Below the pieces are notes generated by a model, which worked only from the letters and a program-made list of their open reading frames with translations, was not told where the DNA came from and searched no databases. The position numbers and the translations under genes are program-made. Below, one piece after another: positions 1 through 64,000 of a stretch of 64,000 nucleotides of DNA; positions within the stretch are counted from its first letter, which is position 1, and the number at the start of each line of letters is the position of its first letter. Source of the DNA: Candidatus Iainarchaeum sp. (lineage in GTDB: Archaea; Iainarchaeota; Iainarchaeia; Iainarchaeales; JAZDDZ01); NCBI GenBank assembly GCA_043809245.1, contig JAZDDZ010000054.1, forward strand, positions 1 to 64,000. Reading direction: 5' to 3'.

Positions 1-8391: not shown

Positions 8392-10215
8392 ATGGCTGCG
8401 GAAAAACCAAAGGCAAAGGTTTACATCAATGGAAGGCTCATCGGCTTCCATCACGACGCGAAAAGGCTGGCTGACGAGCTTATCCAGAAGAGAAGGGATG
8501 GAAAAATCGAGGCAAGGATAAACATTGCATTGCATTCCGACACAAACGAGGTTTACATTAACACTGATTCAGGAAGGGTGCAGAGGCCATTGATTGTTGT
8601 CGAGAGCGGAAAGCCGAAGCTGACAAAAGAGCATGTCAAGGCGATTGAGGATGGAAAGCTTTCATGGCAGGATTTGGTTGACAAGGGCCTGATAGAGTAT
8701 TTGGATGCGGAAGAGGAAGAGAACACGTTGATTGCATTGAATGAAGAGCAGTTGACCAAGGAACACACGCACATGGAGATTGACGAGATTGGAATTTTGA
8801 GTGTAATCACTTCAATGGTGCCTTACCTGGAGCACAACATGGCTGGAAAGGTTTTGCACGGAGTTAAAATGTTCAAGCAGGCACAGGGAATAATGGGAAT
8901 AAATTACAATCTGCGCACTGACACTGAGGAGTATTTGCTTTATTATCCTGAAAGCGCTTTGGTCACCACCAAAACGATTGAATTGCTTGAGCAGGACAAG
9001 AGGCCGAACATGCAGAATTTTGTTGTAGCAATAATGCCTTTTTATGGCTCTAACATTCTGGATGCGGTTGTCATAAACAAGGGCGCAGTTGACCGCGGGC
9101 TTGGAAGAAGCGCTTATTTCCGCGTTTACGAGTGCGCAGAGACCCGTTACCCCGGAGGCCAGATTGACAGGTTTGAGGTTCCCGCTGAAACAACCGTCGG
9201 CCATCTTGGCGCGGACGCATACAAGCACCTGGGCGAGGATGGGTTGGCCAGGCTTGAGTCAAAGGTAAACGAAAAAGACATAATTATAGGAAGGACTTCG
9301 CCTCCGAGGTTTTTGGAGGAAGTCAGCGAGTTCGGGGTAATGCAGGAGAAAAGAAGGGAGTCATCGCTTTCAATCAGGAAAGGAAAGGAAGGCCATGTTG
9401 ACAAGGTAATAATTACGGAATCCGATTCCGGAAACAAATTGGTCAAAGTAAAGGTAAGGAGCAACATGGTTCCGGTTGTGGGGGACAAGTTCAGTTCAAG
9501 GCACGGGCAGAAAGGGATTGTCGGTGCAATCATTTCCGAGGAAGACATGCCTTTCACCGCCGATGGAATAAAGCCGGATTTGCTGCTTAACCCGCACTCG
9601 ATTCCGTCAAGAATGACAATTGGGCATATGATTGAAATGCTTGCGGGAAAGGCAGGCGCCTTGGCTGGGGAAGAAATTGACGGCACGCCTTTCAGCGAAG
9701 TCAGCTCAAAGGAACTGCACAAAATGCTTGAAGACAGGGGATTCCAAAGCAACGGCAACGAGACATTTTATGACGGAACAACCGGCAGAAAAATCCAGGG
9801 AGAAATTTTCACCGGAGTTGTAGGTTACAGGAGATTATTCCACATGGTTGCGCACAAAATCCAGGCAAGGGCGCGCGGGCCAGTGCAGATACTCACAAGG
9901 CAGCCCACAGAGGGAAAAGAAAAAGAAGGCGGCTTAAGGTTCGGGGAAATGGAAGGCGAAACACTTGTCGGCCACGGAGCGGCAATGCTTTTACAGGAAA
10001 AATTCATAGACGACTCGGATAAAACAGTTGAACTTGTGTGCGAGAAATGCGGAGTGATTGCAATCAACGACCAGATAAGGAACAAGAGGTATTGCCCGCT
10101 TTGCGAAAGCAGCAGGGTTTACCCTGTTGAAATGAGCTATGGCTTCAAATTGCTTTTGGATGAATTGAAGGCGCTTGGAGTTCTGCCTAAATTGGTTATA
10201 ACGGATAAGGTGTAA
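8392..10215 (+). CDS. rpoB1: RNA polymerase subunit B' (Rpo2C)
   Basis: GDKFSSRHGQKG, NPHSIPSRMT, GGLRFGEME, C-terminal Zn ribbon. Confidence 0.97.
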   Translation: MAAEKPKAKVYINGRLIGFHHDAKRLADELIQKRRDGKIEARINIALHSDTNEVYINTDSGRVQRPLIVVESGKPKLTKEHVKAIEDGKLSWQDLVDKGLIEYLDAEEEENTLIALNEEQLTKEHTHMEIDEIGILSVITSMVPYLEHNMAGKVLHGVKMFKQAQGIMGINYNLRTDTEEYLLYYPESALVTTKTIELLEQDKRPNMQNFVVAIMPFYGSNILDAVVINKGAVDRGLGRSAYFRVYECAETRYPGGQIDRFEVPAETTVGHLGADAYKHLGEDGLARLESKVNEKDIIIGRTSPPRFLEEVSEFGVMQEKRRESSLSIRKGKEGHVDKVIITESDSGNKLVKVKVRSNMVPVVGDKFSSRHGQKGIVGAIISEEDMPFTADGIKPDLLLNPHSIPSRMTIGHMIEMLAGKAGALAGEEIDGTPFSEVSSKELHKMLEDRGFQSNGNETFYDGTTGRKIQGEIFTGVVGYRRLFHMVAHKIQARARGPVQILTRQPTEGKEKEGGLRFGEMEGETLVGHGAAMLLQEKFIDDSDKTVELVCEKCGVIAINDQIRNKRYCPLCESSRVYPVEMSYGFKLLLDELKALGVLPKLVITDKV

Positions 10216-10227
10216 GGGGAATAGAAT

Positions 10228-12861
10228 ATGCTTGCAAAGAGAATTAGTTACGTTGAATTCCAGGTGCTTGGGCCGCAGATGATAAGGAAAATGAGCGGCC
10301 TCGAGATCAAAAGCCCTGAGACTTACGATAAAGACGGGTTTCCAATGGAGTCAGGCTTGATGGACCCGCACTTGGGAGTCATTAACCCGGGTTTGAGGTG
10401 CAAGACTTGCGGCCAGAAAATGAAGCAGTGCCCAGGGCACTTTGGCCATTTGGAATTGGTTAGGCCCGTTGTGCACGCGGAGTTCTCGCGAAAAGTGGAG
10501 ATTTTAATGCACGCCACGTGCATGGAGTGCGGAAGAATAGCGTTGCCGGAGGAAAAGCTGAACCAGTTGCGCACGCTCATCGGCTCGGAAGCAGAGGGGC
10601 TTGCAAAAAAAATTGTTGTAAAAACAAAGAAAGTGAAAAAGTGCCCGCACTGCAGCGGTGAAAGGAAAATAGTATTGCTTGACAAGCCGACAAACTTTTT
10701 TTACGGGGACGCGAGGATTTACCCCACGCAGATAAGGGACTGGATGGAGAAAATCCCCAACAAAGATTTGCTGTTAATGGGCTACAACACGGAAAAATTA
10801 AGGCCGGAGTGGTTTGTGCTAACCACAATGCAGGTTCCGCCGATAACAATCAGGCCCTCAATCACTTTGGAGTCGGGAATAAAATCAGAGGACGACTTGA
10901 CGCACAAATTGGTTGACATTATCAGGATTAACATGCGCTTAAAGGACAACATTGAGGCAGGCGCACCACAGCTTATCATCGAGGACTTGTGGGATTTATT
11001 GCAGTACCATGTCACGACTTACTTCAACAACAACACAGCGGGTGTTCCCCCCGCAAAGCACAGGAGCGGAAGGGCTCTGAGGACATTGGTGCAGAGGCTG
11101 CAGGGAAAAAAAGGAAGGTTCAGGTACAACTTAACGGGAAAAAGGGTTAACTTTGCGGCAAGGTCAATAATTTCTCCCGATGCTTGGATTGAGATAAACG
11201 AACTGGGTATTCCTGAAGAGATTGCAAACGAATTGACTGTTCCCGAGTACGCGAATGAAACAAACCTCAAGGATTTGAAAAAGCTCATAACCGATTCAGA
11301 CAGGGTTGTTTACGTCAGCAGGCTGAACGGAATGAGGAAAAAGGTAAGCGAGCTTACAAAGGAAGAGATTGCAACCGAATTGGAAGTCGGCTTCAAGGTT
11401 GAAAGAAAGCTGCAGAACGGCGACATTGTTTTGTTCAACAGGCAGCCTTCATTGCACAGGCTTTCAATGCTTGCACACAGGGCAAGGATTTTGCCTGGAA
11501 AGACTTTCAGGATGAACCCCATAATTTGCAAGCCTTATAATGCGGATTTTGACGGCGATGAAATGAACATGCATGTTCCGCAGACAGAGGAAGGAATAAC
11601 CGAGGCAAGGGAGCTGATGAGCGTTGAAAACCAGGTCATAAGCCCCAGGTACGGCGGGCCGGTCATTATTCTGGATGAGGATGGAGTTAGCGGAGCATTC
11701 ATTTTGACTTTAATTTCAACGAAGTTTTCAAGGGAGGACGCAATGCAGTTCTTCCAGGTAATGGGATTGGACGAGCTGCCAAAGCCAGATGATGGAAAGG
11801 AGTACAGCGGAAAGCTTATTTTTTCACAGATGCTTCCGAAAAACCTGAACATTGAATACAAGACAAAGGCCTGCTCTTTGCTGCAGAAAATCTCGGCATG
11901 CGAGTCGTGCACCAAAGAAAAATGCAAGCACGACGCCTACCTCAAAATAGAGAACGGAAAGCTCGTGAGCGGAGTCGTTGACGAAAGGTCTTTGGGCGAG
12001 GGAAAGGGAATCCTTGTTGACACGCTTGCAAGGAATTATGACAGCAGCGTTATACTTAATTTTTACTCTAAGATGGGGAAAATCGCCGAGCTTGTTGTGA
12101 GCACAGTGGGAATGACAGTTAGCCTTGAGGAATACGAGGAAAGCGAAAGCGTGAAACGCATAAAAGAAAATGCATTCAAGCGCCTGTTAGAGGAGGCTGA
12201 TGAGGTTGTTAAAAAATTCAGGCACGGAACCCTGGAGCACATCCCTGGAAGGACATTAAAGGAATCATTCGAGCTGCAAATGATGCGCTTGGCTGCAAAG
12301 GCAAAGGACCACGTGGAGAAAGCAATTTTGAAGGAAAAGATTTTGGAAACGCTTGGAAGCAAGCCGAAGTACAATACAACAGTGATGATAATGAGCGGTT
12401 CAAGGGGAAGCACCACGAATTTGACAAACATTTCCGGGTTCTGGGGCCAGGCAAATGTGAGGGAAGGAAGGCCGAGCAGGGGATTCAAGAAAAGAGTCAT
12501 CACCTTGAACAAGAAAGACGACGTTGGAGTCATTGCAGGCGGATTCATTCCGCACAGCTTCATGCAGGGAATGGATGCATTTGAATACTTTTTCCACGCA
12601 ATGGGCGGAAGGCAGGGAGAAGTTGACACAGGTGTTTCAACAAAGGTTTCAGGCTATCTCTACAGGCGCCTTGCAAACTCTTTGAAGGACCTTGTTGTCG
12701 CGAACGATTACACTATCAGGACAGCGAACAAGAATATCATTGAATTCATTTACGGCGAGGACGGGGTTTTCCCGAAAAACACGCTGAGGGGAAAAAGCAT
12801 AAACGTCGGAATGGAGTTCGACAAGTTCAAAGCTAACGCAGAGAAAAAGGAAGCGAAGTGA
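10228..12861 (+). CDS. rpoA1: RNA polymerase subunit A' (Rpo1N)
   Basis: CPGHFGH, NRQPSLH, catalytic NADFDGD. Confidence 0.97.
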   Translation: MLAKRISYVEFQVLGPQMIRKMSGLEIKSPETYDKDGFPMESGLMDPHLGVINPGLRCKTCGQKMKQCPGHFGHLELVRPVVHAEFSRKVEILMHATCMECGRIALPEEKLNQLRTLIGSEAEGLAKKIVVKTKKVKKCPHCSGERKIVLLDKPTNFFYGDARIYPTQIRDWMEKIPNKDLLLMGYNTEKLRPEWFVLTTMQVPPITIRPSITLESGIKSEDDLTHKLVDIIRINMRLKDNIEAGAPQLIIEDLWDLLQYHVTTYFNNNTAGVPPAKHRSGRALRTLVQRLQGKKGRFRYNLTGKRVNFAARSIISPDAWIEINELGIPEEIANELTVPEYANETNLKDLKKLITDSDRVVYVSRLNGMRKKVSELTKEEIATELEVGFKVERKLQNGDIVLFNRQPSLHRLSMLAHRARILPGKTFRMNPIICKPYNADFDGDEMNMHVPQTEEGITEARELMSVENQVISPRYGGPVIILDEDGVSGAFILTLISTKFSREDAMQFFQVMGLDELPKPDDGKEYSGKLIFSQMLPKNLNIEYKTKACSLLQKISACESCTKEKCKHDAYLKIENGKLVSGVVDERSLGEGKGILVDTLARNYDSSVILNFYSKMGKIAELVVSTVGMTVSLEEYEESESVKRIKENAFKRLLEEADEVVKKFRHGTLEHIPGRTLKESFELQMMRLAAKAKDHVEKAILKEKILETLGSKPKYNTTVMIMSGSRGSTTNLTNISGFWGQANVREGRPSRGFKKRVITLNKKDDVGVIAGGFIPHSFMQGMDAFEYFFHAMGGRQGEVDTGVSTKVSGYLYRRLANSLKDLVVANDYTIRTANKNIIEFIYGEDGVFPKNTLRGKSINVGMEFDKFKANAEKKEAK

Positions 12862-12866
12862 TATAA

Positions 12867-14132
<1,266 letters not shown>

Positions 14133-14134
14133 GG

Positions 14135-14524
14135 GTGAATGGGATGGCGTCTGCGGATTTTTTGAGGGAATTGCGAAGGGCTGTTGATTCCGGAAAGGTT
14201 GTTTTCGGCAAAAGGCAGTCCGAGAAAAGCATTTTAAAAGGGAATGCCCAAATAATTGTATTAAGCGCCAACGCGCCAATTCTTCTTAAGGAAAAAATTT
14301 CATCGGCGGCTGAAATTTCGGGAATCCCCCTTGAAGAATACACTGGAACTGCATTGGAGCTTGGCTCGCTCTGCGGAAAGCCTTTTTCCATAACCGTGAT
14401 GGCAGTCGAGGACGCCGGCAAAAGCGGCCTGATGGCTGCACTGAAAAAAAAGGAAGAAAAGCACGCAAAGGGAAAAACAGCGGCAAGGCATTCGGCGAAG
14501 AAAGCAAAGGGAAAAGCAAGATAG
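14135..14524 (+). CDS. rpl30e: 50S ribosomal protein L30e
   Basis: GKVVFG, ELGSLCGKPF; position after rpoA2. Confidence 0.92.
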   Translation: MNGMASADFLRELRRAVDSGKVVFGKRQSEKSILKGNAQIIVLSANAPILLKEKISSAAEISGIPLEEYTGTALELGSLCGKPFSITVMAVEDAGKSGLMAALKKKEEKHAKGKTAARHSAKKAKGKAR

Positions 14525-14560
14525 CGGGAAAAAAGCAAGCAGTGAAAAGCAAGTGAACCA

Positions 14561-14983
14561 GTGAACGCAATGAAATTTGGCCCCAATGAAATCTTTTACA
14601 TCAACGAATTCGAGAAGCTCACAAGGGCAACGGCAAAGGACTGCGTTGTAGAGGACTCGAGGATAACGTTTGTTGTAAAGGAAAAGCAGTTGCTTCAGGC
14701 AATTGGAAAAAACGGTGAAACGGTTAGAAAAGTCGTGCAGAGGCTTGGGAAAAACATTGAGGTCTTTGAATACAGCGATGACCCAAAAAAGTTTTTGCAG
14801 AAGGCGTTTTACAACGCGAAAATAAACGATGTGGTAATGGGAGAAGCAGAGGGAAAAAAAACAGCAGAAGTAGAGGTTGACTCGGAAAACAAGAGGAAAA
14901 TAATGCATAATTCGGGAAGGCTGAAAAAAGTCAAGGAATTGATGAAAAGATTGTACGGAATTGAAAAAGTGAGGATTAATTGA
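14561..14983 (+). CDS. nusA: Archaeal NusA (KH domains)
   Basis: AIGKNGE KH motif; canonical synteny. Confidence 0.9.
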
Positions 14984-14996
14984 TTATTGGTCAAAG

Positions 14997-15434
14997 GTGA
15001 ATGTTATGGCAAGAGGGGAATTCGCTGCAGGGTCATTGGAAGACAACAGGAAGAAGTGGCGCAACAAGGACAAGCACATAAAGACAAGGGAAAGGAACCT
15101 TTCAGGAAAATACGATTTGCTCGAAGGCGCCCCCCAAGGAAGAGGCATTGTAATTGAAAAGCGCGGAGTCACGGCAAAACAGCCGAACTCAGGAATTCGT
15201 AAGTGCGTGCGCGTGCAGCTCATAAAGAACGGAAAGCAGTTGACCGCGTTGGCGCCATATGACGGCGCGATAAAGTTCATTGAAGAGCACGATGAGGTTG
15301 TTGTTGAAGGAATTGGCGGAGCGCAGGGCGGCCCAAAAGGAGACCTATGGGGAGTCAAGTACAGGGTAACGCATGTTAACGGCCAGAGCCTTGAAATGCT
15401 GAGGACAGGAAGGGCGGAGAAAGTCAAGAGGTAA
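14997..15434 (+). CDS. rps12: 30S ribosomal protein S12
   Basis: [16 protein letters not shown]. Confidence 0.97.
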
Positions 15435-15443
15435 AATTTTTTT

Positions 15444-16052
15444 GTGATGGTTATGAAGGTTTTTGGAAAATGGGATGCAAGCGAAGTCCAGATAAGCGAC
15501 ATGAGCTTGGCGCCGTATATTTCGCTTGACAACAAAATGATTCCCCATACTTTCGGCAAAAAGACAAGGAAAAGGTTCGAAAAGGGGAAATTGAACATAG
15601 TTGAAAGGCTTGTCAACAAGGTAATGCGCTCCGGCCAGGGAAAAAAGAAGATGAGTGGAAAATATATTAGGGGAAGAAGGGGCTGCGGAAAAAAGCTCCA
15701 GGCAATGGAGATAGTGGAAAAGGCATTCAGGATAATTGAAAAGGAAACAAAACAGAACCCAATTCAGGCACTTGTTAGGGCAGTTGAATCAGCAGGCCCA
15801 AGGGAAGACATCACAAGGATTCAGAGGGGTGGAATAAGCTACACTGTTTCAGTTGACCTTGCACCTCTTAAAAGGGTTGATGAATCGCTGAAAAACCTTG
15901 CGCTTGCGGCATTCTTCCAGTCATTCAACAAAAAAATAAGCGCGGAGGAAGCGCTTGCGAAAGAGATAATCCTTGCGTCAAAAGAGGACTCGCAGAGCTA
16001 CGCGGTAAAAAGGCGCGATGAAGTGGAAAGGATAGCGAAGGCCTCAAGGTAA
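15444..16052 (+). CDS. rps7: 30S ribosomal protein S7
   Basis: NIVERLVNK, NPIQALV.A, ERIAKASR. Confidence 0.96.
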   Translation: MMVMKVFGKWDASEVQISDMSLAPYISLDNKMIPHTFGKKTRKRFEKGKLNIVERLVNKVMRSGQGKKKMSGKYIRGRRGCGKKLQAMEIVEKAFRIIEKETKQNPIQALVRAVESAGPREDITRIQRGGISYTVSVDLAPLKRVDESLKNLALAAFFQSFNKKISAEEALAKEIILASKEDSQSYAVKRRDEVERIAKASR

Positions 16053-16094
16053 CAAGCGGTTTTTTGGATTTTTGTTTTTTTTTGGTGAGCGCGC

Positions 16095-18845
16095 ATGGCG
16101 AAAAAAGAGGACATTGTCAAGATTGCGGAAAAACTGATGAATACCCGCGAAAACATCAGAAACATAGGCATAGTTGCGCACATAGACCATGGAAAATGCG
16201 TTTCGGGCGAGACACACATTACATTGGCTGATGGAAACACTGTAAAAGCAAAAGAGCTCTTTGAAATAGCAAAAAATAACGGGGCAATTGTCAAAAAAAC
16301 AGAAAAAGAAACTATCTTCGAAATTTCAAGGAAAGGAATTCAAGTTCCAAGCTTCAACAGCAATACTGAAAAAATAGAATCAAAAAAAATAACTCACGCG
16401 TGGAAGCTAAAAGCCGATGAACCGCTGGTAAAACTTTCGCTATCTAACGGGCAGAAGATTGTAACCACAAAGGAACATAAATTCATTTGTATGACAGAAA
16501 ATGGAACCACTATTGAAAGGGAATCATGCAAAATTACATTGAATGAACCGATTTTATGCGCAAAATATGTGCCTTCAGGAGCCAATATTCAAGTGAAAAA
16601 TTTGAATAACGGAACCGTTACAATCGAAAAAACTTTCTTTGACTGCTTCACTGCAAGGGTTGAAAAAAAAGAATCCTGCGCCGAGGAATTTGTTTACGAT
16701 TTCACTGTGGAGAAAAACCATAACTTTGTAGGCAACGGCGCAATAATACACAACACAACGATGACAGACAACCTGATTGCTGCAGCGGGATTAATTTCAG
16801 AGGAGCTGGCGGGAAAACAGCAGTTCATGGATTATTATGAACTGGAACAGGCGCGCGGAATAACAATCAATGCTGCAAACATTTCCCTTGTGCACACAAT
16901 AGACGGAAAAGAGCATTTGATTAACGTGATTGACACCCCCGGCCATGTTGATTTCGGGGGGGAAGTCATAAGGGCAATGCGCGCAGTCGACGGGGTTATT
17001 CTTGTCGTTGACTCTGTTGAAGGGGTAATGCCGCAGACAGAGACAGTCATAAGGCAGGCTTTAAGGGAAAACGTCAAGCCCGTTCTGTTCATTAACAAGG
17101 TTGACAGGCTGGTCAACGAATTGCAATTGACCTCGGAGCAGATGCAGGAAAGGTTCCTGAAAACAATCGCGCAGGTGAACAACCTCATCAAGGCGAATGC
17201 ACAAAAAGAGTTTGTTGACAGCTGGACTGTTAATGTCGCAAACGGCTCTGTTTCATTCGGCTCAGCCTACAACAACTGGGCTGTTAGCGCGCCTTCAATG
17301 AAAAAATCAGGCGTGGGCTTCAAGGATGTTTACGATTACTGCAAAAACCAGGACCAGAAAACTCTTGCAAAAAAAAGCCCCCTGCACGAAGTAATAATTT
17401 CAATGGTTGCAGCGCATTTGCCCAGCCCAATTGAAGCGCAGAAATACCGCATTCCGAAAATCTGGAGCGGGGAACCGGAAAGCGAGGAAGGAAAGGCAAT
17501 GCTTACATGCGATCCCAAGGGAGAGCTTGCAATGATGGTTTCAGATGTATCAGTTGACCCGCACGCAGGGGACATTGCAACGGGAAGGGTTTACTCCGGA
17601 ACAGTGAGAAAGGGAACAATTGTGAAATTAATCGGCTCAAAAAAAGAGGTCAACATCCAGCAAGTGGCGGTATTCATGGGCCCGGAGCGCGTGACTGTTT
17701 CAGAGATTCCAGCGGGAAACATTGCGGCAATCATCGGATGCAGGGAAGTTTACGCGGGAGAAACTGTTTCAACAAAGGAAATAAAAGAGTTCGAGGCATT
17801 CATGAGCAGCGCAGAGCCTGTCATGACCGTTTCGGTTGAGCCGAAAAGCACAAAGGATTTGCCAAAGCTGATTGAGGTCATAAGGCAGATAACAAAAGAG
17901 GACCCGAACATAAAGGGCTCATTGAACCAGGACACAGGCGAGCACCTCTTGAGCGGAATGGGTGAATTGCATTTGGAAGTAACCCAATACAGGATAGAGG
18001 TTGACCACAAAATTCCCATAATTGTCAGCCCGCCGATAGTTGTTTACAAGGAAACAATTGTCAAGTCATCTCCAATCCTTGAATCGAAGTCGCCCAACAG
18101 GCACAACAAGCTGAAAATGCATGTGGAAAAAATTCCTTTGGAGATTTTGGATAAGCTTGTCGAGTCAAGGCTTGACTGCAAGATAAGGCCAAAGGACAAG
18201 GAGATTGTTGAAAAATTAATCAACATGGGCTTTGACCGCGATGAAGCGAAAAAGTCATGGTCAATCCATAACAACTGCCTGCTTGTTGACGCGACACGCG
18301 GAATACAGGCACTGCAGGAAATAAAGGAACTGGTCATCCAGGGATTCAAGGACGCAATGGACGAAGGCCCTCTTGCAAAGGAAAGGTGCTTTGGAGTCAA
18401 AGTCGTTTTGGAAGATGCAACGCTTCACGAGGACTCAATTCACAGGGGCCCTGCACAGATGCTGCCAACAATCACAAGGGGAATTTATGCATGCATGTTA
18501 AGTGCGGAGCCAGTGATTTACGAGCCAAAGCAGCTGATGACGATTAATGTTCCGCAAGATTTCATGGGTTCCGCTTCAAAGGAACTTGGCGCAAGAAGGA
18601 CACAGATAACGGAGATGAGAACAGAGGGAGACACAACGATAATCATCGCAAAGGCGCCTGTCAAGGAACTGATTGGCTTCAGCGCAGCAATCCGCGGCGC
18701 AACACAGGGAAGGGTTGTGTGGACAGCGGAGTACGCTGGCTATGAATTGCTGCCAAGGGAACTTCAGAAGCCTGTAATCACAGAGGTAAGGAAACGCAAG
18801 GGAATGGACCCTGAAGTAAAAAACGCAGCATTCTTTTTGGAGTGA
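16095..18845 (+). CDS. fusA: Elongation factor EF-2, intein-containing precursor
   Basis: AHIDHGK/TT, DTPGHVDF, NKVD, diphthamide loop HEDSIHRG. Confidence 0.97.
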   Translation: MAKKEDIVKIAEKLMNTRENIRNIGIVAHIDHGKCVSGETHITLADGNTVKAKELFEIAKNNGAIVKKTEKETIFEISRKGIQVPSFNSNTEKIESKKITHAWKLKADEPLVKLSLSNGQKIVTTKEHKFICMTENGTTIERESCKITLNEPILCAKYVPSGANIQVKNLNNGTVTIEKTFFDCFTARVEKKESCAEEFVYDFTVEKNHNFVGNGAIIHNTTMTDNLIAAAGLISEELAGKQQFMDYYELEQARGITINAANISLVHTIDGKEHLINVIDTPGHVDFGGEVIRAMRAVDGVILVVDSVEGVMPQTETVIRQALRENVKPVLFINKVDRLVNELQLTSEQMQERFLKTIAQVNNLIKANAQKEFVDSWTVNVANGSVSFGSAYNNWAVSAPSMKKSGVGFKDVYDYCKNQDQKTLAKKSPLHEVIISMVAAHLPSPIEAQKYRIPKIWSGEPESEEGKAMLTCDPKGELAMMVSDVSVDPHAGDIATGRVYSGTVRKGTIVKLIGSKKEVNIQQVAVFMGPERVTVSEIPAGNIAAIIGCREVYAGETVSTKEIKEFEAFMSSAEPVMTVSVEPKSTKDLPKLIEVIRQITKEDPNIKGSLNQDTGEHLLSGMGELHLEVTQYRIEVDHKIPIIVSPPIVVYKETIVKSSPILESKSPNRHNKLKMHVEKIPLEILDKLVESRLDCKIRPKDKEIVEKLINMGFDRDEAKKSWSIHNNCLLVDATRGIQALQEIKELVIQGFKDAMDEGPLAKERCFGVKVVLEDATLHEDSIHRGPAQMLPTITRGIYACMLSAEPVIYEPKQLMTINVPQDFMGSASKELGARRTQITEMRTEGDTTIIIAKAPVKELIGFSAAIRGATQGRVVWTAEYAGYELLPRELQKPVITEVRKRKGMDPEVKNAAFFLE
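16197..16754 (+). mobile_element. Mini-intein (186 aa, no homing endonuclease) in EF-2 P-loop
   Basis: Block A CVSGETHITLADG, block B TKEHKF, block F VYDFTVEKNHNF, block G IIHN followed by +1 Thr; splits GK|TT. Confidence 0.95.
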
Positions 18846-18950
18846 ATTCAAAAGTTTAACTTATTAAATGTAGTAGGCTTATATACTATAGAAAGCAAAA
18901 GGAAAGTTTTTTAAAGTAAAAAAGCATTAATATAAAGTCGGGGGATTACA

Positions 18951-19199
18951 ATGGAACTTGTTTCTATAAAGGACATGCCTAAGGAGATTAAGATAAGCCT
19001 TCTCAAAGAGATAGGTTATGACTCTGACGGCAGATTTGTTATTGACTCGGATGGTAACAGAGTAAAAGACCGTTATGTTTCTGTTGACATTGAACTTGCT
19101 AACATGCTAATTTTTCCTGGAAGTACAATAATTCTGGATAACAACCCTTTGAGTATAGCCCTATATATGGAAGAGTATGGGGAATTTGCCTTAGGGTAG
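18951..19199 (+). CDS. Hypothetical protein (82 aa) inserted between EF-2 and EF-1A
   Basis: ORF with GGGGA SD-like motif; no family recognised. Confidence 0.65.
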   Translation: MELVSIKDMPKEIKISLLKEIGYDSDGRFVIDSDGNRVKDRYVSVDIELANMLIFPGSTIILDNNPLSIALYMEEYGEFALG

Positions 19200-19215
19200 G
19201 CAGGCGATATTTCCC

Positions 19216-19923
19216 GTGCCTGATGATGATTCAGTAGTTTCGGAAGTTGTAAAAGGTGCAACTAGAGCTACGTTAGACTATAGCGAGGATAAGGTTAAAG
19301 GTCTTGTGAAAAGATTTCTGCAGGGAGACCTAGCTTTTATAGAAGACGAAGAGACTATAGAAATTGTCAGAACCCAACGCCAGAAACCTGAATGGAAAAT
19401 TTACCGTAATTATATAACAACCCCTGATTTGAGGATGCAGATAGAGATGGGTTTCTCTCTTAAACAGCTGCAGAACAATCAGATTAAGCTACACAACCTA
19501 AGAAATAAAATAGTAAAAAAATACAACCGAAAAGGATTACATGTAGCAGAATTAGCGCAGAGCGGGGTTTTGGGAAGATATATTGGCTTATTGCTTGGCC
19601 ACACAGAAGACGAGAATGACTTAAAAGAAGGCATTGAAGAGATACTGGAAGCTGTGGACAAGTATGTAATCTTTCTTAAGTTAGAGGACGATGAGGGGGA
19701 TGCTGGAAAAACAATAGTTGACAGAATTAGAATTCTCTCTCCGCGAGCCATTATACTTTTCAGCTGCAGCCCGCGAGTTGTCAAAAAGGCAGAAAACATC
19801 ATAAAGGCGGTAAAAAAGAAGATAAAGGGGTATGTATTTGAAGTTCAGCTTGAAGAAACTACCTGCCAGAGATATGATTTTATATTAAAGCAACCTACTG
19901 ACTACTCTGCTCTTGAGATATAA
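19216..19923 (+). CDS. Hypothetical protein (235 aa) inserted between EF-2 and EF-1A
   Basis: Long ORF 16 nt after previous gene; no family recognised. Confidence 0.7.
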   Translation: MPDDDSVVSEVVKGATRATLDYSEDKVKGLVKRFLQGDLAFIEDEETIEIVRTQRQKPEWKIYRNYITTPDLRMQIEMGFSLKQLQNNQIKLHNLRNKIVKKYNRKGLHVAELAQSGVLGRYIGLLLGHTEDENDLKEGIEEILEAVDKYVIFLKLEDDEGDAGKTIVDRIRILSPRAIILFSCSPRVVKKAENIIKAVKKKIKGYVFEVQLEETTCQRYDFILKQPTDYSALEI

Positions 19924-20114
19924 TATGGCGAAAAACCCCCAAAAAGGATTTATTTTTAAAGCTTTAAGTACAAGTAATATTGTATTATTGGCTGGAATTA
20001 AGCCTTTTTGAACGCGCTGGCTAAAAAATTAATGCTGAAAACAATTTTCTTGCGTTATGCGCGTTTGGCTTGATTTTTTGCATTTTTGGGTTTTTATTTG
20101 GAGGTGTATTGTAA

Positions 20115-21386
20115 ATGGCAGCAAAGCCACACGTTAACCTGGTCTTCATTGGTCACGTCGACCATGGCAAATCAACTTTAGTCGGAAGATTATTGTATGA
20201 CACCGGAGCTTTAAGCGAACAGGATTACAGAAAATTAAAGACGGAAGCAGAGTCAAGGGGAAAGGGAACTTTTGCATTCGCTTACGTAATGGACAATTTG
20301 AAAGAGGAAAGGGAGAGAGGCGTTACAATTGACGTTTCCTACAAGAAATTTGACGGAAAAAAGAACACTTTCACAATAATTGACGCACCAGGCCACAGGG
20401 ACTTCGTTAAAAACATGATTACCGGAACCTCACAAGCAGACGCAGCGGTTGTTGTATGCGCTGCAAAGGAAGGCCCGCAGGAGCAGACAAAAGAGCACCT
20501 GTTTTTGGCGCAAGTGATGGGAATCAAAAACTTAATTGTTGCAATAAACAAAATGGATGAAGTCAAATACGAGGAAAAAAGGTTCAACGAAGTGAAACAA
20601 GACCTTTCAAAGCTTTTGACTTCAATCGGCGTAAAGCCAGAAACAGTAAAATTCGTTCCGGTTTCAGCCTGGGTTGGAGATAATGTCGCAAAGAAATCCG
20701 ACAAAATGGCGTGGTACAAGGGAGAGATACTTGTTGACGCACTTGACATGATTGTGCCGCCAACACCGCCAACAGACAAGCCGTTAAGGCTGCCTGTCCA
20801 AGACGTTTACACTATAAAAGGCGTTGGAACTGTTCCAGTTGGAAGAGTTGAAACTGGAATTATAAAGCCAGGTGATAAAATCATAATTGAGCCAATCGAC
20901 AAGACATTCGAAATCAAAACAATTGAAATGCACCACGAGCAATTGCCCCAGGCAGGCCCAGGGGACAACATTGGATTCAATGTAAGGGGTTTGGAGAAGT
21001 CAGACGTTGCAAGAGGCGATGTCATAGGGCACCCGAATAATCCGCCAACAGTGGCAAAGGAATTCATAGCTAGAATCGTGGTATTAAATCACCCAACGGC
21101 AATTCCAATCGGATACAATCCAGTGTTCCACATGCATACAGCGCAATTGAGCTGCGCGATAACGGAAATCCAGAAAAAACTGGACCCGAAAACAGGCGCA
21201 GTGAAAGAAGAGAACCCGAAGTTCCTTAAGACAGGCGACGCGGCAATCGTAAAAATCGTGCCGACAAAGCCGGTTGTTGTGGAGGAATACAAAAAATTCC
21301 CGCAGCTCGGAAGGTTCGCGATAAGGGACATGGGGCAGACTGTTGCTGCAGGCATGATTGAATCAATCACGCCGAGAAGCAAGTAA
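20115..21386 (+). CDS. tuf: Elongation factor 1-alpha
   Basis: [39 protein letters not shown]. Confidence 0.98.
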
Positions 21387-21467
21387 CACGAAATGAAAGA
21401 TTCAAGGAGGCAACGCTTTTGTTGCTTTCTTTTCCTTCCATTTTCTTTTATTTTTTGGTGAGCAAGG

Positions 21468-21776
21468 ATGCAGAAGGCAAGAATCAGGCTTACAAGCCCT
21501 GACTACGGAACGCTTGAGGACATAAGCAAAAAAATCCTCGAAGTCGCGGAAAGAACAGGAGTAAAGCACTCCGGCGCAATTCCCTTGCCCACAAAAAAAC
21601 TGATTATTCCAACTCGAAAAGCCCCTTGCGGCGGAGGCACGGAAACCTACGAGCACTGGCAGCTGCGCATACACAAAAGAATGATTGACATTGAAGCCGA
21701 CGAGCGAACGCTTCGCAGAGTAATGCGCGTTGAAATCCCCGAAAACGTCCACGTGGAAATAGAACTCAAAGAATAA
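21468..21776 (+). CDS. rps10: 30S ribosomal protein S10
   Basis: IPLPTK, RKAPCG, RIHKRMIDI. Confidence 0.97.
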   Translation: MQKARIRLTSPDYGTLEDISKKILEVAERTGVKHSGAIPLPTKKLIIPTRKAPCGGGTETYEHWQLRIHKRMIDIEADERTLRRVMRVEIPENVHVEIELKE

Positions 21777-21859
21777 ACAGCACGCAATTCTTCCTATTGC
21801 AAAAGTAAACCAAAGTCGCAGAGAAATCCTTATAAATAAGCTAAGGCATTATAGTTAGC

Positions 21860-24800
21860 ATGAAACACAAGCGCTGGCTGCTATTTTTTCTTTTCATCAC
21901 AGTATTCGCAATCAATGCAGCTGCAGACCTGATTTCCTGGCAACAGTCAACCAACACTGCATGGGATTCTGCAAAAGGCGGGCACGCAGCAGTTGTGTTT
22001 AACGGAAAAATGTGGGTGCTTGGCGGAAGCAGCGCGGCAGGCGGACCCTACAGCAATGATGTGTGGTCTTCAGTTGACGGAATAACCTGGGCAAAATCCA
22101 CAATCACTTCCCCAAGCATGTGGGATGCCAGGACAAGCCACACAGCAATTGTTTATGACAACAAGATTTGGGTTATGGGTGGATGGCACGGCCCTAATGA
22201 CGACAGAAGCGATGTATGGTATTCGATTGACGGCTCATTTTGGACAAGAGCCACGCAAAACGCGCCTTGGGGTGAAAGGTCAGGGCACGCAGCAGTTGTC
22301 TTTGACGGAAAAATGTGGGTACTCGGAGGCACAGAAGTTTCTGCAAGCGGTACTGTAACTTATTTCAATGATGCATGGTGGTCAACAGACGGAACAAACT
22401 GGACACAGGAAACTGCAAGCGCGCCATGGGGTGCAAGATTCGGTCATTCGGCAGTGGTCTACAACAACAAAATTTGGGTTATCGGTGGAAAAGAACAAGG
22501 CATTGACCCAAGCGTATGGAAAAAAGACGTTTGGTCATCATCAGCTGATGGGACAAGCTGGGCAATGAATTCAAGCATTGGAATGCAGGGCAGAGGCGAA
22601 CTGGCAGCAGTAGAGTATGACGGCAAGATGTGGGTTTTCGGGGGATATTATATTCCTGAGTTTAGCGCAAGCCTATCTTTTCCCCGCGATGTGTGGTACT
22701 CAACAGACGGCACAACATGGGCAAGGGACACAAGCACTGCAGGCTGGCCTGGAAGGAAAGACTTCACGGCGCTTGTTTATTCCGGCAAAATATTTCTGAT
22801 GGGTGGGGTAAATGGATCCGGCGGAGCAGATTATCTCAGGGATGTGTGGACAAGCAACTGGATAAGTGGCTGCCCAGACAGCCAAAGGATTTTCAGAATC
22901 AACGCAACAACAAACGCGCACGGCGAGCAATGGAACCTTGCAAATTACTCAACGGAAATATGCGTTCCTGCAGCGCTTCAGGCAGCCTATGTTCCAGGGG
23001 CAACACCACACGCATGCACAGCAACAAACCAAGTTGTAAGGCTTTACGGAACAACACCAATAACAAACGCACACGGAGAAAGAACACAAGGCACAACCGC
23101 GGGCTATTCCAATGTCTGCCTTGGAAACCTTCAATGCATTACAAGAAGCGATAGCTGTGATCCAGGAGAAACATGCGTTGTAAAACTCAGCGACCTCACA
23201 AACGCGCACTTTGAAACCTGTAGTGAAACAAATTACAATTACTTTGTGTGCTGCAATGTGCCTTCCGGCCCTGTTCCGAATTTAAGCGCTGAGGCCGGCG
23301 GCCCTTATAATGAAACAACTGGTGTGCTATTTTCTTTGGCTGGCGCTGCAATAGGCGGAACCCCGCCCTACAATTACAGCTGGGCAATTTCTCCAGGAGC
23401 AGGATGCCCGGCAAGCGCTTCAGGGCAAAACCCGTCAATTACCTGCACGGGAGAGGGAAGCAGCACTGCAACGCTCACGGTAACAGACTCTACGGCGAGC
23501 ACCGACACAGATGATGCTCCAATTACTGTAAGCGCTCCGCCTGCATGCACGCCGACTGAAACACCAAACGAATTAACGTGCAATGACGGGTTTGACAACG
23601 ACTGCGATACACTAATTGACTGCTCAGACCCTGACTGCAGTTCTGCATCAAACTGCATTTCGTGCACGCCAACGGAAGTGCCGGAAATCACCTGCGATGA
23701 CTTAACCGATAACGACTGCGACAATTTAATAGACTGCGCAGATCCGGATTGTTCAACAAGCCCTGCATGCATAACAACTTGCACCCCAACAGAAAGCCCA
23801 AACGAACTTACATGTGATGATGGAATTGACAATGACTGCGATGGATTGTTTGACTGCGGGGACAGCGACTGTTCAAGCGCGGAAAACTGTGTTTCAAACC
23901 AGCCGCCGACTGCAACGCTTAGCGCGAACCAAACAAGCGGAACACAGCCATTTAATGTAACGTTTGACGCGCAATGCAATGACAGTGACGGAACAATTTT
24001 TTCCTGTGAACTTGATTTCGGCGACGGTTCAGCTCCAATTAACATTGGTTCAGGCACCGCGAATGTAAGCGGAAGCCCAAGCCACAGTTACAATAACCCC
24101 GGAACTTTTAACGCAGTTTTGACTGCGGTTGACAACCAAGGCGCAATTGATACTGACACGGCAACAATAATGGTCAGCGCTTCAGGAACACCAAGCTGCA
24201 CAGTAATCCTAAACCCAAACCAAATTGAAACCCAGACAGGAACAACAAGCGTTGAAGTAAGCTATCTGAATACTTCAAACCCAACATTTCAGGTCACCTG
24301 TGGAGACGAATCATCAAACACGCCATCACAAACCTGCAGTTCATCTCCCTGCCCAATCGGCAACTGCGGAGTGTATACATCAACTGGCTACACAAACATC
24401 ACGGCAACAACAATTGGAGGCTCAGAAAACGCCAACTGCTTCGAACGCCTGACAATAAGCAATCCAGGCTGCAACGACGGAACCTTTACACCTGCAACCG
24501 AGGACTGTGAACCAGGAGTAAATGAAACCGCATGCACAGGCGCAACGCCTGAATGCAGCACGATTACCTGCAATTGTATAGCCGCATCCTCTTCAGATGA
24601 CTATATTTTATCAGTAACCGTTACTCCTTTCTCTGTGCCAAACGATGGTTCCAGCACTGCAACTGTCAAGGCATTGCTTTCAAACAATTTTGAGATAAAT
24701 CTGGAGATACTTAACGGGGTGACAAACCAGCCAGTGGCGGGAATCCCTTTAATAGCAAAATCACCCACTGCCGCTGCGCCAAAAGAAGTGGAATTTATCC

Positions 24801-25003
24801 TTAGCGCTTCACAAATACAGCTTCTTAATTCAGGCAGCTTCAAGGCAAGGGTTTCGCTTGCAACAGACCCAAGCGTGAAAAAAGACGCGTATTTCTCGGT
24901 TTACACCGCTTCCTCTGTCTCGGTTCCCGAACTGCCGCAGCCTCTTGTACTGCTTGTTTTGATGGTGGTTATGGCTTTAATTTTGCGCGGAAAAAAGCGC
25001 TGA
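21860..25003 (+). CDS. Surface protein: Kelch-like six-bladed propeller, TNAH-repeat domain, PKD domains, Cys/Asp repeats, PEF-CTERM-like anchor
   Basis: Signal peptide; 6x (G)H.AVV.DGKMWV.GG..DVW.S.DG..W; 3x C.D..DNDCD.L.DC.D.DC; C-terminus VPELP + TM + RGKKR. Confidence 0.88.
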   Translation: MKHKRWLLFFLFITVFAINAAADLISWQQSTNTAWDSAKGGHAAVVFNGKMWVLGGSSAAGGPYSNDVWSSVDGITWAKSTITSPSMWDARTSHTAIVYDNKIWVMGGWHGPNDDRSDVWYSIDGSFWTRATQNAPWGERSGHAAVVFDGKMWVLGGTEVSASGTVTYFNDAWWSTDGTNWTQETASAPWGARFGHSAVVYNNKIWVIGGKEQGIDPSVWKKDVWSSSADGTSWAMNSSIGMQGRGELAAVEYDGKMWVFGGYYIPEFSASLSFPRDVWYSTDGTTWARDTSTAGWPGRKDFTALVYSGKIFLMGGVNGSGGADYLRDVWTSNWISGCPDSQRIFRINATTNAHGEQWNLANYSTEICVPAALQAAYVPGATPHACTATNQVVRLYGTTPITNAHGERTQGTTAGYSNVCLGNLQCITRSDSCDPGETCVVKLSDLTNAHFETCSETNYNYFVCCNVPSGPVPNLSAEAGGPYNETTGVLFSLAGAAIGGTPPYNYSWAISPGAGCPASASGQNPSITCTGEGSSTATLTVTDSTASTDTDDAPITVSAPPACTPTETPNELTCNDGFDNDCDTLIDCSDPDCSSASNCISCTPTEVPEITCDDLTDNDCDNLIDCADPDCSTSPACITTCTPTESPNELTCDDGIDNDCDGLFDCGDSDCSSAENCVSNQPPTATLSANQTSGTQPFNVTFDAQCNDSDGTIFSCELDFGDGSAPINIGSGTANVSGSPSHSYNNPGTFNAVLTAVDNQGAIDTDTATIMVSASGTPSCTVILNPNQIETQTGTTSVEVSYLNTSNPTFQVTCGDESSNTPSQTCSSSPCPIGNCGVYTSTGYTNITATTIGGSENANCFERLTISNPGCNDGTFTPATEDCEPGVNETACTGATPECSTITCNCIAASSSDDYILSVTVTPFSVPNDGSSTATVKALLSNNFEINLEILNGVTNQPVAGIPLIAKSPTAAAPKEVEFILSASQIQLLNSGSFKARVSLATDPSVKKDAYFSVYTASSVSVPELPQPLVLLVLMVVMALILRGKKR
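23544..23890 (+). repeat. Three tandem ~40-aa Cys/Asp-rich coding repeats (putative metal/Ca-binding)
   Basis: CTPTE..(N)E.TC.D..DNDCD...DC.D.DCS repeated three times. Confidence 0.8.
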
Positions 25004-25052
25004 AAACCGCCTACAGTAGAATTATATATCTCTTTTAACTACATTTATTGAA

Positions 25053-28000
25053 ATGAAGAAATTATTGCTTGTTTTGTTCGTGTTGCTTGTTTTTCTAGCC
25101 GCGGAAATAAATGCGCAGGAAGGCCACGAGGCAACATGCACTGCGGCAGACCGCGCAAATTTGCCTGGGGCCGGCTTCTGCTATAAATGGGTGAACGGCC
25201 CGGCGAAAGCAGTATTGCTTGGCACGGTTGATTCAGCGGCAGCCTATAGGCAATCAACTGTCCCTGAATTCGGGCAGGTAAAATATTTTTTATTGCCTCT
25301 AGGTCTGCAGGTAAGGTATAAATGCGTTGAGAACGAGCAGACAACAATATTCACTTATCCAGGCCTCTTTAACCCTCCCCTTGACGGAACCCTGATTGCA
25401 TCAAACAGCCCTGAAAAAGAACCTTCAGTAAAACAAATGGACTGTAAAACAACTTACACTCAAGGAGGGTTAAATTATGTTGCGGACGCCAAAGCGCAAC
25501 AGGACAACCCAGGATATTACACGCTAATGTGCGCACAGGACTCAGATTGTTTAGGAGGCCAGGCATGCAATACCTCTTACAGGCATCCAAGCGACATTTC
25601 TTTGAGCCCTTTGCAGTGGAGCTGCATTGCAAATGGCGCGCCGGCCTTTTCAGGCGCACTAAATTATCCTGCAGTTGTAAACATAGGCCAGGAAGCAATT
25701 TTTTCGGCGGAATGGAATGATACGCCTTCATCTGACAGCGTTAAATTGATTGTGAATGACTGTGGTGCTGTTGACTGCATTGCAACTTTTTCCTGCGATG
25801 ACACAGATTATTCAACTTCAAAACCCGCAACATGTTCTGTTACACCCCAGACAGAGCAGGGGATCACAAAAACGCTTTACGCTTTCCTTTGCGACGACCA
25901 GGGGGCGTGTACACCATATTCAGAAAATCCATTTAGCGTCAAAGTTAATCAGGCGCCTGCACCGACACTGGAGCCAACGCAGGCAAGCGGCGAGTCCCCG
26001 TTTACCGTGAATTTCACTGCGACATGCGAGGATTCTGATGGAACAATTTCTTCCTGTGAAATTGCTTTTGGGGACGGAACAAGCCAAACCCTGCAGGCGA
26101 TTGAAACCCCCCAACCTGTAAGCCACACTTACACAAACATGAATGCAACTGCAAAAGAATACACTGCAACCTTGACTGCAACGGATAATGATTCGCAGGC
26201 TTCAACCGCAACTTCAACAATAACAGTCTGGCCGCAGGGAGACAAGCCTCCTGTTGCGGTGCTGCAAATAGTGCCGCCAAGGAATACAAGGGAATTCAAT
26301 GCCGCACTTAATTACAATTGCACTGACCCTGATACAAAAGCGGAATGGGTACTTGACAAGTGCGAACTAAACTACCGCATATTCTACCCCTCAATGCCTG
26401 ATGCTGATGGGAACACATTGAACGGCATTAGCGGAAGTTATATCCAAACTTACAGAAATTACACTGACCTTAATGCAGCGAGAACGCATACTTTAAGGGC
26501 AGTGGATAAAAGTGAAGCCAGCTCTGAGGACACAAAAACAATAACTGTTGAGGCTGAACCGCGCCTGAAAATTGTTCTAGAGTCAGAGCCAAAGGGATAT
26601 GTAAACAGGACTGGTTATTACGCAGGCGAATTCGGAATTTCAATTCCAACGCCTTATTTTATTATCGGCGGAAGCCCCATAAACTTCCACATTGAAAACA
26701 TAAACGGAAAACCCCTGATAAGCGAATACACTGACATTGAGTGGCAGTGGGCTCATGGAACAGGCGACTGGGGCTGGAGTAGTGGTTTGCATGATTCTTA
26801 TGGTGCGGACACAAACACGGGTTTCTTTCCTCCCGCAACAGATGCGGATAGTAGCTGTTCTCTTGCAAGCGCCAACGGAACCCAAACAATGTCTGTAACC
26901 TGCGCCGGAACTTATTTCAAGAAACTGACTGTAAAGGCAAGGAATAAAAATAACAGCGAGTGGGCGCAGGCATCATTCATTTTCCTCATAGAGTATGGCT
27001 TTGGAAAAAAGCCCTTGGTGGAATTCACCCCGACCGCGCAGCAGATGAAAAGCGGAATTGACACAATAAAGTATGACGCAAATTGCGCTCGCTGGCTAGG
27101 TGGAAACAATGCAAACTATGAATCGGAGAGGCTTAGTTCCTGTGAAATAAACTGGCTTATCTGGCCATTGCCGCCGCAGTCCATTCCGATAGTTGACAAT
27201 AACAGTGAATTCAAGTCAGAGGCAATTGCTTTAGGCATTTCAGCGCCTTCGCCTTACAATAATCCGTCAGGGAGCCGCATCCAGCTATTGCACCCCGGTC
27301 TTTATGCATTTAACTATGCCGGAAAGGAAAACTGGTGGGAATCATCAATAAGCGTTCTCCCGAACACAAACATTAAGCCTAAAGCGAAATTCCTGAACCA
27401 TATTACAAGCGCAAGTGTCAATGATGAGGTTGCATTTGAAGCGCAGTGCACTGATTATGATGGGCCGGGAGACATGACTGCTTTGCCAGCGGATTTCTGC
27501 AGCATTGATTACGGGAACGGCACAACCGAGGCAATGAACAAAGTTGTTGACCCATTAGGAGACAATTTTGACTCAGGCATTCTTTCAAGCGAATGGAAAA
27601 CCGAGTCATACTGCGCTTCAGATTCAGCTGAGATTAACGGCGGAAAGCTGGAATTTAATGTGAAATCGAATTGCGGCAGGCTGCCTTTGGGGTATATAAG
27701 CTCTAACCGTGTTACTCGACTTGTCAAGGATGTTAGTGGCGTTGACGAGAACAATTTTGACATTGTCGCAGAAGTCATTCCCTCAATCGATGCATTGATG
27801 GGGAACGCGGCATTTCAATTCCACCAGGGAATTATACTTGAAGAGAACAGCAAGCGCTTTGCATTGCTGGAGGTCAGGAGGGACGTGGACGAAGAAGAGC
27901 AGGTTATACACGACAGGTATTATTTCGAGTTATATGACCTTAATGTTTCAACCAGTTATGGAACCAAAGGCCAATGGCTTGGCTCGGGAAAAATTGCATT

Positions 28001-29519
28001 TCCAAACAACAAGAGCACTTTCCTCAAGCTGTCAAAAAGGGGAAGCATTTTAGCGGCTTACTATTCATCCGACGGAGTTAATTATTCCCTGCTTGGCTCA
28101 ATTGACCTGTGGGAATACACAGTTAAAACCGGATTGCCGTTCAATATAAACAATGCAGGCATATTTTTTGGGAATACAGGAACATCAAATGCAAAGGACA
28201 TTAAAGCCGCATTTGACAACTTGCAAATGGATTTTTACAGTTACAGTGCAACGCACACTTACACCAGCGCCGCAAACCTGCAGGCAAAGGTTTGCGCAAA
28301 CGATGGGGCGGATGAAGTGTGCGATTCACTTAACCTGAGTGTTACCACAGCCGAAAACATCAAGCCCACGGAAACAATAACTGCGCCGGCTGAAAGCGAC
28401 AGGATAAAGGCATTTGATGAGGACATCACAATCAGCGGAAGCGCAAGCGATTCAGACCAGGGGATAGCAAAGATTTGGTGGGAGGCAATTTCAATGCCTT
28501 TGAACTGTTCACTGGTTAATGATTCAGAGGAATTTCCTACACCGCAAACTGACGCAGTAATCAGTTCCACGCTTAACTGTGCTTCTGATCCAACAGCCCC
28601 TGACCTTGTTTACAATGAAGTGGTGTTAGAGCTCCATGCACTTGATGGTGCGGGAGAAGAGCCGCAGCCACTGGAAAGCATTACAATAAAGATAGGAAAA
28701 ATAGGCGAAAATGTGGAAATAACCGGCGTGACTCCTGCGGACCCGAATAAAACAAATAACACTGTTGTTTTTTCATATTACTGCCCCTTGGGTGGATGCA
28801 CAATAACAGGCCAACCGCAAAGCTGCGTTGGATTTTGTGAACCACCGGCTTTTACGCAAAACATCGGGTCGGCTGGACACGGAAGCCTTCTGGGAATATT
28901 TTTTGATTCAGCGAACGATTTTGACTTCAAAATATCAATAACAGGGCAGCAACTGGATGCAGCGGGAGCAAGCTATGAGGTTAATACGGGAACTGATGAC
29001 CAAACAATTCACTTCACTGCAAGCACTGGAACAGGCACTGGCACCACGTACACCAACGACATTCTTGATGTAACCTATGCGTCCACGGACAAGCAGACTT
29101 ATTACGCGAATGGAACAATGAATGTGAGCTTCAAGGTGAAGAATTACGACACTGAAGCGCATAACCAGGATTACGAAATTATTCTGAGGGACATGCGTTC
29201 CCCGCAGATTGAATTCGAGCCTGTAACTGGAACATTTAACTTTGAGCCAGGGGAAAACACGGTTAACAATGCCCCTGTGGTTGACCTTGCAGGCCTTGGC
29301 ATTGCAAAGGGAAGCTATTTTGTGGTAATACACGTTTACGAGGTAGGCATGGGGGAAGACACTGAATTCGCGCCAAATAACACTTATGACGCGCTTTACG
29401 CTGGAATCGTTGACCCCCTGAACACTGTGAGCATTCCCGAGCTTCCATTGTGGTTTGCGCCGCTGCTTGCATTGAGTGCAATGCTCATAGTTTGGTTTAA
29501 AAAGAAAACAAACGCCTAA
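25053..29519 (+). CDS. Large PKD/Ig-domain surface protein with ConA-like beta-sandwich and PEF-CTERM-like anchor
   Basis: Signal peptide; PKD motifs (D.DG.I.SC...FGDG..HTY); C-terminus IPELP + TM + KKK. Confidence 0.85.
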   Translation: MKKLLLVLFVLLVFLAAEINAQEGHEATCTAADRANLPGAGFCYKWVNGPAKAVLLGTVDSAAAYRQSTVPEFGQVKYFLLPLGLQVRYKCVENEQTTIFTYPGLFNPPLDGTLIASNSPEKEPSVKQMDCKTTYTQGGLNYVADAKAQQDNPGYYTLMCAQDSDCLGGQACNTSYRHPSDISLSPLQWSCIANGAPAFSGALNYPAVVNIGQEAIFSAEWNDTPSSDSVKLIVNDCGAVDCIATFSCDDTDYSTSKPATCSVTPQTEQGITKTLYAFLCDDQGACTPYSENPFSVKVNQAPAPTLEPTQASGESPFTVNFTATCEDSDGTISSCEIAFGDGTSQTLQAIETPQPVSHTYTNMNATAKEYTATLTATDNDSQASTATSTITVWPQGDKPPVAVLQIVPPRNTREFNAALNYNCTDPDTKAEWVLDKCELNYRIFYPSMPDADGNTLNGISGSYIQTYRNYTDLNAARTHTLRAVDKSEASSEDTKTITVEAEPRLKIVLESEPKGYVNRTGYYAGEFGISIPTPYFIIGGSPINFHIENINGKPLISEYTDIEWQWAHGTGDWGWSSGLHDSYGADTNTGFFPPATDADSSCSLASANGTQTMSVTCAGTYFKKLTVKARNKNNSEWAQASFIFLIEYGFGKKPLVEFTPTAQQMKSGIDTIKYDANCARWLGGNNANYESERLSSCEINWLIWPLPPQSIPIVDNNSEFKSEAIALGISAPSPYNNPSGSRIQLLHPGLYAFNYAGKENWWESSISVLPNTNIKPKAKFLNHITSASVNDEVAFEAQCTDYDGPGDMTALPADFCSIDYGNGTTEAMNKVVDPLGDNFDSGILSSEWKTESYCASDSAEINGGKLEFNVKSNCGRLPLGYISSNRVTRLVKDVSGVDENNFDIVAEVIPSIDALMGNAAFQFHQGIILEENSKRFALLEVRRDVDEEEQVIHDRYYFELYDLNVSTSYGTKGQWLGSGKIAFPNNKSTFLKLSKRGSILAAYYSSDGVNYSLLGSIDLWEYTVKTGLPFNINNAGIFFGNTGTSNAKDIKAAFDNLQMDFYSYSATHTYTSAANLQAKVCANDGADEVCDSLNLSVTTAENIKPTETITAPAESDRIKAFDEDITISGSASDSDQGIAKIWWEAISMPLNCSLVNDSEEFPTPQTDAVISSTLNCASDPTAPDLVYNEVVLELHALDGAGEEPQPLESITIKIGKIGENVEITGVTPADPNKTNNTVVFSYYCPLGGCTITGQPQSCVGFCEPPAFTQNIGSAGHGSLLGIFFDSANDFDFKISITGQQLDAAGASYEVNTGTDDQTIHFTASTGTGTGTTYTNDILDVTYASTDKQTYYANGTMNVSFKVKNYDTEAHNQDYEIILRDMRSPQIEFEPVTGTFNFEPGENTVNNAPVVDLAGLGIAKGSYFVVIHVYEVGMGEDTEFAPNNTYDALYAGIVDPLNTVSIPELPLWFAPLLALSAMLIVWFKKKTNA

Positions 29520-29526
29520 TTGTATA

Positions 29527-29952
29527 ATGGCATTTGAATGGTTTGACCACCAGGCAGACATAGGCGTTAGGGGCCTAGGTAAAAGCTATGAGGAGGCGTT
29601 CGCTGAGGCAGCGCACGCAATGTTCAGCCTTATTGCAAACCTTGAAACAGTGAAAGCGGATAAAGGCATTGAGGTGAAGGTTAAGGGAAACGAACTGGAT
29701 GAATTATTGGTCAATTGGCTGAACGAACTGCTTTACCTCAAGGATTCCCAGGGAATGGTGTTCAAGGAGTTTCATGTGAAAAGGATTTACCAGAAAAACG
29801 GCTACTTTCACATTGACGCAGTGGCTTTAGGGGAAAAAATTGACTACAAAAAGCATGATTTGAAAAGCGATGTGAAGGCAGCAACCTACAGCGAGTTAAA
29901 GGTTGAAGAAATGAAAGGCGTGTTTTACGCGCAATGCGTTGTGGACGTATAA
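29527..29952 (+). CDS. Archease
   Basis: DHQADIG, WLNELL, VKAATY, VVDV; directly upstream of rtcB. Confidence 0.95.
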   Translation: MAFEWFDHQADIGVRGLGKSYEEAFAEAAHAMFSLIANLETVKADKGIEVKVKGNELDELLVNWLNELLYLKDSQGMVFKEFHVKRIYQKNGYFHIDAVALGEKIDYKKHDLKSDVKAATYSELKVEEMKGVFYAQCVVDV

Positions 29953-29967
29953 GGAAGGGATTGAAGA

Positions 29968-31401
29968 ATGGCTGAATTCAAAAAAATTTCGGAAGGAATC
30001 TGGGAAACTGAGAAAAAGGGAAGCATGCGCGTGCCCGGAAGAATTTTTGCAAGCGACGAATTGTTCAAAGAGATTGAGGCAGGCGCAAAACAACAGCTGT
30101 TGAATGTAGCGGAACTTCCTGGAATTGAAAAGGCTTCTCTCGGCATGCCTGACATGCACTGGGGCTACGGCTTTCCAATAGGGGGAGTTGCTGCATTTGA
30201 TTTGGAGAAAGGCGTTGTGAGCCCCGGGGGCATAGGTTTTGATTTAAATTGCGGAATCCGCTTAATCAAAACAAATTTAGCGGAGAAAGATGTCAGGCCG
30301 AAAATGAAAGAACTGTTCGATGTTTTGTTTTCACTTGTTCCAGCAGGCGTGGGGGAGAAAGGAAAGTGGAGAATGAATGAAAAGGAATTGAAAGAAGTGC
30401 TGAACTACGGCGCGAAAAAAGCTGTTGAGAAGGGCTTTGGCTGGGAAAAGGATTTGGAGCACATTGAAGAGAAAGGCTGCATGAAGGAAGCTAATGCGGA
30501 AAAGGTTTCAATTAAAGCGATTCAGAGGGGAATGCCGCAGTGCGGCACATTGGGCTCAGGAAACCATTTCCTTGAAGTGCAGAAAGTGGAAAAGGTTTTT
30601 GACGAAAAAGTTGCAAAAGTTTTTGGGATGCATGAAGGGCAGATTATCGTAATGCTTCACTCCGGCAGCAGGGGATGCGGGCACCAGATTGCAACCGATT
30701 ACATCGAGGTAATGCTTGGAGCAATGAAAAAGTACGCAATCAGCGTGCCTGACAAGCAGCTTGCATGCGCGCCAATTGAAAGCAAAGAGGGAAAAGATTA
30801 CTTAGCGGCAATGAGCGCGGGCGTGAATTACGCTTTTGCAAACAGGCAGGCAATGACTCATTGGCTGCGCGAAGGATTTGAAAAAGTTTTCAATCAAAGC
30901 GCTGAATCGCTTGGAATGGAACTGCTTTACGACATATGCCACAACGTCGCGAAATTCGAGGAGCACCAGGTTAACGGGGAAAAGAAAAAACTATTGGTGC
31001 ACCGCAAGGGAGCGACAAGGGCTTTTGCAGCGGGAAGAAAAGAAAACCCAAAGGAATTCATGCAGACAGGGCACCCCGCAATAATTCCTGGTTCAATGGG
31101 CACAGCGTCTTACGTGCTTGTGGGAACAGAGAAAGGATTGCAAGAAACTTTTGGCTCGGTTTGCCATGGCGCGGGAAGGGTAATGAGCAGGCATGAGGCA
31201 ATGAAGAGAAAAAGGGGAGAGCAGGTAAAAAAAGAGCTGGAAGAAAAAGGGCAGGTGGTGAAAGGCGCTTCCTGGTCTGGCTTGGCGGAAGAAATGCCGG
31301 AAGCATACAAGGACATTGACGAGGTTATTCGCTCAGTTGAATTAAGCGGAATTGGAAGAAAAGTAGCTAAAATGGCCCCTTTAGGGGTAATGAAGGGGTA
31401 A
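29968..31401 (+). CDS. rtcB: tRNA-splicing ligase RtcB
   Basis: MPDMHWGYGFPIG, DLNCG, GSGNHF, HSGSRG, HRKGATR, HGAGR. Confidence 0.97.
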   Translation: MAEFKKISEGIWETEKKGSMRVPGRIFASDELFKEIEAGAKQQLLNVAELPGIEKASLGMPDMHWGYGFPIGGVAAFDLEKGVVSPGGIGFDLNCGIRLIKTNLAEKDVRPKMKELFDVLFSLVPAGVGEKGKWRMNEKELKEVLNYGAKKAVEKGFGWEKDLEHIEEKGCMKEANAEKVSIKAIQRGMPQCGTLGSGNHFLEVQKVEKVFDEKVAKVFGMHEGQIIVMLHSGSRGCGHQIATDYIEVMLGAMKKYAISVPDKQLACAPIESKEGKDYLAAMSAGVNYAFANRQAMTHWLREGFEKVFNQSAESLGMELLYDICHNVAKFEEHQVNGEKKKLLVHRKGATRAFAAGRKENPKEFMQTGHPAIIPGSMGTASYVLVGTEKGLQETFGSVCHGAGRVMSRHEAMKRKRGEQVKKELEEKGQVVKGASWSGLAEEMPEAYKDIDEVIRSVELSGIGRKVAKMAPLGVMKG

Positions 31402-31464
31402 AAAACACCAACAACAATAACCGCTAGCACGAATTCCAATGGAGTGCTGCAGTTCGGTTCCTGA
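31402..31464 (+). pseudogene. Orphan 3' fragment 1 of the 186..3338 family (KTPTTITASTNSNGVLQFGS*)
   Basis: Hand translation matches C-terminus TKTVSTNSAGVLEFNS* of 186..3338; no start codon. Confidence 0.85.
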
Positions 31465-31493
31465 TTGTATTGAATTTTTTCAAAACAGCAGTT

Positions 31494-31545
31494 AATTATT
31501 GTTTTTCAGAATATATTTATAAACTTTTTCTGAAATATAATAATT
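31494..31545. promoter_or_regulatory. 18-bp inverted repeat (16/18) flanking TATA box TTTATAAA; candidate operator
   Basis: AATTATTGTTTTTCAGAA (31494-31511) and TTCTGAAATATAATAATT (31528-31545) bracket 31516-31523. Confidence 0.7.
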
Positions 31546-31564
31546 AATTATTAAAGGCGGCTTT

Positions 31565-33211
31565 ATGCATAAAACATTGATAAAAAACCTGATTTCAGAA
31601 GGGCAAATAACGCCAGGCATGGCGATTAAAGATAAGGCCATTTCAAGCTACACATATTACAGCACGGTTAAGGAACTCGAATCGCTTGGCATAGCTTCAA
31701 CTAAAGACAGCAAGACAGTTTTATCCGACAGCCTAGTTACCGCGGTTTTCAAGAAACTGTTTTTTGAAGGCTTCGACATAGAACTGCTTTCAAAGAAAAA
31801 CGTTAAACTTCTCCTGCTTTTACTGGAGCCAAAAACACTCAATGAACTATCTGAAGAGTACGGGCTTTCCGCCGCCCAGGCAAACAAAAGAGTGTCAAAA
31901 TTCTCGCAATTTCTGGGCAAAGAAGGGAACAAATATGCGCTCTCAAAGTCTAACCCCTTGCTATTTGAATTCATCTCCCTCATTCAAAAAAAGAGCAATG
32001 AAGAATATTTCTGGTCAAAGGGGGAAGAGAAACTACTCAAACTTCCACTTGACTTTGAGTTTGATGGAACGCTCACGGGATTTTCGAGGTTCAGCGAATT
32101 TGGCCTTCAGATAAACCCGTCACACAATTTTGTATATGTGCCAAAAAAAGAACTGCTATTGGAAGAAATATTATCACATGCAATAAAATTTTCGGCAAAC
32201 GCAAACGATTTAGTGTTATGCATATTATTTTACCTGAAAAACAAGCCAAAAATAAATGTGATTGAGATTGAAAAGAACTGCGAAAAACTTGGCGTCCTGC
32301 AACTCTGGTTCGACATTGTATCATACTTGGAAGAACAGCCGGTAAGAGAGGAAAAAATGTTCCTCCCGGGGAAAGAATTCCTCGCAAAAGCAGCTGTTTA
32401 TGACATCCAAACCAAAAAAAGATACGGCCAACAAACCTTGGACAGCATTTTCCATAAAGCCGAAGAAAAACTCCTGGAAAAAGTGAGAATCTTTCTGATT
32501 GGGGGAAACGCACTCATAGAATATAAAGCAAAAAACTCTACAAAAGACATGGACCTTGTGCTGCTAACGCAAAAAGAGGCTGCTTCATTCATTAAGGCAC
32601 TGGAAGAAACCGGATACTCGGAAATAAAGGGAAAAGAACTGCAATACGGACAACTCGAAGCCTCGGCAATGCTGGAGAATGCTGATTCGCCGCGCATAGA
32701 CTTGTTTGTGAGGGTAGTTTGCAACGCCCTTGAATACAGCGAGCGAATGCAAAAAAGGAGCAAAAAAATCAGTGACGGCAAACTGGAAATATACTTGACA
32801 TCACTTGAAGACATTTTCCTTTTAAAAAGCGTTTCTGCAAGAGATTCTGACCTCGTTGACTGTGAAAACATTCTTTCAAAAACAACATTGAACTGGAAAA
32901 TAATTTATGACGAAATAATTTTACAGGACAAGAACCTTTCAGGAATGAAAGAAATGATAATACTTGACCACCTTGAGGCGTTAGAAAAAAGGCTCTCAAT
33001 AAAAATCCCGGTTACAAAAAAAGTCCTGAGCCTGTGCCTTGAAAAAAGTATTCTATATCTAGCAAAAAAACCCATAAGCGCGAACGGCATAACCCGGAAA
33101 ATCGGTTTCCCGAAAACAACAATCAGGAACAAAATAGCTGGACTTGTGAAAAAGAAAAAACTCAAAAAAATCAAAGAAAAACCGTTTAAGGTCGTTATAG
33201 TCAATAATTAA
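31565..33211 (+). CDS. Multi-HTH protein fused to a nucleotidyltransferase (DUF6036/AbiEii-like)
   Basis: IFLIGGNAL..STKDMD NTase motif, DLF, K..S.R..D..D; HTH-like segments at both ends. Confidence 0.75.
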   Translation: MHKTLIKNLISEGQITPGMAIKDKAISSYTYYSTVKELESLGIASTKDSKTVLSDSLVTAVFKKLFFEGFDIELLSKKNVKLLLLLLEPKTLNELSEEYGLSAAQANKRVSKFSQFLGKEGNKYALSKSNPLLFEFISLIQKKSNEEYFWSKGEEKLLKLPLDFEFDGTLTGFSRFSEFGLQINPSHNFVYVPKKELLLEEILSHAIKFSANANDLVLCILFYLKNKPKINVIEIEKNCEKLGVLQLWFDIVSYLEEQPVREEKMFLPGKEFLAKAAVYDIQTKKRYGQQTLDSIFHKAEEKLLEKVRIFLIGGNALIEYKAKNSTKDMDLVLLTQKEAASFIKALEETGYSEIKGKELQYGQLEASAMLENADSPRIDLFVRVVCNALEYSERMQKRSKKISDGKLEIYLTSLEDIFLLKSVSARDSDLVDCENILSKTTLNWKIIYDEIILQDKNLSGMKEMIILDHLEALEKRLSIKIPVTKKVLSLCLEKSILYLAKKPISANGITRKIGFPKTTIRNKIAGLVKKKKLKKIKEKPFKVVIVNN

Positions 33212-33223
33212 GAAGGCGGAAAC

Positions 33224-33688
33224 ATGGGCTGGTACGGCGTATTTTTGGTCCCGAAACTGAAGCTGTGCTTCTACTTAAGAAGCGTTGACCAAGGCGTTCT
33301 TGAATCGCATTTCGAATCTCTGGACAGATTTTTTGACAAGCATGACAAGCTAAAAGAAGACAGCCCCCCCACAGATTCAAGTAATGTTTACACTTCAGGC
33401 TACTGCTGCTCAGGAACATGGCAAACAACAAGCTGCACACCCGCTCAGCAATGCACAGTAAATATAGCAACGCCGTGCACGATTTCAATTGCAGGAGGCA
33501 CAATCAATTCCTGCACACAGCAGAATCTCATCTACCAATACAACGCAACGACAACAGTGAACAACACAGTCAACGGATTACAAGCAAGCAAAGCATACAA
33601 CATCAAAATAGAAAACACGACAACAGGGGCAACACAAAACAAAACTGTAAGCACCAACTCTGCGGGAGTGCTGCAGTTCAGCAACTGA
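33224..33688 (+). pseudogene. Chimeric ORF: 46 unrelated N-terminal residues fused to orphan 3' fragment 2 of the 186..3338 family
   Basis: From ~33362 aligns with 3009..3338; last 89 aa show 16 differences; no signal peptide. Confidence 0.8.
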
Positions 33689-33712
33689 AGCGCGTGATGC
33701 CTGAGCCCCTAT

Positions 33713-33756
33713 AATAGTTTCCTTTTTTTAAGGAAACTTTTTTAAATAGTTTCCTT
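33713..33756. promoter_or_regulatory. Repeated operator-like motif around TATA box of ATPase gene
   Basis: AATAGTTTCCTT at 33713-33724 and 33745-33756, inverted AAGGAAACT at 33730-33738, TTTTTAAATA between. Confidence 0.65.
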
Positions 33757-33768
33757 CTAAGTTATGGT

Positions 33769-35085
33769 GTGGTTTTCATGGTTTCCTTTGACAACTGGGT
33801 TTCTGCCATAAAGGATTTTCATTCAAAAGAGCTTCCTTTCATTGTTCCAAGGGATTACTTTTTTGACCTTAACCTGCCCTTAAGGCGGGCCTATTCAGTA
33901 ATAGGGCCAAGGCGCGCAGGGAAAACCTTCGAATTGTTCCAGATAATCAAATCCTTAAAGGACCAAGGCTTAATGAAGCAGTGCATTTATGCAAATTTTG
34001 AAAAACCCGGGTTTGAGTTCCTTTCAGCCAAAGACCTTGAGGAAATGATGAATGCTTTTTATTTCCTTTACCCTGAAAACAAAAACAAGCAGGCATGGCT
34101 TTTTTTGGACGAAATACAGAACGTCAATGGATGGGAACTGTTCGTTAGGGAACAACTGGATGAAGGGCTCAAGGTATTCATTTCCGGTTCATCCTCCAGA
34201 ATGCTCAGCAGCGAGGTAGCCACCAGCATGCGCGGCAGAACCCTGCCAAAAACAATTTTTCCTTTTTCCTTCAAGGAATACCTCAGGGCAAAAGGGATTT
34301 CCCTGCAAAAAGGCCTGTCATCATCGGAAAAAGCATTAGTGCTAAACCATTTTTCCGACTACTTCAATTACGGCGGTTACCCTGAAGCAGTAATTTATCC
34401 CGCCGAAAGGGAAAACATTTTAACGGAAATAGGGAAAACCGTTGTCCTAAGGGATGTGGTGGAGAGAAAAAAAATAAAAAACCCAGAAGCACTTAACAGG
34501 CTGGTTGAAGGGCTTTTTCACTCAAAAGAATTTTCAGTCAATAAGTTTTACAAGCATTTGAAATACCTCGGCGTAAAGACAAGCAAGGATTCCCTTTACG
34601 CATACCTGGGCTATTTAAACGAGGCTTTTTTCGCCTTTACCCTGAAAAAATTTTCCTTTTCCTTAAAGAAATCAGAGCAATCAACGCCCAAAATTTACTT
34701 CATTGACAACGGCCTGCTTAGAATACGCGGAATTCACGACAAGGGAAGGCTTCTGGAAAACGCAGTATTCATTGAACTCCTGCGGCGCGGAAAAGAACTC
34801 GCCTATTACAGGACAGATTCAGGCACCCTTGAAACCGATTTCATTGTAAAAAAAGACAACCATGTAACAGAAATAATCCAGGCATGCTACGATTTAAGCG
34901 AACCAGAAACAAAAAAAAGAGAACTAAAAGCACTGCTCAACGCAGGCAAAGAATTCAACTGCAAAAAACTCTCAATAATCACATTCGACTACACAGCCGA
35001 AGAAACACACAAATTCGAAAAAACCAAATTTAAAATAAAATTCATTCCCCTCTGGAAATGGCTATTGGAAAACAAAAAGGCATAA
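33769..35085 (+). CDS. AAA+ ATPase (AAA_14) with C-terminal DUF4143 domain
   Basis: Walker A GPRRAGKT, Walker B LFLDEIQ, SGSSS, GGYPE, KIYFIDNG, ETDF..IQ. Confidence 0.9.
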   Translation: MVFMVSFDNWVSAIKDFHSKELPFIVPRDYFFDLNLPLRRAYSVIGPRRAGKTFELFQIIKSLKDQGLMKQCIYANFEKPGFEFLSAKDLEEMMNAFYFLYPENKNKQAWLFLDEIQNVNGWELFVREQLDEGLKVFISGSSSRMLSSEVATSMRGRTLPKTIFPFSFKEYLRAKGISLQKGLSSSEKALVLNHFSDYFNYGGYPEAVIYPAERENILTEIGKTVVLRDVVERKKIKNPEALNRLVEGLFHSKEFSVNKFYKHLKYLGVKTSKDSLYAYLGYLNEAFFAFTLKKFSFSLKKSEQSTPKIYFIDNGLLRIRGIHDKGRLLENAVFIELLRRGKELAYYRTDSGTLETDFIVKKDNHVTEIIQACYDLSEPETKKRELKALLNAGKEFNCKKLSIITFDYTAEETHKFEKTKFKIKFIPLWKWLLENKKA

Positions 35086-35099
35086 ATAGGGGAAAGCAC

Positions 35100-35360
35100 G
35101 TACGTGTTTAGCTCTGTAGGCTCGCGAGCATTTGTTTGTATGGGTTGAGTCCTCTTTGTTCCCATGTCGCTATCAAGCTGCTGAGTATGTCGTGGTTGCG
35201 GGTTCCTTTTACATTTCTCAGGCACCCGTAGATTTTGCGTTGAACCACGGCTTCACGCAACGCCCGTTCCGCGCGGTTGTTTGTGGGTTCGATTTCTGGG
35301 CGTAAAATGAATGTGAACCAGTGGTTGTCGCCATTGCGGATTTTTTCAACGAATTTTTCA
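35100..35360 (-). mobile_element. Truncated IS66-family transposase 3' end with probable right terminal repeat
   Basis: PTNNRAERALREAVVQRK..SLIATW..RGLNP IS66 motif; GTACGTGTTTAGC at 35100 resembles IS66 ends. Confidence 0.82.
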
Positions 35361-35387
35361 AGCGGAGCACTGAAGTTCAGCACATAA
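35358..35387 (+). pseudogene. Orphan 3' fragment 3 of the 186..3338 family (SSGALKFST*)
   Basis: GGAGCACTGAAGTTCAGCACATAA vs GGAGTGCTGCAGTTCAGCAACTGA (end of 33224..33688); short, at the IS truncation point. Confidence 0.6.
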
Positions 35388-35504
35388 TGCGAAGGGAATA
35401 ACCCGCTTGCTTCCTGAAGCCACTACAAAACGCCAAAAAGCCAAATTATTAACTCTTTCCCGTTAATAGTTAACTTTATATATGTGTTAAGCTGCAATTA
35501 GTAT

Positions 35505-35855
35505 ATGGATTCCCGCAAACTAGCTTTAGTTTTAGGCGTGGCGCTTTTGGCTTTTGTTTTTCTGGATTCCAGCGCCTCAGCAACACCATATTATGTTATG
35601 GGCTCCGCGACTTACGTGAGGGGCGCAGCAGACTATTATGCTCCAACTGTAAATGTTTACTCAAGCCCGTATTATTACCCTTCTTACGGCTATGGAATGG
35701 GCTACATCAGCTATCCTTATCGCGGTGACACCTATTGGAAGTTCGACCCATACGCAGGCTTATACCCTATGAGGCCGGCAAACGTGTACATGCCTTATTA
35801 TCCGTCCCCTTCAATGGGCTCAGGCTATGTCATGGCTGCATATTACTACAATTAA
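35505..35855 (+). CDS. Small secreted Tyr-rich protein
   Basis: Signal peptide; 24 Tyr in ~90 mature residues; TATA TTTATATA upstream. Confidence 0.75.
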   Translation: MDSRKLALVLGVALLAFVFLDSSASATPYYVMGSATYVRGAADYYAPTVNVYSSPYYYPSYGYGMGYISYPYRGDTYWKFDPYAGLYPMRPANVYMPYYPSPSMGSGYVMAAYYYN

Positions 35856-35903
35856 GGCAGCCTTGGATTAAAGGGATAAAAAAGCAAAAAAAGGTTTTAA
35901 GGA

Positions 35904-38114
35904 ATGAACAAAATAATTTTTGCCCTGGCTTTTTTCTTTGTGATTTTTTTAGCCTCGGCTGTTTGCGCTTCAAGCAACTGGTATTTGGGAATCAGTTCGC
36001 ACGGCGCAACAATAGAGGTATTCAAGGGCAATGCCTGGCTTTCGTTTGGAACGCCTTACGACTATTACTATAACGACTGGTATTTCTTCCAGCAGCCATG
36101 GCGCTATAATTACGCAGGAAACTGGGTGAACTATGATTCGGGGTGGTACAATTTTGGCGCTGACTGGTTTTACAGCCCCTACTCCTACAACTATTATTCG
36201 CCGAGCTATTACTATCATTCAGGGGGCTGGAATTATTCGCCTTACTGGTATTCTGACCCTGGAATAACGCTTTACTACAACAAGTATTACCCTTACTACG
36301 ACCCGGTAATTGTTCCGCAGTCGCCTTACTATTACGGCGGCGGAGTATCATACAACCCTGAAAAGCTTGCAGGCTGCTCGGAGATAAGCCTTTCCGCGGA
36401 AAACGCTTTCATCAATGCGGGAACAACTGAAAACGTTGAGCTGAAAATTCAGAACAATTCAACGCAAGATTTTAAGGTTTCCTCAATTGACGCGTACATC
36501 CCTTCATTTGATGTGGAAAAAAGCGGGCTTGACTACGGCTCAACTGTTAAGGCAAAAACAACCGCAAAAGTTTCACTTGATTTAAGCGCCTCACAGGCAT
36601 CGGAAACCCAGAACTTCAACGCAAAATTCAAGGTTTCAGGAAGCTTTTCCGACGGATTGACTTACTGCAGCTACTCAGATATAGGAGTTAAGGAATTCAA
36701 TGTGCAGGTAAACGAAGCAAGCAAAGCCGCTAAAACGCAAAGTGCGGGGACAACTTTTTCAGCAAGCCAGCCAAGCGCTTACGCAATTGTTTCTCCATCA
36801 ACCGCTTCCACTGCAAGCAACACATGGCAAAGCGTGGAACCGGATGCGCCGAGCAACGGAATACAGCAGGCCGAGCCACAGCAGGAAACCGCTTTCTTCC
36901 AAAGCAACTGCAATGGCCTGGCAATCGCAACAGAAGGAATCTCGGTTGAATCAGGGGGAATTGCCAAAAAGAATTTTTTGCTTAAAAATTTCGGCGCGGA
37001 AAAATTCTACATTGATTCCGTTGAAGTGAATGGCAGTTCCGGCAAATTCGGCGTTGCGCCGTCCTATTCGCCTTCATTTGTTTTCGCGGGCTCGGAATCG
37101 CTGATAGGCGTGGCGGTTTCAGCGGAAAGCGTTGAAAGTGACGCTGTTGGAAGCGCAACAGTAAAGGTCAAAGGGCATTACGCTGGCGGGGTTTACTGCG
37201 AGGCGGGTCCCGAGGAGTTTTATGTTTTTGTTGAGGCTGTAAAAAAGCCGGCTTGCCCTAATGTTTCCATTAAAACACCCGCAACAGTTGAGGCTGTAGG
37301 AACAGCAGCCGCGTTTTCATTCACAGCGGAAAATTCAGCTGACAGGCAGGCAATTGTTTCATTGAGCGGAAAAAATTTGGATGTTGAAAACAATTCATTT
37401 GCAATTGCGCCGAACACGGTTGCCGAAAGGGCTGTGCTTGCGGAAAACCTTTCCGCAGAAGCGGGATGGGTTATCTTCTCAATCTCGGTTCCTGGCAGTG
37501 GATGCGAATATCTCCAAAAAACCACAAAAATACTTGGCGAAAAAAAAGCAGAAGCGCAGGGGGAAGGCCCAGGATTGGTGGAAGGAATTGAGCTTGTAAG
37601 CTTCACTGAAAGAGCGGACATGAATAACTCTGCGCTGATTGAGGTTGTTTTGAAAAACAATTCAGCGGAAAACGCAAATGTTTCGCTTGGCATTAAGGGT
37701 TTGCCTGAAGGGTTTTATGTTAGGGGCATTGAAAGCGTGCTGCCTTCAGGGGCAAGCCGCTCTTTTTTCATTGAAGTGAAAACAAACAATGCGCAGAAAG
37801 GCCTTTCAACAGGAATACTTGAAGTGGTTTCAGGGGAGCGCGTTTTTGAAAGGGGCGTGCAATTCAATGTGCTTGGCGGGATAAGCATTGAAGAGCCGGA
37901 GGAAGGCACAGGGGAAACCGCTGACCAGAACACGATAATCGTTCCACTGCAGAAAATTGCGGCAAGCGCTTTTGCGGTTCTTTCAAATAATTCGCTTGCA
38001 TTAGGAGTTCTTGTCTTGGCTATACTTGTTATTGCACTGCTCTATGTTAACGCAAAAGAAACAGAAAAAGACATGAAGAACGCGGAGAAATGGCGCGGCA
38101 GCAATAAGGAATAA
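35904..38114 (+). CDS. Membrane-anchored surface protein with Tyr/Trp-rich N-terminus and Ig-like domains
   Basis: Signal peptide, Y/W/S/P-rich first ~130 aa, repeated beta-sandwich-like units, C-terminal TM. Confidence 0.8.
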   Translation: MNKIIFALAFFFVIFLASAVCASSNWYLGISSHGATIEVFKGNAWLSFGTPYDYYYNDWYFFQQPWRYNYAGNWVNYDSGWYNFGADWFYSPYSYNYYSPSYYYHSGGWNYSPYWYSDPGITLYYNKYYPYYDPVIVPQSPYYYGGGVSYNPEKLAGCSEISLSAENAFINAGTTENVELKIQNNSTQDFKVSSIDAYIPSFDVEKSGLDYGSTVKAKTTAKVSLDLSASQASETQNFNAKFKVSGSFSDGLTYCSYSDIGVKEFNVQVNEASKAAKTQSAGTTFSASQPSAYAIVSPSTASTASNTWQSVEPDAPSNGIQQAEPQQETAFFQSNCNGLAIATEGISVESGGIAKKNFLLKNFGAEKFYIDSVEVNGSSGKFGVAPSYSPSFVFAGSESLIGVAVSAESVESDAVGSATVKVKGHYAGGVYCEAGPEEFYVFVEAVKKPACPNVSIKTPATVEAVGTAAAFSFTAENSADRQAIVSLSGKNLDVENNSFAIAPNTVAERAVLAENLSAEAGWVIFSISVPGSGCEYLQKTTKILGEKKAEAQGEGPGLVEGIELVSFTERADMNNSALIEVVLKNNSAENANVSLGIKGLPEGFYVRGIESVLPSGASRSFFIEVKTNNAQKGLSTGILEVVSGERVFERGVQFNVLGGISIEEPEEGTGETADQNTIIVPLQKIAASAFAVLSNNSLALGVLVLAILVIALLYVNAKETEKDMKNAEKWRGSNKE

Positions 38115-38139
38115 ATACTGCTTTAAACTATTTATTGGC

Positions 38140-38319
38140 ATGCGGCCGCCAAGGAAAAAACGCCAACAAACAAAAATTCCCAGAAAGAGGCTGACTGAAG
38201 AGCAACGCACAGTATTACACCGCTCCATTGCAAAAGTGAAAAAGGGAAAGCCACTTACCACTGAAGAAAGGAATATATACAATAGGTTCCGTGCATGGCA
38301 TAATAAGCATACAAAATAA
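38140..38319 (+). CDS. Small basic protein (59 aa), absent from ORF track
   Basis: MRPPRKKRQQTKIPRKRLTEEQR..NRFRAWHNKHTK*; fills the gap between two genes. Confidence 0.5.
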   Translation: MRPPRKKRQQTKIPRKRLTEEQRTVLHRSIAKVKKGKPLTTEERNIYNRFRAWHNKHTK

Positions 38320-38405
38320 TGGTAAGCGCAAAGGCCTCTGCTTTTTTTAAAAAAAACCGAATCGTAAAGTATTTAAAGCTGAACTGCGTTATTAGATAAA
38401 TCAAA

Positions 38406-40130
38406 ATGCGCGGAAAAAAGGTTTTTTTGGTTTTATTCTTTACAGCATTGCTTTTGGCAATTGCCTCTGCTGACACTTACCGCATTACAATAACGCCTCA
38501 AGCCGCAGTGCCTGACATAACCCCGCCAGTGATTTCCAGCGTGGCTTCCTCTTCAGTTGACCGCAATTCAGCGGTTATTACCTGGGCCACAAACGAGTCC
38601 TCTGATTCAAACGTGCTTTACGGCAAAACAAGCGCAAACAAGAACCAAAGCAAATACTCTTTAACCATGGTTTTATCGCATTCAGTTTCCCTTACTTTGC
38701 TGGATGCAAACACCACTTATTATTATGCGGTCAAAAGCTGCGATGCAAACCATAACTGTGCCACTTCAAGCGAAAGCACGTTTAAGACAACAAGCTGTTC
38801 AGTCGGGCGCATTCTCTGCGGCAGCACATGCGTATTGCCTGCATGCAATGTGAACAGCGACTGCCCAAGCGACAACAACAGCACGACAACAGAGGTATGC
38901 AACAATCCAGGAACTTGCACAGCGTCCTGCGCGTCAGTGCCGCTACAGGCATGCCCTTCGGGAACAGCAATCAGCGCGCCATGCAGGTGCGGAAGCACAA
39001 TAATAAGCAGCGGATTGTGCTGCAGCGGCACCCCAAAAATTCCCTGCACAAATGCCTCGGAATGCAATGACAATGATGTTTGCACAAACGACTCCTGCCT
39101 TAACCCGGGAACATGCAGTGCGGCTTGCACTAATGCAACGGTTCCAAACTGCGTTCCACCACCAGTGTGCGGGGATGGAACATGCAGTGGAGGCGAAACT
39201 TGCTCTTCCTGTTCCAATGACTGCGGGGGATGCCCTGCAACACAGGTTTGCGGTGACGGAAGCTGCAGCGGAACAGAGGACTGCTCTTCATGCTCTAGCG
39301 ACTGCGGCTCCTGCGGAACAGGGCCTGGCGGTTCGCCCGGTTCAAGCACTGGAACAGTTGCGCGTTGCGGCAACGGCTTGTGTGAAAGGGGCGGAGGAGA
39401 GAACACGCTTAACTGCCTTATTGACTGCGGAAACCAGAATGTTTTGGCGCAAATGGACAGCGACAATGACGGAAGCACTGCTGACAAGGACTGCGATGAC
39501 AAGAATCCCGCTGTAAAGGAATGCACTGGCTGCATGATCTGCAAAAAGAATGCCTGTGTTGAAACCGCTGCATGCGGAAATATTTCTTTGGATGACTCTG
39601 ATGGGGACGGCTTGACCAATGCAAGGGAAGCCGAACTAGGCACAAATCCCAATGAAATTGACTCAGACAAGGACACTGTTAGCGACGGACAGGAAGGCCA
39701 GGACGGAACAGACCCCTTGGATGAAACAAGCAACCTTGTGAGGGTGCATGCTTTTGGAATAATAGATGTTAATGCAGTGCAGCAAATAACTTTGTCACAC
39801 CCGAAAACAGGGAACGTGCGCGGATTTTACGTTGACATAATTTCGCCGAGCGGAAGGATTTTCCATTTGCAGGCGGAGGATGACACTATAAGCTTTACGG
39901 TTAGCGAGCCGGGAAAATACATTGTGAAAGCATACAAGGAAGGGTTAAAGGATGAGACAACTTTCACTGTTAAAAAAGAAGGCGAAGTTGTGTTGCCTGG
40001 TTTGCCAGGGCAGCCGCAGACAATAGCGCCTTGGTGGCTGTTTGTCTTGCCGGTTATTTCAGCGGCGGTAAGCGCAGCGATTCTTTACGGCTATCTGGTC
40101 AGAAGGAAAAGGCTTGCGGGACAGGGATAA
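38406..40130 (+). CDS. Surface protein: FN3-like domain, Cys-rich repeats, thrombospondin type-3-like Ca repeats, C-terminal TM
   Basis: DITPPVIS..W.TNE.SDS; CGDG.CS..E.CSSC..DCG.C x2; DSDGDGL.N..E...GT.P...DSD; TM + RRKR. Confidence 0.85.
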   Translation: MRGKKVFLVLFFTALLLAIASADTYRITITPQAAVPDITPPVISSVASSSVDRNSAVITWATNESSDSNVLYGKTSANKNQSKYSLTMVLSHSVSLTLLDANTTYYYAVKSCDANHNCATSSESTFKTTSCSVGRILCGSTCVLPACNVNSDCPSDNNSTTTEVCNNPGTCTASCASVPLQACPSGTAISAPCRCGSTIISSGLCCSGTPKIPCTNASECNDNDVCTNDSCLNPGTCSAACTNATVPNCVPPPVCGDGTCSGGETCSSCSNDCGGCPATQVCGDGSCSGTEDCSSCSSDCGSCGTGPGGSPGSSTGTVARCGNGLCERGGGENTLNCLIDCGNQNVLAQMDSDNDGSTADKDCDDKNPAVKECTGCMICKKNACVETAACGNISLDDSDGDGLTNAREAELGTNPNEIDSDKDTVSDGQEGQDGTDPLDETSNLVRVHAFGIIDVNAVQQITLSHPKTGNVRGFYVDIISPSGRIFHLQAEDDTISFTVSEPGKYIVKAYKEGLKDETTFTVKKEGEVVLPGLPGQPQTIAPWWLFVLPVISAAVSAAILYGYLVRRKRLAGQG

Positions 40131-40388
40131 AAGCGGTTTCGCTTATAACGTTTGGCTTGCGGAAACCATCCGGCACAAGCTTTAAATACCTTTTTGATGC
40201 AAATATCTTAAGTTTAAAGCAAACTGTATCTTTGGAGAGCCTCCAAGGATATAACTGCCGAAAAACAGCGTTTTCAACGAGTTTTTTGGTTTTTTAACCC
40301 CCTATGCAGGGCAGGTATTTGCTTTGATGCATTATACTTGGCTTTGCCTTTTTGCTTTATAACCGCAATGAAAGGATTGGTTTAAGGA

Positions 40389-41558
40389 ATGACGAAGCGT
40401 TCAAGGCCCAGATCCGGCTCAATGGGTGTATACCCTAGAGTCAGGGCCAAGAAAATTGTTGCCACTTTTAGCACTTATCCGGCTGTTGACGGCGAGGTCA
40501 AGCCATTGAATTTTTTCGGCTACAAGGCAGGAATGGTTCACGCAATGGCCTTGGATGATCACCAGAAAGCGGTTTCATTCGGCCAGCAGATTGTGGTGCC
40601 GTGCACTGTGATTGAATGCCCACCATTAAAGGTTTTCGGGGTAAGGGCATACAAGAAAACCCATTATGGCCTGGAGGCCGCGGGAGACGTGCTTGCTGAA
40701 AAGGTTGAAAAGCATTTCAAAAAAAGGGTTAAGAATTTTTTGCAGAAGTCCAAGAAAAACAAGGAAAAGAAAAAAGAGGAAGGAAAAAAATTCGCTGATT
40801 TGGAGAAAGAAAAAGAAGCGATTTCCGAGATAAGATTGCTTGTGCACGCGCAGCCATACCTTACAACGATAGGGAAAAAGTCGCCTGAGGCAATTGAACT
40901 CAAGCTGAACGGCAGCGTTGAGCAGCAGCTTGTGTTTGCAAAGCAGAAGCTTGGGGGAGAAATTTCATTAAAGGATGTTTTCAAGGAAAAGCAGTTTGTG
41001 GACGTGAAAGCCGTAAACAAGGGAAAGGGCTTTCAGGGAGTGATTAAGAGGTTTGGCGTGAAACAGCACAGGCCGAAAGCGAAAAAAAGAAGGATTGTCG
41101 GAAGCATTGGGCCTTGGAACCCGAGCACAGTGATGTACACTGTTGCAAGGGCAGGCCAGATGGGATTCCATTCAAGAACCGAATACAATAAGAGGGTTAT
41201 TGCAATAGGGAATGATGCTGAAGGCATTAATCCCGGAGCGGGTTTCAGGAATTACGGCCTGGTGAAAAACGAGTTCTTGGTTTTGGCTGGCTCGCTTCCA
41301 GGTCCCGCGAAAAGGATTATCGCGTTAAGGGAGCCGATAAGGCCTGTTCCGTTGGAAAGGTTTAACGTGAAGGATATTTCATTCGCAATAGGTGCAAGGA
41401 AAAAAGGCGCGGAAGCAAAACCGGTTGCAGAGGAAGAGGAAAAAATCGCCACAAAAGTTGAAATAAAGAAAGAGGAGAAAAAGGGGCATAAAAGCGTTGA
41501 AGAGGAAATAGCTGCAGCGGCGAAAGGCGCGGAAAAAAAGGAAAAGAAGAAAGAGTGA
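40389..41558 (+). CDS. rpl3: 50S ribosomal protein L3
   Basis: RPRSGSMG, GYKAGM, GKGFQGVIKRFG, AGQMGFH. Confidence 0.97.
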   Translation: MTKRSRPRSGSMGVYPRVRAKKIVATFSTYPAVDGEVKPLNFFGYKAGMVHAMALDDHQKAVSFGQQIVVPCTVIECPPLKVFGVRAYKKTHYGLEAAGDVLAEKVEKHFKKRVKNFLQKSKKNKEKKKEEGKKFADLEKEKEAISEIRLLVHAQPYLTTIGKKSPEAIELKLNGSVEQQLVFAKQKLGGEISLKDVFKEKQFVDVKAVNKGKGFQGVIKRFGVKQHRPKAKKRRIVGSIGPWNPSTVMYTVARAGQMGFHSRTEYNKRVIAIGNDAEGINPGAGFRNYGLVKNEFLVLAGSLPGPAKRIIALREPIRPVPLERFNVKDISFAIGARKKGAEAKPVAEEEEKIATKVEIKKEEKKGHKSVEEEIAAAAKGAEKKEKKKE

Positions 41559-41568
41559 ATGGGAAAAC

Positions 41569-42387
41569 GTGAAGTTTATGGCATTGAAAGCGGTTGTGCA
41601 TTCCCTGGATGGAAAGGAATTGAAGGAGATAAGCCTGCCGGAGGCATTTGAAGCGGAGATAGATGAAGCGCTCATCAAGAGAGCCGTGCTTTCAATTCAG
41701 AGCGCGAGGGTGCAGAGGAAAGGCGCAAGCCATGCAGCGGGAAGGGATTACGCGATATTCTTCTCTGCGCTGAGGTCAAAGCCAAGCATGTACCGCGTAA
41801 TAAACACCGAGCATGCAAGGCTGCCTAGGCTGAAAAACAGGCGCTATCCCCTGAGCGGAAGGGTTGCCGGGGTTTCGCATGCAGTTAAGGGAACAAGGGC
41901 GCACCCCCTGAAGCCGGAAAAGAATCCAGCGGAAAAAATAAACAAAAAAGAGAAAAAAAAGGCAACTGCTTCAGCGATTGCGGCAACTGCAAAGCCCGAG
42001 CTTGTGAAGAAAAGGGGGCATTTGTTTGCAAAGGACACAAGGCTTCCGTTGGTTGTGGAGGACAAATTCGAGGAATTGAAGAAGACAAGGGAAGTCGTGC
42101 ACGCGCTTGAAAAGCTTAACTTGTTTGAAGACGTGGAGAAAGTGAAAAAGAAGAAGAAAAAGGTGCGCGCGGGAAAGGGAAAAAAGCGCGGAAGAAAATA
42201 CAAGGGCGGCAAAAGTGTTTTGATTGTAACGGGAAAAAACGCCTCTGTTTTCAATGCCGCGAGAAACCTGCCTGGAGTGGAGATAGTCGAGGCAAGGAAT
42301 CTGAACGCGGAACTTTTGGCGCCGGGAGCGGTTCCTGGAAGGCTAACGCTTTGGACAGAGAGCGCATTGAAGTTTTTGGGAAAGTGA
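41569..42387 (+). CDS. rpl4: 50S ribosomal protein L4
   Basis: ARLPR, GTRAHP, LLAPGAVPGRLT. Confidence 0.95.
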   Translation: MKFMALKAVVHSLDGKELKEISLPEAFEAEIDEALIKRAVLSIQSARVQRKGASHAAGRDYAIFFSALRSKPSMYRVINTEHARLPRLKNRRYPLSGRVAGVSHAVKGTRAHPLKPEKNPAEKINKKEKKKATASAIAATAKPELVKKRGHLFAKDTRLPLVVEDKFEELKKTREVVHALEKLNLFEDVEKVKKKKKKVRAGKGKKRGRKYKGGKSVLIVTGKNASVFNAARNLPGVEIVEARNLNAELLAPGAVPGRLTLWTESALKFLGK

Positions 42388-42393
42388 ATGTAA

Positions 42394-42846
42394 ATGGCTG
42401 CGAAAAAAGAAGGGAAAAAGAAGGAACACGAGGGCAAGGGAAAGCCCGCGCAGAAAAAGGAAAAAAAGGCGGAGAAAAAAACAGCCACTGCAAAAAAAGA
42501 GGAAGCGAAAAAGGTTGCGATTGAGAAAAAGGAGATTGTGGAGAAAGTGAAGGAGGAAGCGAAAAAGATTTCCATTGAAGAGCAGCTTAATGCGCTTGAA
42601 ATTTTAAAGTACCCCTTGATTTCGGAGAAAGCGGTTAACATGATTGAATCCGAGAACAAGCTTTGCTTTATAGTTGACCAGCGGGCTTCAAAGGCGGATG
42701 TAAAGAAAGCCGTTGAAGGGCTTTACGCTGTAAAGGTTGACAGGGTTAACATTATTCACGACATGAGGGCGAGAAAAAAGGCCTTGGTGAAAATAAACAA
42801 GGCATTCAAGGCGCAGGATGTTGCTACAAAACTTGGTGTATTGTAA
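42394..42846 (+). CDS. rpl23: 50S ribosomal protein L23 with long Lys/Glu N-terminal extension
   Basis: YPLISEKA, KKALVK, ATKLGVL. Confidence 0.95.
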   Translation: MAAKKEGKKKEHEGKGKPAQKKEKKAEKKTATAKKEEAKKVAIEKKEIVEKVKEEAKKISIEEQLNALEILKYPLISEKAVNMIESENKLCFIVDQRASKADVKKAVEGLYAVKVDRVNIIHDMRARKKALVKINKAFKAQDVATKLGVL

Positions 42847-43572
42847 ATGGCAAAGAGAATAAAGTCCCAGAGGGCTGGAAAGGGAAGCCCGACGTTCATG
42901 GCGACAAAGAACGGAGTAGCGGACATCAAGTACATTACGGTTGGAGAAAAGCAGAGGGACGGAGTGTTAAAGGGAGAGGTAATTGACTTGGTTAACGACC
43001 CCGGAAGGACAAGTGTTCTCGCAAAAATAGTGTTCGAGGACGGAAGAGAGGAGTTTGTGATTGCTGCAGAGGGATTAGGTGTCGGCGACAGGATAGCGTA
43101 CGGCAGGAAAGCAGGCCTTGCCATTGGAAATGTTTTGCCTTTAGGTGAATTGGTTGAAGGAGCACCTGTGTTCAACATAGAGAAAGAAATGGGTGATGGG
43201 GGAAGGATTGCCCGCGCCTCGGGGCTTTATGCTTTGATTATGGCAAAGGACAAGGCAGGGGTAAGCGTTAAATTGCCTTCCGGCAAAATAATTGTTCTGC
43301 CGCACGAGTCCAGGGCGACTGTTGGATGCTGCGCCGCCGGGGGAAGGCCTGAAAAGCCCTTGCTTAAGGCCGGAAGCAACTGGCATAAGTTTCACGCGCG
43401 CGGCCACAAGTATCCGGGAGTACGCGGCGTTGCACAGAACCCATTGTCGCATCCATTTGGCGGTTACCAGCATCATCCTGGAAAGTCAAAGAGCACTTCA
43501 AGGCACGCTCCGCCCGGAAGAAAAGTGGGAGCGATTGCATCAAAGAGGACTGGAAGGAGAAAAAAGAATTAA
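42847..43572 (+). CDS. rpl2: 50S ribosomal protein L2
   Basis: DPGR, RGVAQNP.SHPFGG, PPGRKVG. Confidence 0.97.
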   Translation: MAKRIKSQRAGKGSPTFMATKNGVADIKYITVGEKQRDGVLKGEVIDLVNDPGRTSVLAKIVFEDGREEFVIAAEGLGVGDRIAYGRKAGLAIGNVLPLGELVEGAPVFNIEKEMGDGGRIARASGLYALIMAKDKAGVSVKLPSGKIIVLPHESRATVGCCAAGGRPEKPLLKAGSNWHKFHARGHKYPGVRGVAQNPLSHPFGGYQHHPGKSKSTSRHAPPGRKVGAIASKRTGRRKKN

Positions 43573-43582
43573 AGGTGAATGA

Positions 43583-43987
43583 ATGGCAAAACAGTTTACT
43601 TTCCGCGGAAAAACAATCGAGGAACTCAATGCGTTAAGCATAGAGGAGTTCTCAAAGCTCGTCACGTCAAGGGCGAGAAGGACGCTTAAGAGAAAGGACT
43701 TCAAAAAGTTCCTGAAGAAAATCGAGAAGGCAAGGCAGGCAAAGGCAGGCGGAAAGGATGTCAAGCCAGTGAAAACGCACAGGCGCGACACAATTGTTGT
43801 TCCTGCAATGGTGGGATTGAAGGTCGGCATTCACGCCGGAAAGGAATTCCAGACAGTTGAAATCACTGAGAAAATGCTTGGGCATTTTTTGGGGGAATTT
43901 GCGCTTACAAGGAAAAGATTGTTGCACGGAAAAGCCGGAATAGGCGCCACAAGGTCAAGCACTGCGCTTGTGTCGGCAAGAGGATAA
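43583..43987 (+). CDS. rps19: 30S ribosomal protein S19
   Basis: KTHRRD, GHFLGEFALTRK. Confidence 0.97.
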   Translation: MAKQFTFRGKTIEELNALSIEEFSKLVTSRARRTLKRKDFKKFLKKIEKARQAKAGGKDVKPVKTHRRDTIVVPAMVGLKVGIHAGKEFQTVEITEKMLGHFLGEFALTRKRLLHGKAGIGATRSSTALVSARG

Positions 43988-43998
43988 AGAAAAAAACA

Positions 43999-44478
43999 GT
44001 GAACAAAATGGTGAAGAAAAATTACCAGATAGAGATTCCGAACGAGAAAAAGATAGCGAAAGCAGTTGCCAAGAATGCGCATGCCTCGCTGAAGTATTCA
44101 ACGGAGCTCGTGAGGGAATTGAAGGGGCAAAGGCTTGACAGGTCCATGGAATTCCTGCAGAGGATAATGGAGAAAAAAGAGCATTTGCCTTTAAGGAGAT
44201 ACAAGAAAAAGGTGCCGCACAGGAAAGGCGAAACAAAAAGCTTCACGAAAACAGGCCGCTATCCGGTCAAGACCGCGGGGATTTTTTCAAGCCTTTTGGA
44301 GTCTGTTAAGTCAAACGCGGATTACAAGGGCCTGGACGCGGAGAATTTGCTGATAACGCACATGTTTGTTTCCCAGGGATTTGGAAGGATTGGATACCAG
44401 CCGCAGGGAAGGATTTCGGGAAAGGCAAGGAGAAAAAAGGCGGTTCACTTGGAAGTTGTTGTGACAGAGGCGAAATAA
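43999..44478 (+). CDS. rpl22: 50S ribosomal protein L22
   Basis: GRYPVK, NADYKGLD; synteny. Confidence 0.95.
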   Translation: MNKMVKKNYQIEIPNEKKIAKAVAKNAHASLKYSTELVRELKGQRLDRSMEFLQRIMEKKEHLPLRRYKKKVPHRKGETKSFTKTGRYPVKTAGIFSSLLESVKSNADYKGLDAENLLITHMFVSQGFGRIGYQPQGRISGKARRKKAVHLEVVVTEAK

Positions 44479-44490
44479 TTTTGTTTATGG

Positions 44491-45399
44491 GTGAAAGAAA
44501 TGATTGAAAAGATTTTCATTGAGCAGGGAGTTAAAAGAGTGGAATTGGAGGAGTTCTTGAAGAAAGAGCTTGACCGAGCCGGCTTCACAAAGTCGGAGAT
44601 ACAGAAGACTCCGCTTGTAACGCGCATTATAGTCAATGTCACAAGGCCCGGGCTTGCGATTGGGAAAAGCGGCGCAAACATAAGGCAGTTGACTGAGATA
44701 ATCCATTCAAGGTTTGGAATTGAAAACCCGCAGCTTGAAATAAAGGAGATAACAAAGCCGGAGCTTGACGCAGCCGCAATGGTTAACAGGCTCAAGGCGC
44801 TTATTGAGCGAGGGCATTCATGGAGAAGCATTGCATACAGGGTGGTAAATGACATTTCGATGGCTGGAGCGCAGGGCGTTGAATTGGTTGTTTCCGGAAA
44901 GCTCACGGGAAAAGGCGGAAGGAAGAAAAGGGTCAGGATAGCGCAGGGATACATGAAGAAAGTCGGCGACCAGGCTTCGCTTGTTGATTATGCAAAGACA
45001 ACGGCATATCCAAAGCCGGGTGCGATTGGGATAAAGCTAAAGCTTGTCAGGCCGGAAACAATTTTCCCGGACAAGGTTAATATTATTGAAATCATCAGGG
45101 CGAAAAAGGCAGCTGACTTCAAGGCAGCCAAGGCGCAGGAAGATAAAAAAGAGGAAGGCGCGGAGGCGGCCGAAGAAGGGAAAACCGAAGTGAAGGCAGC
45201 GGAAAAAAAAGAAGAGAAAGACGGAAAAAAGGACGCAGAGAAAAAGCACGAGGGAAAAAAAGAAGAAAAGCCCGCGGAAAAAAAACACGTTGAGAAGGCG
45301 GAGCACGAAAAGAAAGCCGAAGACAAAAAGCACGGGAAAAAAGAAGAGAAAGCCGAAAAAAAGAACGGGAAAGAAAAAGGAAAGGGCAAGGAAAAGTAA
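44491..45399 (+). CDS. rps3: 30S ribosomal protein S3 with ~100-aa Lys/Glu C-terminal tail
   Basis: RPGLAIGKSG KH motif, SGKL. Confidence 0.96.
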   Translation: MKEMIEKIFIEQGVKRVELEEFLKKELDRAGFTKSEIQKTPLVTRIIVNVTRPGLAIGKSGANIRQLTEIIHSRFGIENPQLEIKEITKPELDAAAMVNRLKALIERGHSWRSIAYRVVNDISMAGAQGVELVVSGKLTGKGGRKKRVRIAQGYMKKVGDQASLVDYAKTTAYPKPGAIGIKLKLVRPETIFPDKVNIIEIIRAKKAADFKAAKAQEDKKEEGAEAAEEGKTEVKAAEKKEEKDGKKDAEKKHEGKKEEKPAEKKHVEKAEHEKKAEDKKHGKKEEKAEKKNGKEKGKGKEK

Positions 45400-45418
45400 T
45401 GCAAAAAAAAGTGAGTGA

Positions 45419-45658
45419 TTGTTTATGGCTGCGGTGAAGAAAAAGGATTTGAGGGAAATGCCGAAAGCGGAACTAGAGGAAAAGCTTGCGGAGATAAGCA
45501 TGGAGCTTGCAAAGGAAAGGGCAATGCTTGCCTCGGGAACAAGGCCTGAAAAGCCCGCGAAAATAAAGCAGTTAAGGAAAGGCATTGCAAGGATTAAGAC
45601 TTTCCTGCACCAGAAAAAAATGGGTGAAGGAAATAAAAAGGATAAAGCAAAGGAGTGA
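45419..45658 (+). CDS. rpl29: 50S ribosomal protein L29
   Basis: LRKGIARIKT. Confidence 0.93.
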   Translation: MFMAAVKKKDLREMPKAELEEKLAEISMELAKERAMLASGTRPEKPAKIKQLRKGIARIKTFLHQKKMGEGNKKDKAKE

Positions 45659-45969
45659 CCAAGGGAATGAAGGATATCTGTGAGAAATGCGGCCTGCCAA
45701 AAAACATCTGTGTCTGCGAGGAAATCGAAAAGGAAACGCAGAAAATCAGGATTAGGACGCTTTCAAGGAGATTCGGGAAAATCGTCACAATCGTAAGTGG
45801 CCTTACGGACAAGGAGCAGGCAAAAGAGCTCGAGAAGACGCTGAAAAGAAAGCTTGCGTGCGGCGGAACATTAAAGGGAAGCGAAATAGTATTGCAGGGC
45901 GAACACAGGAAAAAAGTCAACGAAATATTGCTAAAGGAAGGGTTCAAACAGGAGTTGATTGAAGCATAA
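45655..45969 (+). CDS. sui1: Translation initiation factor SUI1/aIF1
   Basis: CEKCGLP..C.C, LACGGT, LQGEH. Confidence 0.95.
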   Translation: MTKGMKDICEKCGLPKNICVCEEIEKETQKIRIRTLSRRFGKIVTIVSGLTDKEQAKELEKTLKRKLACGGTLKGSEIVLQGEHRKKVNEILLKEGFKQELIEA

Positions 45970-45975
45970 AAAATT

Positions 45976-46311
45976 TTGGTAACTTGTGAAGTGGTTTTTA
46001 TGGCTGTGAAAGGAAAAGGATATGAAATCAATGCGCGGAATTTGCTTGCGCATGAATTGATTGGCCTGCAGGCAGAGGTAATCGAAAGCACCGACAGGGG
46101 AAGAAAGGGAATCAAAGGCCGGGTTGTTGATGAGACAATGAACGTGCTTGTTGTTGAAACCGTGAAAGGGGAGAAAAAGGTTCCGAAAAAAGAGGCAGGG
46201 TTTGTTTTTGACCTTGAAGGGGAAAAGGCGTTTGTAGAGGGCGCATTGCTTTTGGCAAGGCCGGAGGACAGGGTCAAGGTTTTTGTGAAAAAATTCAAAA
46301 AGGCATTTTGA
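45976..46311 (+). CDS. rnp1: RNase P protein subunit Rpp29 (p29)
   Basis: HELIGL, GRVVDET.N, RPEDR; start probably 46000. Confidence 0.92.
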   Translation: MVTCEVVFMAVKGKGYEINARNLLAHELIGLQAEVIESTDRGRKGIKGRVVDETMNVLVVETVKGEKKVPKKEAGFVFDLEGEKAFVEGALLLARPEDRVKVFVKKFKKAF

Positions 46312-46338
46312 GGTCGGAAAAAATTTGAGGTTGTAAAA

Positions 46339-46767
46339 ATGGCGAAAGATGAAAATAAGGGAAACGCGGTAAAATGCAGTGACGTGAAATGCGCGCTGCA
46401 CGGAAGCCTTAAAGTGAGGGGAAACCTTTTCACGGGAAAGGTCGTGAGCGCAAAGGCGGAAAAGACAGTTGTAGTTGAGAGGGAGATAATGCACTTTGTG
46501 CACAAATACGAGAGGTATAAGAAGACGGTTTCAAGGATTGCGGCTTACAACCCAAAATGCATTGATGCAAAGGAAAACGACATAGTTAAAATCGGGGAGA
46601 CAAGAAGGCTAAGCAAGACAAAGAGCTTTGTAGTGCTTGAAAAAATCGGCCACGCAAAGGACATAAGAAGGGAAGAGGCATTCTTTGGCGGAAGCAAAGG
46701 CGAAAAAGAATCAGCAGAAGAGGCCGTGGAAGAAAAGGAAAGCGAAAGGGAAGTTGATGAAAAATGA
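46339..46767 (+). CDS. rps17: 30S ribosomal protein S17
   Basis: C.D.KC..HG, KYERY, ETRRLSKTK. Confidence 0.96.
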   Translation: MAKDENKGNAVKCSDVKCALHGSLKVRGNLFTGKVVSAKAEKTVVVEREIMHFVHKYERYKKTVSRIAAYNPKCIDAKENDIVKIGETRRLSKTKSFVVLEKIGHAKDIRREEAFFGGSKGEKESAEEAVEEKESEREVDEK

Positions 46768-47162
46768 AGGCGATTAATGCGACTCCAACGCAAGGGTTGA
46801 TGCAGAAAAGCAGGCTTTTGTGCGCTGACAACAGCGGTGCAAAGGAAGTGGAAATAATCAGCGTTATCGGCTATCATGCGAGGAAAAGGCAGAGCCAGAT
46901 GGCGGGCATTGCATCGATGGTTAATGTCGTGGTAAAGAAAGGAAAGCCGGAGATAAGGAAGAAAGTTGAAAGGGCGGTTGTGGTTCGAGTGAGAATGCCT
47001 TACAGGAGAAGTGACGGGACAAGGGTTTGCTTTGAGGATAATGCAGCAGTAATAGTGGATGAGAAAGGCATTCCAAAGGCATCTGAAGTGAAAGGCGTTG
47101 TTGCAAGAGAAGTAGGGGAGAGGTGGCCGAAAGTGGCCGGGCTTGCTTCCGCGGTTGTTTGA
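46764..47162 (+). CDS. rpl14: 50S ribosomal protein L14
   Basis: ADNSGAK, FEDNAAV. Confidence 0.97.
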   Translation: MKAINATPTQGLMQKSRLLCADNSGAKEVEIISVIGYHARKRQSQMAGIASMVNVVVKKGKPEIRKKVERAVVVRVRMPYRRSDGTRVCFEDNAAVIVDEKGIPKASEVKGVVAREVGERWPKVAGLASAVV

Positions 47163-47174
47163 GGTTGAAGATTT

Positions 47175-47615
47175 ATGAATATTGAAAGCGCTAAACCGAA
47201 AAAGCAGAGGAAATTCAAGGCAATGCTGCCGCTTCACCTTAAAAGAAAGCAGCTCAGCAGCCATTTAAGCAAGGAGTTAAGGAAGGGAATTGGAAGGAGA
47301 GCTGTTGAGGCAAGGAAAGGCGACAAGGCAAAGGTTTTGCGCGGTGACTTCAGGGGAAAAGAGGGAAAAATTGTAAGGGTTGACGTTGCAAGGCAGAAGT
47401 TATTCATTGAAAAGCTTGTGAGGAAAAAGGCTGACGGCACGGAAAAGCTTGTTCCATTTAACGCATCGAATCTTTTGCTTGTTGAACTCGAAAGAAGCGA
47501 TGACAGAAGATTCAGGGAAAGGAAAGGCACGGGCAAAATGAATGGCAAAAAGGAAAAAGAAGCAGGCGAAGTTAAAGCTGGAAAAAAAGAAGAAAAAACT
47601 GAAGGGAAGAAATAG
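47175..47615 (+). CDS. rpl24: 50S ribosomal protein L24
   Basis: KPKKQRK, KOW motif KGD...LRGDF.GKEG. Confidence 0.95.
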   Translation: MNIESAKPKKQRKFKAMLPLHLKRKQLSSHLSKELRKGIGRRAVEARKGDKAKVLRGDFRGKEGKIVRVDVARQKLFIEKLVRKKADGTEKLVPFNASNLLLVELERSDDRRFRERKGTGKMNGKKEKEAGEVKAGKKEEKTEGKK

Positions 47616-47627
47616 GAGTTGTAGGGT

Positions 47628-48374
47628 ATGGCTAAGAAAGGTGAAGGGAAAAGCCAGAAAAGGCTGAGCGCGCAGAAGGCAATGTTTTTGCCTAGAAAAG
47701 GAAAGGTTTGGGCGATAAAGGGAAGGCCGGGGCCGCACAGCAGCCAGGCATCAGTGCCATTGGGTTTTGTTTTAAGGGATTTGCTTGGAATCGCGAAGAC
47801 TTTAAAGGAAGCGAAAAAAATCCTTTTAAGCGGCGCAGTGCATGTAAATGGAGTTGTTAGAACCGAGTACAGGCTTCCAGTGGGAATTTTTGACCTCATT
47901 GAATTGCCTGGGGTGAAAAAAGTTTACAGGGCAGTCATTGACTCAAAGCAAAGGATTGCGGTAAGGGTTTTGGATGCAAAAGCCGAGAAGGCAAGGATCT
48001 GCAAGGTCACGGGAAAAAAGACCGCGAAAAAAGGAATGGTGCAATTGACCTTCAATGATGGCACGGTTTTGCTTGAAAAGAAAACAAAGCTGAAATGCAT
48101 GGATTCCGCGAAATTAAGCGTGCCTGAAAAAAAGATTTTGGCAGAACTTGCGTTAAGCGAGGGAAGCCTTGCCTATCTTTTGACTGGAAAATCCGCGGGA
48201 GCTGTCGCAAGAATCAAAAAGATTTTCGAGGCCACGATGAGAAAGCCGAGAGTAGTCGAGCTTGAGCAGGGAAAAAATGTTTTCCAGACAAACGCGGAAA
48301 ACGTGCTTGTGGTCGGAGAAAAAAAATTGGAGATTGACTTGGGAATAGAGGAAGAAAAAAATAAAAGGGAATGA
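47628..48374 (+). CDS. rps4e: 30S ribosomal protein S4e
   Basis: PGPH, LRDLL, PVGIFD. Confidence 0.95.
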   Translation: MAKKGEGKSQKRLSAQKAMFLPRKGKVWAIKGRPGPHSSQASVPLGFVLRDLLGIAKTLKEAKKILLSGAVHVNGVVRTEYRLPVGIFDLIELPGVKKVYRAVIDSKQRIAVRVLDAKAEKARICKVTGKKTAKKGMVQLTFNDGTVLLEKKTKLKCMDSAKLSVPEKKILAELALSEGSLAYLLTGKSAGAVARIKKIFEATMRKPRVVELEQGKNVFQTNAENVLVVGEKKLEIDLGIEEEKNKRE

Positions 48375-48380
48375 AAGAAC

Positions 48381-48902
48381 ATGGGCGAAAGCAACAACCA
48401 CATGAGGGAAATAGAGATTGAAAAGGTCACGGTAAACATGGGTGTTGGCCAGACAGGGCAGGAACTCGACAAGGCATGCACTATCCTTGAGAACATCACG
48501 GGAATGAAGCCATTGAGGACTTCATGCAAGGTCAGGATTCCGACCTGGGGTATAAGGGAAGGCCTGCTTATCGGCGCGAAGGTTACCTTGCGCGGAAAAA
48601 AAGCCGAGGAATTCCTTAAAAAGGCATTGAATGCAAAGGACAATTCGGTTAAGGGGAAAAGCTTTGACCAGAAAGGAAACTTTGGCTTTGGGGTAAAGGA
48701 GCATATTGACATGCCGGGAGTAAAATACGACCCAAAGTTAGGCATAAGGGGCTTGGATGTGCTTGTTACGCTTAAAAGGCACGGGGGATACAGGCTTAGA
48801 AGGAGAAAAATCGGCAAGAAAAGCATTGGTTCAAGGCACTCATTGAAAAAAGCCGAGGCAATGGAGTTTGTGAAAAAAAAATTTGGGGTTGAAGTGAAAT
48901 GA
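48381..48902 (+). CDS. rpl5: 50S ribosomal protein L5
   Basis: KVTVNMGVG, KVTLRG, GNFGFG.KEHID, YDP. Confidence 0.97.
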   Translation: MGESNNHMREIEIEKVTVNMGVGQTGQELDKACTILENITGMKPLRTSCKVRIPTWGIREGLLIGAKVTLRGKKAEEFLKKALNAKDNSVKGKSFDQKGNFGFGVKEHIDMPGVKYDPKLGIRGLDVLVTLKRHGGYRLRRRKIGKKSIGSRHSLKKAEAMEFVKKKFGVEVK

Positions 48903-49063
48903 GCGAAAAAGGAAAACTTGGCTTTGGAAAAACGCAGTCCGCGGGAAAAAAGTGCAGGAGATGCAAGAACAGGCGCGGGCTTATCTCAAAGTATGGAATG
49001 AAGCTTTGCAGGCGCTGCTTCAAGGACGTTGCCTTGCAGATGGGTTTCAAGAAATTCGATTAG
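48899..49063 (+). CDS. rps14: 30S ribosomal protein S14 (54 aa, absent from ORF track)
   Basis: MSEKGKLG..CRRC..GLISKYG..LCRRCF..MGFKKFD*; between rpl5 and rps8. Confidence 0.95.
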   Translation: MSEKGKLGFGKTQSAGKKCRRCKNRRGLISKYGMKLCRRCFKDVALQMGFKKFD

Positions 49064-49096
49064 TGAGATTAATGAAAGATTTAGGAAAAATATATA

Positions 49097-49157
49097 GAGG
49101 AAGGGAATCGGGAGGAACCTGGAACTGAAGGGAAACCTAGGTTTCCCTGCGGTTCGG
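49097..49157 (+). repeat. Structured intergenic element, copy 1 (two hairpins)
   Basis: 51/62 aligned columns identical to 56933..56993; contains AGGGAAACC-TA-GGTTTCCCT. Confidence 0.88.
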
Positions 49158-49181
49158 ATGGGGTTCAAAAAATTTGACTGA
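49158..49181 (+). pseudogene. Duplicate rps14 3' end (MGFKKFD*), synonymously diverged
   Basis: ATG GGG TTC AAA AAA TTT GAC TGA vs ATG GGT TTC AAG AAA TTC GAT TAG (49040-49063). Confidence 0.88.
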
Positions 49182-49203
49182 ATTTGGAGTTTGTGGAGAG
49201 TGA

Positions 49204-49602
49204 ATGAGAATGACATTGGTTGACCCGATTGCTGACGCGCTAGTCAACATAAAGAACCACGAGAATGCCTCGAAAAAACTATGCATTGTCAGGCCTGCGG
49301 CAAAGCTTTTGGGCGAAATACTGCGCGTCATGCAGGAGCAGGGCTACATCAGCACCTACGAGTTCGTTGATGATGGAAGGGAGGGCCTTTACAAGATAAA
49401 CCTTATGGGAAAAATAAACGAGTGCAAGGCAATCAAGCCCCGGTACGCAGTCAGGAAAAACGAGTTTGAAAGATACGAGAAAAGGTATCTTCCCGCAAAA
49501 GACGTGGGCTCGTTGATTGTGAGCACCCCCCGCGGGGTTATGACGCACAATGGCGCAAAGGAAAAGGAAATCGGCGGAAGGCTGATAGCTTACATTTACT
49601 GA
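49204..49602 (+). CDS. rps8: 30S ribosomal protein S8
   Basis: DPIADAL..IKN, IVSTPRG, GGRLIAY. Confidence 0.97.
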   Translation: MRMTLVDPIADALVNIKNHENASKKLCIVRPAAKLLGEILRVMQEQGYISTYEFVDDGREGLYKINLMGKINECKAIKPRYAVRKNEFERYEKRYLPAKDVGSLIVSTPRGVMTHNGAKEKEIGGRLIAYIY

Positions 49603-49631
49603 ATGAAAAAAATTGATGGAAAAGTGGGATT

Positions 49632-50195
49632 ATGGAAGACTTTGAAAGGAAAATCAGCTTGCCGGAAGGATTTGAGGCTTCGGCTGAGGGAAGCAAGATG
49701 ACTGTCGGCTTCAAGGGAAAACAACTGGTTAAGGACTTCCACGCGCAATCGCTTTCATTCGATGTAAAGGGAAAAGAAATAGTGGTTTCAATCGCGAACG
49801 GAAAGGCAAAGAAAAGGGATTTGGCTGTGTTGAACGCAGTAAATTCCGAGATAAACAACATGCTTGCAGGGTTGTCAAAGGGATTCGAGTACAAGTTAGA
49901 GGTCGTGTACGCGCACTTCCCGATGAACATCAGTGTCAAGGAAAAAGTTGTGGAAATAAGCAATCTCTGCGGAAGCAAGATGGTCAGAAGGGCGGCAATT
50001 GTCGGTGAAACAAAGGTAGAGATAAAGGGAAAAGAGATATTTGTCAGGGGCGCGGACAAGGAAGCCGCAGGGCAGACAGCGGCAAACATAGAGCAGGCAA
50101 CAAGGCTGTCGGGAAAAGACGTAAGGGTATTCAACGACGGCATTTACATTGTTTCAAAGCCGCATGTTTCAATTGAAGAGCGTGAAAAGAAATGA
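49632..50195 (+). CDS. rpl6: 50S ribosomal protein L6
   Basis: YAHFP, GQTAANIEQ, D.RVF.DGIY. Confidence 0.96.
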   Translation: MEDFERKISLPEGFEASAEGSKMTVGFKGKQLVKDFHAQSLSFDVKGKEIVVSIANGKAKKRDLAVLNAVNSEINNMLAGLSKGFEYKLEVVYAHFPMNISVKEKVVEISNLCGSKMVRRAAIVGETKVEIKGKEIFVRGADKEAAGQTAANIEQATRLSGKDVRVFNDGIYIVSKPHVSIEEREKK

Positions 50196-50821
50196 CTGAA
50201 AAAAAATCTGTGAAGAAAGCGGAAAAGCCGAAGGCAAAGAATGCCGTGAAAAAAGAAGAGAAAAAGGCGGCTGTGGAAAAAGTGCACGAAAAAAAAGAGC
50301 ACAATGAAGCCGCAAAGCAAGTTGAGGAAAAAAAAGAGGCTGCAAAAGAGTCTTTGGGAAAAGGAAAAGATGCAAAGGAAGCAAAGGGAAAAAAGGCGAA
50401 GAAAGAAAAGCCGTCAAAGCCCAAGGCAAAAGGCAGGGGCAAAGGGCTTTCGGAAGAGGTTAAAAAGCTGAGGAAACAAATCGCCAGAAAAAAACTGCCT
50501 TCATTCAGGGGCAGGTTCGGCGAAAGGGGAAGGACAAGGAAGATAAGCAGGGAGAAATTCATGAAGTGGAGGAAGCCGCGCGGCATTGACATTAAGTTCA
50601 AGCAAGAGGACGGCGCGCTTCCAAGGACTGGTTACAAGGCCCCGAGAGAGATAAGGTTTTTGCATCCCTCGGGTTTCAGGGAAGCCCTTGTTTCAAATGC
50701 AATGCAGCTTGAAATGTTTGAAAAGAATGTGGTTGCAAGGATTGCGGGAACAGTTGGAGAAAAGAAGAGAAGGGAAATTGTGAAGAAAGCCAAGGAATTG
50801 GGTGTGAGGCTGCTTAATTGA
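50192..50821 (+). CDS. rpl32e: 50S ribosomal protein L32e with ~90-aa Lys/Glu N-terminal extension
   Basis: KWRKPRGID, GY, HPSG. Confidence 0.94.
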   Translation: MTEKKSVKKAEKPKAKNAVKKEEKKAAVEKVHEKKEHNEAAKQVEEKKEAAKESLGKGKDAKEAKGKKAKKEKPSKPKAKGRGKGLSEEVKKLRKQIARKKLPSFRGRFGERGRTRKISREKFMKWRKPRGIDIKFKQEDGALPRTGYKAPREIRFLHPSGFREALVSNAMQLEMFEKNVVARIAGTVGEKKRREIVKKAKELGVRLLN

Positions 50822-50846
50822 TTTGCGCTTTGAAAAGGTGTGAAAG

Positions 50847-51299
50847 ATGATATTGGATAAAATCAGGGAAATTTCCGCAGGGCTGCTGAAAATAGGCAAA
50901 AGCAAGGTCTGGTTTGACTCAGAAAAGCTTGACCAGATAAAGGAAGCCATGACTAAAGAGGATGTCAGGGGCCTTATAGCGGAAAAAGCGATAGGGAAGA
51001 AAAAGCCCTCACAGCACAGCAGGGGAAGGGCAAGGGTCCTGCACCAGAAAAAGAAAAAGGGAAGAAAAAGGGGCTACGGCAAAAGAAAAGGCCTTCAAAG
51101 CGCGAGGGAGAAAACAAAGGAGAAATGGATGCTGCTCTCAAGGGCTTTGAGGAAAAAGCTCAAGGAAATGAAGGGCAAAAAGGAAAAATTGAAGGTGGAT
51201 TACAGGAAGCTTTATAATTTAAGCAAGGGCGGCTACTTTAAGGGAAAAAAATACCTTGAGGCTTACGCGCTTGGAAAAGAAACCAAGGAGAAAAAATAG
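50847..51299 (+). CDS. rpl19e: 50S ribosomal protein L19e
   Basis: KVWFD, SRGRAR, G.GKRKG, KGGYF. Confidence 0.95.
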   Translation: MILDKIREISAGLLKIGKSKVWFDSEKLDQIKEAMTKEDVRGLIAEKAIGKKKPSQHSRGRARVLHQKKKKGRKRGYGKRKGLQSAREKTKEKWMLLSRALRKKLKEMKGKKEKLKVDYRKLYNLSKGGYFKGKKYLEAYALGKETKEKK

Positions 51300-51321
51300 C
51301 AAAGGAAAGGAATGAATTGTT

Positions 51322-51837
51322 ATGACACATAAAACAACCTACACTATGCCCTTCAGAAGGAGAAGAGGGGAGAAAACAAATTACAAGAAAAGGCTTGCAT
51401 TGCTCAAGTCAGGCAAGCCAAGGCTTGTTGTCAGGAAAACTAACGCGAATTTTCTCGCGCAGATAGTGAAGTTCATGCCAAAGGGAGATGAAACAGTCGC
51501 ATCAGCGAATTCAAGCGAACTGAAAAAATTCGGCTGGAACAGCCATAAGGGAAATTTGCCCACCGCATACCTCGTTGGGTTTGCATGCGCACTCAAGGCA
51601 AAGAAAAAGGAAGTGAAAGAAGCAGTGCTTGACATAGGGCTTTATACGCCGGTGCACGGCTCAAGGGTTTTCGCGGCGCTCAAGGGCGCGGTTGACGCGG
51701 GCATGCAAATAGCGCTTGACGAAAAGGTTTTCCCGAAAGAGGAAAGGCTCAAAGGAAAGCACATAAGCGAAAAAATCGCGCAGGAATTCGAAAAGGCAAA
51801 AAAAGAGATTGAGTTAAAGATAGGTGAAGCGAAATGA
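51322..51837 (+). CDS. rpl18: 50S ribosomal protein L18
   Basis: RRRR.EKTNY, RLVVRKTN, LDIGL, LKGAVDAG. Confidence 0.96.
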   Translation: MTHKTTYTMPFRRRRGEKTNYKKRLALLKSGKPRLVVRKTNANFLAQIVKFMPKGDETVASANSSELKKFGWNSHKGNLPTAYLVGFACALKAKKKEVKEAVLDIGLYTPVHGSRVFAALKGAVDAGMQIALDEKVFPKEERLKGKHISEKIAQEFEKAKKEIELKIGEAK

Positions 51838-52649
51838 GTGAAAAAGAAAGCGCAAAAAAGAAGGAAGAAAAAGTGAAGACTGTGGAAGAAGAGGAAGCCG
51901 TTGAGGCGGTAGTGGAAGCCGTGGAACTGCCTGAAGCAGTTGCGGACGATGAAGAAATCGGAGAAAGGTTTGAGAGCCTTGACAAAAGAGACGAAAGGAT
52001 GAGGGCACTCGATAAATGGGTTCCGCGGACAGAGTTGGGGAGAAAAGTCAAGGACAAGGAGATAAGCTCCCTTGAAGAGGTGTTCCAGAAAAATTACAAG
52101 ATAATGGAGCCGCAGATAGTCGACTCTCTTTTGGGCGATGTACATGAAAAAATGATTGGCTTTACCAAGACCACAAGGGTTATTGCAGCTGGAAGGCAGT
52201 TTTCGTTCCGGGCAGCGGTTATTGTAGGGGATGGAAAGAGCTATGTCGGCGTTGGAACAGGAAAGGACCGCGAGAGATGGCCTGCAATAAGGAAAGCGGG
52301 AAAAAACGCAAAACTGCACTTGATTAAGGTAAGGAAAGGCTGCGGAAGCTGGGAGTGCACGTGCGGAACCTCGCATTCAGTGCCGTTCAAAGTTGAGGGA
52401 AGTTCCAGTTCAGTCAGGGTAATACTTTACCCTGCGCCAAAGGGAACAGGCCTTGTGATAGGCGACAAGGTAAAGGATGTTTTAAGGTTTGTCGGAATAC
52501 GGGATGTCTGGAGCGACACAAGGGGCAGCACGGATACAACACTTGACTTTGTGCAGGCGACAATCAATGCTTTAAGCAAGACAACCTCGATGAAGGTTTC
52601 AAATGACATCGAGGCAAAAACAAAGGGAAATGAAAGGGGAGAATACTAA
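51834..52649 (+). CDS. rps5: 30S ribosomal protein S5
   Basis: WVPRTELG, GCGSWEC, PAPKGTG. Confidence 0.97.
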   Translation: MSEKESAKKKEEKVKTVEEEEAVEAVVEAVELPEAVADDEEIGERFESLDKRDERMRALDKWVPRTELGRKVKDKEISSLEEVFQKNYKIMEPQIVDSLLGDVHEKMIGFTKTTRVIAAGRQFSFRAAVIVGDGKSYVGVGTGKDRERWPAIRKAGKNAKLHLIKVRKGCGSWECTCGTSHSVPFKVEGSSSSVRVILYPAPKGTGLVIGDKVKDVLRFVGIRDVWSDTRGSTDTTLDFVQATINALSKTTSMKVSNDIEAKTKGNERGEY

Positions 52650-53116
52650 TGTTTGCAGTGATTAGAATCAGGGGCAGCGTTGACTTGAATTCCGAGAAAA
52701 AGAAAACCCTCGAATTTCTCAGGCTTGACAGGGTAAACCATTTGGTGCTTGTGCCGCAGACAGCGAGCATAAAGGGAATGGTGAAAAAAGTCGAGGACAC
52801 AGTAACCTTTGGGGAAATAAACGATGAAACCATTGGAAAGCTGATTGAGAAAAGGGGAAGAATGCAGGGAGACAAGATTTTCGGGACAGCGGGCTTGAAG
52901 AAGGCAGCTGGCAAGGCAAAGGACTTCAAGGAATTGGGCCTGGCATTGCTGCAGGGAAGGGTTTCACTTAAAGAACTGGGTTTGAAGCCAGTGTTCAGGC
53001 TCAGGCCGCCGAGAAAAGGCTTTGAAAGAAAGGGAATAAAGAGAAACTTTTCAATCGGGGGCGCAGCAGGTTACAGGGGAACGGAAATAAACAAATTAAT
53101 CGAGAAAATGATTTAA
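52649..53116 (+). CDS. rpl30: 50S ribosomal protein L30
   Basis: AVIRIRG, FRLRPPRKG, GYRG. Confidence 0.95.
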   Translation: MFAVIRIRGSVDLNSEKKKTLEFLRLDRVNHLVLVPQTASIKGMVKKVEDTVTFGEINDETIGKLIEKRGRMQGDKIFGTAGLKKAAGKAKDFKELGLALLQGRVSLKELGLKPVFRLRPPRKGFERKGIKRNFSIGGAAGYRGTEINKLIEKMI

Positions 53117-53123
53117 TGGAAAA

Positions 53124-53639
53124 ATGCGTTTGGTGAAAAAAATGACTGTAAGGAAGAGAAGAAAAGTAAACAAGATGCGCGGAAAAAGGCTGCATGGCGC
53201 CGGGGACACCAAGAACAGGCGCGGCTCTGGCTGCAGGGGCGGGGTAGGACGCGCGGGCAACCACAAGCACAAATTCACCAAATACTACATGGAATTCGGG
53301 ACAAAAATAACTCTGAAGGCAAAGCAAAAAGGCAAGGCAATCAACCTCGATGATTTGCAGAAAAACCTCGCGAAATGGATTGGCGAAAAAAAGGTTGAAA
53401 AGGCCTCGGGAACAATTGAGTTCGACGGAAAGAAAGTTGGCATTGCAAAAATCCTTTCAAGGGGAAGCATCAGCGAAAAAATTTCATTCAAAAACGTTTC
53501 ATTCAGCGAAAATGCAAGGCAAAAAGTGCTCGCTGCGGGCGGAAAAATCGAGGGCACGGCAAAAGAAGAAGGATTTGGCGAGGAAGACGATGACTTTGAG
53601 GCAGCCGGGGAAAACGAAGAGGGAAAAGCGGAGAAGTGA
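53124..53639 (+). CDS. rpl15: 50S ribosomal protein L15
   Basis: RG..HG.G..K..RGSG.RGG.G.AG..KH; acidic tail. Confidence 0.94.
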   Translation: MRLVKKMTVRKRRKVNKMRGKRLHGAGDTKNRRGSGCRGGVGRAGNHKHKFTKYYMEFGTKITLKAKQKGKAINLDDLQKNLAKWIGEKKVEKASGTIEFDGKKVGIAKILSRGSISEKISFKNVSFSENARQKVLAAGGKIEGTAKEEGFGEEDDDFEAAGENEEGKAEK

Positions 53640-53646
53640 AAATTGA

Positions 53647-55041
53647 ATGGGTTTCCTTGAATGGTTTGAACCGATTTACAGGCTTTTGCCCGAAGTAAAA
53701 AGCCCTGAAGTAAAGCCGACCCTGAAAAAAAGGCTGATGTGGACAGCACTTGCGCTTGTAATTTTTTACATAATGGGAAACATCCAGGTTATTGGGATAA
53801 CCGCTTCATCTGCAGGGCAGCTTGAGCAACTGCAGGTAATACTTGCATCCGAAATAGGAACACTGATTACGGTTGGAATTGGCCCAATTGTTTTGGCTTC
53901 AATTATTCTGCAGCTTTTGATTGGAGGCGGCCTGATTGACGCGGACTTGACTGACCCGAAAACAAAGGCAAGGTTCACTTCAATGCAGAAACTCATGGCC
54001 ATAGTGCTCTGCTTTTTTGAGTCAGCAATTTACGTCTTAAGCGGATTCATTGCCCCTGACCCGGGAATGCTTCTGTTTGTCGTATTACAGATTTCCTTGG
54101 GCGCAATATTATTGATTTACCTTGATGAAGTTGTTTCAAAGTACGGCATTGGTTCAGGCATTGGATTGTTCATTGCGGCAAACGTCGCGGGAAGCGTGTT
54201 CTGGAGGGTTTTCGCTCCGCCAATCGCTTTACAGGGCCAGCTCGCGGGCGGAATTTTAAGCCAGTTCATTGACTCTGTCGCAAGCGGAAGCATTAACCTG
54301 ATAATATTGCTGCCGTTGCTTTTCACGTTAATTGTTTTTGTCGTGGTAACATTCGCGGAAGGAATGCATGTGAACATTCCGCTCACGATGGGCCCTCGCG
54401 GAGTGGGCGGAAGGTTTCCCGTCAAATTCCTTTACGTTTCAAACATTCCAGTCATACTTGCAGCAGCGCTATTCGCTAATTTGCGGCTGTGGGCAGAGTT
54501 CACTAAAACCGTGCCAGTATTGGGGTATGTGTTAAATGGAGTTGCTACAATTGTTGTCGCGCCTTACGGCCTGATTGAAAAAATGCTTTTACAGGGAGTT
54601 TCATTTGACGTTTTCGGGCAAATGCTTGACAGCATATTGAAATTACAGATAATAGGGCTTGGAGGCGAAATAATACACGCGATCCTCTACATAATTATTT
54701 TGACTGTGCTTTGTGTTGTTTTCGGAAAATTCTGGGTTGACATGGGCGGACAGGGCACTGAAGCCGTGAGCAACCAATTGCAGAAAGCGGGAATGAGCAT
54801 CCCAGGTTTCAGGAAGGACCCGCGCATTATAAGGAAAGTGCTTGAAAGGTACATTCCCCCTGTAACTGTTTTGGGCTCGATTTTCGTGGGGTTGCTTGCT
54901 GGCTTTGCGGACTTGACAGGCGCGCTTGGCTCAGGCACAGGCATACTGCTAACGGTTGGAATTGTTTACAGGCTTTACGAGGACCTTGCAAAAGAGCAGG
55001 TTGCGGAAATGTACCCAATGCTTGGAAGGTTTTTCACTTGA
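53647..55041 (+). CDS. secY: Preprotein translocase SecY
   Basis: Multiple TMs; GIGPIV, YGIGSG, YVSNIP, IPGFR.D, GTGILL. Confidence 0.97.
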   Translation: MGFLEWFEPIYRLLPEVKSPEVKPTLKKRLMWTALALVIFYIMGNIQVIGITASSAGQLEQLQVILASEIGTLITVGIGPIVLASIILQLLIGGGLIDADLTDPKTKARFTSMQKLMAIVLCFFESAIYVLSGFIAPDPGMLLFVVLQISLGAILLIYLDEVVSKYGIGSGIGLFIAANVAGSVFWRVFAPPIALQGQLAGGILSQFIDSVASGSINLIILLPLLFTLIVFVVVTFAEGMHVNIPLTMGPRGVGGRFPVKFLYVSNIPVILAAALFANLRLWAEFTKTVPVLGYVLNGVATIVVAPYGLIEKMLLQGVSFDVFGQMLDSILKLQIIGLGGEIIHAILYIIILTVLCVVFGKFWVDMGGQGTEAVSNQLQKAGMSIPGFRKDPRIIRKVLERYIPPVTVLGSIFVGLLAGFADLTGALGSGTGILLTVGIVYRLYEDLAKEQVAEMYPMLGRFFT

Positions 55042-55043
55042 AC

Positions 55044-55074
55044 GAGGAAGGGGAATTGATTGGAATAAGGGAAA
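55044..55074 (+). repeat. Possible degenerate third copy of the structured element
   Basis: GAGGAAGGGGAAT..TGGAATAAGGGAAA resembles GAGGAAGGGAAT..TGGAACTGAAGGGAAA of copy 1; hairpin 3' arm missing. Confidence 0.35.
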
Positions 55075-55183
55075 TTTTTAATGAAAGGGGCATGGGTTTA
55101 ATAATGAATGGCAGCAAAAATAATTATACGCAAATAACGCCATTTTGCTTCAAATCCCCCGTTAAATGGCTTAAAAAGGTGGT

Positions 55184-55678
55184 TTGCTGATGGTTATTTT
55201 CTCCCCAATCATAGACATTGCATTGGTTGCCTTTGGCTTGGCATTGGTTTCAATGGTCCTGCAGGTGAAGCTTTTCAAGAAAAGGGAGAAGGCATTAATT
55301 CAGAAAAAAATCAAGGAAATACAGAAAAAAATAAGCGAGCTCACAAAAAAAGGCGGGGACAAAAAGGAAATTGACAGGCTGCAGGAGGAAATGTTAAAGC
55401 TGTTGAACGAGCAGATGAAGGACATGCCAAAGCAGATGATTGTCTCAATGATAATCTTCCTTCCCCCATTTTACTTCATCCGCGAAATTTACGGAAACAG
55501 CATTCACATGCTGCATCCTTTCGGCCTTGACATACCCCTTTTTGGAACAACAATGGGCTGGTTTGAGGTGTACATAATTTGCTCGCTTATCTCGAGCCTT
55601 GTGCTGAATGCAATTGTTGACGCTTACGAGAAAAATAAAGTAAAAAATGAAAACGGAAACAAAATTGTTAAGGGATAA
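55184..55678 (+). CDS. DUF106 / EMC3-TMCO1 (Oxa1 superfamily) membrane protein
   Basis: TM, coiled coil, TM, GW..Y..C TM; canonical position after secY. Confidence 0.85.
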   Translation: MLMVIFSPIIDIALVAFGLALVSMVLQVKLFKKREKALIQKKIKEIQKKISELTKKGGDKKEIDRLQEEMLKLLNEQMKDMPKQMIVSMIIFLPPFYFIREIYGNSIHMLHPFGLDIPLFGTTMGWFEVYIICSLISSLVLNAIVDAYEKNKVKNENGNKIVKG

Positions 55679-56023
55679 TTGATGCCGAGAAGAAGCCAAA
55701 GGTCAAAGAGCAAAAAGTTCAGGAAGACTCCTGGGGGAAAAACAAAGACGCATTACTTTAAGGGCAAGGGAAGCAAGCACGAGTGCGCTTCATGCGGAAA
55801 GCAATTGCACGGAGTGCCGCATTCAAGGAAAAACTTTGAGGTAAGGAACCTTTCGAAAAGCCAGAGAAGGCCAAGCGCATTGTTCGGCGGCGTGCTCTGC
55901 GGAAAATGCAGGCGCATTGTTGTAGAGGAAACCGCAAAAGTAAAGCACGGATTGAAGGAAGCGGGGGATGTTTCGCTTTCGTTGAAAAAATTCGTGGAAC
56001 AGGCAATGAAAAAAGTTGATTAA
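55679..56023 (+). CDS. rpl34e: 50S ribosomal protein L34e
   Basis: KTPGG, C..CG..L.G, GGVLC..C. Confidence 0.95.
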   Translation: MMPRRSQRSKSKKFRKTPGGKTKTHYFKGKGSKHECASCGKQLHGVPHSRKNFEVRNLSKSQRRPSALFGGVLCGKCRRIVVEETAKVKHGLKEAGDVSLSLKKFVEQAMKKVD

Positions 56024-56261
56024 GGGAATGTTTATGGCTGGAGCAATAGAGATTGGAAGCATTTGCGTTAAGACCACTGGCAGAAGCGCGGGAAAAACCG
56101 CTGTAGTGGTTGACTTTGACAAGGAAGGCTTTGCGGTTATTGACGGCACTGCGCTGAAAAGAAAAAAATGCAATATAAGGCATTTATTGCCCACTGGAAA
56201 AAAAGTTGAGATAAAAAAAGGCGCCTCGCACGAAGAAGTGGTTAAAAAATTAAAGGGGTAA
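56016..56261 (+). CDS. rpl14e: 50S ribosomal protein L14e
   Basis: G.ICVK..GR.AGK..V, NIRHL.PT; start probably 56034. Confidence 0.93.
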   Translation: MIKGMFMAGAIEIGSICVKTTGRSAGKTAVVVDFDKEGFAVIDGTALKRKKCNIRHLLPTGKKVEIKKGASHEEVVKKLKG

Positions 56262-56900
56262 TTGGTTTTTATGGCTGAAGAAAAACAGGAAAAGAAAGGC
56301 GCACAGCAGAAAGACGGGGGCCAGCGCCAGCACAAGCAGCCTTACTCAAAAGACCTGAGGCTCAGGGCAAGGGACACAGAAGACAAGGATGTTAGGTACA
56401 TTGTCAGAATTGCGGGAAAGGACCTTGACGGAAGCCTTCCGGTTTACCATGCGGTTCAGTCAATTAAGGGAATAGGCCAGAGAATGGGAAAAATAATCGC
56501 ATTTGCGTTTGAAAAGGAATCAGGCATTGGCTCTGAAACTCCTTTGGGAAAAATTCCCGAAGACAAGGACAAGGCATTGGAGGAAATAGTTCTGCATCCC
56601 GAGAAATTCGGGGCGCCTTCATGGACACTTAACAAGCGCAGGGACTTTGAAACAGGCTTGGACTGGCACCCTGTAATGAACGACTGGGATTTTGGAATAA
56701 GAAAAGACGTGCAGAGAATGGCGGAGACAAAATCTTACAAGGGATTAAGGCACATGTGGGGCCAGCCAGTGAGAGGGCAAAGGACAAAGAGCACGCACAG
56801 GGGCAAAGGCCCTGTTGTAGGGGTAATGAAGAAAGACGCAGGCAAGCCAGGCGCCGCGGCAGCACCCGGGGCAAAAGGCGAAAAGGAAAAAAAGAAATAA
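56262..56900 (+). CDS. rps13: 30S ribosomal protein S13
   Basis: IVRIAG.D, IKGIG, SYKGLRH, PVRGQRT. Confidence 0.96.
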   Translation: MVFMAEEKQEKKGAQQKDGGQRQHKQPYSKDLRLRARDTEDKDVRYIVRIAGKDLDGSLPVYHAVQSIKGIGQRMGKIIAFAFEKESGIGSETPLGKIPEDKDKALEEIVLHPEKFGAPSWTLNKRRDFETGLDWHPVMNDWDFGIRKDVQRMAETKSYKGLRHMWGQPVRGQRTKSTHRGKGPVVGVMKKDAGKPGAAAAPGAKGEKEKKK

Positions 56901-56932
56901 AAAAAGGAGCTAAGATGAAATAAAAATCTGCG

Positions 56933-56993
56933 GAGGAAGGGGGTCAGGAAGACCCTGAAACTGGGGGGAAACCCTAGGTTTCCCGCGGTTTGG
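56933..56993 (+). repeat. Structured intergenic element, copy 2 (two hairpins)
   Basis: TCAGG-AAGAC-CCTGA and AAACTG..GGGAAACC-CTA-GGTTTCCC..CGGTTT; homologous to 49097..49157. Confidence 0.88.
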
Positions 56994-57011
56994 AAGGAAA
57001 AGAAAAAGTGA
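56994..57011 (+). pseudogene. Duplicate rps13 3' end (KEKKK*), synonymously diverged
   Basis: AAG GAA AAG AAA AAG TGA vs AAG GAA AAA AAG AAA TAA (56883-56900); low complexity lowers confidence. Confidence 0.65.
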
Positions 57012-57017
57012 TGATTT

Positions 57018-57650
57018 ATGGGCGACCCGAAAAAAACCTCAAGGCAGTATGAAAGGCCGAAAAAAAGATGGCAGAAGCAGAGGATAGAGAGCGAGAAGAA
57101 GATACTTGAAATCTACGGCCTGAAAAACAAAAGGGAATTAAGGAGAGCCGAGACAATTTTAAGGAAGAAAAGGCAGAGCGCAAGAAAGCTCCTTGCATTG
57201 CCTTTGGAGAAAAGGGAGAAAAAGGAACGCGAACTCGTTGAAAGCCTGATTAGAATGGGGCTGTTCAAGGCAAAGGCAACAGCCGACGACATCTTAAGCC
57301 TTTCAATTGAGGAACTTCTTGAGAGAAGGCTGCAGACAATCATCTGGAGAAAAAACCTGGCAAAGACAGTCAAGCAGGCAAGGCAGTTCATCGCCCATGG
57401 GCACATTGCGGTTAACGGAGTAAAGACAACAAGCCCGAGCTACATTGTAAGGCACGGCGAAGAGGCAAAAATAGCCTATTACAAGAGGCCGATAATGCTT
57501 GAACCCCCAAAAAAAGACTCAAAGGAAAAAATGAAGAAAGCATTCGAGGAAGCAGCGCCCGCAGCAATTGAAGCCGCAGAGGAAGCAAAGGCAGGGGCAG
57601 TTGAAGCCGCGGCTGAAAAGAAAGAAACTCCTGTGGAGGCAAAGCAATGA
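57018..57650 (+). CDS. rps4: 30S ribosomal protein S4
   Basis: MGDPKK, YGLKNK.E, ERRLQT, ARQFI.HGHI. Confidence 0.97.
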
Positions 57651-58039
57651 GCGACAAAATAAAGCGCGGAATAATCCACATTTACGCATCGCACAACAAC
57701 ACAATTATTTTGCTTACAGACCCCACTGGAGCGGAAACGATTGCAAAGTGCTCCGGGGGCATGGTTGTAAAGGCACAGCACAAAGAGGGCTCCCCTTATG
57801 CTGCAATGAAGGTAGCGGAAATCGTGGCGGAAAAGGCAAGGGAAAAAGGGATAACTAATGTCAAGATAAGGGTCAGGGCACAGGGAGGCATCAAGCCCCG
57901 TTCACCAGGCCAGGGCGCCGAGGCCGCAATTGTTTCGCTTACAAGGCACGGAATGATGATAGAGGACATTGAAAATGTCACGCCTTTGCCTCACGACGGC
58001 TGCAGGAGAAAAAAAAGGAACAGGAGCAAAAAAACTTAA
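57647..58039 (+). CDS. rps11: 30S ribosomal protein S11
   Basis: HIYAS.NNT, SPYAAM, TPLPHDG. Confidence 0.97.
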
Positions 58040-58077
58040 TTGCAAATAAAAATGCATGAAAATTATTTGAAGGTGAA

Positions 58078-58659
58078 ATGAAAATGGAAGTAAAAGTTGT
58101 TTCGGATAAGGGCGCAATGCTGAAGTTCTCGGTTAAGGGAACTGATTCCGCGTTCGCGAACGCGTTGAGGAGAACTGTAATGAACAACGTGCCGGTTTTC
58201 GCGATAGAGGATGTCTCGTTTTACGAGAACAGCGGCGTGGTATTCGATGAAATGCTTGCGCACAGGCTTGCACTGCTGCCAATCAAAATGGATTTAAAGC
58301 ACTACAAGGAAGGCGAAAGCGTCACAATGATGCTTGAAAAGGAAGGCCCTGGAATGGTGTACAGCAAGGACGTGAAAAGCACTGACCCCAAAATAGAGGT
58401 CATAGACAAAAGGATTCCCCTCACAAAGCTCAAAAAAGGGCAGAAGCTAAAGATTGAAATGAAGGCAGTGGCTGGAGTGGGAAAAGAGCACGCCAAATGG
58501 CAGCCCGCAATAATCGCTTACGAACAGCACGGCGAGGACGCATTCACTTTCATGATGGAAAGCCACGGCAACCTCGACAACGGGGAAACAGTGAAGGCGG
58601 CAGTTGAAAGGTTAAGGGAGAAAACCGCGGAATTCAAGAAAGCATTAAAAGACATCTGA
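58078..58659 (+). CDS. rpoD: RNA polymerase subunit Rpo3 (D), short form lacking the Fe-S domain
   Basis: ANALRR, DEMLAHRL, G.GKEHAKW; 193 aa with no Cys. Confidence 0.95.
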   Translation: MKMEVKVVSDKGAMLKFSVKGTDSAFANALRRTVMNNVPVFAIEDVSFYENSGVVFDEMLAHRLALLPIKMDLKHYKEGESVTMMLEKEGPGMVYSKDVKSTDPKIEVIDKRIPLTKLKKGQKLKIEMKAVAGVGKEHAKWQPAIIAYEQHGEDAFTFMMESHGNLDNGETVKAAVERLREKTAEFKKALKDI

Positions 58660-58680
58660 GGTGGAAGATAGTTAGGCAAT

Positions 58681-58816
58681 GCAGGGGTACCGAAGCGGCT
58701 AAACGGGCGGGACTTAAGATGCTTGCAGGAAAAATTGCAATTGTTTTTTTTAAGCAGAAAAGCGGAGGAAATCCCGTGGCTTAGTGCCTTCAGCGGTTCG
58801 AATCCGCTCCCCTGCA
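58681..58816 (+). tRNA. tRNA-Leu(UAA) with 52-nt intron at 37/38 (58719..58770); CCA not encoded
   Basis: Acceptor GCAGGGG/CCCCTGC-A, anticodon stem CGGGA/TCCCG around CT-TAA-G, long variable arm, T arm GCGG-TTCGAAT-CCGC. Confidence 0.92.
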
Positions 58817-58859
58817 AAAAAAAACCATTAAAAGGAAAAATGAAAAAAAGTGAAATGAA

Positions 58860-59228
58860 ATGAAGAGAACAGGCCCCACCAAGAAAAGCATGAGAGAGCT
58901 TGTCGTTGCCTTTGAAAAAAAAGGCAAAAAGGAAAAGCAGGCAATCTGGCTAAGGGTATCGAAAATGGTTAACGCGCCCAGAAGGAAAAGGGCAGAGGTA
59001 AGCCTCTGGCGCATTGAAGGCCTGGCGAAAAAAGCAAAGGGAAAAACGCTTGTGGTTGCGGGAAAGGTAATAGGCTCGGGCGCGCTCGGCGAAAAAATGA
59101 GCATCGCGGCGCTTGAATTCAGTTCCGGGGCAAAAAAAGCAATTGAAGATGCAAAGGGAAAGACCATTGACTTGGCGCAGTATGTCACTGAAAAAGTGAA
59201 TGCCGCGGAATTAAAGTTAGTGAAATGA
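58860..59228 (+). CDS. rpl18e: 50S ribosomal protein L18e
   Basis: GPT, IW, VV.GKV.GSG, FS..A. Confidence 0.94.
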   Translation: MKRTGPTKKSMRELVVAFEKKGKKEKQAIWLRVSKMVNAPRRKRAEVSLWRIEGLAKKAKGKTLVVAGKVIGSGALGEKMSIAALEFSSGAKKAIEDAKGKTIDLAQYVTEKVNAAELKLVK

Positions 59229-59238
59229 GAAAAAGGTT

Positions 59239-59679
59239 TTGATGCTTATGGACGGAGAAGTAATTGATGGCACGAATGCCGTGCTTGGAAGGCTTTCATC
59301 GATTGTGGCATCAAAGGCGCTTAAGGGAGAAAAGGTCCTGATAGTGAATGCGGAAAAAATAGTGGTTAGCGGGAAAAAGGAGATTCACTTTGCGGATTTC
59401 CAGCACAAGATTGACCTGAAGTCAAAGGGAAACCCGAGGAAAGGCCCGAAGTATTCGAGGACTCCGCATAAAATGGTTAAGAAAACAATTGAGGGAATGA
59501 TGCCCAACAGCAGGAGAGGCGAAAAAGCGATAAAAAACGTAAGGGTATTCATCGGCGTGCCGGAAGAGCTCAAGGGAAAGGAAAACGAAATAAAAAAGCT
59601 GCCGGGAACGGAAAGGAAGTTCAAGGCAAAATACATTACGATTGGCGAGTTAAGCGAACACTTTGGAATGAAATGGTGA
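59239..59679 (+). CDS. rpl13: 50S ribosomal protein L13
   Basis: IDG...LGRL, NAEK, GP, GM.P. Confidence 0.95.
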   Translation: MMLMDGEVIDGTNAVLGRLSSIVASKALKGEKVLIVNAEKIVVSGKKEIHFADFQHKIDLKSKGNPRKGPKYSRTPHKMVKKTIEGMMPNSRRGEKAIKNVRVFIGVPEELKGKENEIKKLPGTERKFKAKYITIGELSEHFGMKW

Positions 59680-59683
59680 AAAT

Positions 59684-60109
59684 ATGCCGAAAAAGAAAAG
59701 AAAATCAAAGGCAAAGGGAATCCATGTAAAGGCAAAGAAAAAGGAGGCCGTTGCAAGGGCGACAATAAAGGCCGGAAAAGGCATCGTGAAAGTAAACCAC
59801 CTGGCAATTGACGCGATTACCCCGCACTACGTGCATGAACTTATTAAGGAACCAATTTACATTGCAGGGGACTTGTGCAACGGAGTTGACATAATTGTTG
59901 AGGTAAGGGGCGGGGGATTCATGGGCCAGGCGATTGCAGCAAGGGGCGCAATTGCAAAGGCACTGGTTGAATTCACGGGTGACGAAAAACTCCGCAAAAC
60001 TTTTATGAATTATGACAGGCTATTGCTTGTGGATGACGCGAGAAGAGTGGAATCCAAGAAGCCGCTTGGTCCAAAGGCAAGGGCAAAGAAGCAGAAAAGC
60101 AAAAGATGA
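59684..60109 (+). CDS. rps9: 30S ribosomal protein S9
   Basis: GGGFMGQ, LLV.D.R, ARAKKQKS.R. Confidence 0.96.
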   Translation: MPKKKRKSKAKGIHVKAKKKEAVARATIKAGKGIVKVNHLAIDAITPHYVHELIKEPIYIAGDLCNGVDIIVEVRGGGFMGQAIAARGAIAKALVEFTGDEKLRKTFMNYDRLLLVDDARRVESKKPLGPKARAKKQKSKR

Positions 60110-60139
60110 CGAAAGGGTTTTTTTAGGGGTGAAAGGAAA

Positions 60140-60337
60140 ATGATTGTTCCAATAAGGTGTTTTTCATGTGGAAAAGTCCTGGCACAGGACTACGAGGAAT
60201 ACGTGAAAAGGACCTCTGAAAAAAAGGAGACACCGGAAAAAGTGCTCGACGAACTGGGCATTAAAAGGTATTGCTGCAGGCGCACGATTTTCTCGCACGT
60301 CGACTTAATCGACGAGATAATGAAGTACAACGTTTAA
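60140..60337 (+). CDS. rpoN: RNA polymerase subunit Rpo10 (N)
   Basis: [15 protein letters not shown]. Confidence 0.97.
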
Positions 60338-60361
60338 CGGTTTAACAGACGGTGAAAAAAA

Positions 60362-61120
60362 ATGGCTGAAAAATCCAAGGCATTAATTGAAGGGGACAGG
60401 TATCTGCAGAGCGGAATACACATCGGCACAAGGTTCAAGAGCGGGGAAATGCGAAGATTCATTTACCGCGTAAGAAAGGACGGATTGAATGTATTCGACA
60501 TCTCAACCGTTGATGAAAAAATAGCTGTTGCGGCAAAATTCATTGCACAGTTCCCAAATGAAAGGATTGCGGTTGTGGCTAGAAAGCTTTACGCTTCAAC
60601 CCCTGTGAAATCATTCGCTGACGCCATCGGCGCAAAGGCATTCACTGCAAGGTTTGTGCCCGGCACTTTCACCAACCCCACTTCAAAAATATTCTTCGAG
60701 CCAAGGGTTGTAATTGTAACCGAATCAGAGCCGGATTCACAGGCAATAGAGGAGGCAACACGCATTAAGGTGCCGGTTGTCGCGCTATGCAGCACAAACA
60801 ACTCAACAAAAAACGTGGACATAGTTGTCCCGATGAACAACAAGGGAAGGAAAAGCCTTGCACTGGCCTACTGGCTGCTTGCAACGGAAATACTCAAGGC
60901 AAAAGGCGAAATCAAGGCGGATACTGATTTTCCAAAAACTCCGGAAGACTTTGAATACAAGCTGAAAGAAGGCGACATACAGGAAGGCGAGGACTCAGGC
61001 TATGATGAAAGAGGCCGCGGAAGAAGAAGCGGATTCAAAGGCAAAATGACCGGAAGGCCAGGCCTAAAGAGGGGCAAGCCTGAAAGCGGAAGAACTAACA
61101 CCAGAAGAAAGAGAGACTAA
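60362..61120 (+). CDS. rps2: 30S ribosomal protein S2
   Basis: GIHIGT, RFVPGTFTNP, NNKG. Confidence 0.96.
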   Translation: MAEKSKALIEGDRYLQSGIHIGTRFKSGEMRRFIYRVRKDGLNVFDISTVDEKIAVAAKFIAQFPNERIAVVARKLYASTPVKSFADAIGAKAFTARFVPGTFTNPTSKIFFEPRVVIVTESEPDSQAIEEATRIKVPVVALCSTNNSTKNVDIVVPMNNKGRKSLALAYWLLATEILKAKGEIKADTDFPKTPEDFEYKLKEGDIQEGEDSGYDERGRGRRSGFKGKMTGRPGLKRGKPESGRTNTRRKRD

Positions 61121-61938
61121 TGGCTCAAGCAACCCGTGAAGCTGCTGTCGCAGGGCAGTTTTATCCCCGCGACAGGGAATTACTAAAAAAGCAGATTTCT
61201 GATTTTATTTCAAAAGCAAAAAAGTCCGGGCAAAAAGAAAAAAGCAGCGCAGTTATAGCGCCGCATGCAGGGCTTATTTATTCGGGGCAGACAGCGGCTT
61301 ATTCATTCAATGCCCTACAAGCTGCGGAAACATTTCTCATTGTTTCGCCGAACCACACAGGCGTGGGGGAAAGAATAAGCGTTTTTCCCGCGGGAAAATG
61401 GGAAATGCCCTTGGGCGAAATTGAAATTGATTGGAAGCTAAGCGAAAAAATCTGCTTGGAATTGGGAATTGAACCTGATGAAAGCGCGCACATAGGCGAG
61501 CACTCGATTGAAGTGCAGCTTCCGTTTCTCCAATTCGTTTACGGAAACAAATTTAGGCTCGTTGCAATAACCATCGCGGAGAACAGGCTGCGGGAACTGA
61601 AAAAACTCGGGGAGGCGATTGCCAATGCATGCAAGGGCGAAAGCGTTTCCCTAATTGCCTCAAGCGATTTCAGCCACTTCATTCCGCTTAAAGCCGCAAA
61701 AAAAAGGGATTCGGAGGCAATTGGCTTCATTGAAAGGATTGACTTGGACGGATTCCACAAAACGGTTTTGGAAAAGTATTACAGCATCTGCGGCTTTGCC
61801 CCGATAACCGCGCTGATGCATTGCTGCAAAATAAACGGGTTCAAGGGCGCTGAACTTTTGCGCTATGACTCCAGCGCAACTGAGAGCGGCGATGAGGGAA
61901 GCGTTGTCGGTTACGCGGCAATCAAATTTTTAAAGTAA
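61120..61938 (+). CDS. amrB: MEMO1-family protein (AmmeMemoRadiSam B)
   Basis: AVAGQFYP, PHAG..YSG, EHSIEVQLPFL, SSDFSH, VGY. Confidence 0.93.
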   Translation: MAQATREAAVAGQFYPRDRELLKKQISDFISKAKKSGQKEKSSAVIAPHAGLIYSGQTAAYSFNALQAAETFLIVSPNHTGVGERISVFPAGKWEMPLGEIEIDWKLSEKICLELGIEPDESAHIGEHSIEVQLPFLQFVYGNKFRLVAITIAENRLRELKKLGEAIANACKGESVSLIASSDFSHFIPLKAAKKRDSEAIGFIERIDLDGFHKTVLEKYYSICGFAPITALMHCCKINGFKGAELLRYDSSATESGDEGSVVGYAAIKFLK

Positions 61939-61966
61939 AAGCCGCTTATTTATTCGGCGGATACGA

Positions 61967-62755
61967 TTGAATGCAACCGAACTCCTGTGGAAATTCAAGG
62001 CATCACTGCTGCTTTTATTTCTCATTCTCTTAAGCTATGTTTTGCTTTCAAAGGGCGCTTTCTTCATTCCACTTGAATCGCTTTTGGCGGTTTCATTCAA
62101 CGCGCAGATGCCCCTGAATATTTTTTTCTACGAATTCATTCACACAGGCGTTTTCCACCTATCCGCAAACCTATTGTCGCTTCTCTTTTTCGCGCTTATT
62201 TTGGAGGCAGCGCTTTCCTCGCTTGATGTGGTGCTCGTGTTTCTTTTCTCCGGAACGCTTGCGGCAATTGTTTTTTCCTCGCTTAACCCTGCAACTGCAA
62301 TGATTGGCGCGAGCGCGGGAATAAGCGGATTGTTTGGCGCTGCGTTTTCATTGAAGCCCTTGAAAACGCTTATTGCGACGGCTGCGGCTTTGGCTCTTCT
62401 TTACTTTGCGGTTGCGCCCGCGCTTTCATTTGCAATCGGGGAATTTGAAGCAAACTCAACGCAAAAGATTTCAGCGCTTGAACTGGATTTGAACAGGGCA
62501 CGGGAACAGGGTGACCTGAACAAGGCTGCAGTGATTTCCAAAAAGCTAACTGAATCAAAAAAAGAGATTGAAAAATTCGGCGAGGGAAAAGAATTCGAAA
62601 TCAAGACAAGCACTGATTTCTTTGTGCACGGCTATGCCGCCGCGTTCGGCTTCCTTTACGTTTTCTTATTCAGGAGAAAAAAGTTCTCGGAAGCAATGAA
62701 GGGGATAAGAGAGAAAAGAATTGCAGTTCAGGGAAAGATTTTTGGAAAAAAATAA
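61967..62755 (+). CDS. Rhomboid-family intramembrane serine protease with soluble coiled-coil insertion
   Basis: FIH....HL..N, IGASAG (catalytic Ser), late VH in last TM. Confidence 0.8.
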   Translation: MNATELLWKFKASLLLLFLILLSYVLLSKGAFFIPLESLLAVSFNAQMPLNIFFYEFIHTGVFHLSANLLSLLFFALILEAALSSLDVVLVFLFSGTLAAIVFSSLNPATAMIGASAGISGLFGAAFSLKPLKTLIATAAALALLYFAVAPALSFAIGEFEANSTQKISALELDLNRAREQGDLNKAAVISKKLTESKKEIEKFGEGKEFEIKTSTDFFVHGYAAAFGFLYVFLFRRKKFSEAMKGIREKRIAVQGKIFGKK

Positions 62756-62912
62756 GATTGGCTTAAAACAGCAGCCTGCTAAGTATTTATTTTTTAATGT
62801 CTGCCTCTCCTTATCCATTTTTCAGCGGAAGTTGTAATGTCCATGATTCACTTTCTTTGGTTCCTAGGTGATTCGCTTATTTTTTAGTTAATCATCTGTT
62901 TTTAGGGCGTCT

Positions 62913-63281
62913 TTAGTCAGCTATCCTCCTACGCGGTTTGTCTTTTAATTTGCGGCCTTTTCGGACAACTCCTCTTCTAGTTGCAGTCACGCGGTCGCCA
63001 GGATTTAACCCATACCTAATTCCAAGGTCATCAGCCTTTGCATCTATGCCCCCCATTAAATTTGCAGCCCCTACTTCGCGGCCAGCTATCAGTGTTTGGG
63101 CTTTTGAGTATTTCCTTCTTTCTTTTCCTTCAGACAATACCTGCTGCCTTGAGAGATCTCTTCTCCCGAGATCTATGCCTGAAAGTCTTAAAACTTGGGC
63201 CGGGTATTCCCCGCCGCTACGTATAAGCCTACCTCTAAACGTGCTGACCCTATTACGTTTACGTTTTATTCTTTGCCTCAT
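62913..63281 (-). CDS. Arg-rich hypothetical protein
   Basis: ORF MRQRIKRKRNR..; start uncertain (track extends to 63347). Confidence 0.5.
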   Translation of the reverse strand: MRQRIKRKRNRVSTFRGRLIRSGGEYPAQVLRLSGIDLGRRDLSRQQVLSEGKERRKYSKAQTLIAGREVGAANLMGGIDAKADDLGIRYGLNPGDRVTATRRGVVRKGRKLKDKPRRRIAD

Positions 63282-63343
63282 TTTTGGTATTATTGCTCCA
63301 ACCAATATAATCCATCCCCTTTTTTTGTTCAAACCACATTCAA

Positions 63344-64000
63344 TCACAATTTTTTTCCCTGTTTCCAGGAGTCGTCAAAGTGCTTTTGCAAGGCGTTAGC
63401 CATTGCCTTGTTGTCAGGCCAGATTGTGAAATGGTATTCCGGCTGGTCTTTTGAGAAATCGCTTAACGCCATTACAACTTTTTTTCCGTCAATTATGTAA
63501 GCGTGCATTCCATGGTCAAAGTCCTTTACTGTTGCGCCGTGCTCTGAGAAATCCTTTGCGAGCCTGGCGCTTTCACCCGCGATTTTTCCAATGAGCTTTA
63601 TTTCGATTTTTTTTGCCTTGGCATTCTTAATGTGGTCCTTGAGTAAGTGCTGTTCTTTGGAGAAATGCGTGAAGCCGGAAACAGATTCCTTTGCGGAATC
63701 AATTTCCTGGCCTAAAATGCGGGTGAAATCACTTTTGTCCTTTACCTTCATTACCTTTTCAATTGCTTCCTTTTGGCCTTCGCCGCTGAAGCTTCCCCTC
63801 AAATCCTTGGCTTTTTCCTCCAATTCCTTTAAACTGGCTTTTTTTTCGGATATAAGTGAATCAAAAACCCTTCCAACTTCAACAGAGCGGTATTTCTTTG
63901 GCCTGCCGTAAATTTCAATGATCAGGCCTTTCTTTGTAAGGCGCTCCAATACATCGTAAACCCTTGTCTTTGGAACCTGTGCAATGCGGCTGATTTCAGG
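63344..64000 (-). CDS. TrmB-family transcriptional regulator (5' end outside window)
   Basis: EISRIAQVPKTRVYDVLERL..KG....GRPK.Y HTH; C-terminal effector-domain-like IIDGK. Confidence 0.88.
   Translation of the reverse strand, partial: PEISRIAQVPKTRVYDVLERLTKKGLIIEIYGRPKKYRSVEVGRVFDSLISEKKASLKELEEKAKDLRGSFSGEGQKEAIEKVMKVKDKSDFTRILGQEIDSAKESVSGFTHFSKEQHLLKDHIKNAKAKKIEIKLIGKIAGESARLAKDFSEHGATVKDFDHGMHAYIIDGKKVVMALSDFSKDQPEYHFTIWPDNKAMANALQKHFDDSWKQGKKL

Follow-up and report, generated by a model that had tools for sequence, protein, structure and literature searches.

The island examined here lies in a 64,000-nucleotide stretch of DNA from Candidatus Iainarchaeum sp. (the window), and begins immediately after an intact rtcB gene (29968..31401, + strand; Pfam PF01139, E=3.5e-177), which encodes an RNA ligase. 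The C terminus of RtcB (..PLGVMKG*) agrees with that of its relatives, and the archease gene upstream (29527..29952, + strand; PF01951, E=1.7e-42) is syntenic in those relatives. On the right, the island is anchored by two ancestral neighbors of rtcB, one encoding a small Tyr-rich secreted protein (35505..35855, + strand) and the other a secreted protein of 736 residues (35904..38114, + strand). In six of seven related Iainarchaeum-like loci rtcB leads on to homologues of the 35904 gene, and homologues of the 35505 gene are found there too; the nucleotidyltransferase, the ATPase, and the C-terminal domain (CTD) described below are absent from all seven. Since six of these loci run from rtcB to the homologues of the two right-hand genes, the segment from 31402 to ∼35400 is a lineage-specific insert. 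Its GC content is 0.35–0.44, compared with 0.45–0.50 in the flanks.

An earlier sequence-only reading had described three orphan 3′ ends of a single secreted-protein family within this segment (31402–31464, 33362–33688, and 35358–35387), and their letters and coordinates are as it gave them. To score the short ends, a 48-nt profile was made from 12 intact 3′ ends of the family and run with nhmmer over the whole 1.48-Mb genome. Fragment 1 (31402..31464, + strand; open frame KTPTTITASTNSNGVLQFGS*) shows clear homology from 31416 to 31464, comprising the last 48 nt and the stop codon of a family gene, with E=5.7e-13 for 31417–31464 and a match to positions 249–297 of the 297-nt CTD profile; homology is ambiguous in the A/C-rich stretch 31402–31415. 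Fragment 2 (∼33354..33688, + strand) is the last ∼335 nt of a family gene, that is its whole CTD, with E=4.5e-83 against the CTD profile and homology beginning near 33354. It is joined in frame to the start of a small gene, creating a chimeric open frame (33224–33688) that ends in ..STNSAGVLQFSN*. Both fragments are clear family 3′ ends. Fragment 3 (35363..35387, + strand; open frame 35358–35387, SSGALKFST*), assigned by context to a family gene of which it keeps the last ∼24 nt and the stop codon, is by itself at chance level, the segment 35363–35386 giving E=7.6 at rank 31, below 14 unrelated matches. By our own arithmetic, the + strand of the 403-nt gap that contains it would yield ∼0.002 background matches of this score. 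Its context supports a family 3′ end, and it was accepted because all four copies in the genome of a conserved ATPase 3′ end motif precede a family gene, a stub, or a stub of the family promoter.

The three fragments (hereafter stubs) are co-oriented and mutually different, and they can be said to end at the stop codon because that is where homology between paralogues ends. A repeat search independently grouped them into one direct-repeat family, with repeats of 24, 48, and 335 nt that are 71–75% alike over 28 nt. Their left junctions sit at three distances from the stop codon (about −335, −48, and −24) and cut unrelated DNA, namely the rtcB flank, the small gene (at 33355), and an IS66 element, so that two of the three truncate the preceding gene, as first read. 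The sequence of each stub is its own and does not recur in the assembly. The stubs derive from different paralogues, each being distinct from the others and from the family gene terminus to its left, and hence they cannot be recent copies of a single site.

The genes between the stubs also bear out their first identification. A palindrome of 28+28 nt (31492..31547; 82% complementary, no spacer) precedes a gene for a DUF6036 nucleotidyltransferase (31565..33211, + strand) and is possibly its operator. Within this protein the HVO_2833_C-like and TrmB-like helix-turn-helix regions are both weak and under the Pfam cut-offs; relatives with 57–58% identity occur on three metagenome contigs, in contexts that differ from the present one. 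The small-gene start that follows (33224..33355, + strand) comprises the first ∼44–46 codons, cut at the fragment 2 junction. It gave eight matches at E≤0.001, its own open frame left out, and all six relatives that were read align from or near their N terminus, with 54–66% identity to the N termini of proteins of 59–122 residues; full-length relatives reach ∼120 residues, in agreement with a truncated gene start.

The next gene (33769..35085, + strand) encodes an ATPase with the COG1373 layout of AAA_14 (PF13173, E=6.5e-32) followed by DUF4143 (PF13635, E=2.8e-20), which matches PADLOC PDC-S01 (E=6.3e-102) and is a candidate defense gene. Overlapping its stop codon is a stub of the family promoter and 5′-UTR (35084..35101, + strand), recognized by comparison with the intact loci on contigs C20 and C49, whose homology stops at 35101, where an IS66-family remnant begins (35102..35363, − strand). 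The remnant retains the transposase end only (open frame 35108–35383; PF03050 positions 227–283 of 284), ruling out a complete IS66 element with a whole DDE transposase, and no near-identical second copy of it was found in the genome. Given the promoter block after the ATPase gene, followed by the IS66 remnant and fragment 3, a family gene once stood here.

The secreted-protein family and its layout in the genome

The genome holds 12 intact members of the family and five stubs. The intact genes have open frames of 619–1222 codons and, as judged by eye, a signal-like N terminus in every case; all share a CTD of ∼98 residues. This domain is rare, almost absent, in public data, with only one other genome (G027, 13 matches) found to contain it. 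PL14 matches were obtained for eight of nine family proteins searched as one set and for P0001, and in the best-scoring stretches listed the match extends over just profile positions ∼128–215 of 215, a part of the catalytic domain. The family is described here as PL14-like. The member within the window (186..3338, + strand; 1050 residues) has a signal-like N terminus, two PL14-like regions, fn3 and Big_7 domains, and a Cys-rich CTD.

Throughout the genome, members of the family are interleaved with ATPase genes of the AAA_14/DUF4143 type (PADLOC candidate PDC-S01), which are themselves very divergent, the usual layout being family gene, ATPase, family gene. This order is complete on C20; C44 has family gene, ATPase, stub and also begins with ATPase, stub; C49 has ATPase, family gene; and both C54, which carries the island, and C24 end in family gene, ATPase. 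When halves at contig ends are counted as two genes, five of nine ATPase genes are flanked by family genes or their remnants and four do not adjoin them. The two stubs beyond the window are both on C44. Downstream of the ATPase 3′ end motif lies a family gene in two cases, a 45-nt stub in one, and the promoter stub, IS66 remnant, and fragment 3 of the island in the last. On C44, the first 6 nt of the same spacer are all that separates the ATPase stop codon from a stub of 45–48 nt; the C49 copy of this ATPase (98% amino acid identity) is followed by a full family gene.

Comparison of the paralogues reveals mosaicism and frequent recombination among them, heavily so at the 3′ end, with the CTD as a proven substrate. 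The intact pairs C20_8720/C20_4204 and C49/C48 are near-identical and then dissimilar from position ∼248/249 of the 297-nt profile. Two stubs of different paralogue origin begin at the same position, 248/249, in an A-rich tract, and this shared start coincides with the divergence point of the two pairs, although the low complexity of the tract leaves the boundary uncertain by ∼15 nt.

Probable decay of a tandem array

The island most likely consists of what is left of a tandem gene array after decay, and is less likely to be a dedicated cassette system. Specifically, we favor, at a probability of about 0.6, an array of family genes alternating with ATPase or other genes, in which each of three independent deletions, one preceded by the insertion of an IS66 element, spared a 3′ stub and the native DNA downstream of it. 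This is the simpler reading because family gene, ATPase, family gene is the normal layout of the genome. The array would have formed in this lineage between rtcB and the ancestral neighbors at 35505 and 35904, each unit consisting of a secreted-protein gene, an ATPase or other accessory gene, and the next family gene. Three family genes would then have lost almost their whole length through separate illegitimate deletions. For gene A, the deletion would run from just past the rtcB stop codon to ∼48 nt before its own; for gene B, down to the last ∼335 nt, taking with it the rest of the small upstream gene; and for gene C, IS66 would first have inserted into the 5′-UTR, with a later deletion extending from inside the element to ∼24 nt before the stop codon. 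The DNA behind each stub would be that which always lay downstream of the gene. The stubs, the types of junction, the array layout, the synteny, and the mosaicism are observations, whereas we infer that the junctions are products of deletion and not of insertion, in which order the events took place, and what causes the short-stub bias described below; the data come from a single genome, in a 55-contig assembly that is 91.8% complete and breaks at family-array, ATPase, and IS66 repeats, and one genome does not allow the direction of the events, deletion or insertion, to be read.

Reduced genomes are known to contain pseudogene remnants and to show concerted evolution in families of paralogous surface proteins. 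The present family resembles these in its conserved ends and variable middle, in gene conversion between copies, and in the remnants of lost copies; it differs in that divergent DUF4143 ATPase genes regularly come between its members, and in a strong bias to very short 3′ stubs with a common boundary. The extreme 3′ end is kept in all five stubs, and four retain just ∼24–48 nt of genes of 1.9–3.6 kb. By our own arithmetic, the chance that all five would be 335 nt or shorter is ∼2e-5, and stubs this short should not result from random deletion; neither internal CTD fragments nor signal-peptide stubs were found. We propose that two causes may underlie this bias: the A-rich tract could pair with the A/T-rich promoter, and the edges of dispensable DNA could be what survives in a streamlined genome. 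The shared −48 position suggests a favored boundary for recombination, and decay alone would not be expected to produce one.

DPANN archaea have small genomes and need to be in contact with polymers or with other cells, so that the renewal of their secreted and surface proteins is a question of interest, and one to which this locus is relevant. If the stubs are only debris, they still provide a clean example of deletion shaping a streamlined archaeal genome. If they mark a preferred recombination boundary, they would represent a simple means, needing no recombinase, by which entire surface-protein genes are acquired and lost.

Alternative origins of the stubs

The first alternative, which we regard as unlikely, is serial displacement, in which new modules enter on the rtcB side by recombination at the conserved 3′ end and shift the existing 3′ end rightward along with the genes downstream of it, as for Rhs/CdiA orphan tips. 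The stubs are indeed co-oriented and each has its own downstream DNA, the rightmost is attached to the ancestral neighbors of rtcB, the CTD is a recombination substrate, and the C44 stub and the C49 gene that follows the sister ATPase have in common a base variant in the A-rich tract that is absent from all other members. However, no full-length gene heads the array, fragment 1 adjoining the rtcB stop codon, and anchoring at the 3′ end would place family sequence to the left of the stubs, not unrelated cut genes. Moreover, the promoter stub after the ATPase implies that gene C had a complete 5′ end in place. The ordered series of allele replacements put forward in the sequence-only reading is not supported.

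The model for such displacement is found at rhs and cdiA loci, which, as described in PMC3967940, carry arrays of orphan toxin tips and immunity genes downstream. The likeness lies in a co-oriented row of gene ends from a single family, each with a downstream gene to itself, and in homologous recombination between fragments and the main gene as part of the biology (PMC3967940). An Rhs/CdiA orphan is the variable end following a piece of the conserved core, with an immunity gene, whereas the orphans here are the conserved end. The island also has no full gene at its head, and its downstream genes are unrelated (nucleotidyltransferase and ATPase) and partly truncated. The conserved C-terminal orphans and the nucleotidyltransferase and ATPase genes downstream do not fit an orphan module array of the Rhs/CdiA type.

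Homology-guided cassette exchange, to which we likewise assign a low probability, would let each gene body, bounded by the promoter and by the A-rich tract at −48, move between loci, convert, or drop out at fixed docking stubs while the last ∼48 nt stay with the locus. The left arm would be the promoter/5′-UTR block, sometimes with the last ∼21–35 nt of the upstream ATPase gene, and the right arm the CTD up to the A-rich tract; the interleaved divergent ATPase genes, DUF4143 being listed as a PD-(D/E)XK domain, might supply DNA breaks in a homing-like manner. Such exchange would account for the −48 boundary common to two stubs and two paralogue pairs, although weaker conversion near a repeat edge is expected without any special site. 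It is also consistent with two further features: the two loci with the same ATPase downstream (98% amino acid identity) are near-identical only from ∼25 nt before the stop codon, and ATPases merely 24–34% identical have the same last ∼21 nt followed by the family promoter. Against it, the nuclease activity, target site, and excised form are hypothetical, the A-rich tract blurs the boundary, four of the nine ATPase genes lie apart from family genes, and G027, the sole other genome with the CTD, has no DUF4143 gene. Were it true, the rtcB island would be a row of emptied docking sites, and the system would serve to vary the set of surface enzymes available to a DPANN archaeon.

Site-specific integration, with tandem integrative elements or integron-like cassettes using the gene 3′ end as an attachment site, is very improbable. 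Integration into a gene end typically leaves direct repeats of that 3′ end on either side of accessory genes, a pattern that the island resembles, and one integrase gene, on C27, lies beside an ATPase gene. Yet the six PF00589 matches in the genome all lie outside C54, consistent with the earlier statement that no integrase is visible in the window, and no serine recombinase was found in the 91.8%-complete assembly. The RNAalifold consensus of the last 60 nt of the 12 intact genes (−1.57 kcal/mol, five weak pairs) contains no conserved hairpin. Integron arrays carry accessory genes between short repeated sites in one orientation, as here, but the lack of an IntI-type tyrosine recombinase on C54 and of an attC-like hairpin speaks against an integron; the island differs further in its truncated genes and unequal site lengths. 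Where elements have integrated in tandem at a dif site or at the 3′ end of a gene (att duplication at tRNA genes, IMEX arrays), a copy of the target 3′ end lies on each side. The island shares this repetition around inserted DNA, but its target gene is missing and its repeats, 71–75% alike and unequal in length, accompany no recombinase on the contig, which speaks against an integrative element with att in the gene 3′ end. A diversity-generating retroelement is not supported either, PF00078 (reverse transcriptase) giving 0 matches in the 91.8%-complete assembly. The dedicated cassette system offered as an option by the sequence-only reading is not supported, given these absences, the three junction distances, and the IS66 insertion into the promoter.

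We give very little credence to chimeric metagenome joins at repeated family sequence: the assembly does break into 55 contigs at ATPase and IS66 repeats, but a repeat-mediated join would have family sequence to its left as well as to its right, rather than rtcB, the small gene, or IS66, each stub has its own sequence, and the explanation would take five joins of this kind spread over two contigs. The decayed array remains the preferred reading for a family whose 12 intact genes and five stubs are homogenized by recombination and interleaved with candidate defense ATPase-nuclease genes.

Gene order and synteny downstream of rtcB

The window, the initial 64 kb of contig C54, is part of a 1.48-Mb assembly (55 contigs, 91.8% complete) from a DPANN archaeon whose closest named relatives by RtcB are 'Candidatus Iainarchaeum' MAGs (65–80% identity). 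Genes for archease (29527–29952) and RtcB (29968–31401) are followed by fragment 1 (31402–31464), a DUF6036 nucleotidyltransferase gene with weak HTH matches (31565–33211), an ORF containing fragment 2 (33224–33688), an AAA_14+DUF4143 ATPase gene (33769–35085), the last part only of an IS66 transposase on the minus strand (35108–35383; Pfam profile positions 227–283 of 284) and fragment 3 (35358–35387). The GC content of this island is 0.35–0.44, compared with 0.45–0.50 in the flanks. A palindrome of two 28-nt arms, 82% complementary and without a spacer, lies at 31492–31547, just upstream of the nucleotidyltransferase gene, for which it is a possible operator.

A comparison set every window ORF of at least 110 aa against seven related rtcB loci. 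Four (L027, L028, L043, and L087) have the order archease, rtcB, a homologue of the gene at 35904, and homologues of those at 40389 and 41569; in L025 and L026 rtcB is followed by a 35904-like gene, and the distant L031 has only rtcB in common. Weak matches to the Tyr-rich protein encoded at 35505 are also found downstream of rtcB in L025, L026, and L027, and none of the seven loci carries the nucleotidyltransferase, the ATPase, or the C-terminal domain (CTD) encoded by fragment 2. As six of the seven loci pass from rtcB to 35904 homologues, the region from 31402 to ∼35400 is a lineage-specific insert, and fragment 3 adjoins the genes that were rtcB's ancestral neighbours. Relatives of the nucleotidyltransferase on three metagenome contigs (57–58%) have no neighbours in common with the window, and no relatives of the locus were found on viral contigs.

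The secreted family and its orphan 3′ ends

When the 99 C-terminal residues encoded by ORF 33224–33688 were searched against the genome, 15 matches emerged: the ends of 12 long frames (69–88% identical), fragment 2 itself and two weak internal matches. The long frames (619–1222 aa) all have a signal-like hydrophobic N terminus, as judged by eye. A PL14-like domain was present in eight of nine family proteins in one domain search, and in protein P0001, with Big_7, fn3, PKD, malectin, and galactose-binding-like domains as further components. The CTD itself matches no Pfam or NCBIfam family; its occurrences in a set of 5.8 billion proteins number 10, nine apparently from this assembly and one a JGI protein at 51% identity. 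AlphaFold modelled it poorly (mean pLDDT 58, residues 1–52 below 50), and structure searches gave nothing at E ≤ 0.001 in the PDB (Foldseek) and no usable match in the ESM Atlas. In a survey of 40 genomes of this order, the CTD occurs in G027 alone, as 13 matches of greater divergence; these copies also terminate in NSxGxLxF, two residues and a stop, and the motif thus belongs to the protein and is not a DNA site as such. A limited literature search found no paper on the family, on alternation of DUF4143 and secreted-protein genes, or on such orphan ends in Iainarchaeota; the results here on orphan ends and arrays come from one genome.

A 48-nt profile built from the 12 intact 3′ ends, and a 297-nt profile of the CTD, were scanned genome-wide. 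The sequence-only reading had taken all three fragments as orphan 3′ ends (stubs) of this family, which holds clearly for fragment 1 (E = 5.7e-13, 48-nt profile), possibly reaching 31402 with an internal gap, and for fragment 2 (E = 4.5e-83, 297-nt profile), where homology starts near 33354. Fragment 3 alone is at chance level (E = 7.6, ranked 31st, 48-nt profile), but its context is supportive. A conserved ATPase 3′ end is common to four genes in the genome, and on C20 and C49 it is followed by a 36-nt spacer with a family promoter/5′UTR block and then a full family gene. In the window, the same block runs from the ATPase stop to 35101 and is followed by the IS66 remnant and fragment 3, an order indicating that a family gene formerly stood there. 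The proposal that a truncated gene start precedes fragment 2 was borne out: the first 46 codons of ORF 33224–33688 match the N termini of 59–122 aa proteins at 54–66% identity, so a real small gene was truncated at this point.

One and the same piece of IS66 transposase, 34 residues long, is found at the ends of contigs C3, C7, C10, C17, C18, C20, C30, C47, C51, and C53, so a multi-copy IS66 element breaks the assembly. The window's remnant has no near-identical copy in the genome and belongs to a different, probably older IS66. The contig breaks fall at the very repeats under study.

Arrays, recombination, and the origin of the stubs

Two more orphan ends were found by the genome-wide scans, both on C44. 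The stub at 647–694 (E = 1.3e-8) starts a few bases past an ATPase stop, and that at ∼11970–12004 (E = 1.7e-5 with the 48-nt and 0.075 with the 297-nt profile) comes after an ATPase gene that itself follows an intact family gene. Profile scans of the genome revealed no internal CTD fragments and, with a 5′ profile, no signal-peptide stubs; the sole 5′ remnant is an 18-nt promoter stub in the window. Family and ATPase genes alternate as family–ATPase–family on C20, family–ATPase–stub on C44 (which also starts with ATPase–stub), ATPase–family on C49, and family–ATPase at the ends of C54 and C24, such that five of nine ATPase genes are flanked by family genes or remnants.

The flanked ATPases are 24–34% identical to one another, no closer than to the four unlinked copies. 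Despite this protein divergence, the last ∼21 nt are identical in three flanked genes, and in genes with only 27–34% protein identity a 17-nt motif lies within ∼21 nearly identical nucleotides near the 3′ ends (C20:7327–7362, C44:605–640, C49:77856–77891, and window 35047–35085). A motif common to genes this divergent is suggestive of conversion tracts that run from the 5′ flank of the family gene into the ATPase gene. The window ATPase matches the PADLOC candidate PDC-S01 (E = 6.3e-102), and DUF4143 appears in a listing of PD-(D/E)XK domains (PMC3424549). No DUF4143 gene was found in G027. At C27:7685–9976 a tyrosine recombinase gene lies immediately upstream of an unlinked DUF4143 ATPase gene.

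The CTDs are mosaic. When 11 were aligned, 960 of 1891 informative site pairs failed the four-gamete test, neighbouring sites were less often incompatible than in permuted site order (1000 permutations, p < 0.001), and the nearest paralogue switches between segments. Near-identity within the pairs C20_8720/C20_4204 and C49/C48 extends as far as an A-rich tract ∼48 nt ahead of the stop codon, beyond which it falls away sharply. Two stubs of 45–48 nt, stemming from different paralogues, begin in this same tract, at positions 248 and 249 of the 297-nt profile, a boundary uncertain by ∼15 nt owing to the low complexity of the tract.

The simplest account, to which we give a probability of roughly 0.6, is that a family–X–family–ATPase–family array decayed by three separate deletions. 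The three left junctions in the window are of three different kinds. Each stub would have retained its own downstream DNA after deletion, and hence all end at the stop codon, where homology between intact paralogues also stops. At the third gene, IS66 would have inserted in the 5′UTR, followed by a deletion from inside the element to ∼24 nt before the stop. Set against plain decay, all five stubs keep the extreme 3′ end, four are no longer than ∼48 nt, and two have a common boundary. Two causes could produce a bias toward short stubs: the A-rich tract may pair with the A/T-rich promoter that directly precedes the gene (promoter box and tract are alike at ∼9 of 10 bases), and the edges of dispensable DNA would survive where neighbours constrain both sides. 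Exchange of gene bodies at fixed docking stubs, with breaks perhaps made by the ATPase-nuclease genes, would fit the boundary that two stubs have in common as well as the ATPase genes' identical ends, but we consider it improbable. The sequence-only reading had favoured serial allele replacement at a surface-protein locus or a cassette system recombining at the 3′ end; no tyrosine recombinase was found on C54 and no serine recombinase in the 91.8%-complete assembly, and the last 60 nt showed neither a hairpin nor an att-like structure. A diversity-generating retroelement was rejected, as no reverse transcriptase was found in this assembly.

Other features around archease–rtcB

A 574-aa ORF (38406–40130) between the genes at 35904 and 40389 is without a counterpart there in the related loci. 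The rtcB genes of L027 (3207–6152), L028 (3207–6152), and L043 (2502–5432) are broken after approximately residue 95 by ∼1.5 kb, possibly an intein; that of the window is continuous. On the other side of archease–rtcB, the stretch 21860–29519, between the gene at 21402–21752 and the archease gene, codes for two secreted proteins of very large size (1047 and 1488 aa), each with a membrane anchor at its C terminus. Homologues of these two flanking genes are only 0.1–1.6 kb apart in L026, L028, L043, and L087, and given this small gap the region looks like a second lineage-specific insert.

Follow-up and report, generated by a model that had tools for sequence, protein, structure and literature searches.

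Many genomic islands sit at the 3' ends of tRNA genes or of guaA. Fungal mitochondrial mobile elements bring a foreign gene 3' end with them and encode a homing endonuclease. Rickettsia palindromic elements, REP/BIME and MITE-type repeats are small, non-coding, hairpin-forming and multi-copy, and those of Rickettsia are read in frame in ORFs. Elements of the IS1634 type are autonomous DDE elements with inverted ends and variable direct repeats of tens to hundreds of bases. According to one report (PMC13626634), the element e14 lies between icd and the pseudo-end icdC, and multiple synonymous changes result when it excises. Here we describe a locus at which a short hairpin element in an archaeal ribosomal-protein operon is flanked by two synonymous versions of a gene end, and the family of elements to which it belongs.

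The window (the whole stretch of DNA that was analysed, 64,000 nt, from a 1.48 Mb assembly of a Candidatus Iainarchaeum sp.) contains an archaeal ribosomal-protein operon at 46-52 kb, in which rps14 is followed by rps8. All features listed in this paragraph are on the + strand. The rps14 gene (48899..49063) is an intact ORF for a zinc-type uS14 protein of 54 aa, supported by tblastn to the S14 of 29 relatives. It ends in the upstream repeat copy (49040..49063; ATG GGT TTC AAG AAA TTC GAT TAG), which is the working gene end and encodes MGFKKFD. A unique spacer of 12 nt (49064..49075), without similarity to other copies, leads from the stop codon to the element, which extends over about 49076-49157. 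The element consists of a 5' module (49076..49107; first A/T-rich and with a TATA-like sequence, further on purine-rich and resembling GGAGG), recognized by alignment within the genome, and of a conserved core (49108..49157), recognized by covariance-model matches and covariation. Within the core, covariation predicts an imperfect hairpin (49118..49157), of which the last G is the 3' end of the element. Directly behind it lies the downstream, displaced repeat copy (49158..49181; ATG GGG TTC AAA AAA TTT GAC TGA), identified by sequence and position, with the same peptide from ATG to TGA. It is followed by the native rps14-rps8 spacer with the rps8 ribosome-binding stretch (49182..49209), which resembles the spacer of the relative L087, and by rps8 itself (49210..49602; 130 aa; ORF and homology). 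A second copy of the element, found by BLAST and covariance model, lies in the window between rps13 and rps4 (56922..56994), and its flanking repeat is ambiguous.

The two rps14 repeat copies differ at 6 of 24 bases, namely four silent third-position changes plus TAG against TGA. The first-pass annotation had described this recoded duplicate of the same peptide correctly. It had also placed a 33-nt spacer and a 61-nt structured element between the two copies; the element is there, but only 12 nt of the supposed spacer are unique and the rest is common to other copies of the element. The 94 nt between the repeat copies are without an ORF and no neighbouring ORF recurs at other copies, in agreement with the remark that no effector gene is present at this locus. 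When four random substitutions were placed in the seven sense codons (200,000 simulations), all were silent in 0.02 % of cases. This value overstates the surprise for the rps14 site alone, because the site was chosen for its silent pattern; the concern is lifted by the family-wide data given below, which show the same bias. The copies are 118 nt apart and thus not in one frame.

The landing point at rps14 is 24 nt before the gene end. The stop codon of the displaced copy lies 28 nt before rps8, and the gap from the first stop codon is 146 nt. Among 29 relatives (other families of the same order), the rps14-rps8 gap was 5-88 nt with a median of 14. Since only 28 nt separate the downstream copy from rps8, against 146 nt for the first stop, the downstream copy stands where the gene ended ancestrally. 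Among the sequencing runs listed for this sequence there was no RNA run, and three DNA runs from a single study gave low-depth 151-nt pieces at 49196-49889 alone, outside 49040-49181.

When 49064-49160 was used as a BLAST query, four further copies were observed in the same assembly. A covariance model was built from five copies, a search that the first-pass annotation had proposed, and gave 11 copies in this genome at E <= 1.5e-10. In a sample of the same order, 7 of 150 other genomes were matched by the model, at most 15 times each. A degenerate pattern of the core matches at least 113 stretches in genome_contigs; their titles are mostly Candidatus Micrarchaeota, and Iainarchaeum, Altiarchaeota/-ales, Woesearchaeota and Aenigmatarchaeota also occur. 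One of them has the same sequence as loci of G004 (a genome from the order to which the window belongs), and five genomes reached via such loci contain 29, 23, 15, 25 and 5 copies, many at contig ends. The same element subfamilies were found across different families of the order. The regular expression behind a set of 189 copies gave 2 false matches out of 12 in the window's genome and missed one true copy there. An Rfam scan of 48700-49400 returned three matches, all with E >= 7.8 and far below the gathering scores, and a literature search of limited journal coverage found no published description of such an element. Judged by sequence comparison, these small non-coding hairpin elements of about 60-90 nt form a family that is common in DPANN-type archaea and is putatively mobile, now or in the past, in these and in Altiarchaeota.

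In the consensus of 79 aligned cores, a purine-rich stretch leads into a long imperfect hairpin. Covariation supported 17 pairs (5 compensatory) in five copies and 14 pairs (7 compensatory) in 79 copies; in the larger alignment some columns are fixed by the search pattern and invariant by construction, and the covarying columns are not among them. The closing pair of the 79 cores is CG in 55, UA in 11 and GC in 10. AAC and GTT triplets bound the lower stem, but these columns were fixed by the search pattern. The single-sequence fold of a 186-nt region was no better than that of shuffles (z = -1.38), and the hairpin structure therefore rests on covariation. The last paired G, which marks the 3' end, is present in 119 of 120 copies. 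The 5' side is unconserved between genomes. In the window's genome a module of about 30 nt, A/T-rich and then purine-rich, precedes the core in 10 of the 11 copies, and one copy is 5'-truncated. The alignments thus indicate a family plan of a conserved core of about 55 nt that ends in a predicted long imperfect hairpin, plus a variable 5' part. Resemblances to C/D boxes, tRNA-like and SRP-like structures and origin-recognition boxes were judged by eye alone and dropped.

Two of the 11 copies of the window's genome (on contigs C9 and C49) are read in frame inside ORFs. The orientation of the elements relative to their neighbours is mildly biased, with 77 against 60 upstream and 97 against 62 downstream as far as crude ORF calls allow. 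The copies are solitary and occur in ribosomal-protein operons. The attC sites of integrons are imperfect hairpins bounded by AAC and GTT triplets and stand in cassette arrays with an integron integrase.

Flanking direct repeats were sought by local alignment of the 75-80 nt after each element with the 250-300 nt before it, and mismatched flanks were used as control. Copies with a flanking repeat above the 99th percentile of the control numbered 17 of 40, then 22 of 74, then 61 of 184. The downstream repeat begins within 8 nt of the element end in 57 of the 61 repeat-bearing copies. The first-pass annotation had asked whether each copy is followed by a match to the upstream gene end; other copies do carry gene-end duplicates, and 123 of 184 have no repeat. 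The repeats are 15 to 84 nt long, the upper value being the limit of the stretch that was aligned, and reach 105 nt in G156; perfect repeats account for 19 of the 57. Between the upstream repeat and the core there are 0-207 nt, and 5'-truncated copies occur. The junctions have no recognizable core sequence in common, and the repeat length is very variable.

In many cases the repeated stretch is the 3' end of a co-directional gene upstream; in some it is a tRNA 3' end, a gene 5' end or the end of a convergent gene. The genes hit include those for ribosomal proteins, an RNA polymerase subunit, SMC and GMP synthase, as well as tRNA genes. In the window's genome, one copy (C44:22595) has a perfect 34-nt repeat within the 3' part of a gene, and at another (C4:15247) the end LGNR* is duplicated with TTA in one version and TTG in the other. 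Perfect repeats in young copies show that the duplication is normally made from resident sequence at insertion. A gene that is hit in its last codons stays whole, because the front copy of the repeat brings its own stop codon. We hold the description of the family and of its repeat anatomy with high confidence.

The divergence of the gene-end pairs was analyzed in 17 pairs with an ORF of at least 85 codons running into the upstream repeat, plus the rps14 pair. The pooled pairs have 51 silent and 13 replacement codon differences, and the chance that a random change in those codons is silent is f = 0.235. Under a null model with one copy purified and the other neutral (0.38 silent expected), P = 1.2e-11; leaving out the largest pair gives 33:13 and P = 3.7e-6. 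Neutral decay of a target duplication is rejected by this excess, as the first-pass annotation had reasoned from a single site. Old co-directional pairs differ almost only silently, and the displaced gene-end copies are under protein-level constraint. Examples with their silent:replacement ratios are a 54-nt repeat in G004 (contig C17; 4:0, including Ser TCC/AGC), the end of an RNA-polymerase-subunit-like gene in G004 (3:0), a GMP-synthase end in G159 (66-nt repeat; 2:0), the pair of L266 (73-nt repeat; 5:0) and the last 34 codons of SMC in G156 (25:0). Decay-like pairs also occur (L105, 0:3; L152, 0:2; L077, 0:2). Pairs in other orientations have a ratio of about 17:25 and look neutral, in a hand tally in which the frames are less certain.

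In the case of G195, a relative with respect to the GMP-synthase locus, three copies of the gene end were found, two of them about 1 kb downstream behind other hairpins. These copies differ from each other only silently, Arg CGT/AGG included, so that the phenomenon extends beyond the present hairpin family.

The SMC locus allowed orthologous copies to be compared. The SMC tail of G167 is 89 % identical to that of G156, and behind the SMC stop codon, at the same junction, G167 has the same element in decayed form. The displaced copies of the two genomes differ in 8 of 17 codons, all silently (P about 1e-5 by chance), and both keep TGA. Over these codons the working copies have 8 silent and 3 replacement differences. 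The displaced copy of G167 is shorter, with 17 codons lost including the first and the rest kept; from the sequences, a 51-nt deletion between two short repeats would explain this. No element was found at this locus in relatives at 77 % and 70 % identity. One displaced copy (SMC) has thus stayed coding across a species split, and the first-pass inference that both copies had been coding is upheld by this pair and by the silent-only divergence elsewhere. The Leu codon choices (TTG against CTC) are common to both copies within G156 and within G167, which argues against a distant foreign source.

For the rps14 locus, the closest relative found was L087, in which S8 is 89 % identical and the rps14 and rps8 flanks are 77.6 % and 76.3 % identical in DNA. 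It carries an element of another subfamily between rps14 and rps8, after the stop codon and without a displaced copy. Its gene end has the GGT, TTC and GAT of the upstream copy in the window and differs from that copy at 2 of 24 bases. At a second locus, in G152, the CCG and ATC of the relatives match the displaced copy, which is the opposite of rps14; there, the element of G229 is not accompanied by a displaced copy, and G214, the closest relative, is without an element. No consistent direction for the native copy emerges from codon usage, and no element-free close relative was found for the rps14 locus. The outgroups disagree on which copy changed and do not show that either is foreign. The first-pass annotation had proposed that a foreign end displaced the native one. 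The position of the native end downstream agrees with this, whereas the foreign end does not follow, given the perfect repeats and the disagreement among outgroups.

Candidate enzymes and partners were also sought. Reverse transcriptase (PF00078) was found in none of four element-bearing genomes (91-97 % complete), and the TnpB-type domain (PF07282) in two of four, with none in G004 (15 copies) or G015. The Y1 transposase (PF01797) was present in two of five genomes and absent from G004, G015 and G022, and Piwi was found in none of five. Tyrosine recombinases occur in all four tested genomes and are uninformative, because all 14 controls have them too. In the window's genome no element copy lies within 2.5 kb of a Y1 or TnpB gene; in G151 the sole Y1 gene has a copy 146 nt upstream and none on its other side. 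No ORF family recurs as a neighbour around about 80 copies (at most 5 loci per family). Distant exact 13-mer repeats on the contigs were of low complexity only, in a search that recoded repeats would escape.

Several known identities were considered and concluded to be unsuitable. The elements are not MITEs: instead of terminal inverted repeats they have an internal hairpin at the 3' end and a 5' boundary that varies or is truncated, their target duplication is not short or fixed (15-84 nt or more, and 105 nt in G156), and the search for an autonomous partner with matching ends found none, nor any ORF family that recurs beside the copies. REP elements with RAYT were rejected on the Y1 distribution and on the one-sided flanking of the G151 gene, the TnpB omega-RNA of IS200/IS605 on the presence of PF07282 in half of the four genomes and its lack of adjacency to the element, and a non-LTR or SINE-like retroposon on the lack of PF00078 in those genomes. 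The consensus has one 3-nt bulge and a 1x1 loop, not the two 3-nt bulges, set apart by a 4-bp helix, of a bulge-helix-bulge intron, and 11 candidate interrupted loci proved to be adjacent genes and not split genes. Copy distances of 118 nt (rps14), 148 nt (L266) and 183 nt (G156) follow no frame rule, against splicing or bypass. A translation cassette was rejected on the number of long ORFs at the element end (see below), and a hairpin marking the end of a large integrated element was not supported by distant 13-mer repeats.

The explanation that we prefer is as follows. A landing copy leaves a target stretch (15 to >100 nt) both before the element and directly behind the hairpin base. When it lands in the last codons, the front copy completes the gene and a second gene end is stranded behind the element. 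Versions of the locus with and without the element may then coexist for a long time and exchange. The element would be lost by recombination between the repeats, and gained or refreshed by recombination with other genomes in tracts that end at the element. Each copy would serve at times as the working gene end, as in e14 and phage 21 at icd; with alleles of both kinds coexisting and being exchanged, selection would reach both ends. The patchy presence of the element among relatives at the G152 and rps14 loci is compatible with such gain and loss. We give the whole statement, that is a mobile hairpin family, target duplication and a displaced end kept coding by allele cycling, an even chance of being correct. 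Its last part, that allele coexistence and exchange are the reason for the silent-only divergence, is put forward tentatively, with clearly less than even confidence. We know of no way in which a gene-less unit of 100-200 nt could excise and re-enter, and this counts against cycling. It is also a strong demand that the two allele states should coexist for long across a species split, no element-free allele of the rps14 locus was found, pairs in other orientations look neutral by the hand tally, recombination between repeats that are 74 % identical (G156) should be rare, the link of silent-only divergence with a start codon at the junction is not predicted, and the outgroup comparisons show no single direction of change.

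That link would be expected if the displaced copy were translated alone from the junction start codon, with selection acting on the short product or on a ribosome relay to the next gene; the fold would then bring the purine-rich GGAGG-like stretch 5' of the hairpin beside the start codon (ATG at rps14). Of 21 co-directional gene-end pairs, 11 have an ATG, GTG or TTG in frame at the junction (against 4 and 7 for the other two frames). The silent:replacement ratio is 42:3 in pairs with such a start codon and 9:10 in those without (Fisher test, 1e-4, or 3e-3 without L194), a grouping that was made post hoc. The SMC copy that stayed coding between G156 and G167 also fits, but the G167 copy lost its first codon together with 16 others and was preserved in the rest. 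Moreover, the tails of 7-34 residues belong to unrelated proteins (S14, SMC, RpoB-like and GuaA) without a plausible common function, a ribosome relay would leave the amino acids unconstrained, and long ORFs start at the element end in 18 of 168 cases, no more than in shifted controls (13-24). We consider independent translation unlikely. One copy might instead be foreign, if a fragment from a diverged lineage that ended at a fragile or cleaved hairpin base had been joined to the homologous gene by homology-facilitated illegitimate recombination, with homologous exchange on its other side; this puts the first idea of the first-pass annotation in the language of DNA repair. This would suit the resemblance of both copies to working alleles, the junction that is always at the hairpin base, the element subfamilies shared between families of the order, and the upstream rps14 copy, which is only 2 of 24 bases from L087 while the flanks diverge by about 23 %. 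However, perfect repeats of up to 80 nt are duplicated resident sequence, and the rps14 and rps8 flanks are about equally diverged from L087. The G156 tails of 34 residues are identical despite 25 differing codons, in a tail that varies among relatives, and the shared Leu codons in G156 and G167 point to an origin in the same lineage or to conversion. Codon usage also shows no direction, and a foreign copy is judged improbable.

The first-pass annotation had offered a guide-RNA logic like that of TnpB omega-RNA, in which the hairpin would be a scaffold and the displaced copy a guide against element-free alleles. In the form considered here, the displaced copy would be a guide or homology arm that directs an RNA-guided nuclease, or recombination, at such alleles, and the working copy would be recoded to escape it. 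A scaffold followed by a 3' guide is the layout of TnpB/Cas12 systems, and the idea would explain why the displaced copy tracks functional alleles while the working copy differs silently. It was judged very unlikely, for no effector co-occurs: the TnpB-type domain and Piwi have the distributions given above, the TnpB/Y1 genes of the window's genome are more than 2.5 kb from any element, and no neighbouring ORF recurs. In addition, about two thirds of the copies have no repeat, at three loci the recoded pairs do not differ in their first 18-31 nt, the part on which a guide would operate, and the recoding extends up to 105 nt, far beyond the length of a guide. A related view joins the hairpin, the recoded end and the native copy into one "home-and-rescue" unit, an enzyme-less gene-end drive across several archaeal phyla. 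The native copy would then act against element-free alleles as a guide or homology arm, the recoded one would shield the host gene and supply its end, and the driver would be a host enzyme or a new hairpin-binding one. We regard this as quite unlikely. Ordinary drift of a target-site duplication, or an artefact of co-assembled strains, would suit the perfect repeats of young copies and the neutral-looking pairs in other orientations (by hand tally), and MAGs can be strain mosaics. Drift conflicts with the silent bias, which is significant even against the neutral null most favourable to it, and with the displaced SMC copy (8 silent to 0 replacement across species). An artefact conflicts with the recurrence of the pattern in many MAGs from different studies and assemblers; at rps14, moreover, the differences are 1-6 nt apart, and a read or k-mer would have to join the hairpin end to the downstream version. 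Both are extremely unlikely.

If the preferred reading is true, a new and widespread class of tiny mobile hairpins is present in archaea with reduced genomes (Micrarchaeota, Iainarchaeota, Altiarchaeota and others). These would enter the ends of essential genes and leave the genes unharmed, because the insertion duplicates its target. The displaced ends evolve like working genes, which would imply either long cycling of presence and absence of units without an enzyme or a use of the displaced copy. For practical work, MAG assemblies are broken at the elements, additional small ORFs and pseudo gene ends arise from them, and annotation and selection analyses can be misled. The question posed to mobile-element biology is which enzyme cuts precisely at a hairpin base and duplicates tens of target bases.

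When the family is set beside the described systems, each shares part of its features. Variable and long direct repeats are shared with the IS1634 type, although no DDE partner was found for the present family. Target-primed retroposition of the SINE-like kind likewise produces a precise 3' end, a variable or truncated 5' end and duplications of variable length, but here reverse transcriptase is missing from the four genomes and there is no A-rich or simple tail. Small multi-copy hairpins at gene boundaries are common to Rickettsia and REP-like repeats and to this family, including the in-frame copies in ORFs; in contrast to Rickettsia, REP and MITE repeats, the present elements have no terminal inverted repeats, one precise end and a long variable duplication, and Y1 accompanies them in only two of five genomes. 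In fungal mitochondrial elements, as here, a remnant of the native 3' end lies further downstream and the copy beside the element completes the gene, but those elements have a homing endonuclease, whereas here there is no ORF and no co-occurring endonuclease family. As with the tRNA targets of islands, repeats of tRNA 3' ends are also found in the present family. Elements of the e14 type carry an integrase, whereas the unit here is of about 100-200 nt without integrase or any gene, and the family sits at dozens of targets per genome with variable repeats and no common junction core. Like e14 and phage 21 at icd, however, the element is flanked by two versions of a gene end, of which the front one works and the native one lies behind, and the differences between them are mostly silent.

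A second copy of the element was observed in the window between rps13 and rps4 (56922-56994). From the sequence, its flanks could be a duplicate of a gene end encoding KEKKK and a stop, with silent changes and different stop codons (TAA vs. TGA). These flanks are A/G-rich and of low complexity, and their repeat score was under the control threshold (99th percentile of alignment scores between mismatched flanks). In genome G195, a GMP-synthase gene has three copies of its 3' end (L302; C134:2470-3800). The two additional ends are located ~1 kb downstream, each behind its own, different hairpin, and the differences among the end copies, including CGT/AGG, are silent only.

Tandem arrays of element plus repeat were found at L147:6705-6868, G153:C8:8803/8980, G153:C10:22033/22195, G151:C11:1621/1756 and G154:C42:180/303, with periods of ~118-180 nt. 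Such arrays would be the expected product of unequal recombination between the flanking repeats. A subfamily with an enlarged hairpin loop consists of L083 (G004:C25:7035), L085 (C31:2329) and L086 (C20:25588), in which ~70 nt forming an extra double hairpin lie within the loop; either the loop has taken up a nested insertion or its structure may have been expanded, both being possible readings. In many contigs of G151-G154, numerous element copies are located 300 nt or less from the contig ends, and thus the short-read assemblies of these genomes were probably broken by the element.

Outside the window, two copies in the window's own assembly (from G000:C9:3104 and from G000:C49:37849) are stop-free and in frame. 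One lies within a phosphomannomutase-like ORF of 493 aa, with the insert at residue 137, and the other lies close to the start of a 1418-aa ORF, 1.4 kb away from which a tyrosine recombinase gene is found. In G151, an element copy (L235; C41:39-699) is located 146 nt upstream of the only IS200-type Y1 transposase gene in that genome, and no element copy was found on the far side of the gene.

An A/T-rich, TATA-like stretch is found in the element's 5' module (49075-49097 in the window), and several element copies are positioned directly upstream of a gene or tRNA; the module may possibly serve as a promoter.

Follow-up and report, generated by a model that had tools for sequence, protein, structure and literature searches.

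Layout of the locus

The window, i.e. the whole stretch of 64,000 nt of archaeal DNA analysed here, contains a junction of the S14 and S8 genes within an archaeal ribosomal protein operon at which a short element is located, and a second copy of this element lies between S13 and S4 (Table 1). Realignment of 49097-49157 with 56933-56993 gave identical letters in 51 of 62 columns, the number that had been counted when a sequence-only reading of the window drew attention to the pair. A 20-nt motif of the element was found at two sites compared with 0.02 expected and, together with the gap in E-values of the nhmmer search described below, this places the match between the two copies far beyond chance. 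The 61 nt that had originally been marked start exactly at the purine tract GAGGAAGGGAA, which in reversed order (AAGGGAA) has the same letters as hairpin 2 in its purine arm.

Both copies had been said to end with GCGGTTYGG directly before duplicated codons. The two ends and the duplicated S14 codons behind copy 1 are indeed present, but the duplicate behind copy 2 is doubtful, as AAGGAAAAGAAAAAGTGA resembles the end of S13 in a low-complexity stretch with a local score of 18. There is no T-run downstream of either window copy, which agrees with the lack of a U-tract that had been noted for both.

Table 1. Positions of the two element copies, their parts and the adjoining genes in the window.
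Feature	Position	Strand	Remarks
S14 gene	48899-49063		intact ORF
Upstream target copy	49040..49063	+	last 7 codons and stop of S14 (MGFKKFD-stop)
Variable junction filler, copy 1	49064-49075	+	part of 49064..49096
Genome-specific 5' part, with filler	49064..49096	+	AAGATTTAGGAAAAATATATA...
Purine tract	49097..49107	+	GAGGAAGGGAA; candidate third (reverse-Hoogsteen) strand
Conserved linker	49108..49122	+	TCGGGAGGAACCTGG; hairpin 1 of the sequence-only reading
Hairpin 2	49123..49155	+	basal stem AACTG/CGGTT with T-G wobble; upper stem AGGGAAACC/GGTTTCCCT
Terminal GG	49156..49157	+	part of the precise 3' end GCGGTTCGG
Downstream target copy	49158..49181	+	ATGGGGTTCAAAAAATTTGACTGA; 6 differences to 49040-49063, all synonymous
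S8 gene	from 49204		gene start
Copy 2	56901..56993	+	between S13 and S4; including filler and 5' part
Copy 2, filler and 5' part	56901-56932	+	
Copy 2, purine tract	56933-56943	+	linker from 56944
Copy 2, hairpin 2 followed by 3' end	3' end 56985-56993	+	3' end GCGGTTTGG
Possible downstream duplicate of S13 end	56994..57011	+	KEKKK-stop; cf. 56883-56900; low complexity, weak

Copies in the genome and distribution in other archaea

An nhmmer profile seeded with the first five copies was used to search the 1.48-Mb genome and yielded 11 copies, all with E <= 1e-18, while the next match had E = 3.4. Ribosomal protein genes are neighbours of only four of the 11 copies (S14/S8, S13/S4, S24e/S27ae and L21e), so that the proposed tie to ribosomal operons was not borne out. 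Further copies adjoin NDK/dUTPase, the large subunit DP2 of PolD, a DUF2226 gene and a GIDE-like gene, and three are intragenic (PGM/PMM, HerA-like and FKBP26 ORFs). The PGM_PMM copy is in frame and situated in the linker between domains I and II; the copy in the HerA-like ORF lies in the N-terminal part of an intein-bearing ORF of 1413 residues, and the FKBP26-type gene is truncated by its copy in the C-terminal tail, with a perfect duplication of 35 nt. All 11 copies have the same orientation as the downstream or containing gene. Most of them share a 5' extension (AAGATTKAWGAAAAAT.TATAGAGGAG), from which the C53 copy differs, and this extension did not turn up in the inspected copies from other genomes. 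The element is a repeat family and not an RNA motif of ribosomal operons. Its copies in this genome are probably tolerated passengers.

A covariance model was built from the 11 copies and applied to 61 genomes of the same order, namely, the window's own genome and 60 others, none of which belongs to the same family or genus. The element was matched in seven of the 61 genomes. The other six element-bearing genomes belong to different families and contain 15, 7, 5, 4, 1 and 1 copies. When one genome per species was scanned with an IUPAC pattern of the core, at least 113 loci matched. Nearly all of the 80 matches listed with titles came from DPANN assemblies, most frequently from Micrarchaeota; other labels among the matches listed were Aenigmatarchaeota, Iainarchaeum, Nanoarchaeia/Nanobdellati, Altiarchaeales, Anstonellales, Norongarragalinales and Bilamarchaeaceae, and the titles 'Methanobacteriota', 'Euryarchaeota' and 'uncultured cyanobacterium' appeared there once each. 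Five further pattern-matched genomes were searched completely and harbour 6-15 copies each, some of them in tandem as duplication-element-duplication-element-duplication. The element pattern had no match in a viral contig collection. With regard to public runs, 5% of the words sampled were present in the one DNA run listed, and RNA runs were missing among the matches listed. The DNA run yielded only short contig pieces, 33 of 39 being less than 90% identical, and none bridged either window element.

Fold of the element

The fold was studied in an alignment of 108 model matches (105 distinct) from 98 sources, with L065, the 'cyanobacterium' record, and L141-L164 left out. Standard pairs were observed in 93.6% of the cells compared with 84.1% (sd 0.4) after shuffling and 61.4% at most with slid partners. 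Hairpin 2 has 13 pairs, eight of them with double changes; the letters of its basal stem were preset by the collection pattern and those of the upper stem were free. The basal T-G wobble was kept in 103 of the 105 sequences. When this fixed wobble and the outermost position were excluded, G-U pairs outnumbered A-C pairs 34 to 5, which indicates that the given strand is the folding strand. The hairpin on this strand is GC-rich, and the arm on its 5' side is homopurine. A sense-strand fold with covariation, as deduced earlier from two copies, thus also holds for the larger alignment.

Concerning the individual helices, the letters reported for hairpin 1 (TCGGG/CCTGG and TCAGG/CCTGA) are correct in the two copies. 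Across the family, however, it reduces to three conserved AGG/CCT pairs with one single double change in the 105 sequences and was therefore treated as a conserved linker. Hairpin 2 had been described as GAACTG/CGGTTC and AAACTG/CGGTTT, respectively, topped by GGGAAACC/GGTTTCCC. It is present, but its outermost pair, which had been regarded as compensatory, is unpaired in 64 of the 105 sequences.

A cmscan of positions 48000-58000 against Rfam with E up to 10 returned three matches at chance level, none of them on either copy; a match to a known RNA family or MITE was not obtained. A bulge-helix-bulge intron was rejected, as the RNA fold from S14 to S8 had a z of -1.38 and no such motif was seen. 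Readings as C/D-box RNA, tRNA-like structure or terminator were likewise discarded by eye because the motifs are not conserved across the copies and a T-run is missing.

The purine tract mirrors the hairpin arm

The purine tract is located ~20 nt upstream of the purine arm of the hairpin and covaries with it as its mirror image. For 150 distinct elements, the 8 nt upstream of TCNGGA were reversed and compared with the first 8 nt after AACTG; the pattern used to collect the elements did not include the mirror tract. The mirror identity amounted to 6.99 of 8 positions, while it was 4.82 (sd 0.115) with tracts and arms shuffled between elements. No comparable signal was obtained with registers slid by 1-4 nt or with the direct, non-mirror order. 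At positions 1-7, the identity was 98, 96, 97, 88, 90, 86 and 81%, respectively, and both G/G and A/A were common. In 90 of the 150 elements and across 14 of 32 arm types, the mirror was perfect over 7 nt. The commonest deviation was a T in the tract opposite an A in the arm.

In a class I purine-motif intrastrand triplex, as it is defined by Holder et al. 2015 (PMC4666352), a 5' purine strand runs antiparallel to the purine arm of a purine/pyrimidine hairpin, has the identical sequence and forms G-G-C and A(T)-A-T triads. The element has the same parts, namely, the antiparallel mirror tract on the 5' side, the purine/pyrimidine hairpin and a covariation that fits G-G-C and A(T)-A-T triads. 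It deviates from the ITxF definition with its short loops of 1-6 nt, since its first loop is the linker of ~20 nt (TCAGGA...CCTNAAACTG) and its second loop comprises 2-7 nt. The mirror tract can be regarded as the signature of a purine-motif intrastrand triplex, the formation of which is suggested by the covariation.

RNA is unable to adopt purine-motif triplexes, as PMC4666352 states in its introduction with a citation of Semerad and Maher 1994. A DNA fold is therefore favoured over an RNA fold by the mirror tract, and the G-U bias together with the deviations of T opposite A favours a purine motif on the sense strand and hence DNA. Intrastrand triplex structures arrest polymerases, as stated in the same introduction (PMC4666352). 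The complementary strand of a G/C-rich motif is also described there as capable of folding into a pyrimidine-motif triplex, which RNA can adopt as well (PMC4666352). By symmetry, the complementary strand of the element could form such a pyrimidine-motif triplex, a fold open to RNA.

Insertion sites and flank duplications

Metagenomic S14-S8 junctions were collected by S8 relatives with 37-89% identity, and 19 out of 20 do not contain the element. In these, the stop codon of S14 is followed by a spacer of 10-25 nt and the start of S8. The closest S8 relative (L171, 89%) carries the element at the same junction, without the 39 nt that hold the downstream duplicate of the S14 end in the window. 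The S14 end of L171 equals the upstream copy of the window in codon choice, and the codons TTT GAC TGA of the window's downstream copy recur in L172, a more distant relative.

Duplications were searched for by local alignment of the 110 nt upstream with the 90 nt downstream of the core (score >= 30). They were detected in 30 of 112 elements from the pattern scan, but only in 1 of 110 controls with displaced flanks. Of all sources after de-duplication, 35 of 138 distinct elements had a duplication with a length of 12-53 nt (median 25), including L107 with a 'duplication' of 50 nt that is part of a longer tandem composite unit and that also entered the counts from the pattern scan and on the duplication ends; a detectable duplication is absent in three quarters of the copies. 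Perfect duplications were present at G000 C44:22589 (35 nt), L024 (20 nt), L114 (31 nt), L083 and L093 (25 nt each), L100 (22 nt) and L151 (36 nt).

In 30 of the 35 elements, the downstream copy of the duplication follows GCGGTT at a distance of 2-4 nt, i.e. directly after GCGGTTYGG, so the precise 3' boundary anticipated from two copies applies to the family. Between the end of the upstream copy and the conserved TCNGGA there are 6-82 nt (median 28). With a core of ~60 nt, the copies reach ~80 to 130 nt including their lineage-specific 5' parts. Each copy has a filler of its own, located between upstream duplicate and core. Two fillers of 25 and 28 nt were searched for in their own genomes with up to three mismatches and both were found at their own site only; a simple within-genome source for copy-and-paste is therefore not supported. 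Terminal inverted repeats were not detected in 138 elements, as the reverse complement of the 3' end compared with the 5' 120 nt gave a median of 12, and shuffled ends gave 11.

Some of the duplications end together with a gene. The upstream duplicate stops exactly at the discriminator base of a tRNA in L100 (tRNA-Thr) and in L151 (an intron-bearing tRNA, tRNA-Ser by ARAGORN), both of which have perfect duplications. In L153, which is older, it extends 3 nt past the discriminator when the acceptor stem is judged by eye and +2 by the ARAGORN tRNA end, and in L219 its end lies behind a T-rich trailer. For ORFs with at least 40 open codons, the stop codon coincided exactly with the end of the duplication in 4 of 36 cases, compared with ~0.4 on average at other offsets; L155 (+1) and S14 of the window (+3) were displaced from the stop only by alignment trimming. 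The coincidence of start codons with the duplication end was not significant (3 at offset 0 and 3 at +9 in 36 cases). By eye, it had looked striking at L056, L099, L097, L024 and C44:4105. The gene-end coincidences may reflect the mechanism (RNA ends) or selection for intact genes.

Among the older gene-end duplicates, synonymous changes accounted for 6 of 6 differences in S14, 3 of 3 in L084, 7 of 7 in L155, including a TCC/AGC serine switch, and 5 of 7 in L143. L129 departs from this with two non-synonymous codons. Mainly synonymous differences are not what would be predicted if a dead duplicate simply decayed. This bias may have been caused by recombination with alleles of other strains that lack the element, which could bring in only variants filtered by selection, or by the origin of one copy from an orthologue in another genome.

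In relatives, the orientation was determined for neighbouring ORFs of at least 110 residues. The upstream ORF was on the same strand in 20 cases vs 11 and the downstream ORF in 22 vs 10, with a few tandem loci counted twice. A cruder orientation test on flanks of 400 nt left most cases unclassifiable, and the ORF-based test was used instead.

Search for a mobilising enzyme

RVT_1 was not found in the genome of the window (91.8% complete), and the same holds for all 12 element-bearing genomes that were searched, i.e. the seven of the order and five with perfect duplications, the assemblies of which are incomplete. One of these genomes consists of two contigs with 97% completeness. On the other hand, RVT_1 is encoded in 8 of the 61 genomes of the order, all of them without the element. 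Y1_Tnp is present in three of the seven element-bearing genomes of the order and was not found in G004 (15 copies), G015, G022 and G047. DDE_Tnp_1 occurs in four of the seven, and neither Y1_Tnp nor DDE_Tnp_1 tracks the element. In the incomplete assembly of the genome with 15 copies, RVT_1, Y1_Tnp and DDE_Tnp_1 were all not found. As regards a parent transposon with the same ends, searches with nhmmer and the covariance model yielded only short copies. A free or excised form of the element was not seen.

Interpretation as a mobile DNA element

The repeats within genomes, the patchy spread, the empty sites and the direct duplications argue for a mobile DNA element. With a probability of approx. 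75%, the stretch is the core of a small, non-coding and non-autonomous mobile DNA element that has a hairpin with a third-strand fold signature and is widespread in DPANN archaea. The sequence-only reading had left the choice between a structured RNA and the end of a single-stranded DNA. The conserved fold stands, and of the two options, the target duplications, the empty junctions and the purine-motif mirror tract favour DNA and disfavour RNA.

The way in which the element moves can be proposed only tentatively and in outline. Its active form could be single-stranded DNA that adopts a class I purine-motif intrastrand triplex on the hairpin, and this compact hairpin-triplex fold might fix the 3' end. 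Insertion would then take place at exposed single-stranded DNA near gene ends, and a strand-switch or staggered-break route would re-copy tens of target bases.

It is unlikely, but conceivable, that the DNA mobilises itself without an enzyme of its own. In one version, the hairpin-triplex in the nascent strand would eject the replicative polymerase at a fixed position and thereby set the GCGGTTYGG end. The released strand would have about the length of an Okazaki fragment and would be incorporated at exposed single-stranded DNA in tRNA genes and where busy operons end; there, the target would be copied again, which would produce the long and variable duplications. In the other version, the upstream junctions would be set by RNA 3' ends (tRNA discriminator, stop codons) through an RNA-end-primed insertion without canonical reverse transcriptase. 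If true, either version would represent a mode of transposition that is undescribed in any domain of life.

A functional structured RNA, such as a leader, a processing signal or a small RNA transcribed with the host operons, is even less likely. It would account for folding on the sense strand with 34 G-U against 5 A-C and an invariant U-G, and for the 11 codirectional copies, most of which end 15-70 nt before a start codon. The element also contains a conserved GGAGG-like tract similar to a ribosome-binding site, and an AT-rich, TATA-like run was seen by eye in the genome-specific 5' part. This 5' part was, however, not seen in the copies of other genomes inspected. In other genomes, the strand of the neighbouring gene is opposite to that of the element in approx. 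one third of the cases. Copies inside ORFs, insertion with target duplications, 19 of 20 related junctions without the element and the lack of any Rfam match with E up to 10 argue against this reading as well, and the mirror covariation obeys the rules of the purine motif that is reported not to form in RNA (PMC4666352). A mobile element could have been co-opted later as an RNA signal.

A SINE-like retroposon appears improbable. Here, reverse transcription of an element RNA with a fixed 3' end would occur at a nick and might switch templates to the 3' ends of abundant cellular RNAs. Such a process would generate variable 5' ends, filler and long variable duplications, and the element does combine a precise 3' end with a variable 5' end and a variable duplication length. 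The upstream duplicates ending at the discriminator base (L100, L151), the stop codons at 4 of 36 duplication ends against ~0.4 per neighbouring offset, the preferred targets, i.e. tRNA genes and operons with high expression, and the orientation bias of ~2 to 1 would also fit. Yet the search for RVT_1 was negative in 12 element-bearing genomes, and the eight genomes of the order in which it is present lack the element; some insertions are antisense to both neighbouring genes, and the start-codon coincidence is not significant. The purine-motif mirror tract points to DNA, and the gene-end coincidences can be explained by selection for intact genes, too.

The least probable reading is that of miniature integrative cassettes moved by a site-specific, integrase- or integron-like recombinase, with the duplications as att-type identity blocks by which the end of the target gene would be restored: duplications which, like those at att sites of integrases, span the 3' part of tRNAs from the T-arm up to the discriminator, the intact gene end upstream of the insert, the resemblance of the 3' end GCGGTTCGGA to the start of a tRNA T-arm in a sequence comparison and the mostly synonymous differences, as if one copy stemmed from the orthologue of another genome, stand against dozens of unrelated targets per genome, which is unlike an integrase with one attP, duplication lengths of 12-53 nt and inserts of <150 nt without an ORF or a recombinase gene inside. 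XerA-type recombinases are expected in nearly all archaea.

Significance

DPANN genomes are very small, yet 6-15 element copies are present per megabase-sized genome in the seven best-populated genomes examined, and insertions are found in tRNA genes, in operons for ribosomal proteins and polymerase and even in the interior of proteins. The footprint fits no described class of prokaryotic transposons: one end is exact and the other ragged, the duplications span 12-53 nt, inverted ends are missing and none of the transposases looked for tracks the element. The covariation would provide a clear natural case for a selected purine-motif intrastrand DNA triplex. If the fold drives mobility, it would link non-B DNA and polymerase arrest to rearrangements at gene ends, and this could bear on the origin of extra sequences and introns in archaeal tRNA genes. 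For genome annotation, the duplicated gene ends and spurious small ORFs derived from the element mean that pipelines will misread these loci.

Comparison with known systems

REP/REPIN sequences with RAYT and palindromes derived from IS200/IS605 are strand-specific single-stranded DNA hairpins with conserved mismatches and orientation bias. They are not known to duplicate their target and depend on Y1 HUH transposases, whereas the element is associated with target duplications and Y1_Tnp was not found in four of its seven host genomes of the order. To our knowledge, the IS1634/IS1549 type comprises the only prokaryotic transposons with long, variable direct repeats at the insertion site. These transposons have inverted ends, encode a DDE transposase and reach kilobase size; in the case of the element, DDE_Tnp_1 does not track its presence.

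SINEs and non-LTR retroposons have a fixed 3' end, a variable or truncated 5' end, variable target duplications and an affinity for tRNA genes. In contrast to them, the element has no A-tail, a reverse transcriptase was not found in 12 of 12 genomes and the triplex signature points to DNA. Integrases of archaeal tRNA genes create att duplications by which the 3' end of the tRNA or gene is rebuilt beside the insert. Rickettsia palindromic elements survive in frame inside protein genes; long duplications are not known as a feature of them. The element differs from both by many targets and by inserts of <150 nt that carry no recombinase. It resembles MITEs in being small, non-coding, multi-copy, patchy in distribution, mostly intergenic and flanked by target duplications. 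Unlike MITEs, however, it has no terminal inverted repeats, one precise and one variable end and long, variable duplications of 12-53 nt instead of short and fixed ones, and no matching transposase was found (DDE_Tnp_1, Y1_Tnp). In defining features that were checked, the element departs from the MITEs, the REP/IS200-type elements, the retroposons and the integrase cassettes.

A census of MITEs notes a high MITE density in Candidatus Altiarchaeum (PMC11602168). A published description of the element was not found in the literature searched; the supplementary MITE lists of PMC11602168 might contain fragments of the element family.

The BoxC/PIT triplex motif of bacteria (TM-ECO), as described in PMC4666352, is the nearest described structural relative. 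BoxC/PIT motifs are short, abundant and conserved repeats as well, with a reverse-Hoogsteen tract, a purine arm and a pyrimidine arm on one strand, and they have been linked to polymerase arrest and genome instability (PMC4666352). The order of domains in the element is the one of class I in PMC4666352, and the predicted triads G-G-C and A(T)-A-T are shared, while the E. coli motif is assigned there to class II and the bacterial motifs have loops of 1-6 nt in place of the conserved linker of ~20 nt. Target duplications or insertion behaviour of these motifs were not encountered in PMC4666352, whereas the copies of the element are clearly insertions. The element further differs from BoxC/PIT by its additional basal stem with the fixed T-G wobble and by its hosts, the DPANN archaea.

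Reverse transcriptase and transposase genes

Genes of the reverse transcriptase family RVT_1 occurred in 8 of the 60 other genomes of the same order (G001, G002, G005, G006, G012, G019, G033 and G053), the matches lying in open frames of approx. 260–470 residues. The small non-coding element was found in none of these eight genomes. Within the window's own genome (G000), a partial DDE_Tnp_1 transposase gene that preserves the C-terminal portion (23.9 bits) adjoins the 5' side of the element copy on contig C53, on the strand opposite to the element. The 5' part of this copy is atypical, and the copy may represent an insertion into an old insertion sequence.

Insertions at tRNA genes and antisense to neighbouring genes

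One copy with a 5' hairpin (locus L216, genome G065) lies within the T-loop of a tRNA gene, with TTCGAA on one side of the insertion point and TCTCGT on the other. Apart from this, the tRNA retains intact acceptor, D and anticodon arms; the gene was not called by ARAGORN, and no clear bulge-helix-bulge motif was seen at the insertion. Either disruption of the tRNA or a non-canonical intron could account for this arrangement. At two further loci (L195 on G064:C30 and L036 on G022:C5), a tRNA gene starts directly at the 3' end of the element or 2–3 nt after it, so that the 5' leader of the tRNA would be the element itself.

Two insertions in genome G063 (L218 and L194) are each antisense relative to both adjoining genes. 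The target duplication stops 1–2 nt short of the start codon belonging to the gene on the other strand, and a new, correctly spaced ribosome-binding site, GGAGG-like or GAGGTG-like, is derived from the unique filler.

Nested, composite and extended copies

Apparent nesting was observed at L050 (G022:C5), where an inner element seems to replace hairpin 2 of an outer one. In the Micrarchaeia assembly G062 (L192, L197, L202, L207 and L212), the element is a portion of a longer composite unit with an additional 5' part of ~78 nt that contains its own GGGGGG/CCCCCC hairpin; these units are arranged in tandem and located at contig ends. The copies of G065 (L196, L201, L210, L216 and L219) carry an extra 5' hairpin whose stem sequence varies by copy while pairing is maintained, namely, GGATTTGC/GCAAATCC, GGATTGC/GCAATCC, GGGTTG/CAACCC and GTGCGATC/GATCGCAC.

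Other repeats in the window

Coordinates of the repeats in the window and of two features at element copies in other contigs
Feature	Location	Remarks
Tandem repeats, 5–6 units of ~150–160 nt	window 21980-22810	inside coding region
Three repeats of ~115–120 nt	window 23570-23871	neighbour of the 21980-22810 tandem run
~0.9 kb duplication	window 241-1101 and 2164-3024	71–85% identity, 1923 nt apart
264-nt repeat	window 3067-3330 and 33417-33680	84% identity, 30 kb apart
DDE_Tnp_1 fragment	G000 C53:1188-1430	
Element copy in tRNA gene	G065:C26, ~1410-1600 of locus L216	

Judged by eye, the longer-unit tandem repeats resemble Kelch or beta-propeller blade repeats.

Follow-up and report, generated by a model that had tools for sequence, protein, structure and literature searches.

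The window analysed here (64,000 nt of contig JAZDDZ010000054.1 of Candidatus Iainarchaeum sp.) contains an archaeal ribosomal-protein cluster in which the junction between rps13 and rps4 is occupied by a copy of a small hairpin-forming mobile DNA element, belonging to a family that is patchily distributed among DPANN archaea and crosses phylum boundaries. The arrangement is best read as an insertion with target duplication, the downstream of two similar gene ends being the displaced original end of rps13. Taken as a whole, the most probable course of events is that a small non-coding mobile element inserted after rps13 with duplication of its target and a join run by the host, the silent differences between the two gene ends possibly having come from two alleles or lineages. 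No recoding machinery is needed; the puzzling property of the family is its codon-clean displaced gene ends. The parts of the rps13-rps4 junction are as follows:

56262..56900, plus strand: rps13 (uS13), from the ORF list and the sequence, with the stop codon TAA at 56898-56900
56883..56900, plus strand: upstream copy of the repeat (18 nt), the working end of rps13, KEKKK-stop
56901..56911, plus strand: filler of 11 nt from the stop codon to the element, with an AAGGAG-type ribosome-binding motif inside, delimited by comparison of the 11 copies of the genome
56912..56932, plus strand: A-rich 5' extension of the element, common to most of the 11 copies of the genome, from copy comparison
56933..56993, plus strand: element core of 61 nt, with a purine-rich 5' part and a long 3' hairpin closing at the last two bases (covariance-model match of 78.8 bits, E 3.6e-17; structure and covariation)
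56994..57011, plus strand: downstream copy of the repeat (18 nt), the displaced original end of rps13, KEKKK-stop with TGA, its end overlapping the rps4 ribosome-binding region
57018..57650, plus strand: rps4 (uS4), from the ORF list

The element (56933-56993) is GC-richer and its core is separated from the rps13 stop codon by a spacer of 32 nt (56901-56932), while the ATG of rps4 at 57018 stands 6 nt past the TGA of the downstream copy. The two 18-mers are identical at 14 of 18 nt and both encode KEKKK-stop. This succession of gene end, 32-nt spacer, 61-nt element and second KEKKK-stop, as described in the original prediction, was confirmed in the sequence; the four synonymous codon changes counted there are obtained if the stop codon is included, the strict count being three synonymous codon changes and one stop-to-stop change. 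The view that the downstream copy represents the native coupled end of rps13 was also upheld, this copy being contiguous with the native intergenic sequence, with a GTGAT complementary to the 3' tail of the genome's 16S rRNA. The 11-nt filler had no counterpart in the other copies when the 11 copies of the genome were compared. At both copies present in the window, the rps13 and rps14 ORFs are complete without any removal of the insert.

A first instance with the same architecture had been claimed for rps14, and it was indeed present at the rps14-rps8 junction with a repeat of 24 nt:

49040..49063, plus strand: upstream copy of the repeat, the working end of rps14, MGFKKFD-stop with TAG, from sequence comparison
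49064..49096, plus strand: filler of 11 nt (49064-49074) and 5' extension of the element of 22 nt (49075-49096), from copy comparison
49097..49157, plus strand: element core of 61 nt (covariance-model match of 79.1 bits)
49158..49181, plus strand: downstream copy of the repeat, the displaced end, MGFKKFD-stop with TGA, followed by the native spacer and then rps8

Here the two copies of the gene end are identical at 18 of 24 nt and both read MGFKKFD-stop, the upstream one having the rarer codons of the genome (GGT 5%, GAT 32%, and TAG in 3 of 32 stops) compared to the downstream one. The near-identical spacing noted for the two loci (33 nt for rps14, 32 nt for rps13) is accounted for by the shared 5' extension of 21–22 nt plus a filler of 11 nt. 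Both junctions carry the same element insofar as the two copies are members of one family; their cores are about 85% alike, and because of this limited likeness neither repeat finding nor searches allowing 3 mismatches had linked the rps13 and rps14 cores. None of 29 relatives had the element at the rps14-rps8 junction, which in them was short (3–51 nt, in one of 86). According to the comparison of the L5+S14 DNA over 196 genomes, the closest relative had only 71% DNA identity, so that the ancestral silent codons are not readable from the relatives, and neither an empty-site allele nor a donor lineage was found in this set.

The extent of the family was followed with a covariance model (R1) built from 24 copies. 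It detected 11 full-length copies in the window's own genome and carriers among 9 of the 151 genomes of the order, with 15, 11, 6, 5, 2, 1, 1, 1 and 1 copies. A strict sequence pattern gave matches in 3 of 196 genomes, and patterns placed on the conserved blocks revealed copies in two other genomes of the order. Among 22 pattern matches in the genome collection, 13 were full elements, all of them in DPANN-type archaeal assemblies labelled as Micrarchaeota, Iainarchaeum, Aenigmatarchaeota, 'Methanobacteriota archaeon' or 'uncultured archaeon', whereas the remaining nine were bacterial and consisted of the matched pattern without the other parts of the element. Of 63 pattern matches in metagenomes, 17 were full elements, and none of the six pattern matches in viral contigs was. 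Cores from different phyla, read from the sequences, were about 92% alike, whereas the L5+S14 DNA does not exceed 71% identity within the order; the element thus clearly moves between distant lineages. The window had no match to Rfam 15 at gathering thresholds, only chance-level matches being obtained around the rps14 instance, and narrow full-text searches of the literature returned no description of such an element family, which therefore provisionally appears to be undescribed so far. An assembly artefact is unlikely as the source of the tandem layout because the same layout was present in assemblies from several projects. One public DNA run contained 6% of the sampled words, and only scattered ribosomal-gene pieces of other organisms were obtained from it.

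The 3' two-thirds of the core form one long hairpin, the last pair of which uses the final two bases of the element. In the alignment, 98.6% of cells were paired and the covariation score was 0.152 compared to 0.088 in shuffled alignments, none of 500 shuffles reaching the observed value. The pair next to the end was C-G in 15 copies, U-A in 4 and G-C in 3, in some copies the inner stem had grown on both sides together, and the copies of the genome had inner hairpins wholly different in sequence with the complementarity kept. The 5' third of the core was purine-rich and conserved in sequence, without supported pairing. The element lacks terminal inverted repeats; its two ends are not mutually complementary, and the 3' end pairs with an internal CC closing the hairpin. 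Most of the 11 copies of the genome were preceded by the A-rich 5' extension of 21–22 nt, giving together with the core a total of about 83 nt, and over the family the whole insert ranged from about 60 to 110 nt and had no ORF. The 3' end of the inserts was sharp and the 5' side ragged, with fillers of 0–40 nt; in two copies (L003 and L134) the 5' part of the element itself was also partially duplicated. A likeness of the element to helix 45 at the 3' end of 16S rRNA was considered and rejected, the best local alignments scoring 17–21 and falling at unrelated places of the genome's own 16S rRNA.

All 11 copies in the genome were co-oriented with the gene that they follow, precede or interrupt. 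Their sites include the rps14/rps8 and rps13/rps4 junctions, S24e/S27ae, a position upstream of L21e, the junction of a nucleoside-diphosphate kinase gene with the next gene, the two subunits of DNA polymerase D, an NYN-domain gene and a DUF2226 gene, the inside of an FKBP-type gene with its tail cut off, and the inside of a phosphoglucomutase-type gene. In the last case (L140) the element, inserted in frame and free of stop codons, adds about 31 residues between domains I and II that orthologues in relatives lack. Sites in other genomes comprise the L30/L15, S5/L30 and S6e/aIF2-gamma junctions and, in three lineages, a position about 36 nt ahead of the 23S rRNA. The claimed reach to unrelated genes was thus borne out, the element having been found at many different genes.

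Some copies abut the ends of tRNA genes, and others are located inside tRNA genes, in the anticodon loop. Excision in silico restored a full cloverleaf tRNA across the joint for L058 and L087 (39 and 63 of 532 cut combinations, respectively), produced only odd parses for L028 and none for the antisense L072, the tRNA placement of the latter two having been read by eye. In three cases, also read by eye, the 3' end of the element was located 3 nt ahead of the 3' strand of the anticodon stem. The archaeal bulge-helix-bulge intron has two 3-nt bulges at the exon-intron borders with a 4-bp helix between them; in L087, the 3' bulge and the 4-bp helix could be drawn by hand. A family of very small mobile elements has entered the most conserved parts of tiny genomes, including ribosomal-protein operons, tRNA genes, the rRNA operon and the DNA polymerase D operon.

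The flank test, in which the DNA directly after the element was compared with the preceding 110 nt in 54 distinct copies, identified a significant repeat (above the 99th percentile of the null) in 18 of them. All 18 repeats started 0–2 nt after the 3' end of the element, were 15–52 nt long and had identities from 100% down to 77% (20/20, 22/22 and 15/15; 39/41 with a perfect stretch of 35 nt; down to 20/26). Perfect or nearly perfect repeats were present in L136 (35 nt), L004 (20 nt), L033 (22 nt) and L137, and these cases show that local DNA is the source of the repeat when the element inserts. The repeat usually spans the end of the upstream gene with its stop codon, sometimes continuing through the spacer into the next gene's first codons, and in L158 and L159 it consists of duplicated tRNA 3' ends. 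The other 36 copies had no significant repeat, although a few of them had matches of 6–8 nt below the reach of the test, so insertion does not always produce a long repeat. On this evidence the idea of a mechanism that recodes gene ends was not sustained, since the perfect repeats of young copies mean that the target is duplicated and no recoded version is written, and 36 of the 54 copies have no significant repeat; the proposed retargetability reduces to mobility. Where spacer DNA is nearly absent from a genome, insertions into junctions survive only when both gene ends are kept, so the long repeats may simply be the ones that pass selection. Duplication of the junction leaves both genes with their ends and is a simple route by which an insertion is tolerated in an operon without spare DNA. 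Even the copies with perfect repeats had no near-identical sister copy in this genome, an unexpected result if transposition within it was recent, and one that speaks against the explanation favored below.

The two repeats of the window differed in their distance from the chance level. When the 18-mers on both strands of the window were counted, 28 of 127,966 agreed with the rps13 end in at least 14 positions, a count that includes this end and its downstream copy and that corresponds to a chance of about 2e-4 for a place fixed beforehand, and the corresponding count for the rps14 end was 2 of 127,954, a chance below 2e-5 at a place fixed beforehand. The family-wide null, obtained from 1500 pairings of flanks from different copies, is stricter than this fixed-place test. 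In it the rps14 repeat was significant with a score of 12.5, and the rps13 repeat scored 9.0, between the 95th (7.5) and the 99th (10.0) percentile. Taken singly the rps13 repeat is marginal, and the caveat attached to the original prediction, that the match is short and of low complexity, was well founded; it gains credibility because 18 of the 54 copies of the element have a repeat starting at the same spot. It is very improbable that there was no duplication at rps13 at all and that a real element lies next to a chance match of two purine-only stretches rich in Lys and Glu codons. Such a match would be compatible with the score below the 99th percentile, with the exact 13–15-mers of like composition elsewhere in the window and with the five occurrences of KEKKK in plus-strand frames, but it would have to begin exactly at the 3' end of the element, as in 18 other copies, to place its final stop in register with rps13's own stop and to make three of three codon differences synonymous, apart from the low fixed-place chance.

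The differences between the two copies of a repeat were almost exclusively silent. Over 15 coding repeats with 128 codons there were 22 synonymous, 3 nonsynonymous, 4 stop-to-stop and no stop-to-sense differences, distributed over the three codon positions as 3, 1 and 22, and one of the nonsynonymous changes was located at the very edge of the L136 repeat. Left out of this count were L033, L053, L158 and L159, which have no ORF of at least 140 nt running in. Of random changes only 17% would be synonymous, and the probability of the observed pattern was 3e-8 even with one fifth of the changes placed in the constrained copy; neutral decay of the displaced copy in place is thereby excluded under the free-drift model. 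The silent-only differences, pointed out at rps13, are therefore real, and they are general to the family and not special to the window. Among the scored repeats, divergence ranged continuously from 0% to 23%, and the differences were silent-only throughout this range. The displaced gene ends thus have the appearance of sequences on which a protein-coding constraint still acts, a pattern that points to exchange of gene ends between lineages, to frequent precise loss of the element or to its removal from RNA, and each of these causes, if true, would be informative on gene flow or on the processing of RNA in these organisms, which are difficult to cultivate.

In the explanation that we favor, the element would have landed a few bases past the rps13 stop codon and the target would have been duplicated on insertion, so that the upstream copy would now end rps13 and the downstream copy, untranslated, would still be joined to the native rps4 ribosome-binding region. 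Both neighbour genes remain intact, and such insertions therefore survive in tightly packed operons. We infer that insertion is run by host replication or recombination, via a template switch or an illegitimate join, on account of the ragged 5' end, the varying length of the repeat and the lack of an accompanying transposase or reverse transcriptase; the coincidence of the sharp 3' end with the hairpin end, the fillers, the self-duplications, the co-orientation and the purine-rich targets were also taken as pointing to host-run copying. More tentatively, the silent-only differences could result from the two copies having come from different working alleles or lineages, an origin that is quite possible but short of probable. 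In moving between lineages, the element would then enter conserved genes together with a piece of the donor flank, or, alternatively, one flank would have been overwritten later by recombination running up to the element. The rarer codons in the upstream rps14 copy speak for such an origin, as does the DNA beside the upstream copies, which could not be aligned with the native spacers. Against it, the most diverged pairs would require recombination at about 75% likeness, an event that should occur only very rarely, and the smooth range of divergence looks like gradual change in place and not like discrete donors. As to a swap of the whole rps8-rps13 block by recombination at the two elements, no composition break was observed, and the protein identity ranks over 29 relatives were without power.

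The same continuum of identity from 100% to 77%, with silent-only differences throughout, is what would be expected if the copies had diverged in place and the displaced one had been kept coding by selection, which we regard as unlikely. Slippage between the repeats might remove the element and restore the downstream copy as the working end, damage to this copy then being a recurrent cost, or it might be removed in an intron-like manner from part of the RNA, both copies then being translated. Removal from RNA is required or usual at some positions of the element, namely the tRNA anticodon loops (L058 and L087) and the spacer before the 23S rRNA, and the in-frame insertion in the phosphoglucomutase-type gene fits as well. 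However, the copies located in mRNAs had neither a consistent bulge-helix-bulge motif nor a peak of cut positions over 54 copies in a strict and a relaxed scan that also missed the expected tRNA sites, and the repeat-start distances were without bias to multiples of three (remainders 0, 1 and 2 in 6, 5 and 3 cases), which also speaks against translation through the element. Slippage, in turn, should stop at about 20% difference and decay should then begin, but the most diverged pairs were still codon-clean.

A selfish element of the homing type, acting as a natural 'home and rescue' drive between DPANN lineages, would account for the same layout in another way and is decidedly improbable. The upstream gene end and the element together would form the mobile unit, its flank would find the matching gene in a new host and insertion would take place ahead of the resident end, the host then depending on the silent-site-diverged replacement brought along, as in the man-made 'home and rescue' gene drives. 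The succession of a working recoded end, stop codon, cargo and untouched original end is in agreement with this, as are the crossing of phylum boundaries, the choice of the most conserved genes as targets (ribosomal proteins, tRNAs, the rRNA operon and the DNA polymerase D subunits) and the atypical codon usage of the upstream rps14 copy. Yet perfect repeats occurred at non-conserved sites of one and the same genome (L136 and L137), meaning that the flank can be made locally, two thirds of the copies (36 of 54) had no significant repeat, and neither a nuclease or guide-like partner nor a donor with a matching upstream copy was found. The strict co-orientation of all 11 copies in the genome with genes, the many copies 3–50 nt ahead of a start codon or tRNA and the hairpin conserved with compensating changes could also suggest a working RNA or promoter module, recruited by highly expressed operons, for instance as a processing, stability or start signal of the following gene, with spread and repeats as side effects; by eye, the A/T-rich 5' extension of this genome's copies may resemble a TATA-type box. 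Such a recruitment is extremely improbable for elements that match no Rfam family, occur in only 9 of 151 genomes of the order at different loci, are absent from the rps14-rps8 junction of all 29 relatives and also stand inside genes (L140) and antisense in a tRNA intron (L072).

As possible enzymatic partners of the element, four protein families, three of them transposases, were searched for in genomes that were 75–97% complete. A reverse transcriptase domain (RVT_1) had no match in G000 (91.8% complete), G010, G165, G151, G156 or G004, Y1_Tnp was present in only two of six carriers (G000 and G156) and absent from G010 and G165, and DDE_Tnp_1 was absent from the carriers G010 and G165 with their 15 and 6 copies, respectively. 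Model R1 detected no copy of the element at the Y1_Tnp or TnpB loci of the genome. A parent transposon was consequently rejected, RVT_1, Y1_Tnp and DDE_Tnp_1 being not consistently present in carriers.

In its functional properties the element, which is small, mobile and non-autonomous, is most like a MITE or a REP-type repeat. In common with MITEs and REP-type extragenic hairpin repeats it has the small size, the lack of coding capacity, the multiple copies, the patchy distribution, the hairpin and the mostly intergenic, gene-oriented position. However, a MITE has terminal inverted repeats, a short target duplication of fixed length and a parent insertion sequence with matching ends, whereas here there were no inverted repeats, the duplication was variable (15–52 nt, and none significant in 36 of 54 copies) and no parent was found among the three transposase families tried. 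Hairpin elements derived from IS200/IS605 (PATE/REP) depend on a Y1 (HUH) transposase and leave no target duplication, in contrast to the Y1_Tnp found in two of six carriers and the repeats in 18 of 54 copies. A SINE-like retroposon moving by target-primed reverse transcription would have the same precise 3' end, ragged 5' end and flank repeats of variable length, but it needs a reverse transcriptase, and no RVT_1 was found in six carriers, whose genomes are incomplete. For the insertion sequences IS1634 and IS1549, target duplications of very variable length (8–514 bp) have been described, no model being proposed there (PMC2266710). This variability is the common feature; those elements are 1.5–2 kb long with a DDE transposase and inverted ends, in contrast to the present inserts with no ORF and no inverted ends.

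Other likenesses concern the copies located inside genes. The Rickettsia palindromic elements are selfish hairpin DNA located inside genes, and L140, as an in-frame insertion inside a conserved enzyme gene, corresponds to them, while most copies of the present family are located at gene junctions with duplicated gene ends. Mobile archaeal tRNA introns have been reported in Thermoproteales, and at least two copies (L058 and L087) are located like introns in the anticodon loop, with a whole tRNA after excision. In contrast to introns, the copies at ribosomal-protein genes need no splicing and gave no splicing motif in the scans, which missed the expected tRNA sites as well, L072 is antisense, and the flank repeats present here are not an intron feature. 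Fungal mitochondrial endonuclease elements and the integrating elements at the 3' ends of tRNA and protein genes bring along a replacement gene end, and in both these and the present family a working end stands beside the element and a displaced similar end beyond it; those elements are kilobases long and encode an endonuclease or integrase, in contrast to about 60–110 nt without an ORF. In homology-facilitated illegitimate recombination, which is described for bacteria (PMC3240628), one end of the foreign DNA is integrated through a homologous crossover and the other end is joined illegitimately. Such a process would produce a gene end of donor type next to a fixed end of the element, with repeats that vary in length, but it leaves the perfect repeats at new sites within one genome unaccounted for. 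Elements of this kind will be missed by gene callers and repeat finders, and the short reading frames left over beside them may be mis-annotated.

Three lineages carry the element at the same position of the rRNA operon, approximately 36 nt upstream of the 5' end of the 23S rRNA, and a further copy and a pair of copies lie inside a protein gene and a tRNA gene, respectively:

L056, 2043-2103: rRNA-operon copy
L010: rRNA-operon copy
L175 (contig C4 of genome G165): rRNA-operon copy
L140 (contig C9 of the window's own genome, G000), with the core at contig positions 3125-3185: copy within a gene of the phosphoglucomutase/phosphomannomutase type
L087, about 11276-11391: insert in the anticodon loop of a tRNA-Ala gene, containing two element copies in opposite orientation

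When the three rRNA-operon copies were compared with each other, their flanks were identical, while both the spacers and the hairpin subtypes differed. At L140, the encoded protein gains about 31 residues from the insertion, which lies between its domains I and II, keeps the frame and is free of stops; the orthologues in relatives could be aligned on either side of the insertion point and had no insert. The inner hairpins of the two copies in the tRNA-Ala gene were unlike each other, yet complementary. At two loci, L003 (contig C2 of genome G010) and L134 (G000, contig C4), part of the element's own 5' portion was repeated immediately upstream of the full copy, possibly a trace of the formation of the 5' end.

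An intein with a LAGLIDADG domain was found at L137 (G000, contig C44) in the gene for the small subunit of DNA polymerase D; a long open reading frame at L133 (G000, contig C49), exceeding 600 residues, likewise contains one. On contig C53 of G000, a piece of a transposase was located about 60 nt from the element copy at 1458-1517:

G000, contig C53, 1242-1397, strand opposite to the element copy: short DDE-type transposase fragment (23.9 bits)

The same palindromic hairpin core as in the element was present in a distinct short repeat (L030, L035, L069/L127, L080, L128 and others), where a C/T-rich CCCCTTCC-like block comes immediately after it. The contigs that carry this repeat look bacterial or, in two cases, bear the label of giant-virus assemblies.

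The window itself contained the following additional repeats:

241-1101 and 2164-3024: several blocks of diverged direct repeats with a spacing of 1923 nt and an identity of 71-85%
3067-3330 and 33417-33680: one diverged direct repeat pair of 264 nt at a distance of 30 kb, with an identity of 84%
21980-22644: five 47-nt units, spaced by about 150-160 nt, 66-89% identical

Both sets of diverged direct repeats probably represent duplicated genes, and the array of 47-nt units looks like the gene of a repeat-domain protein.
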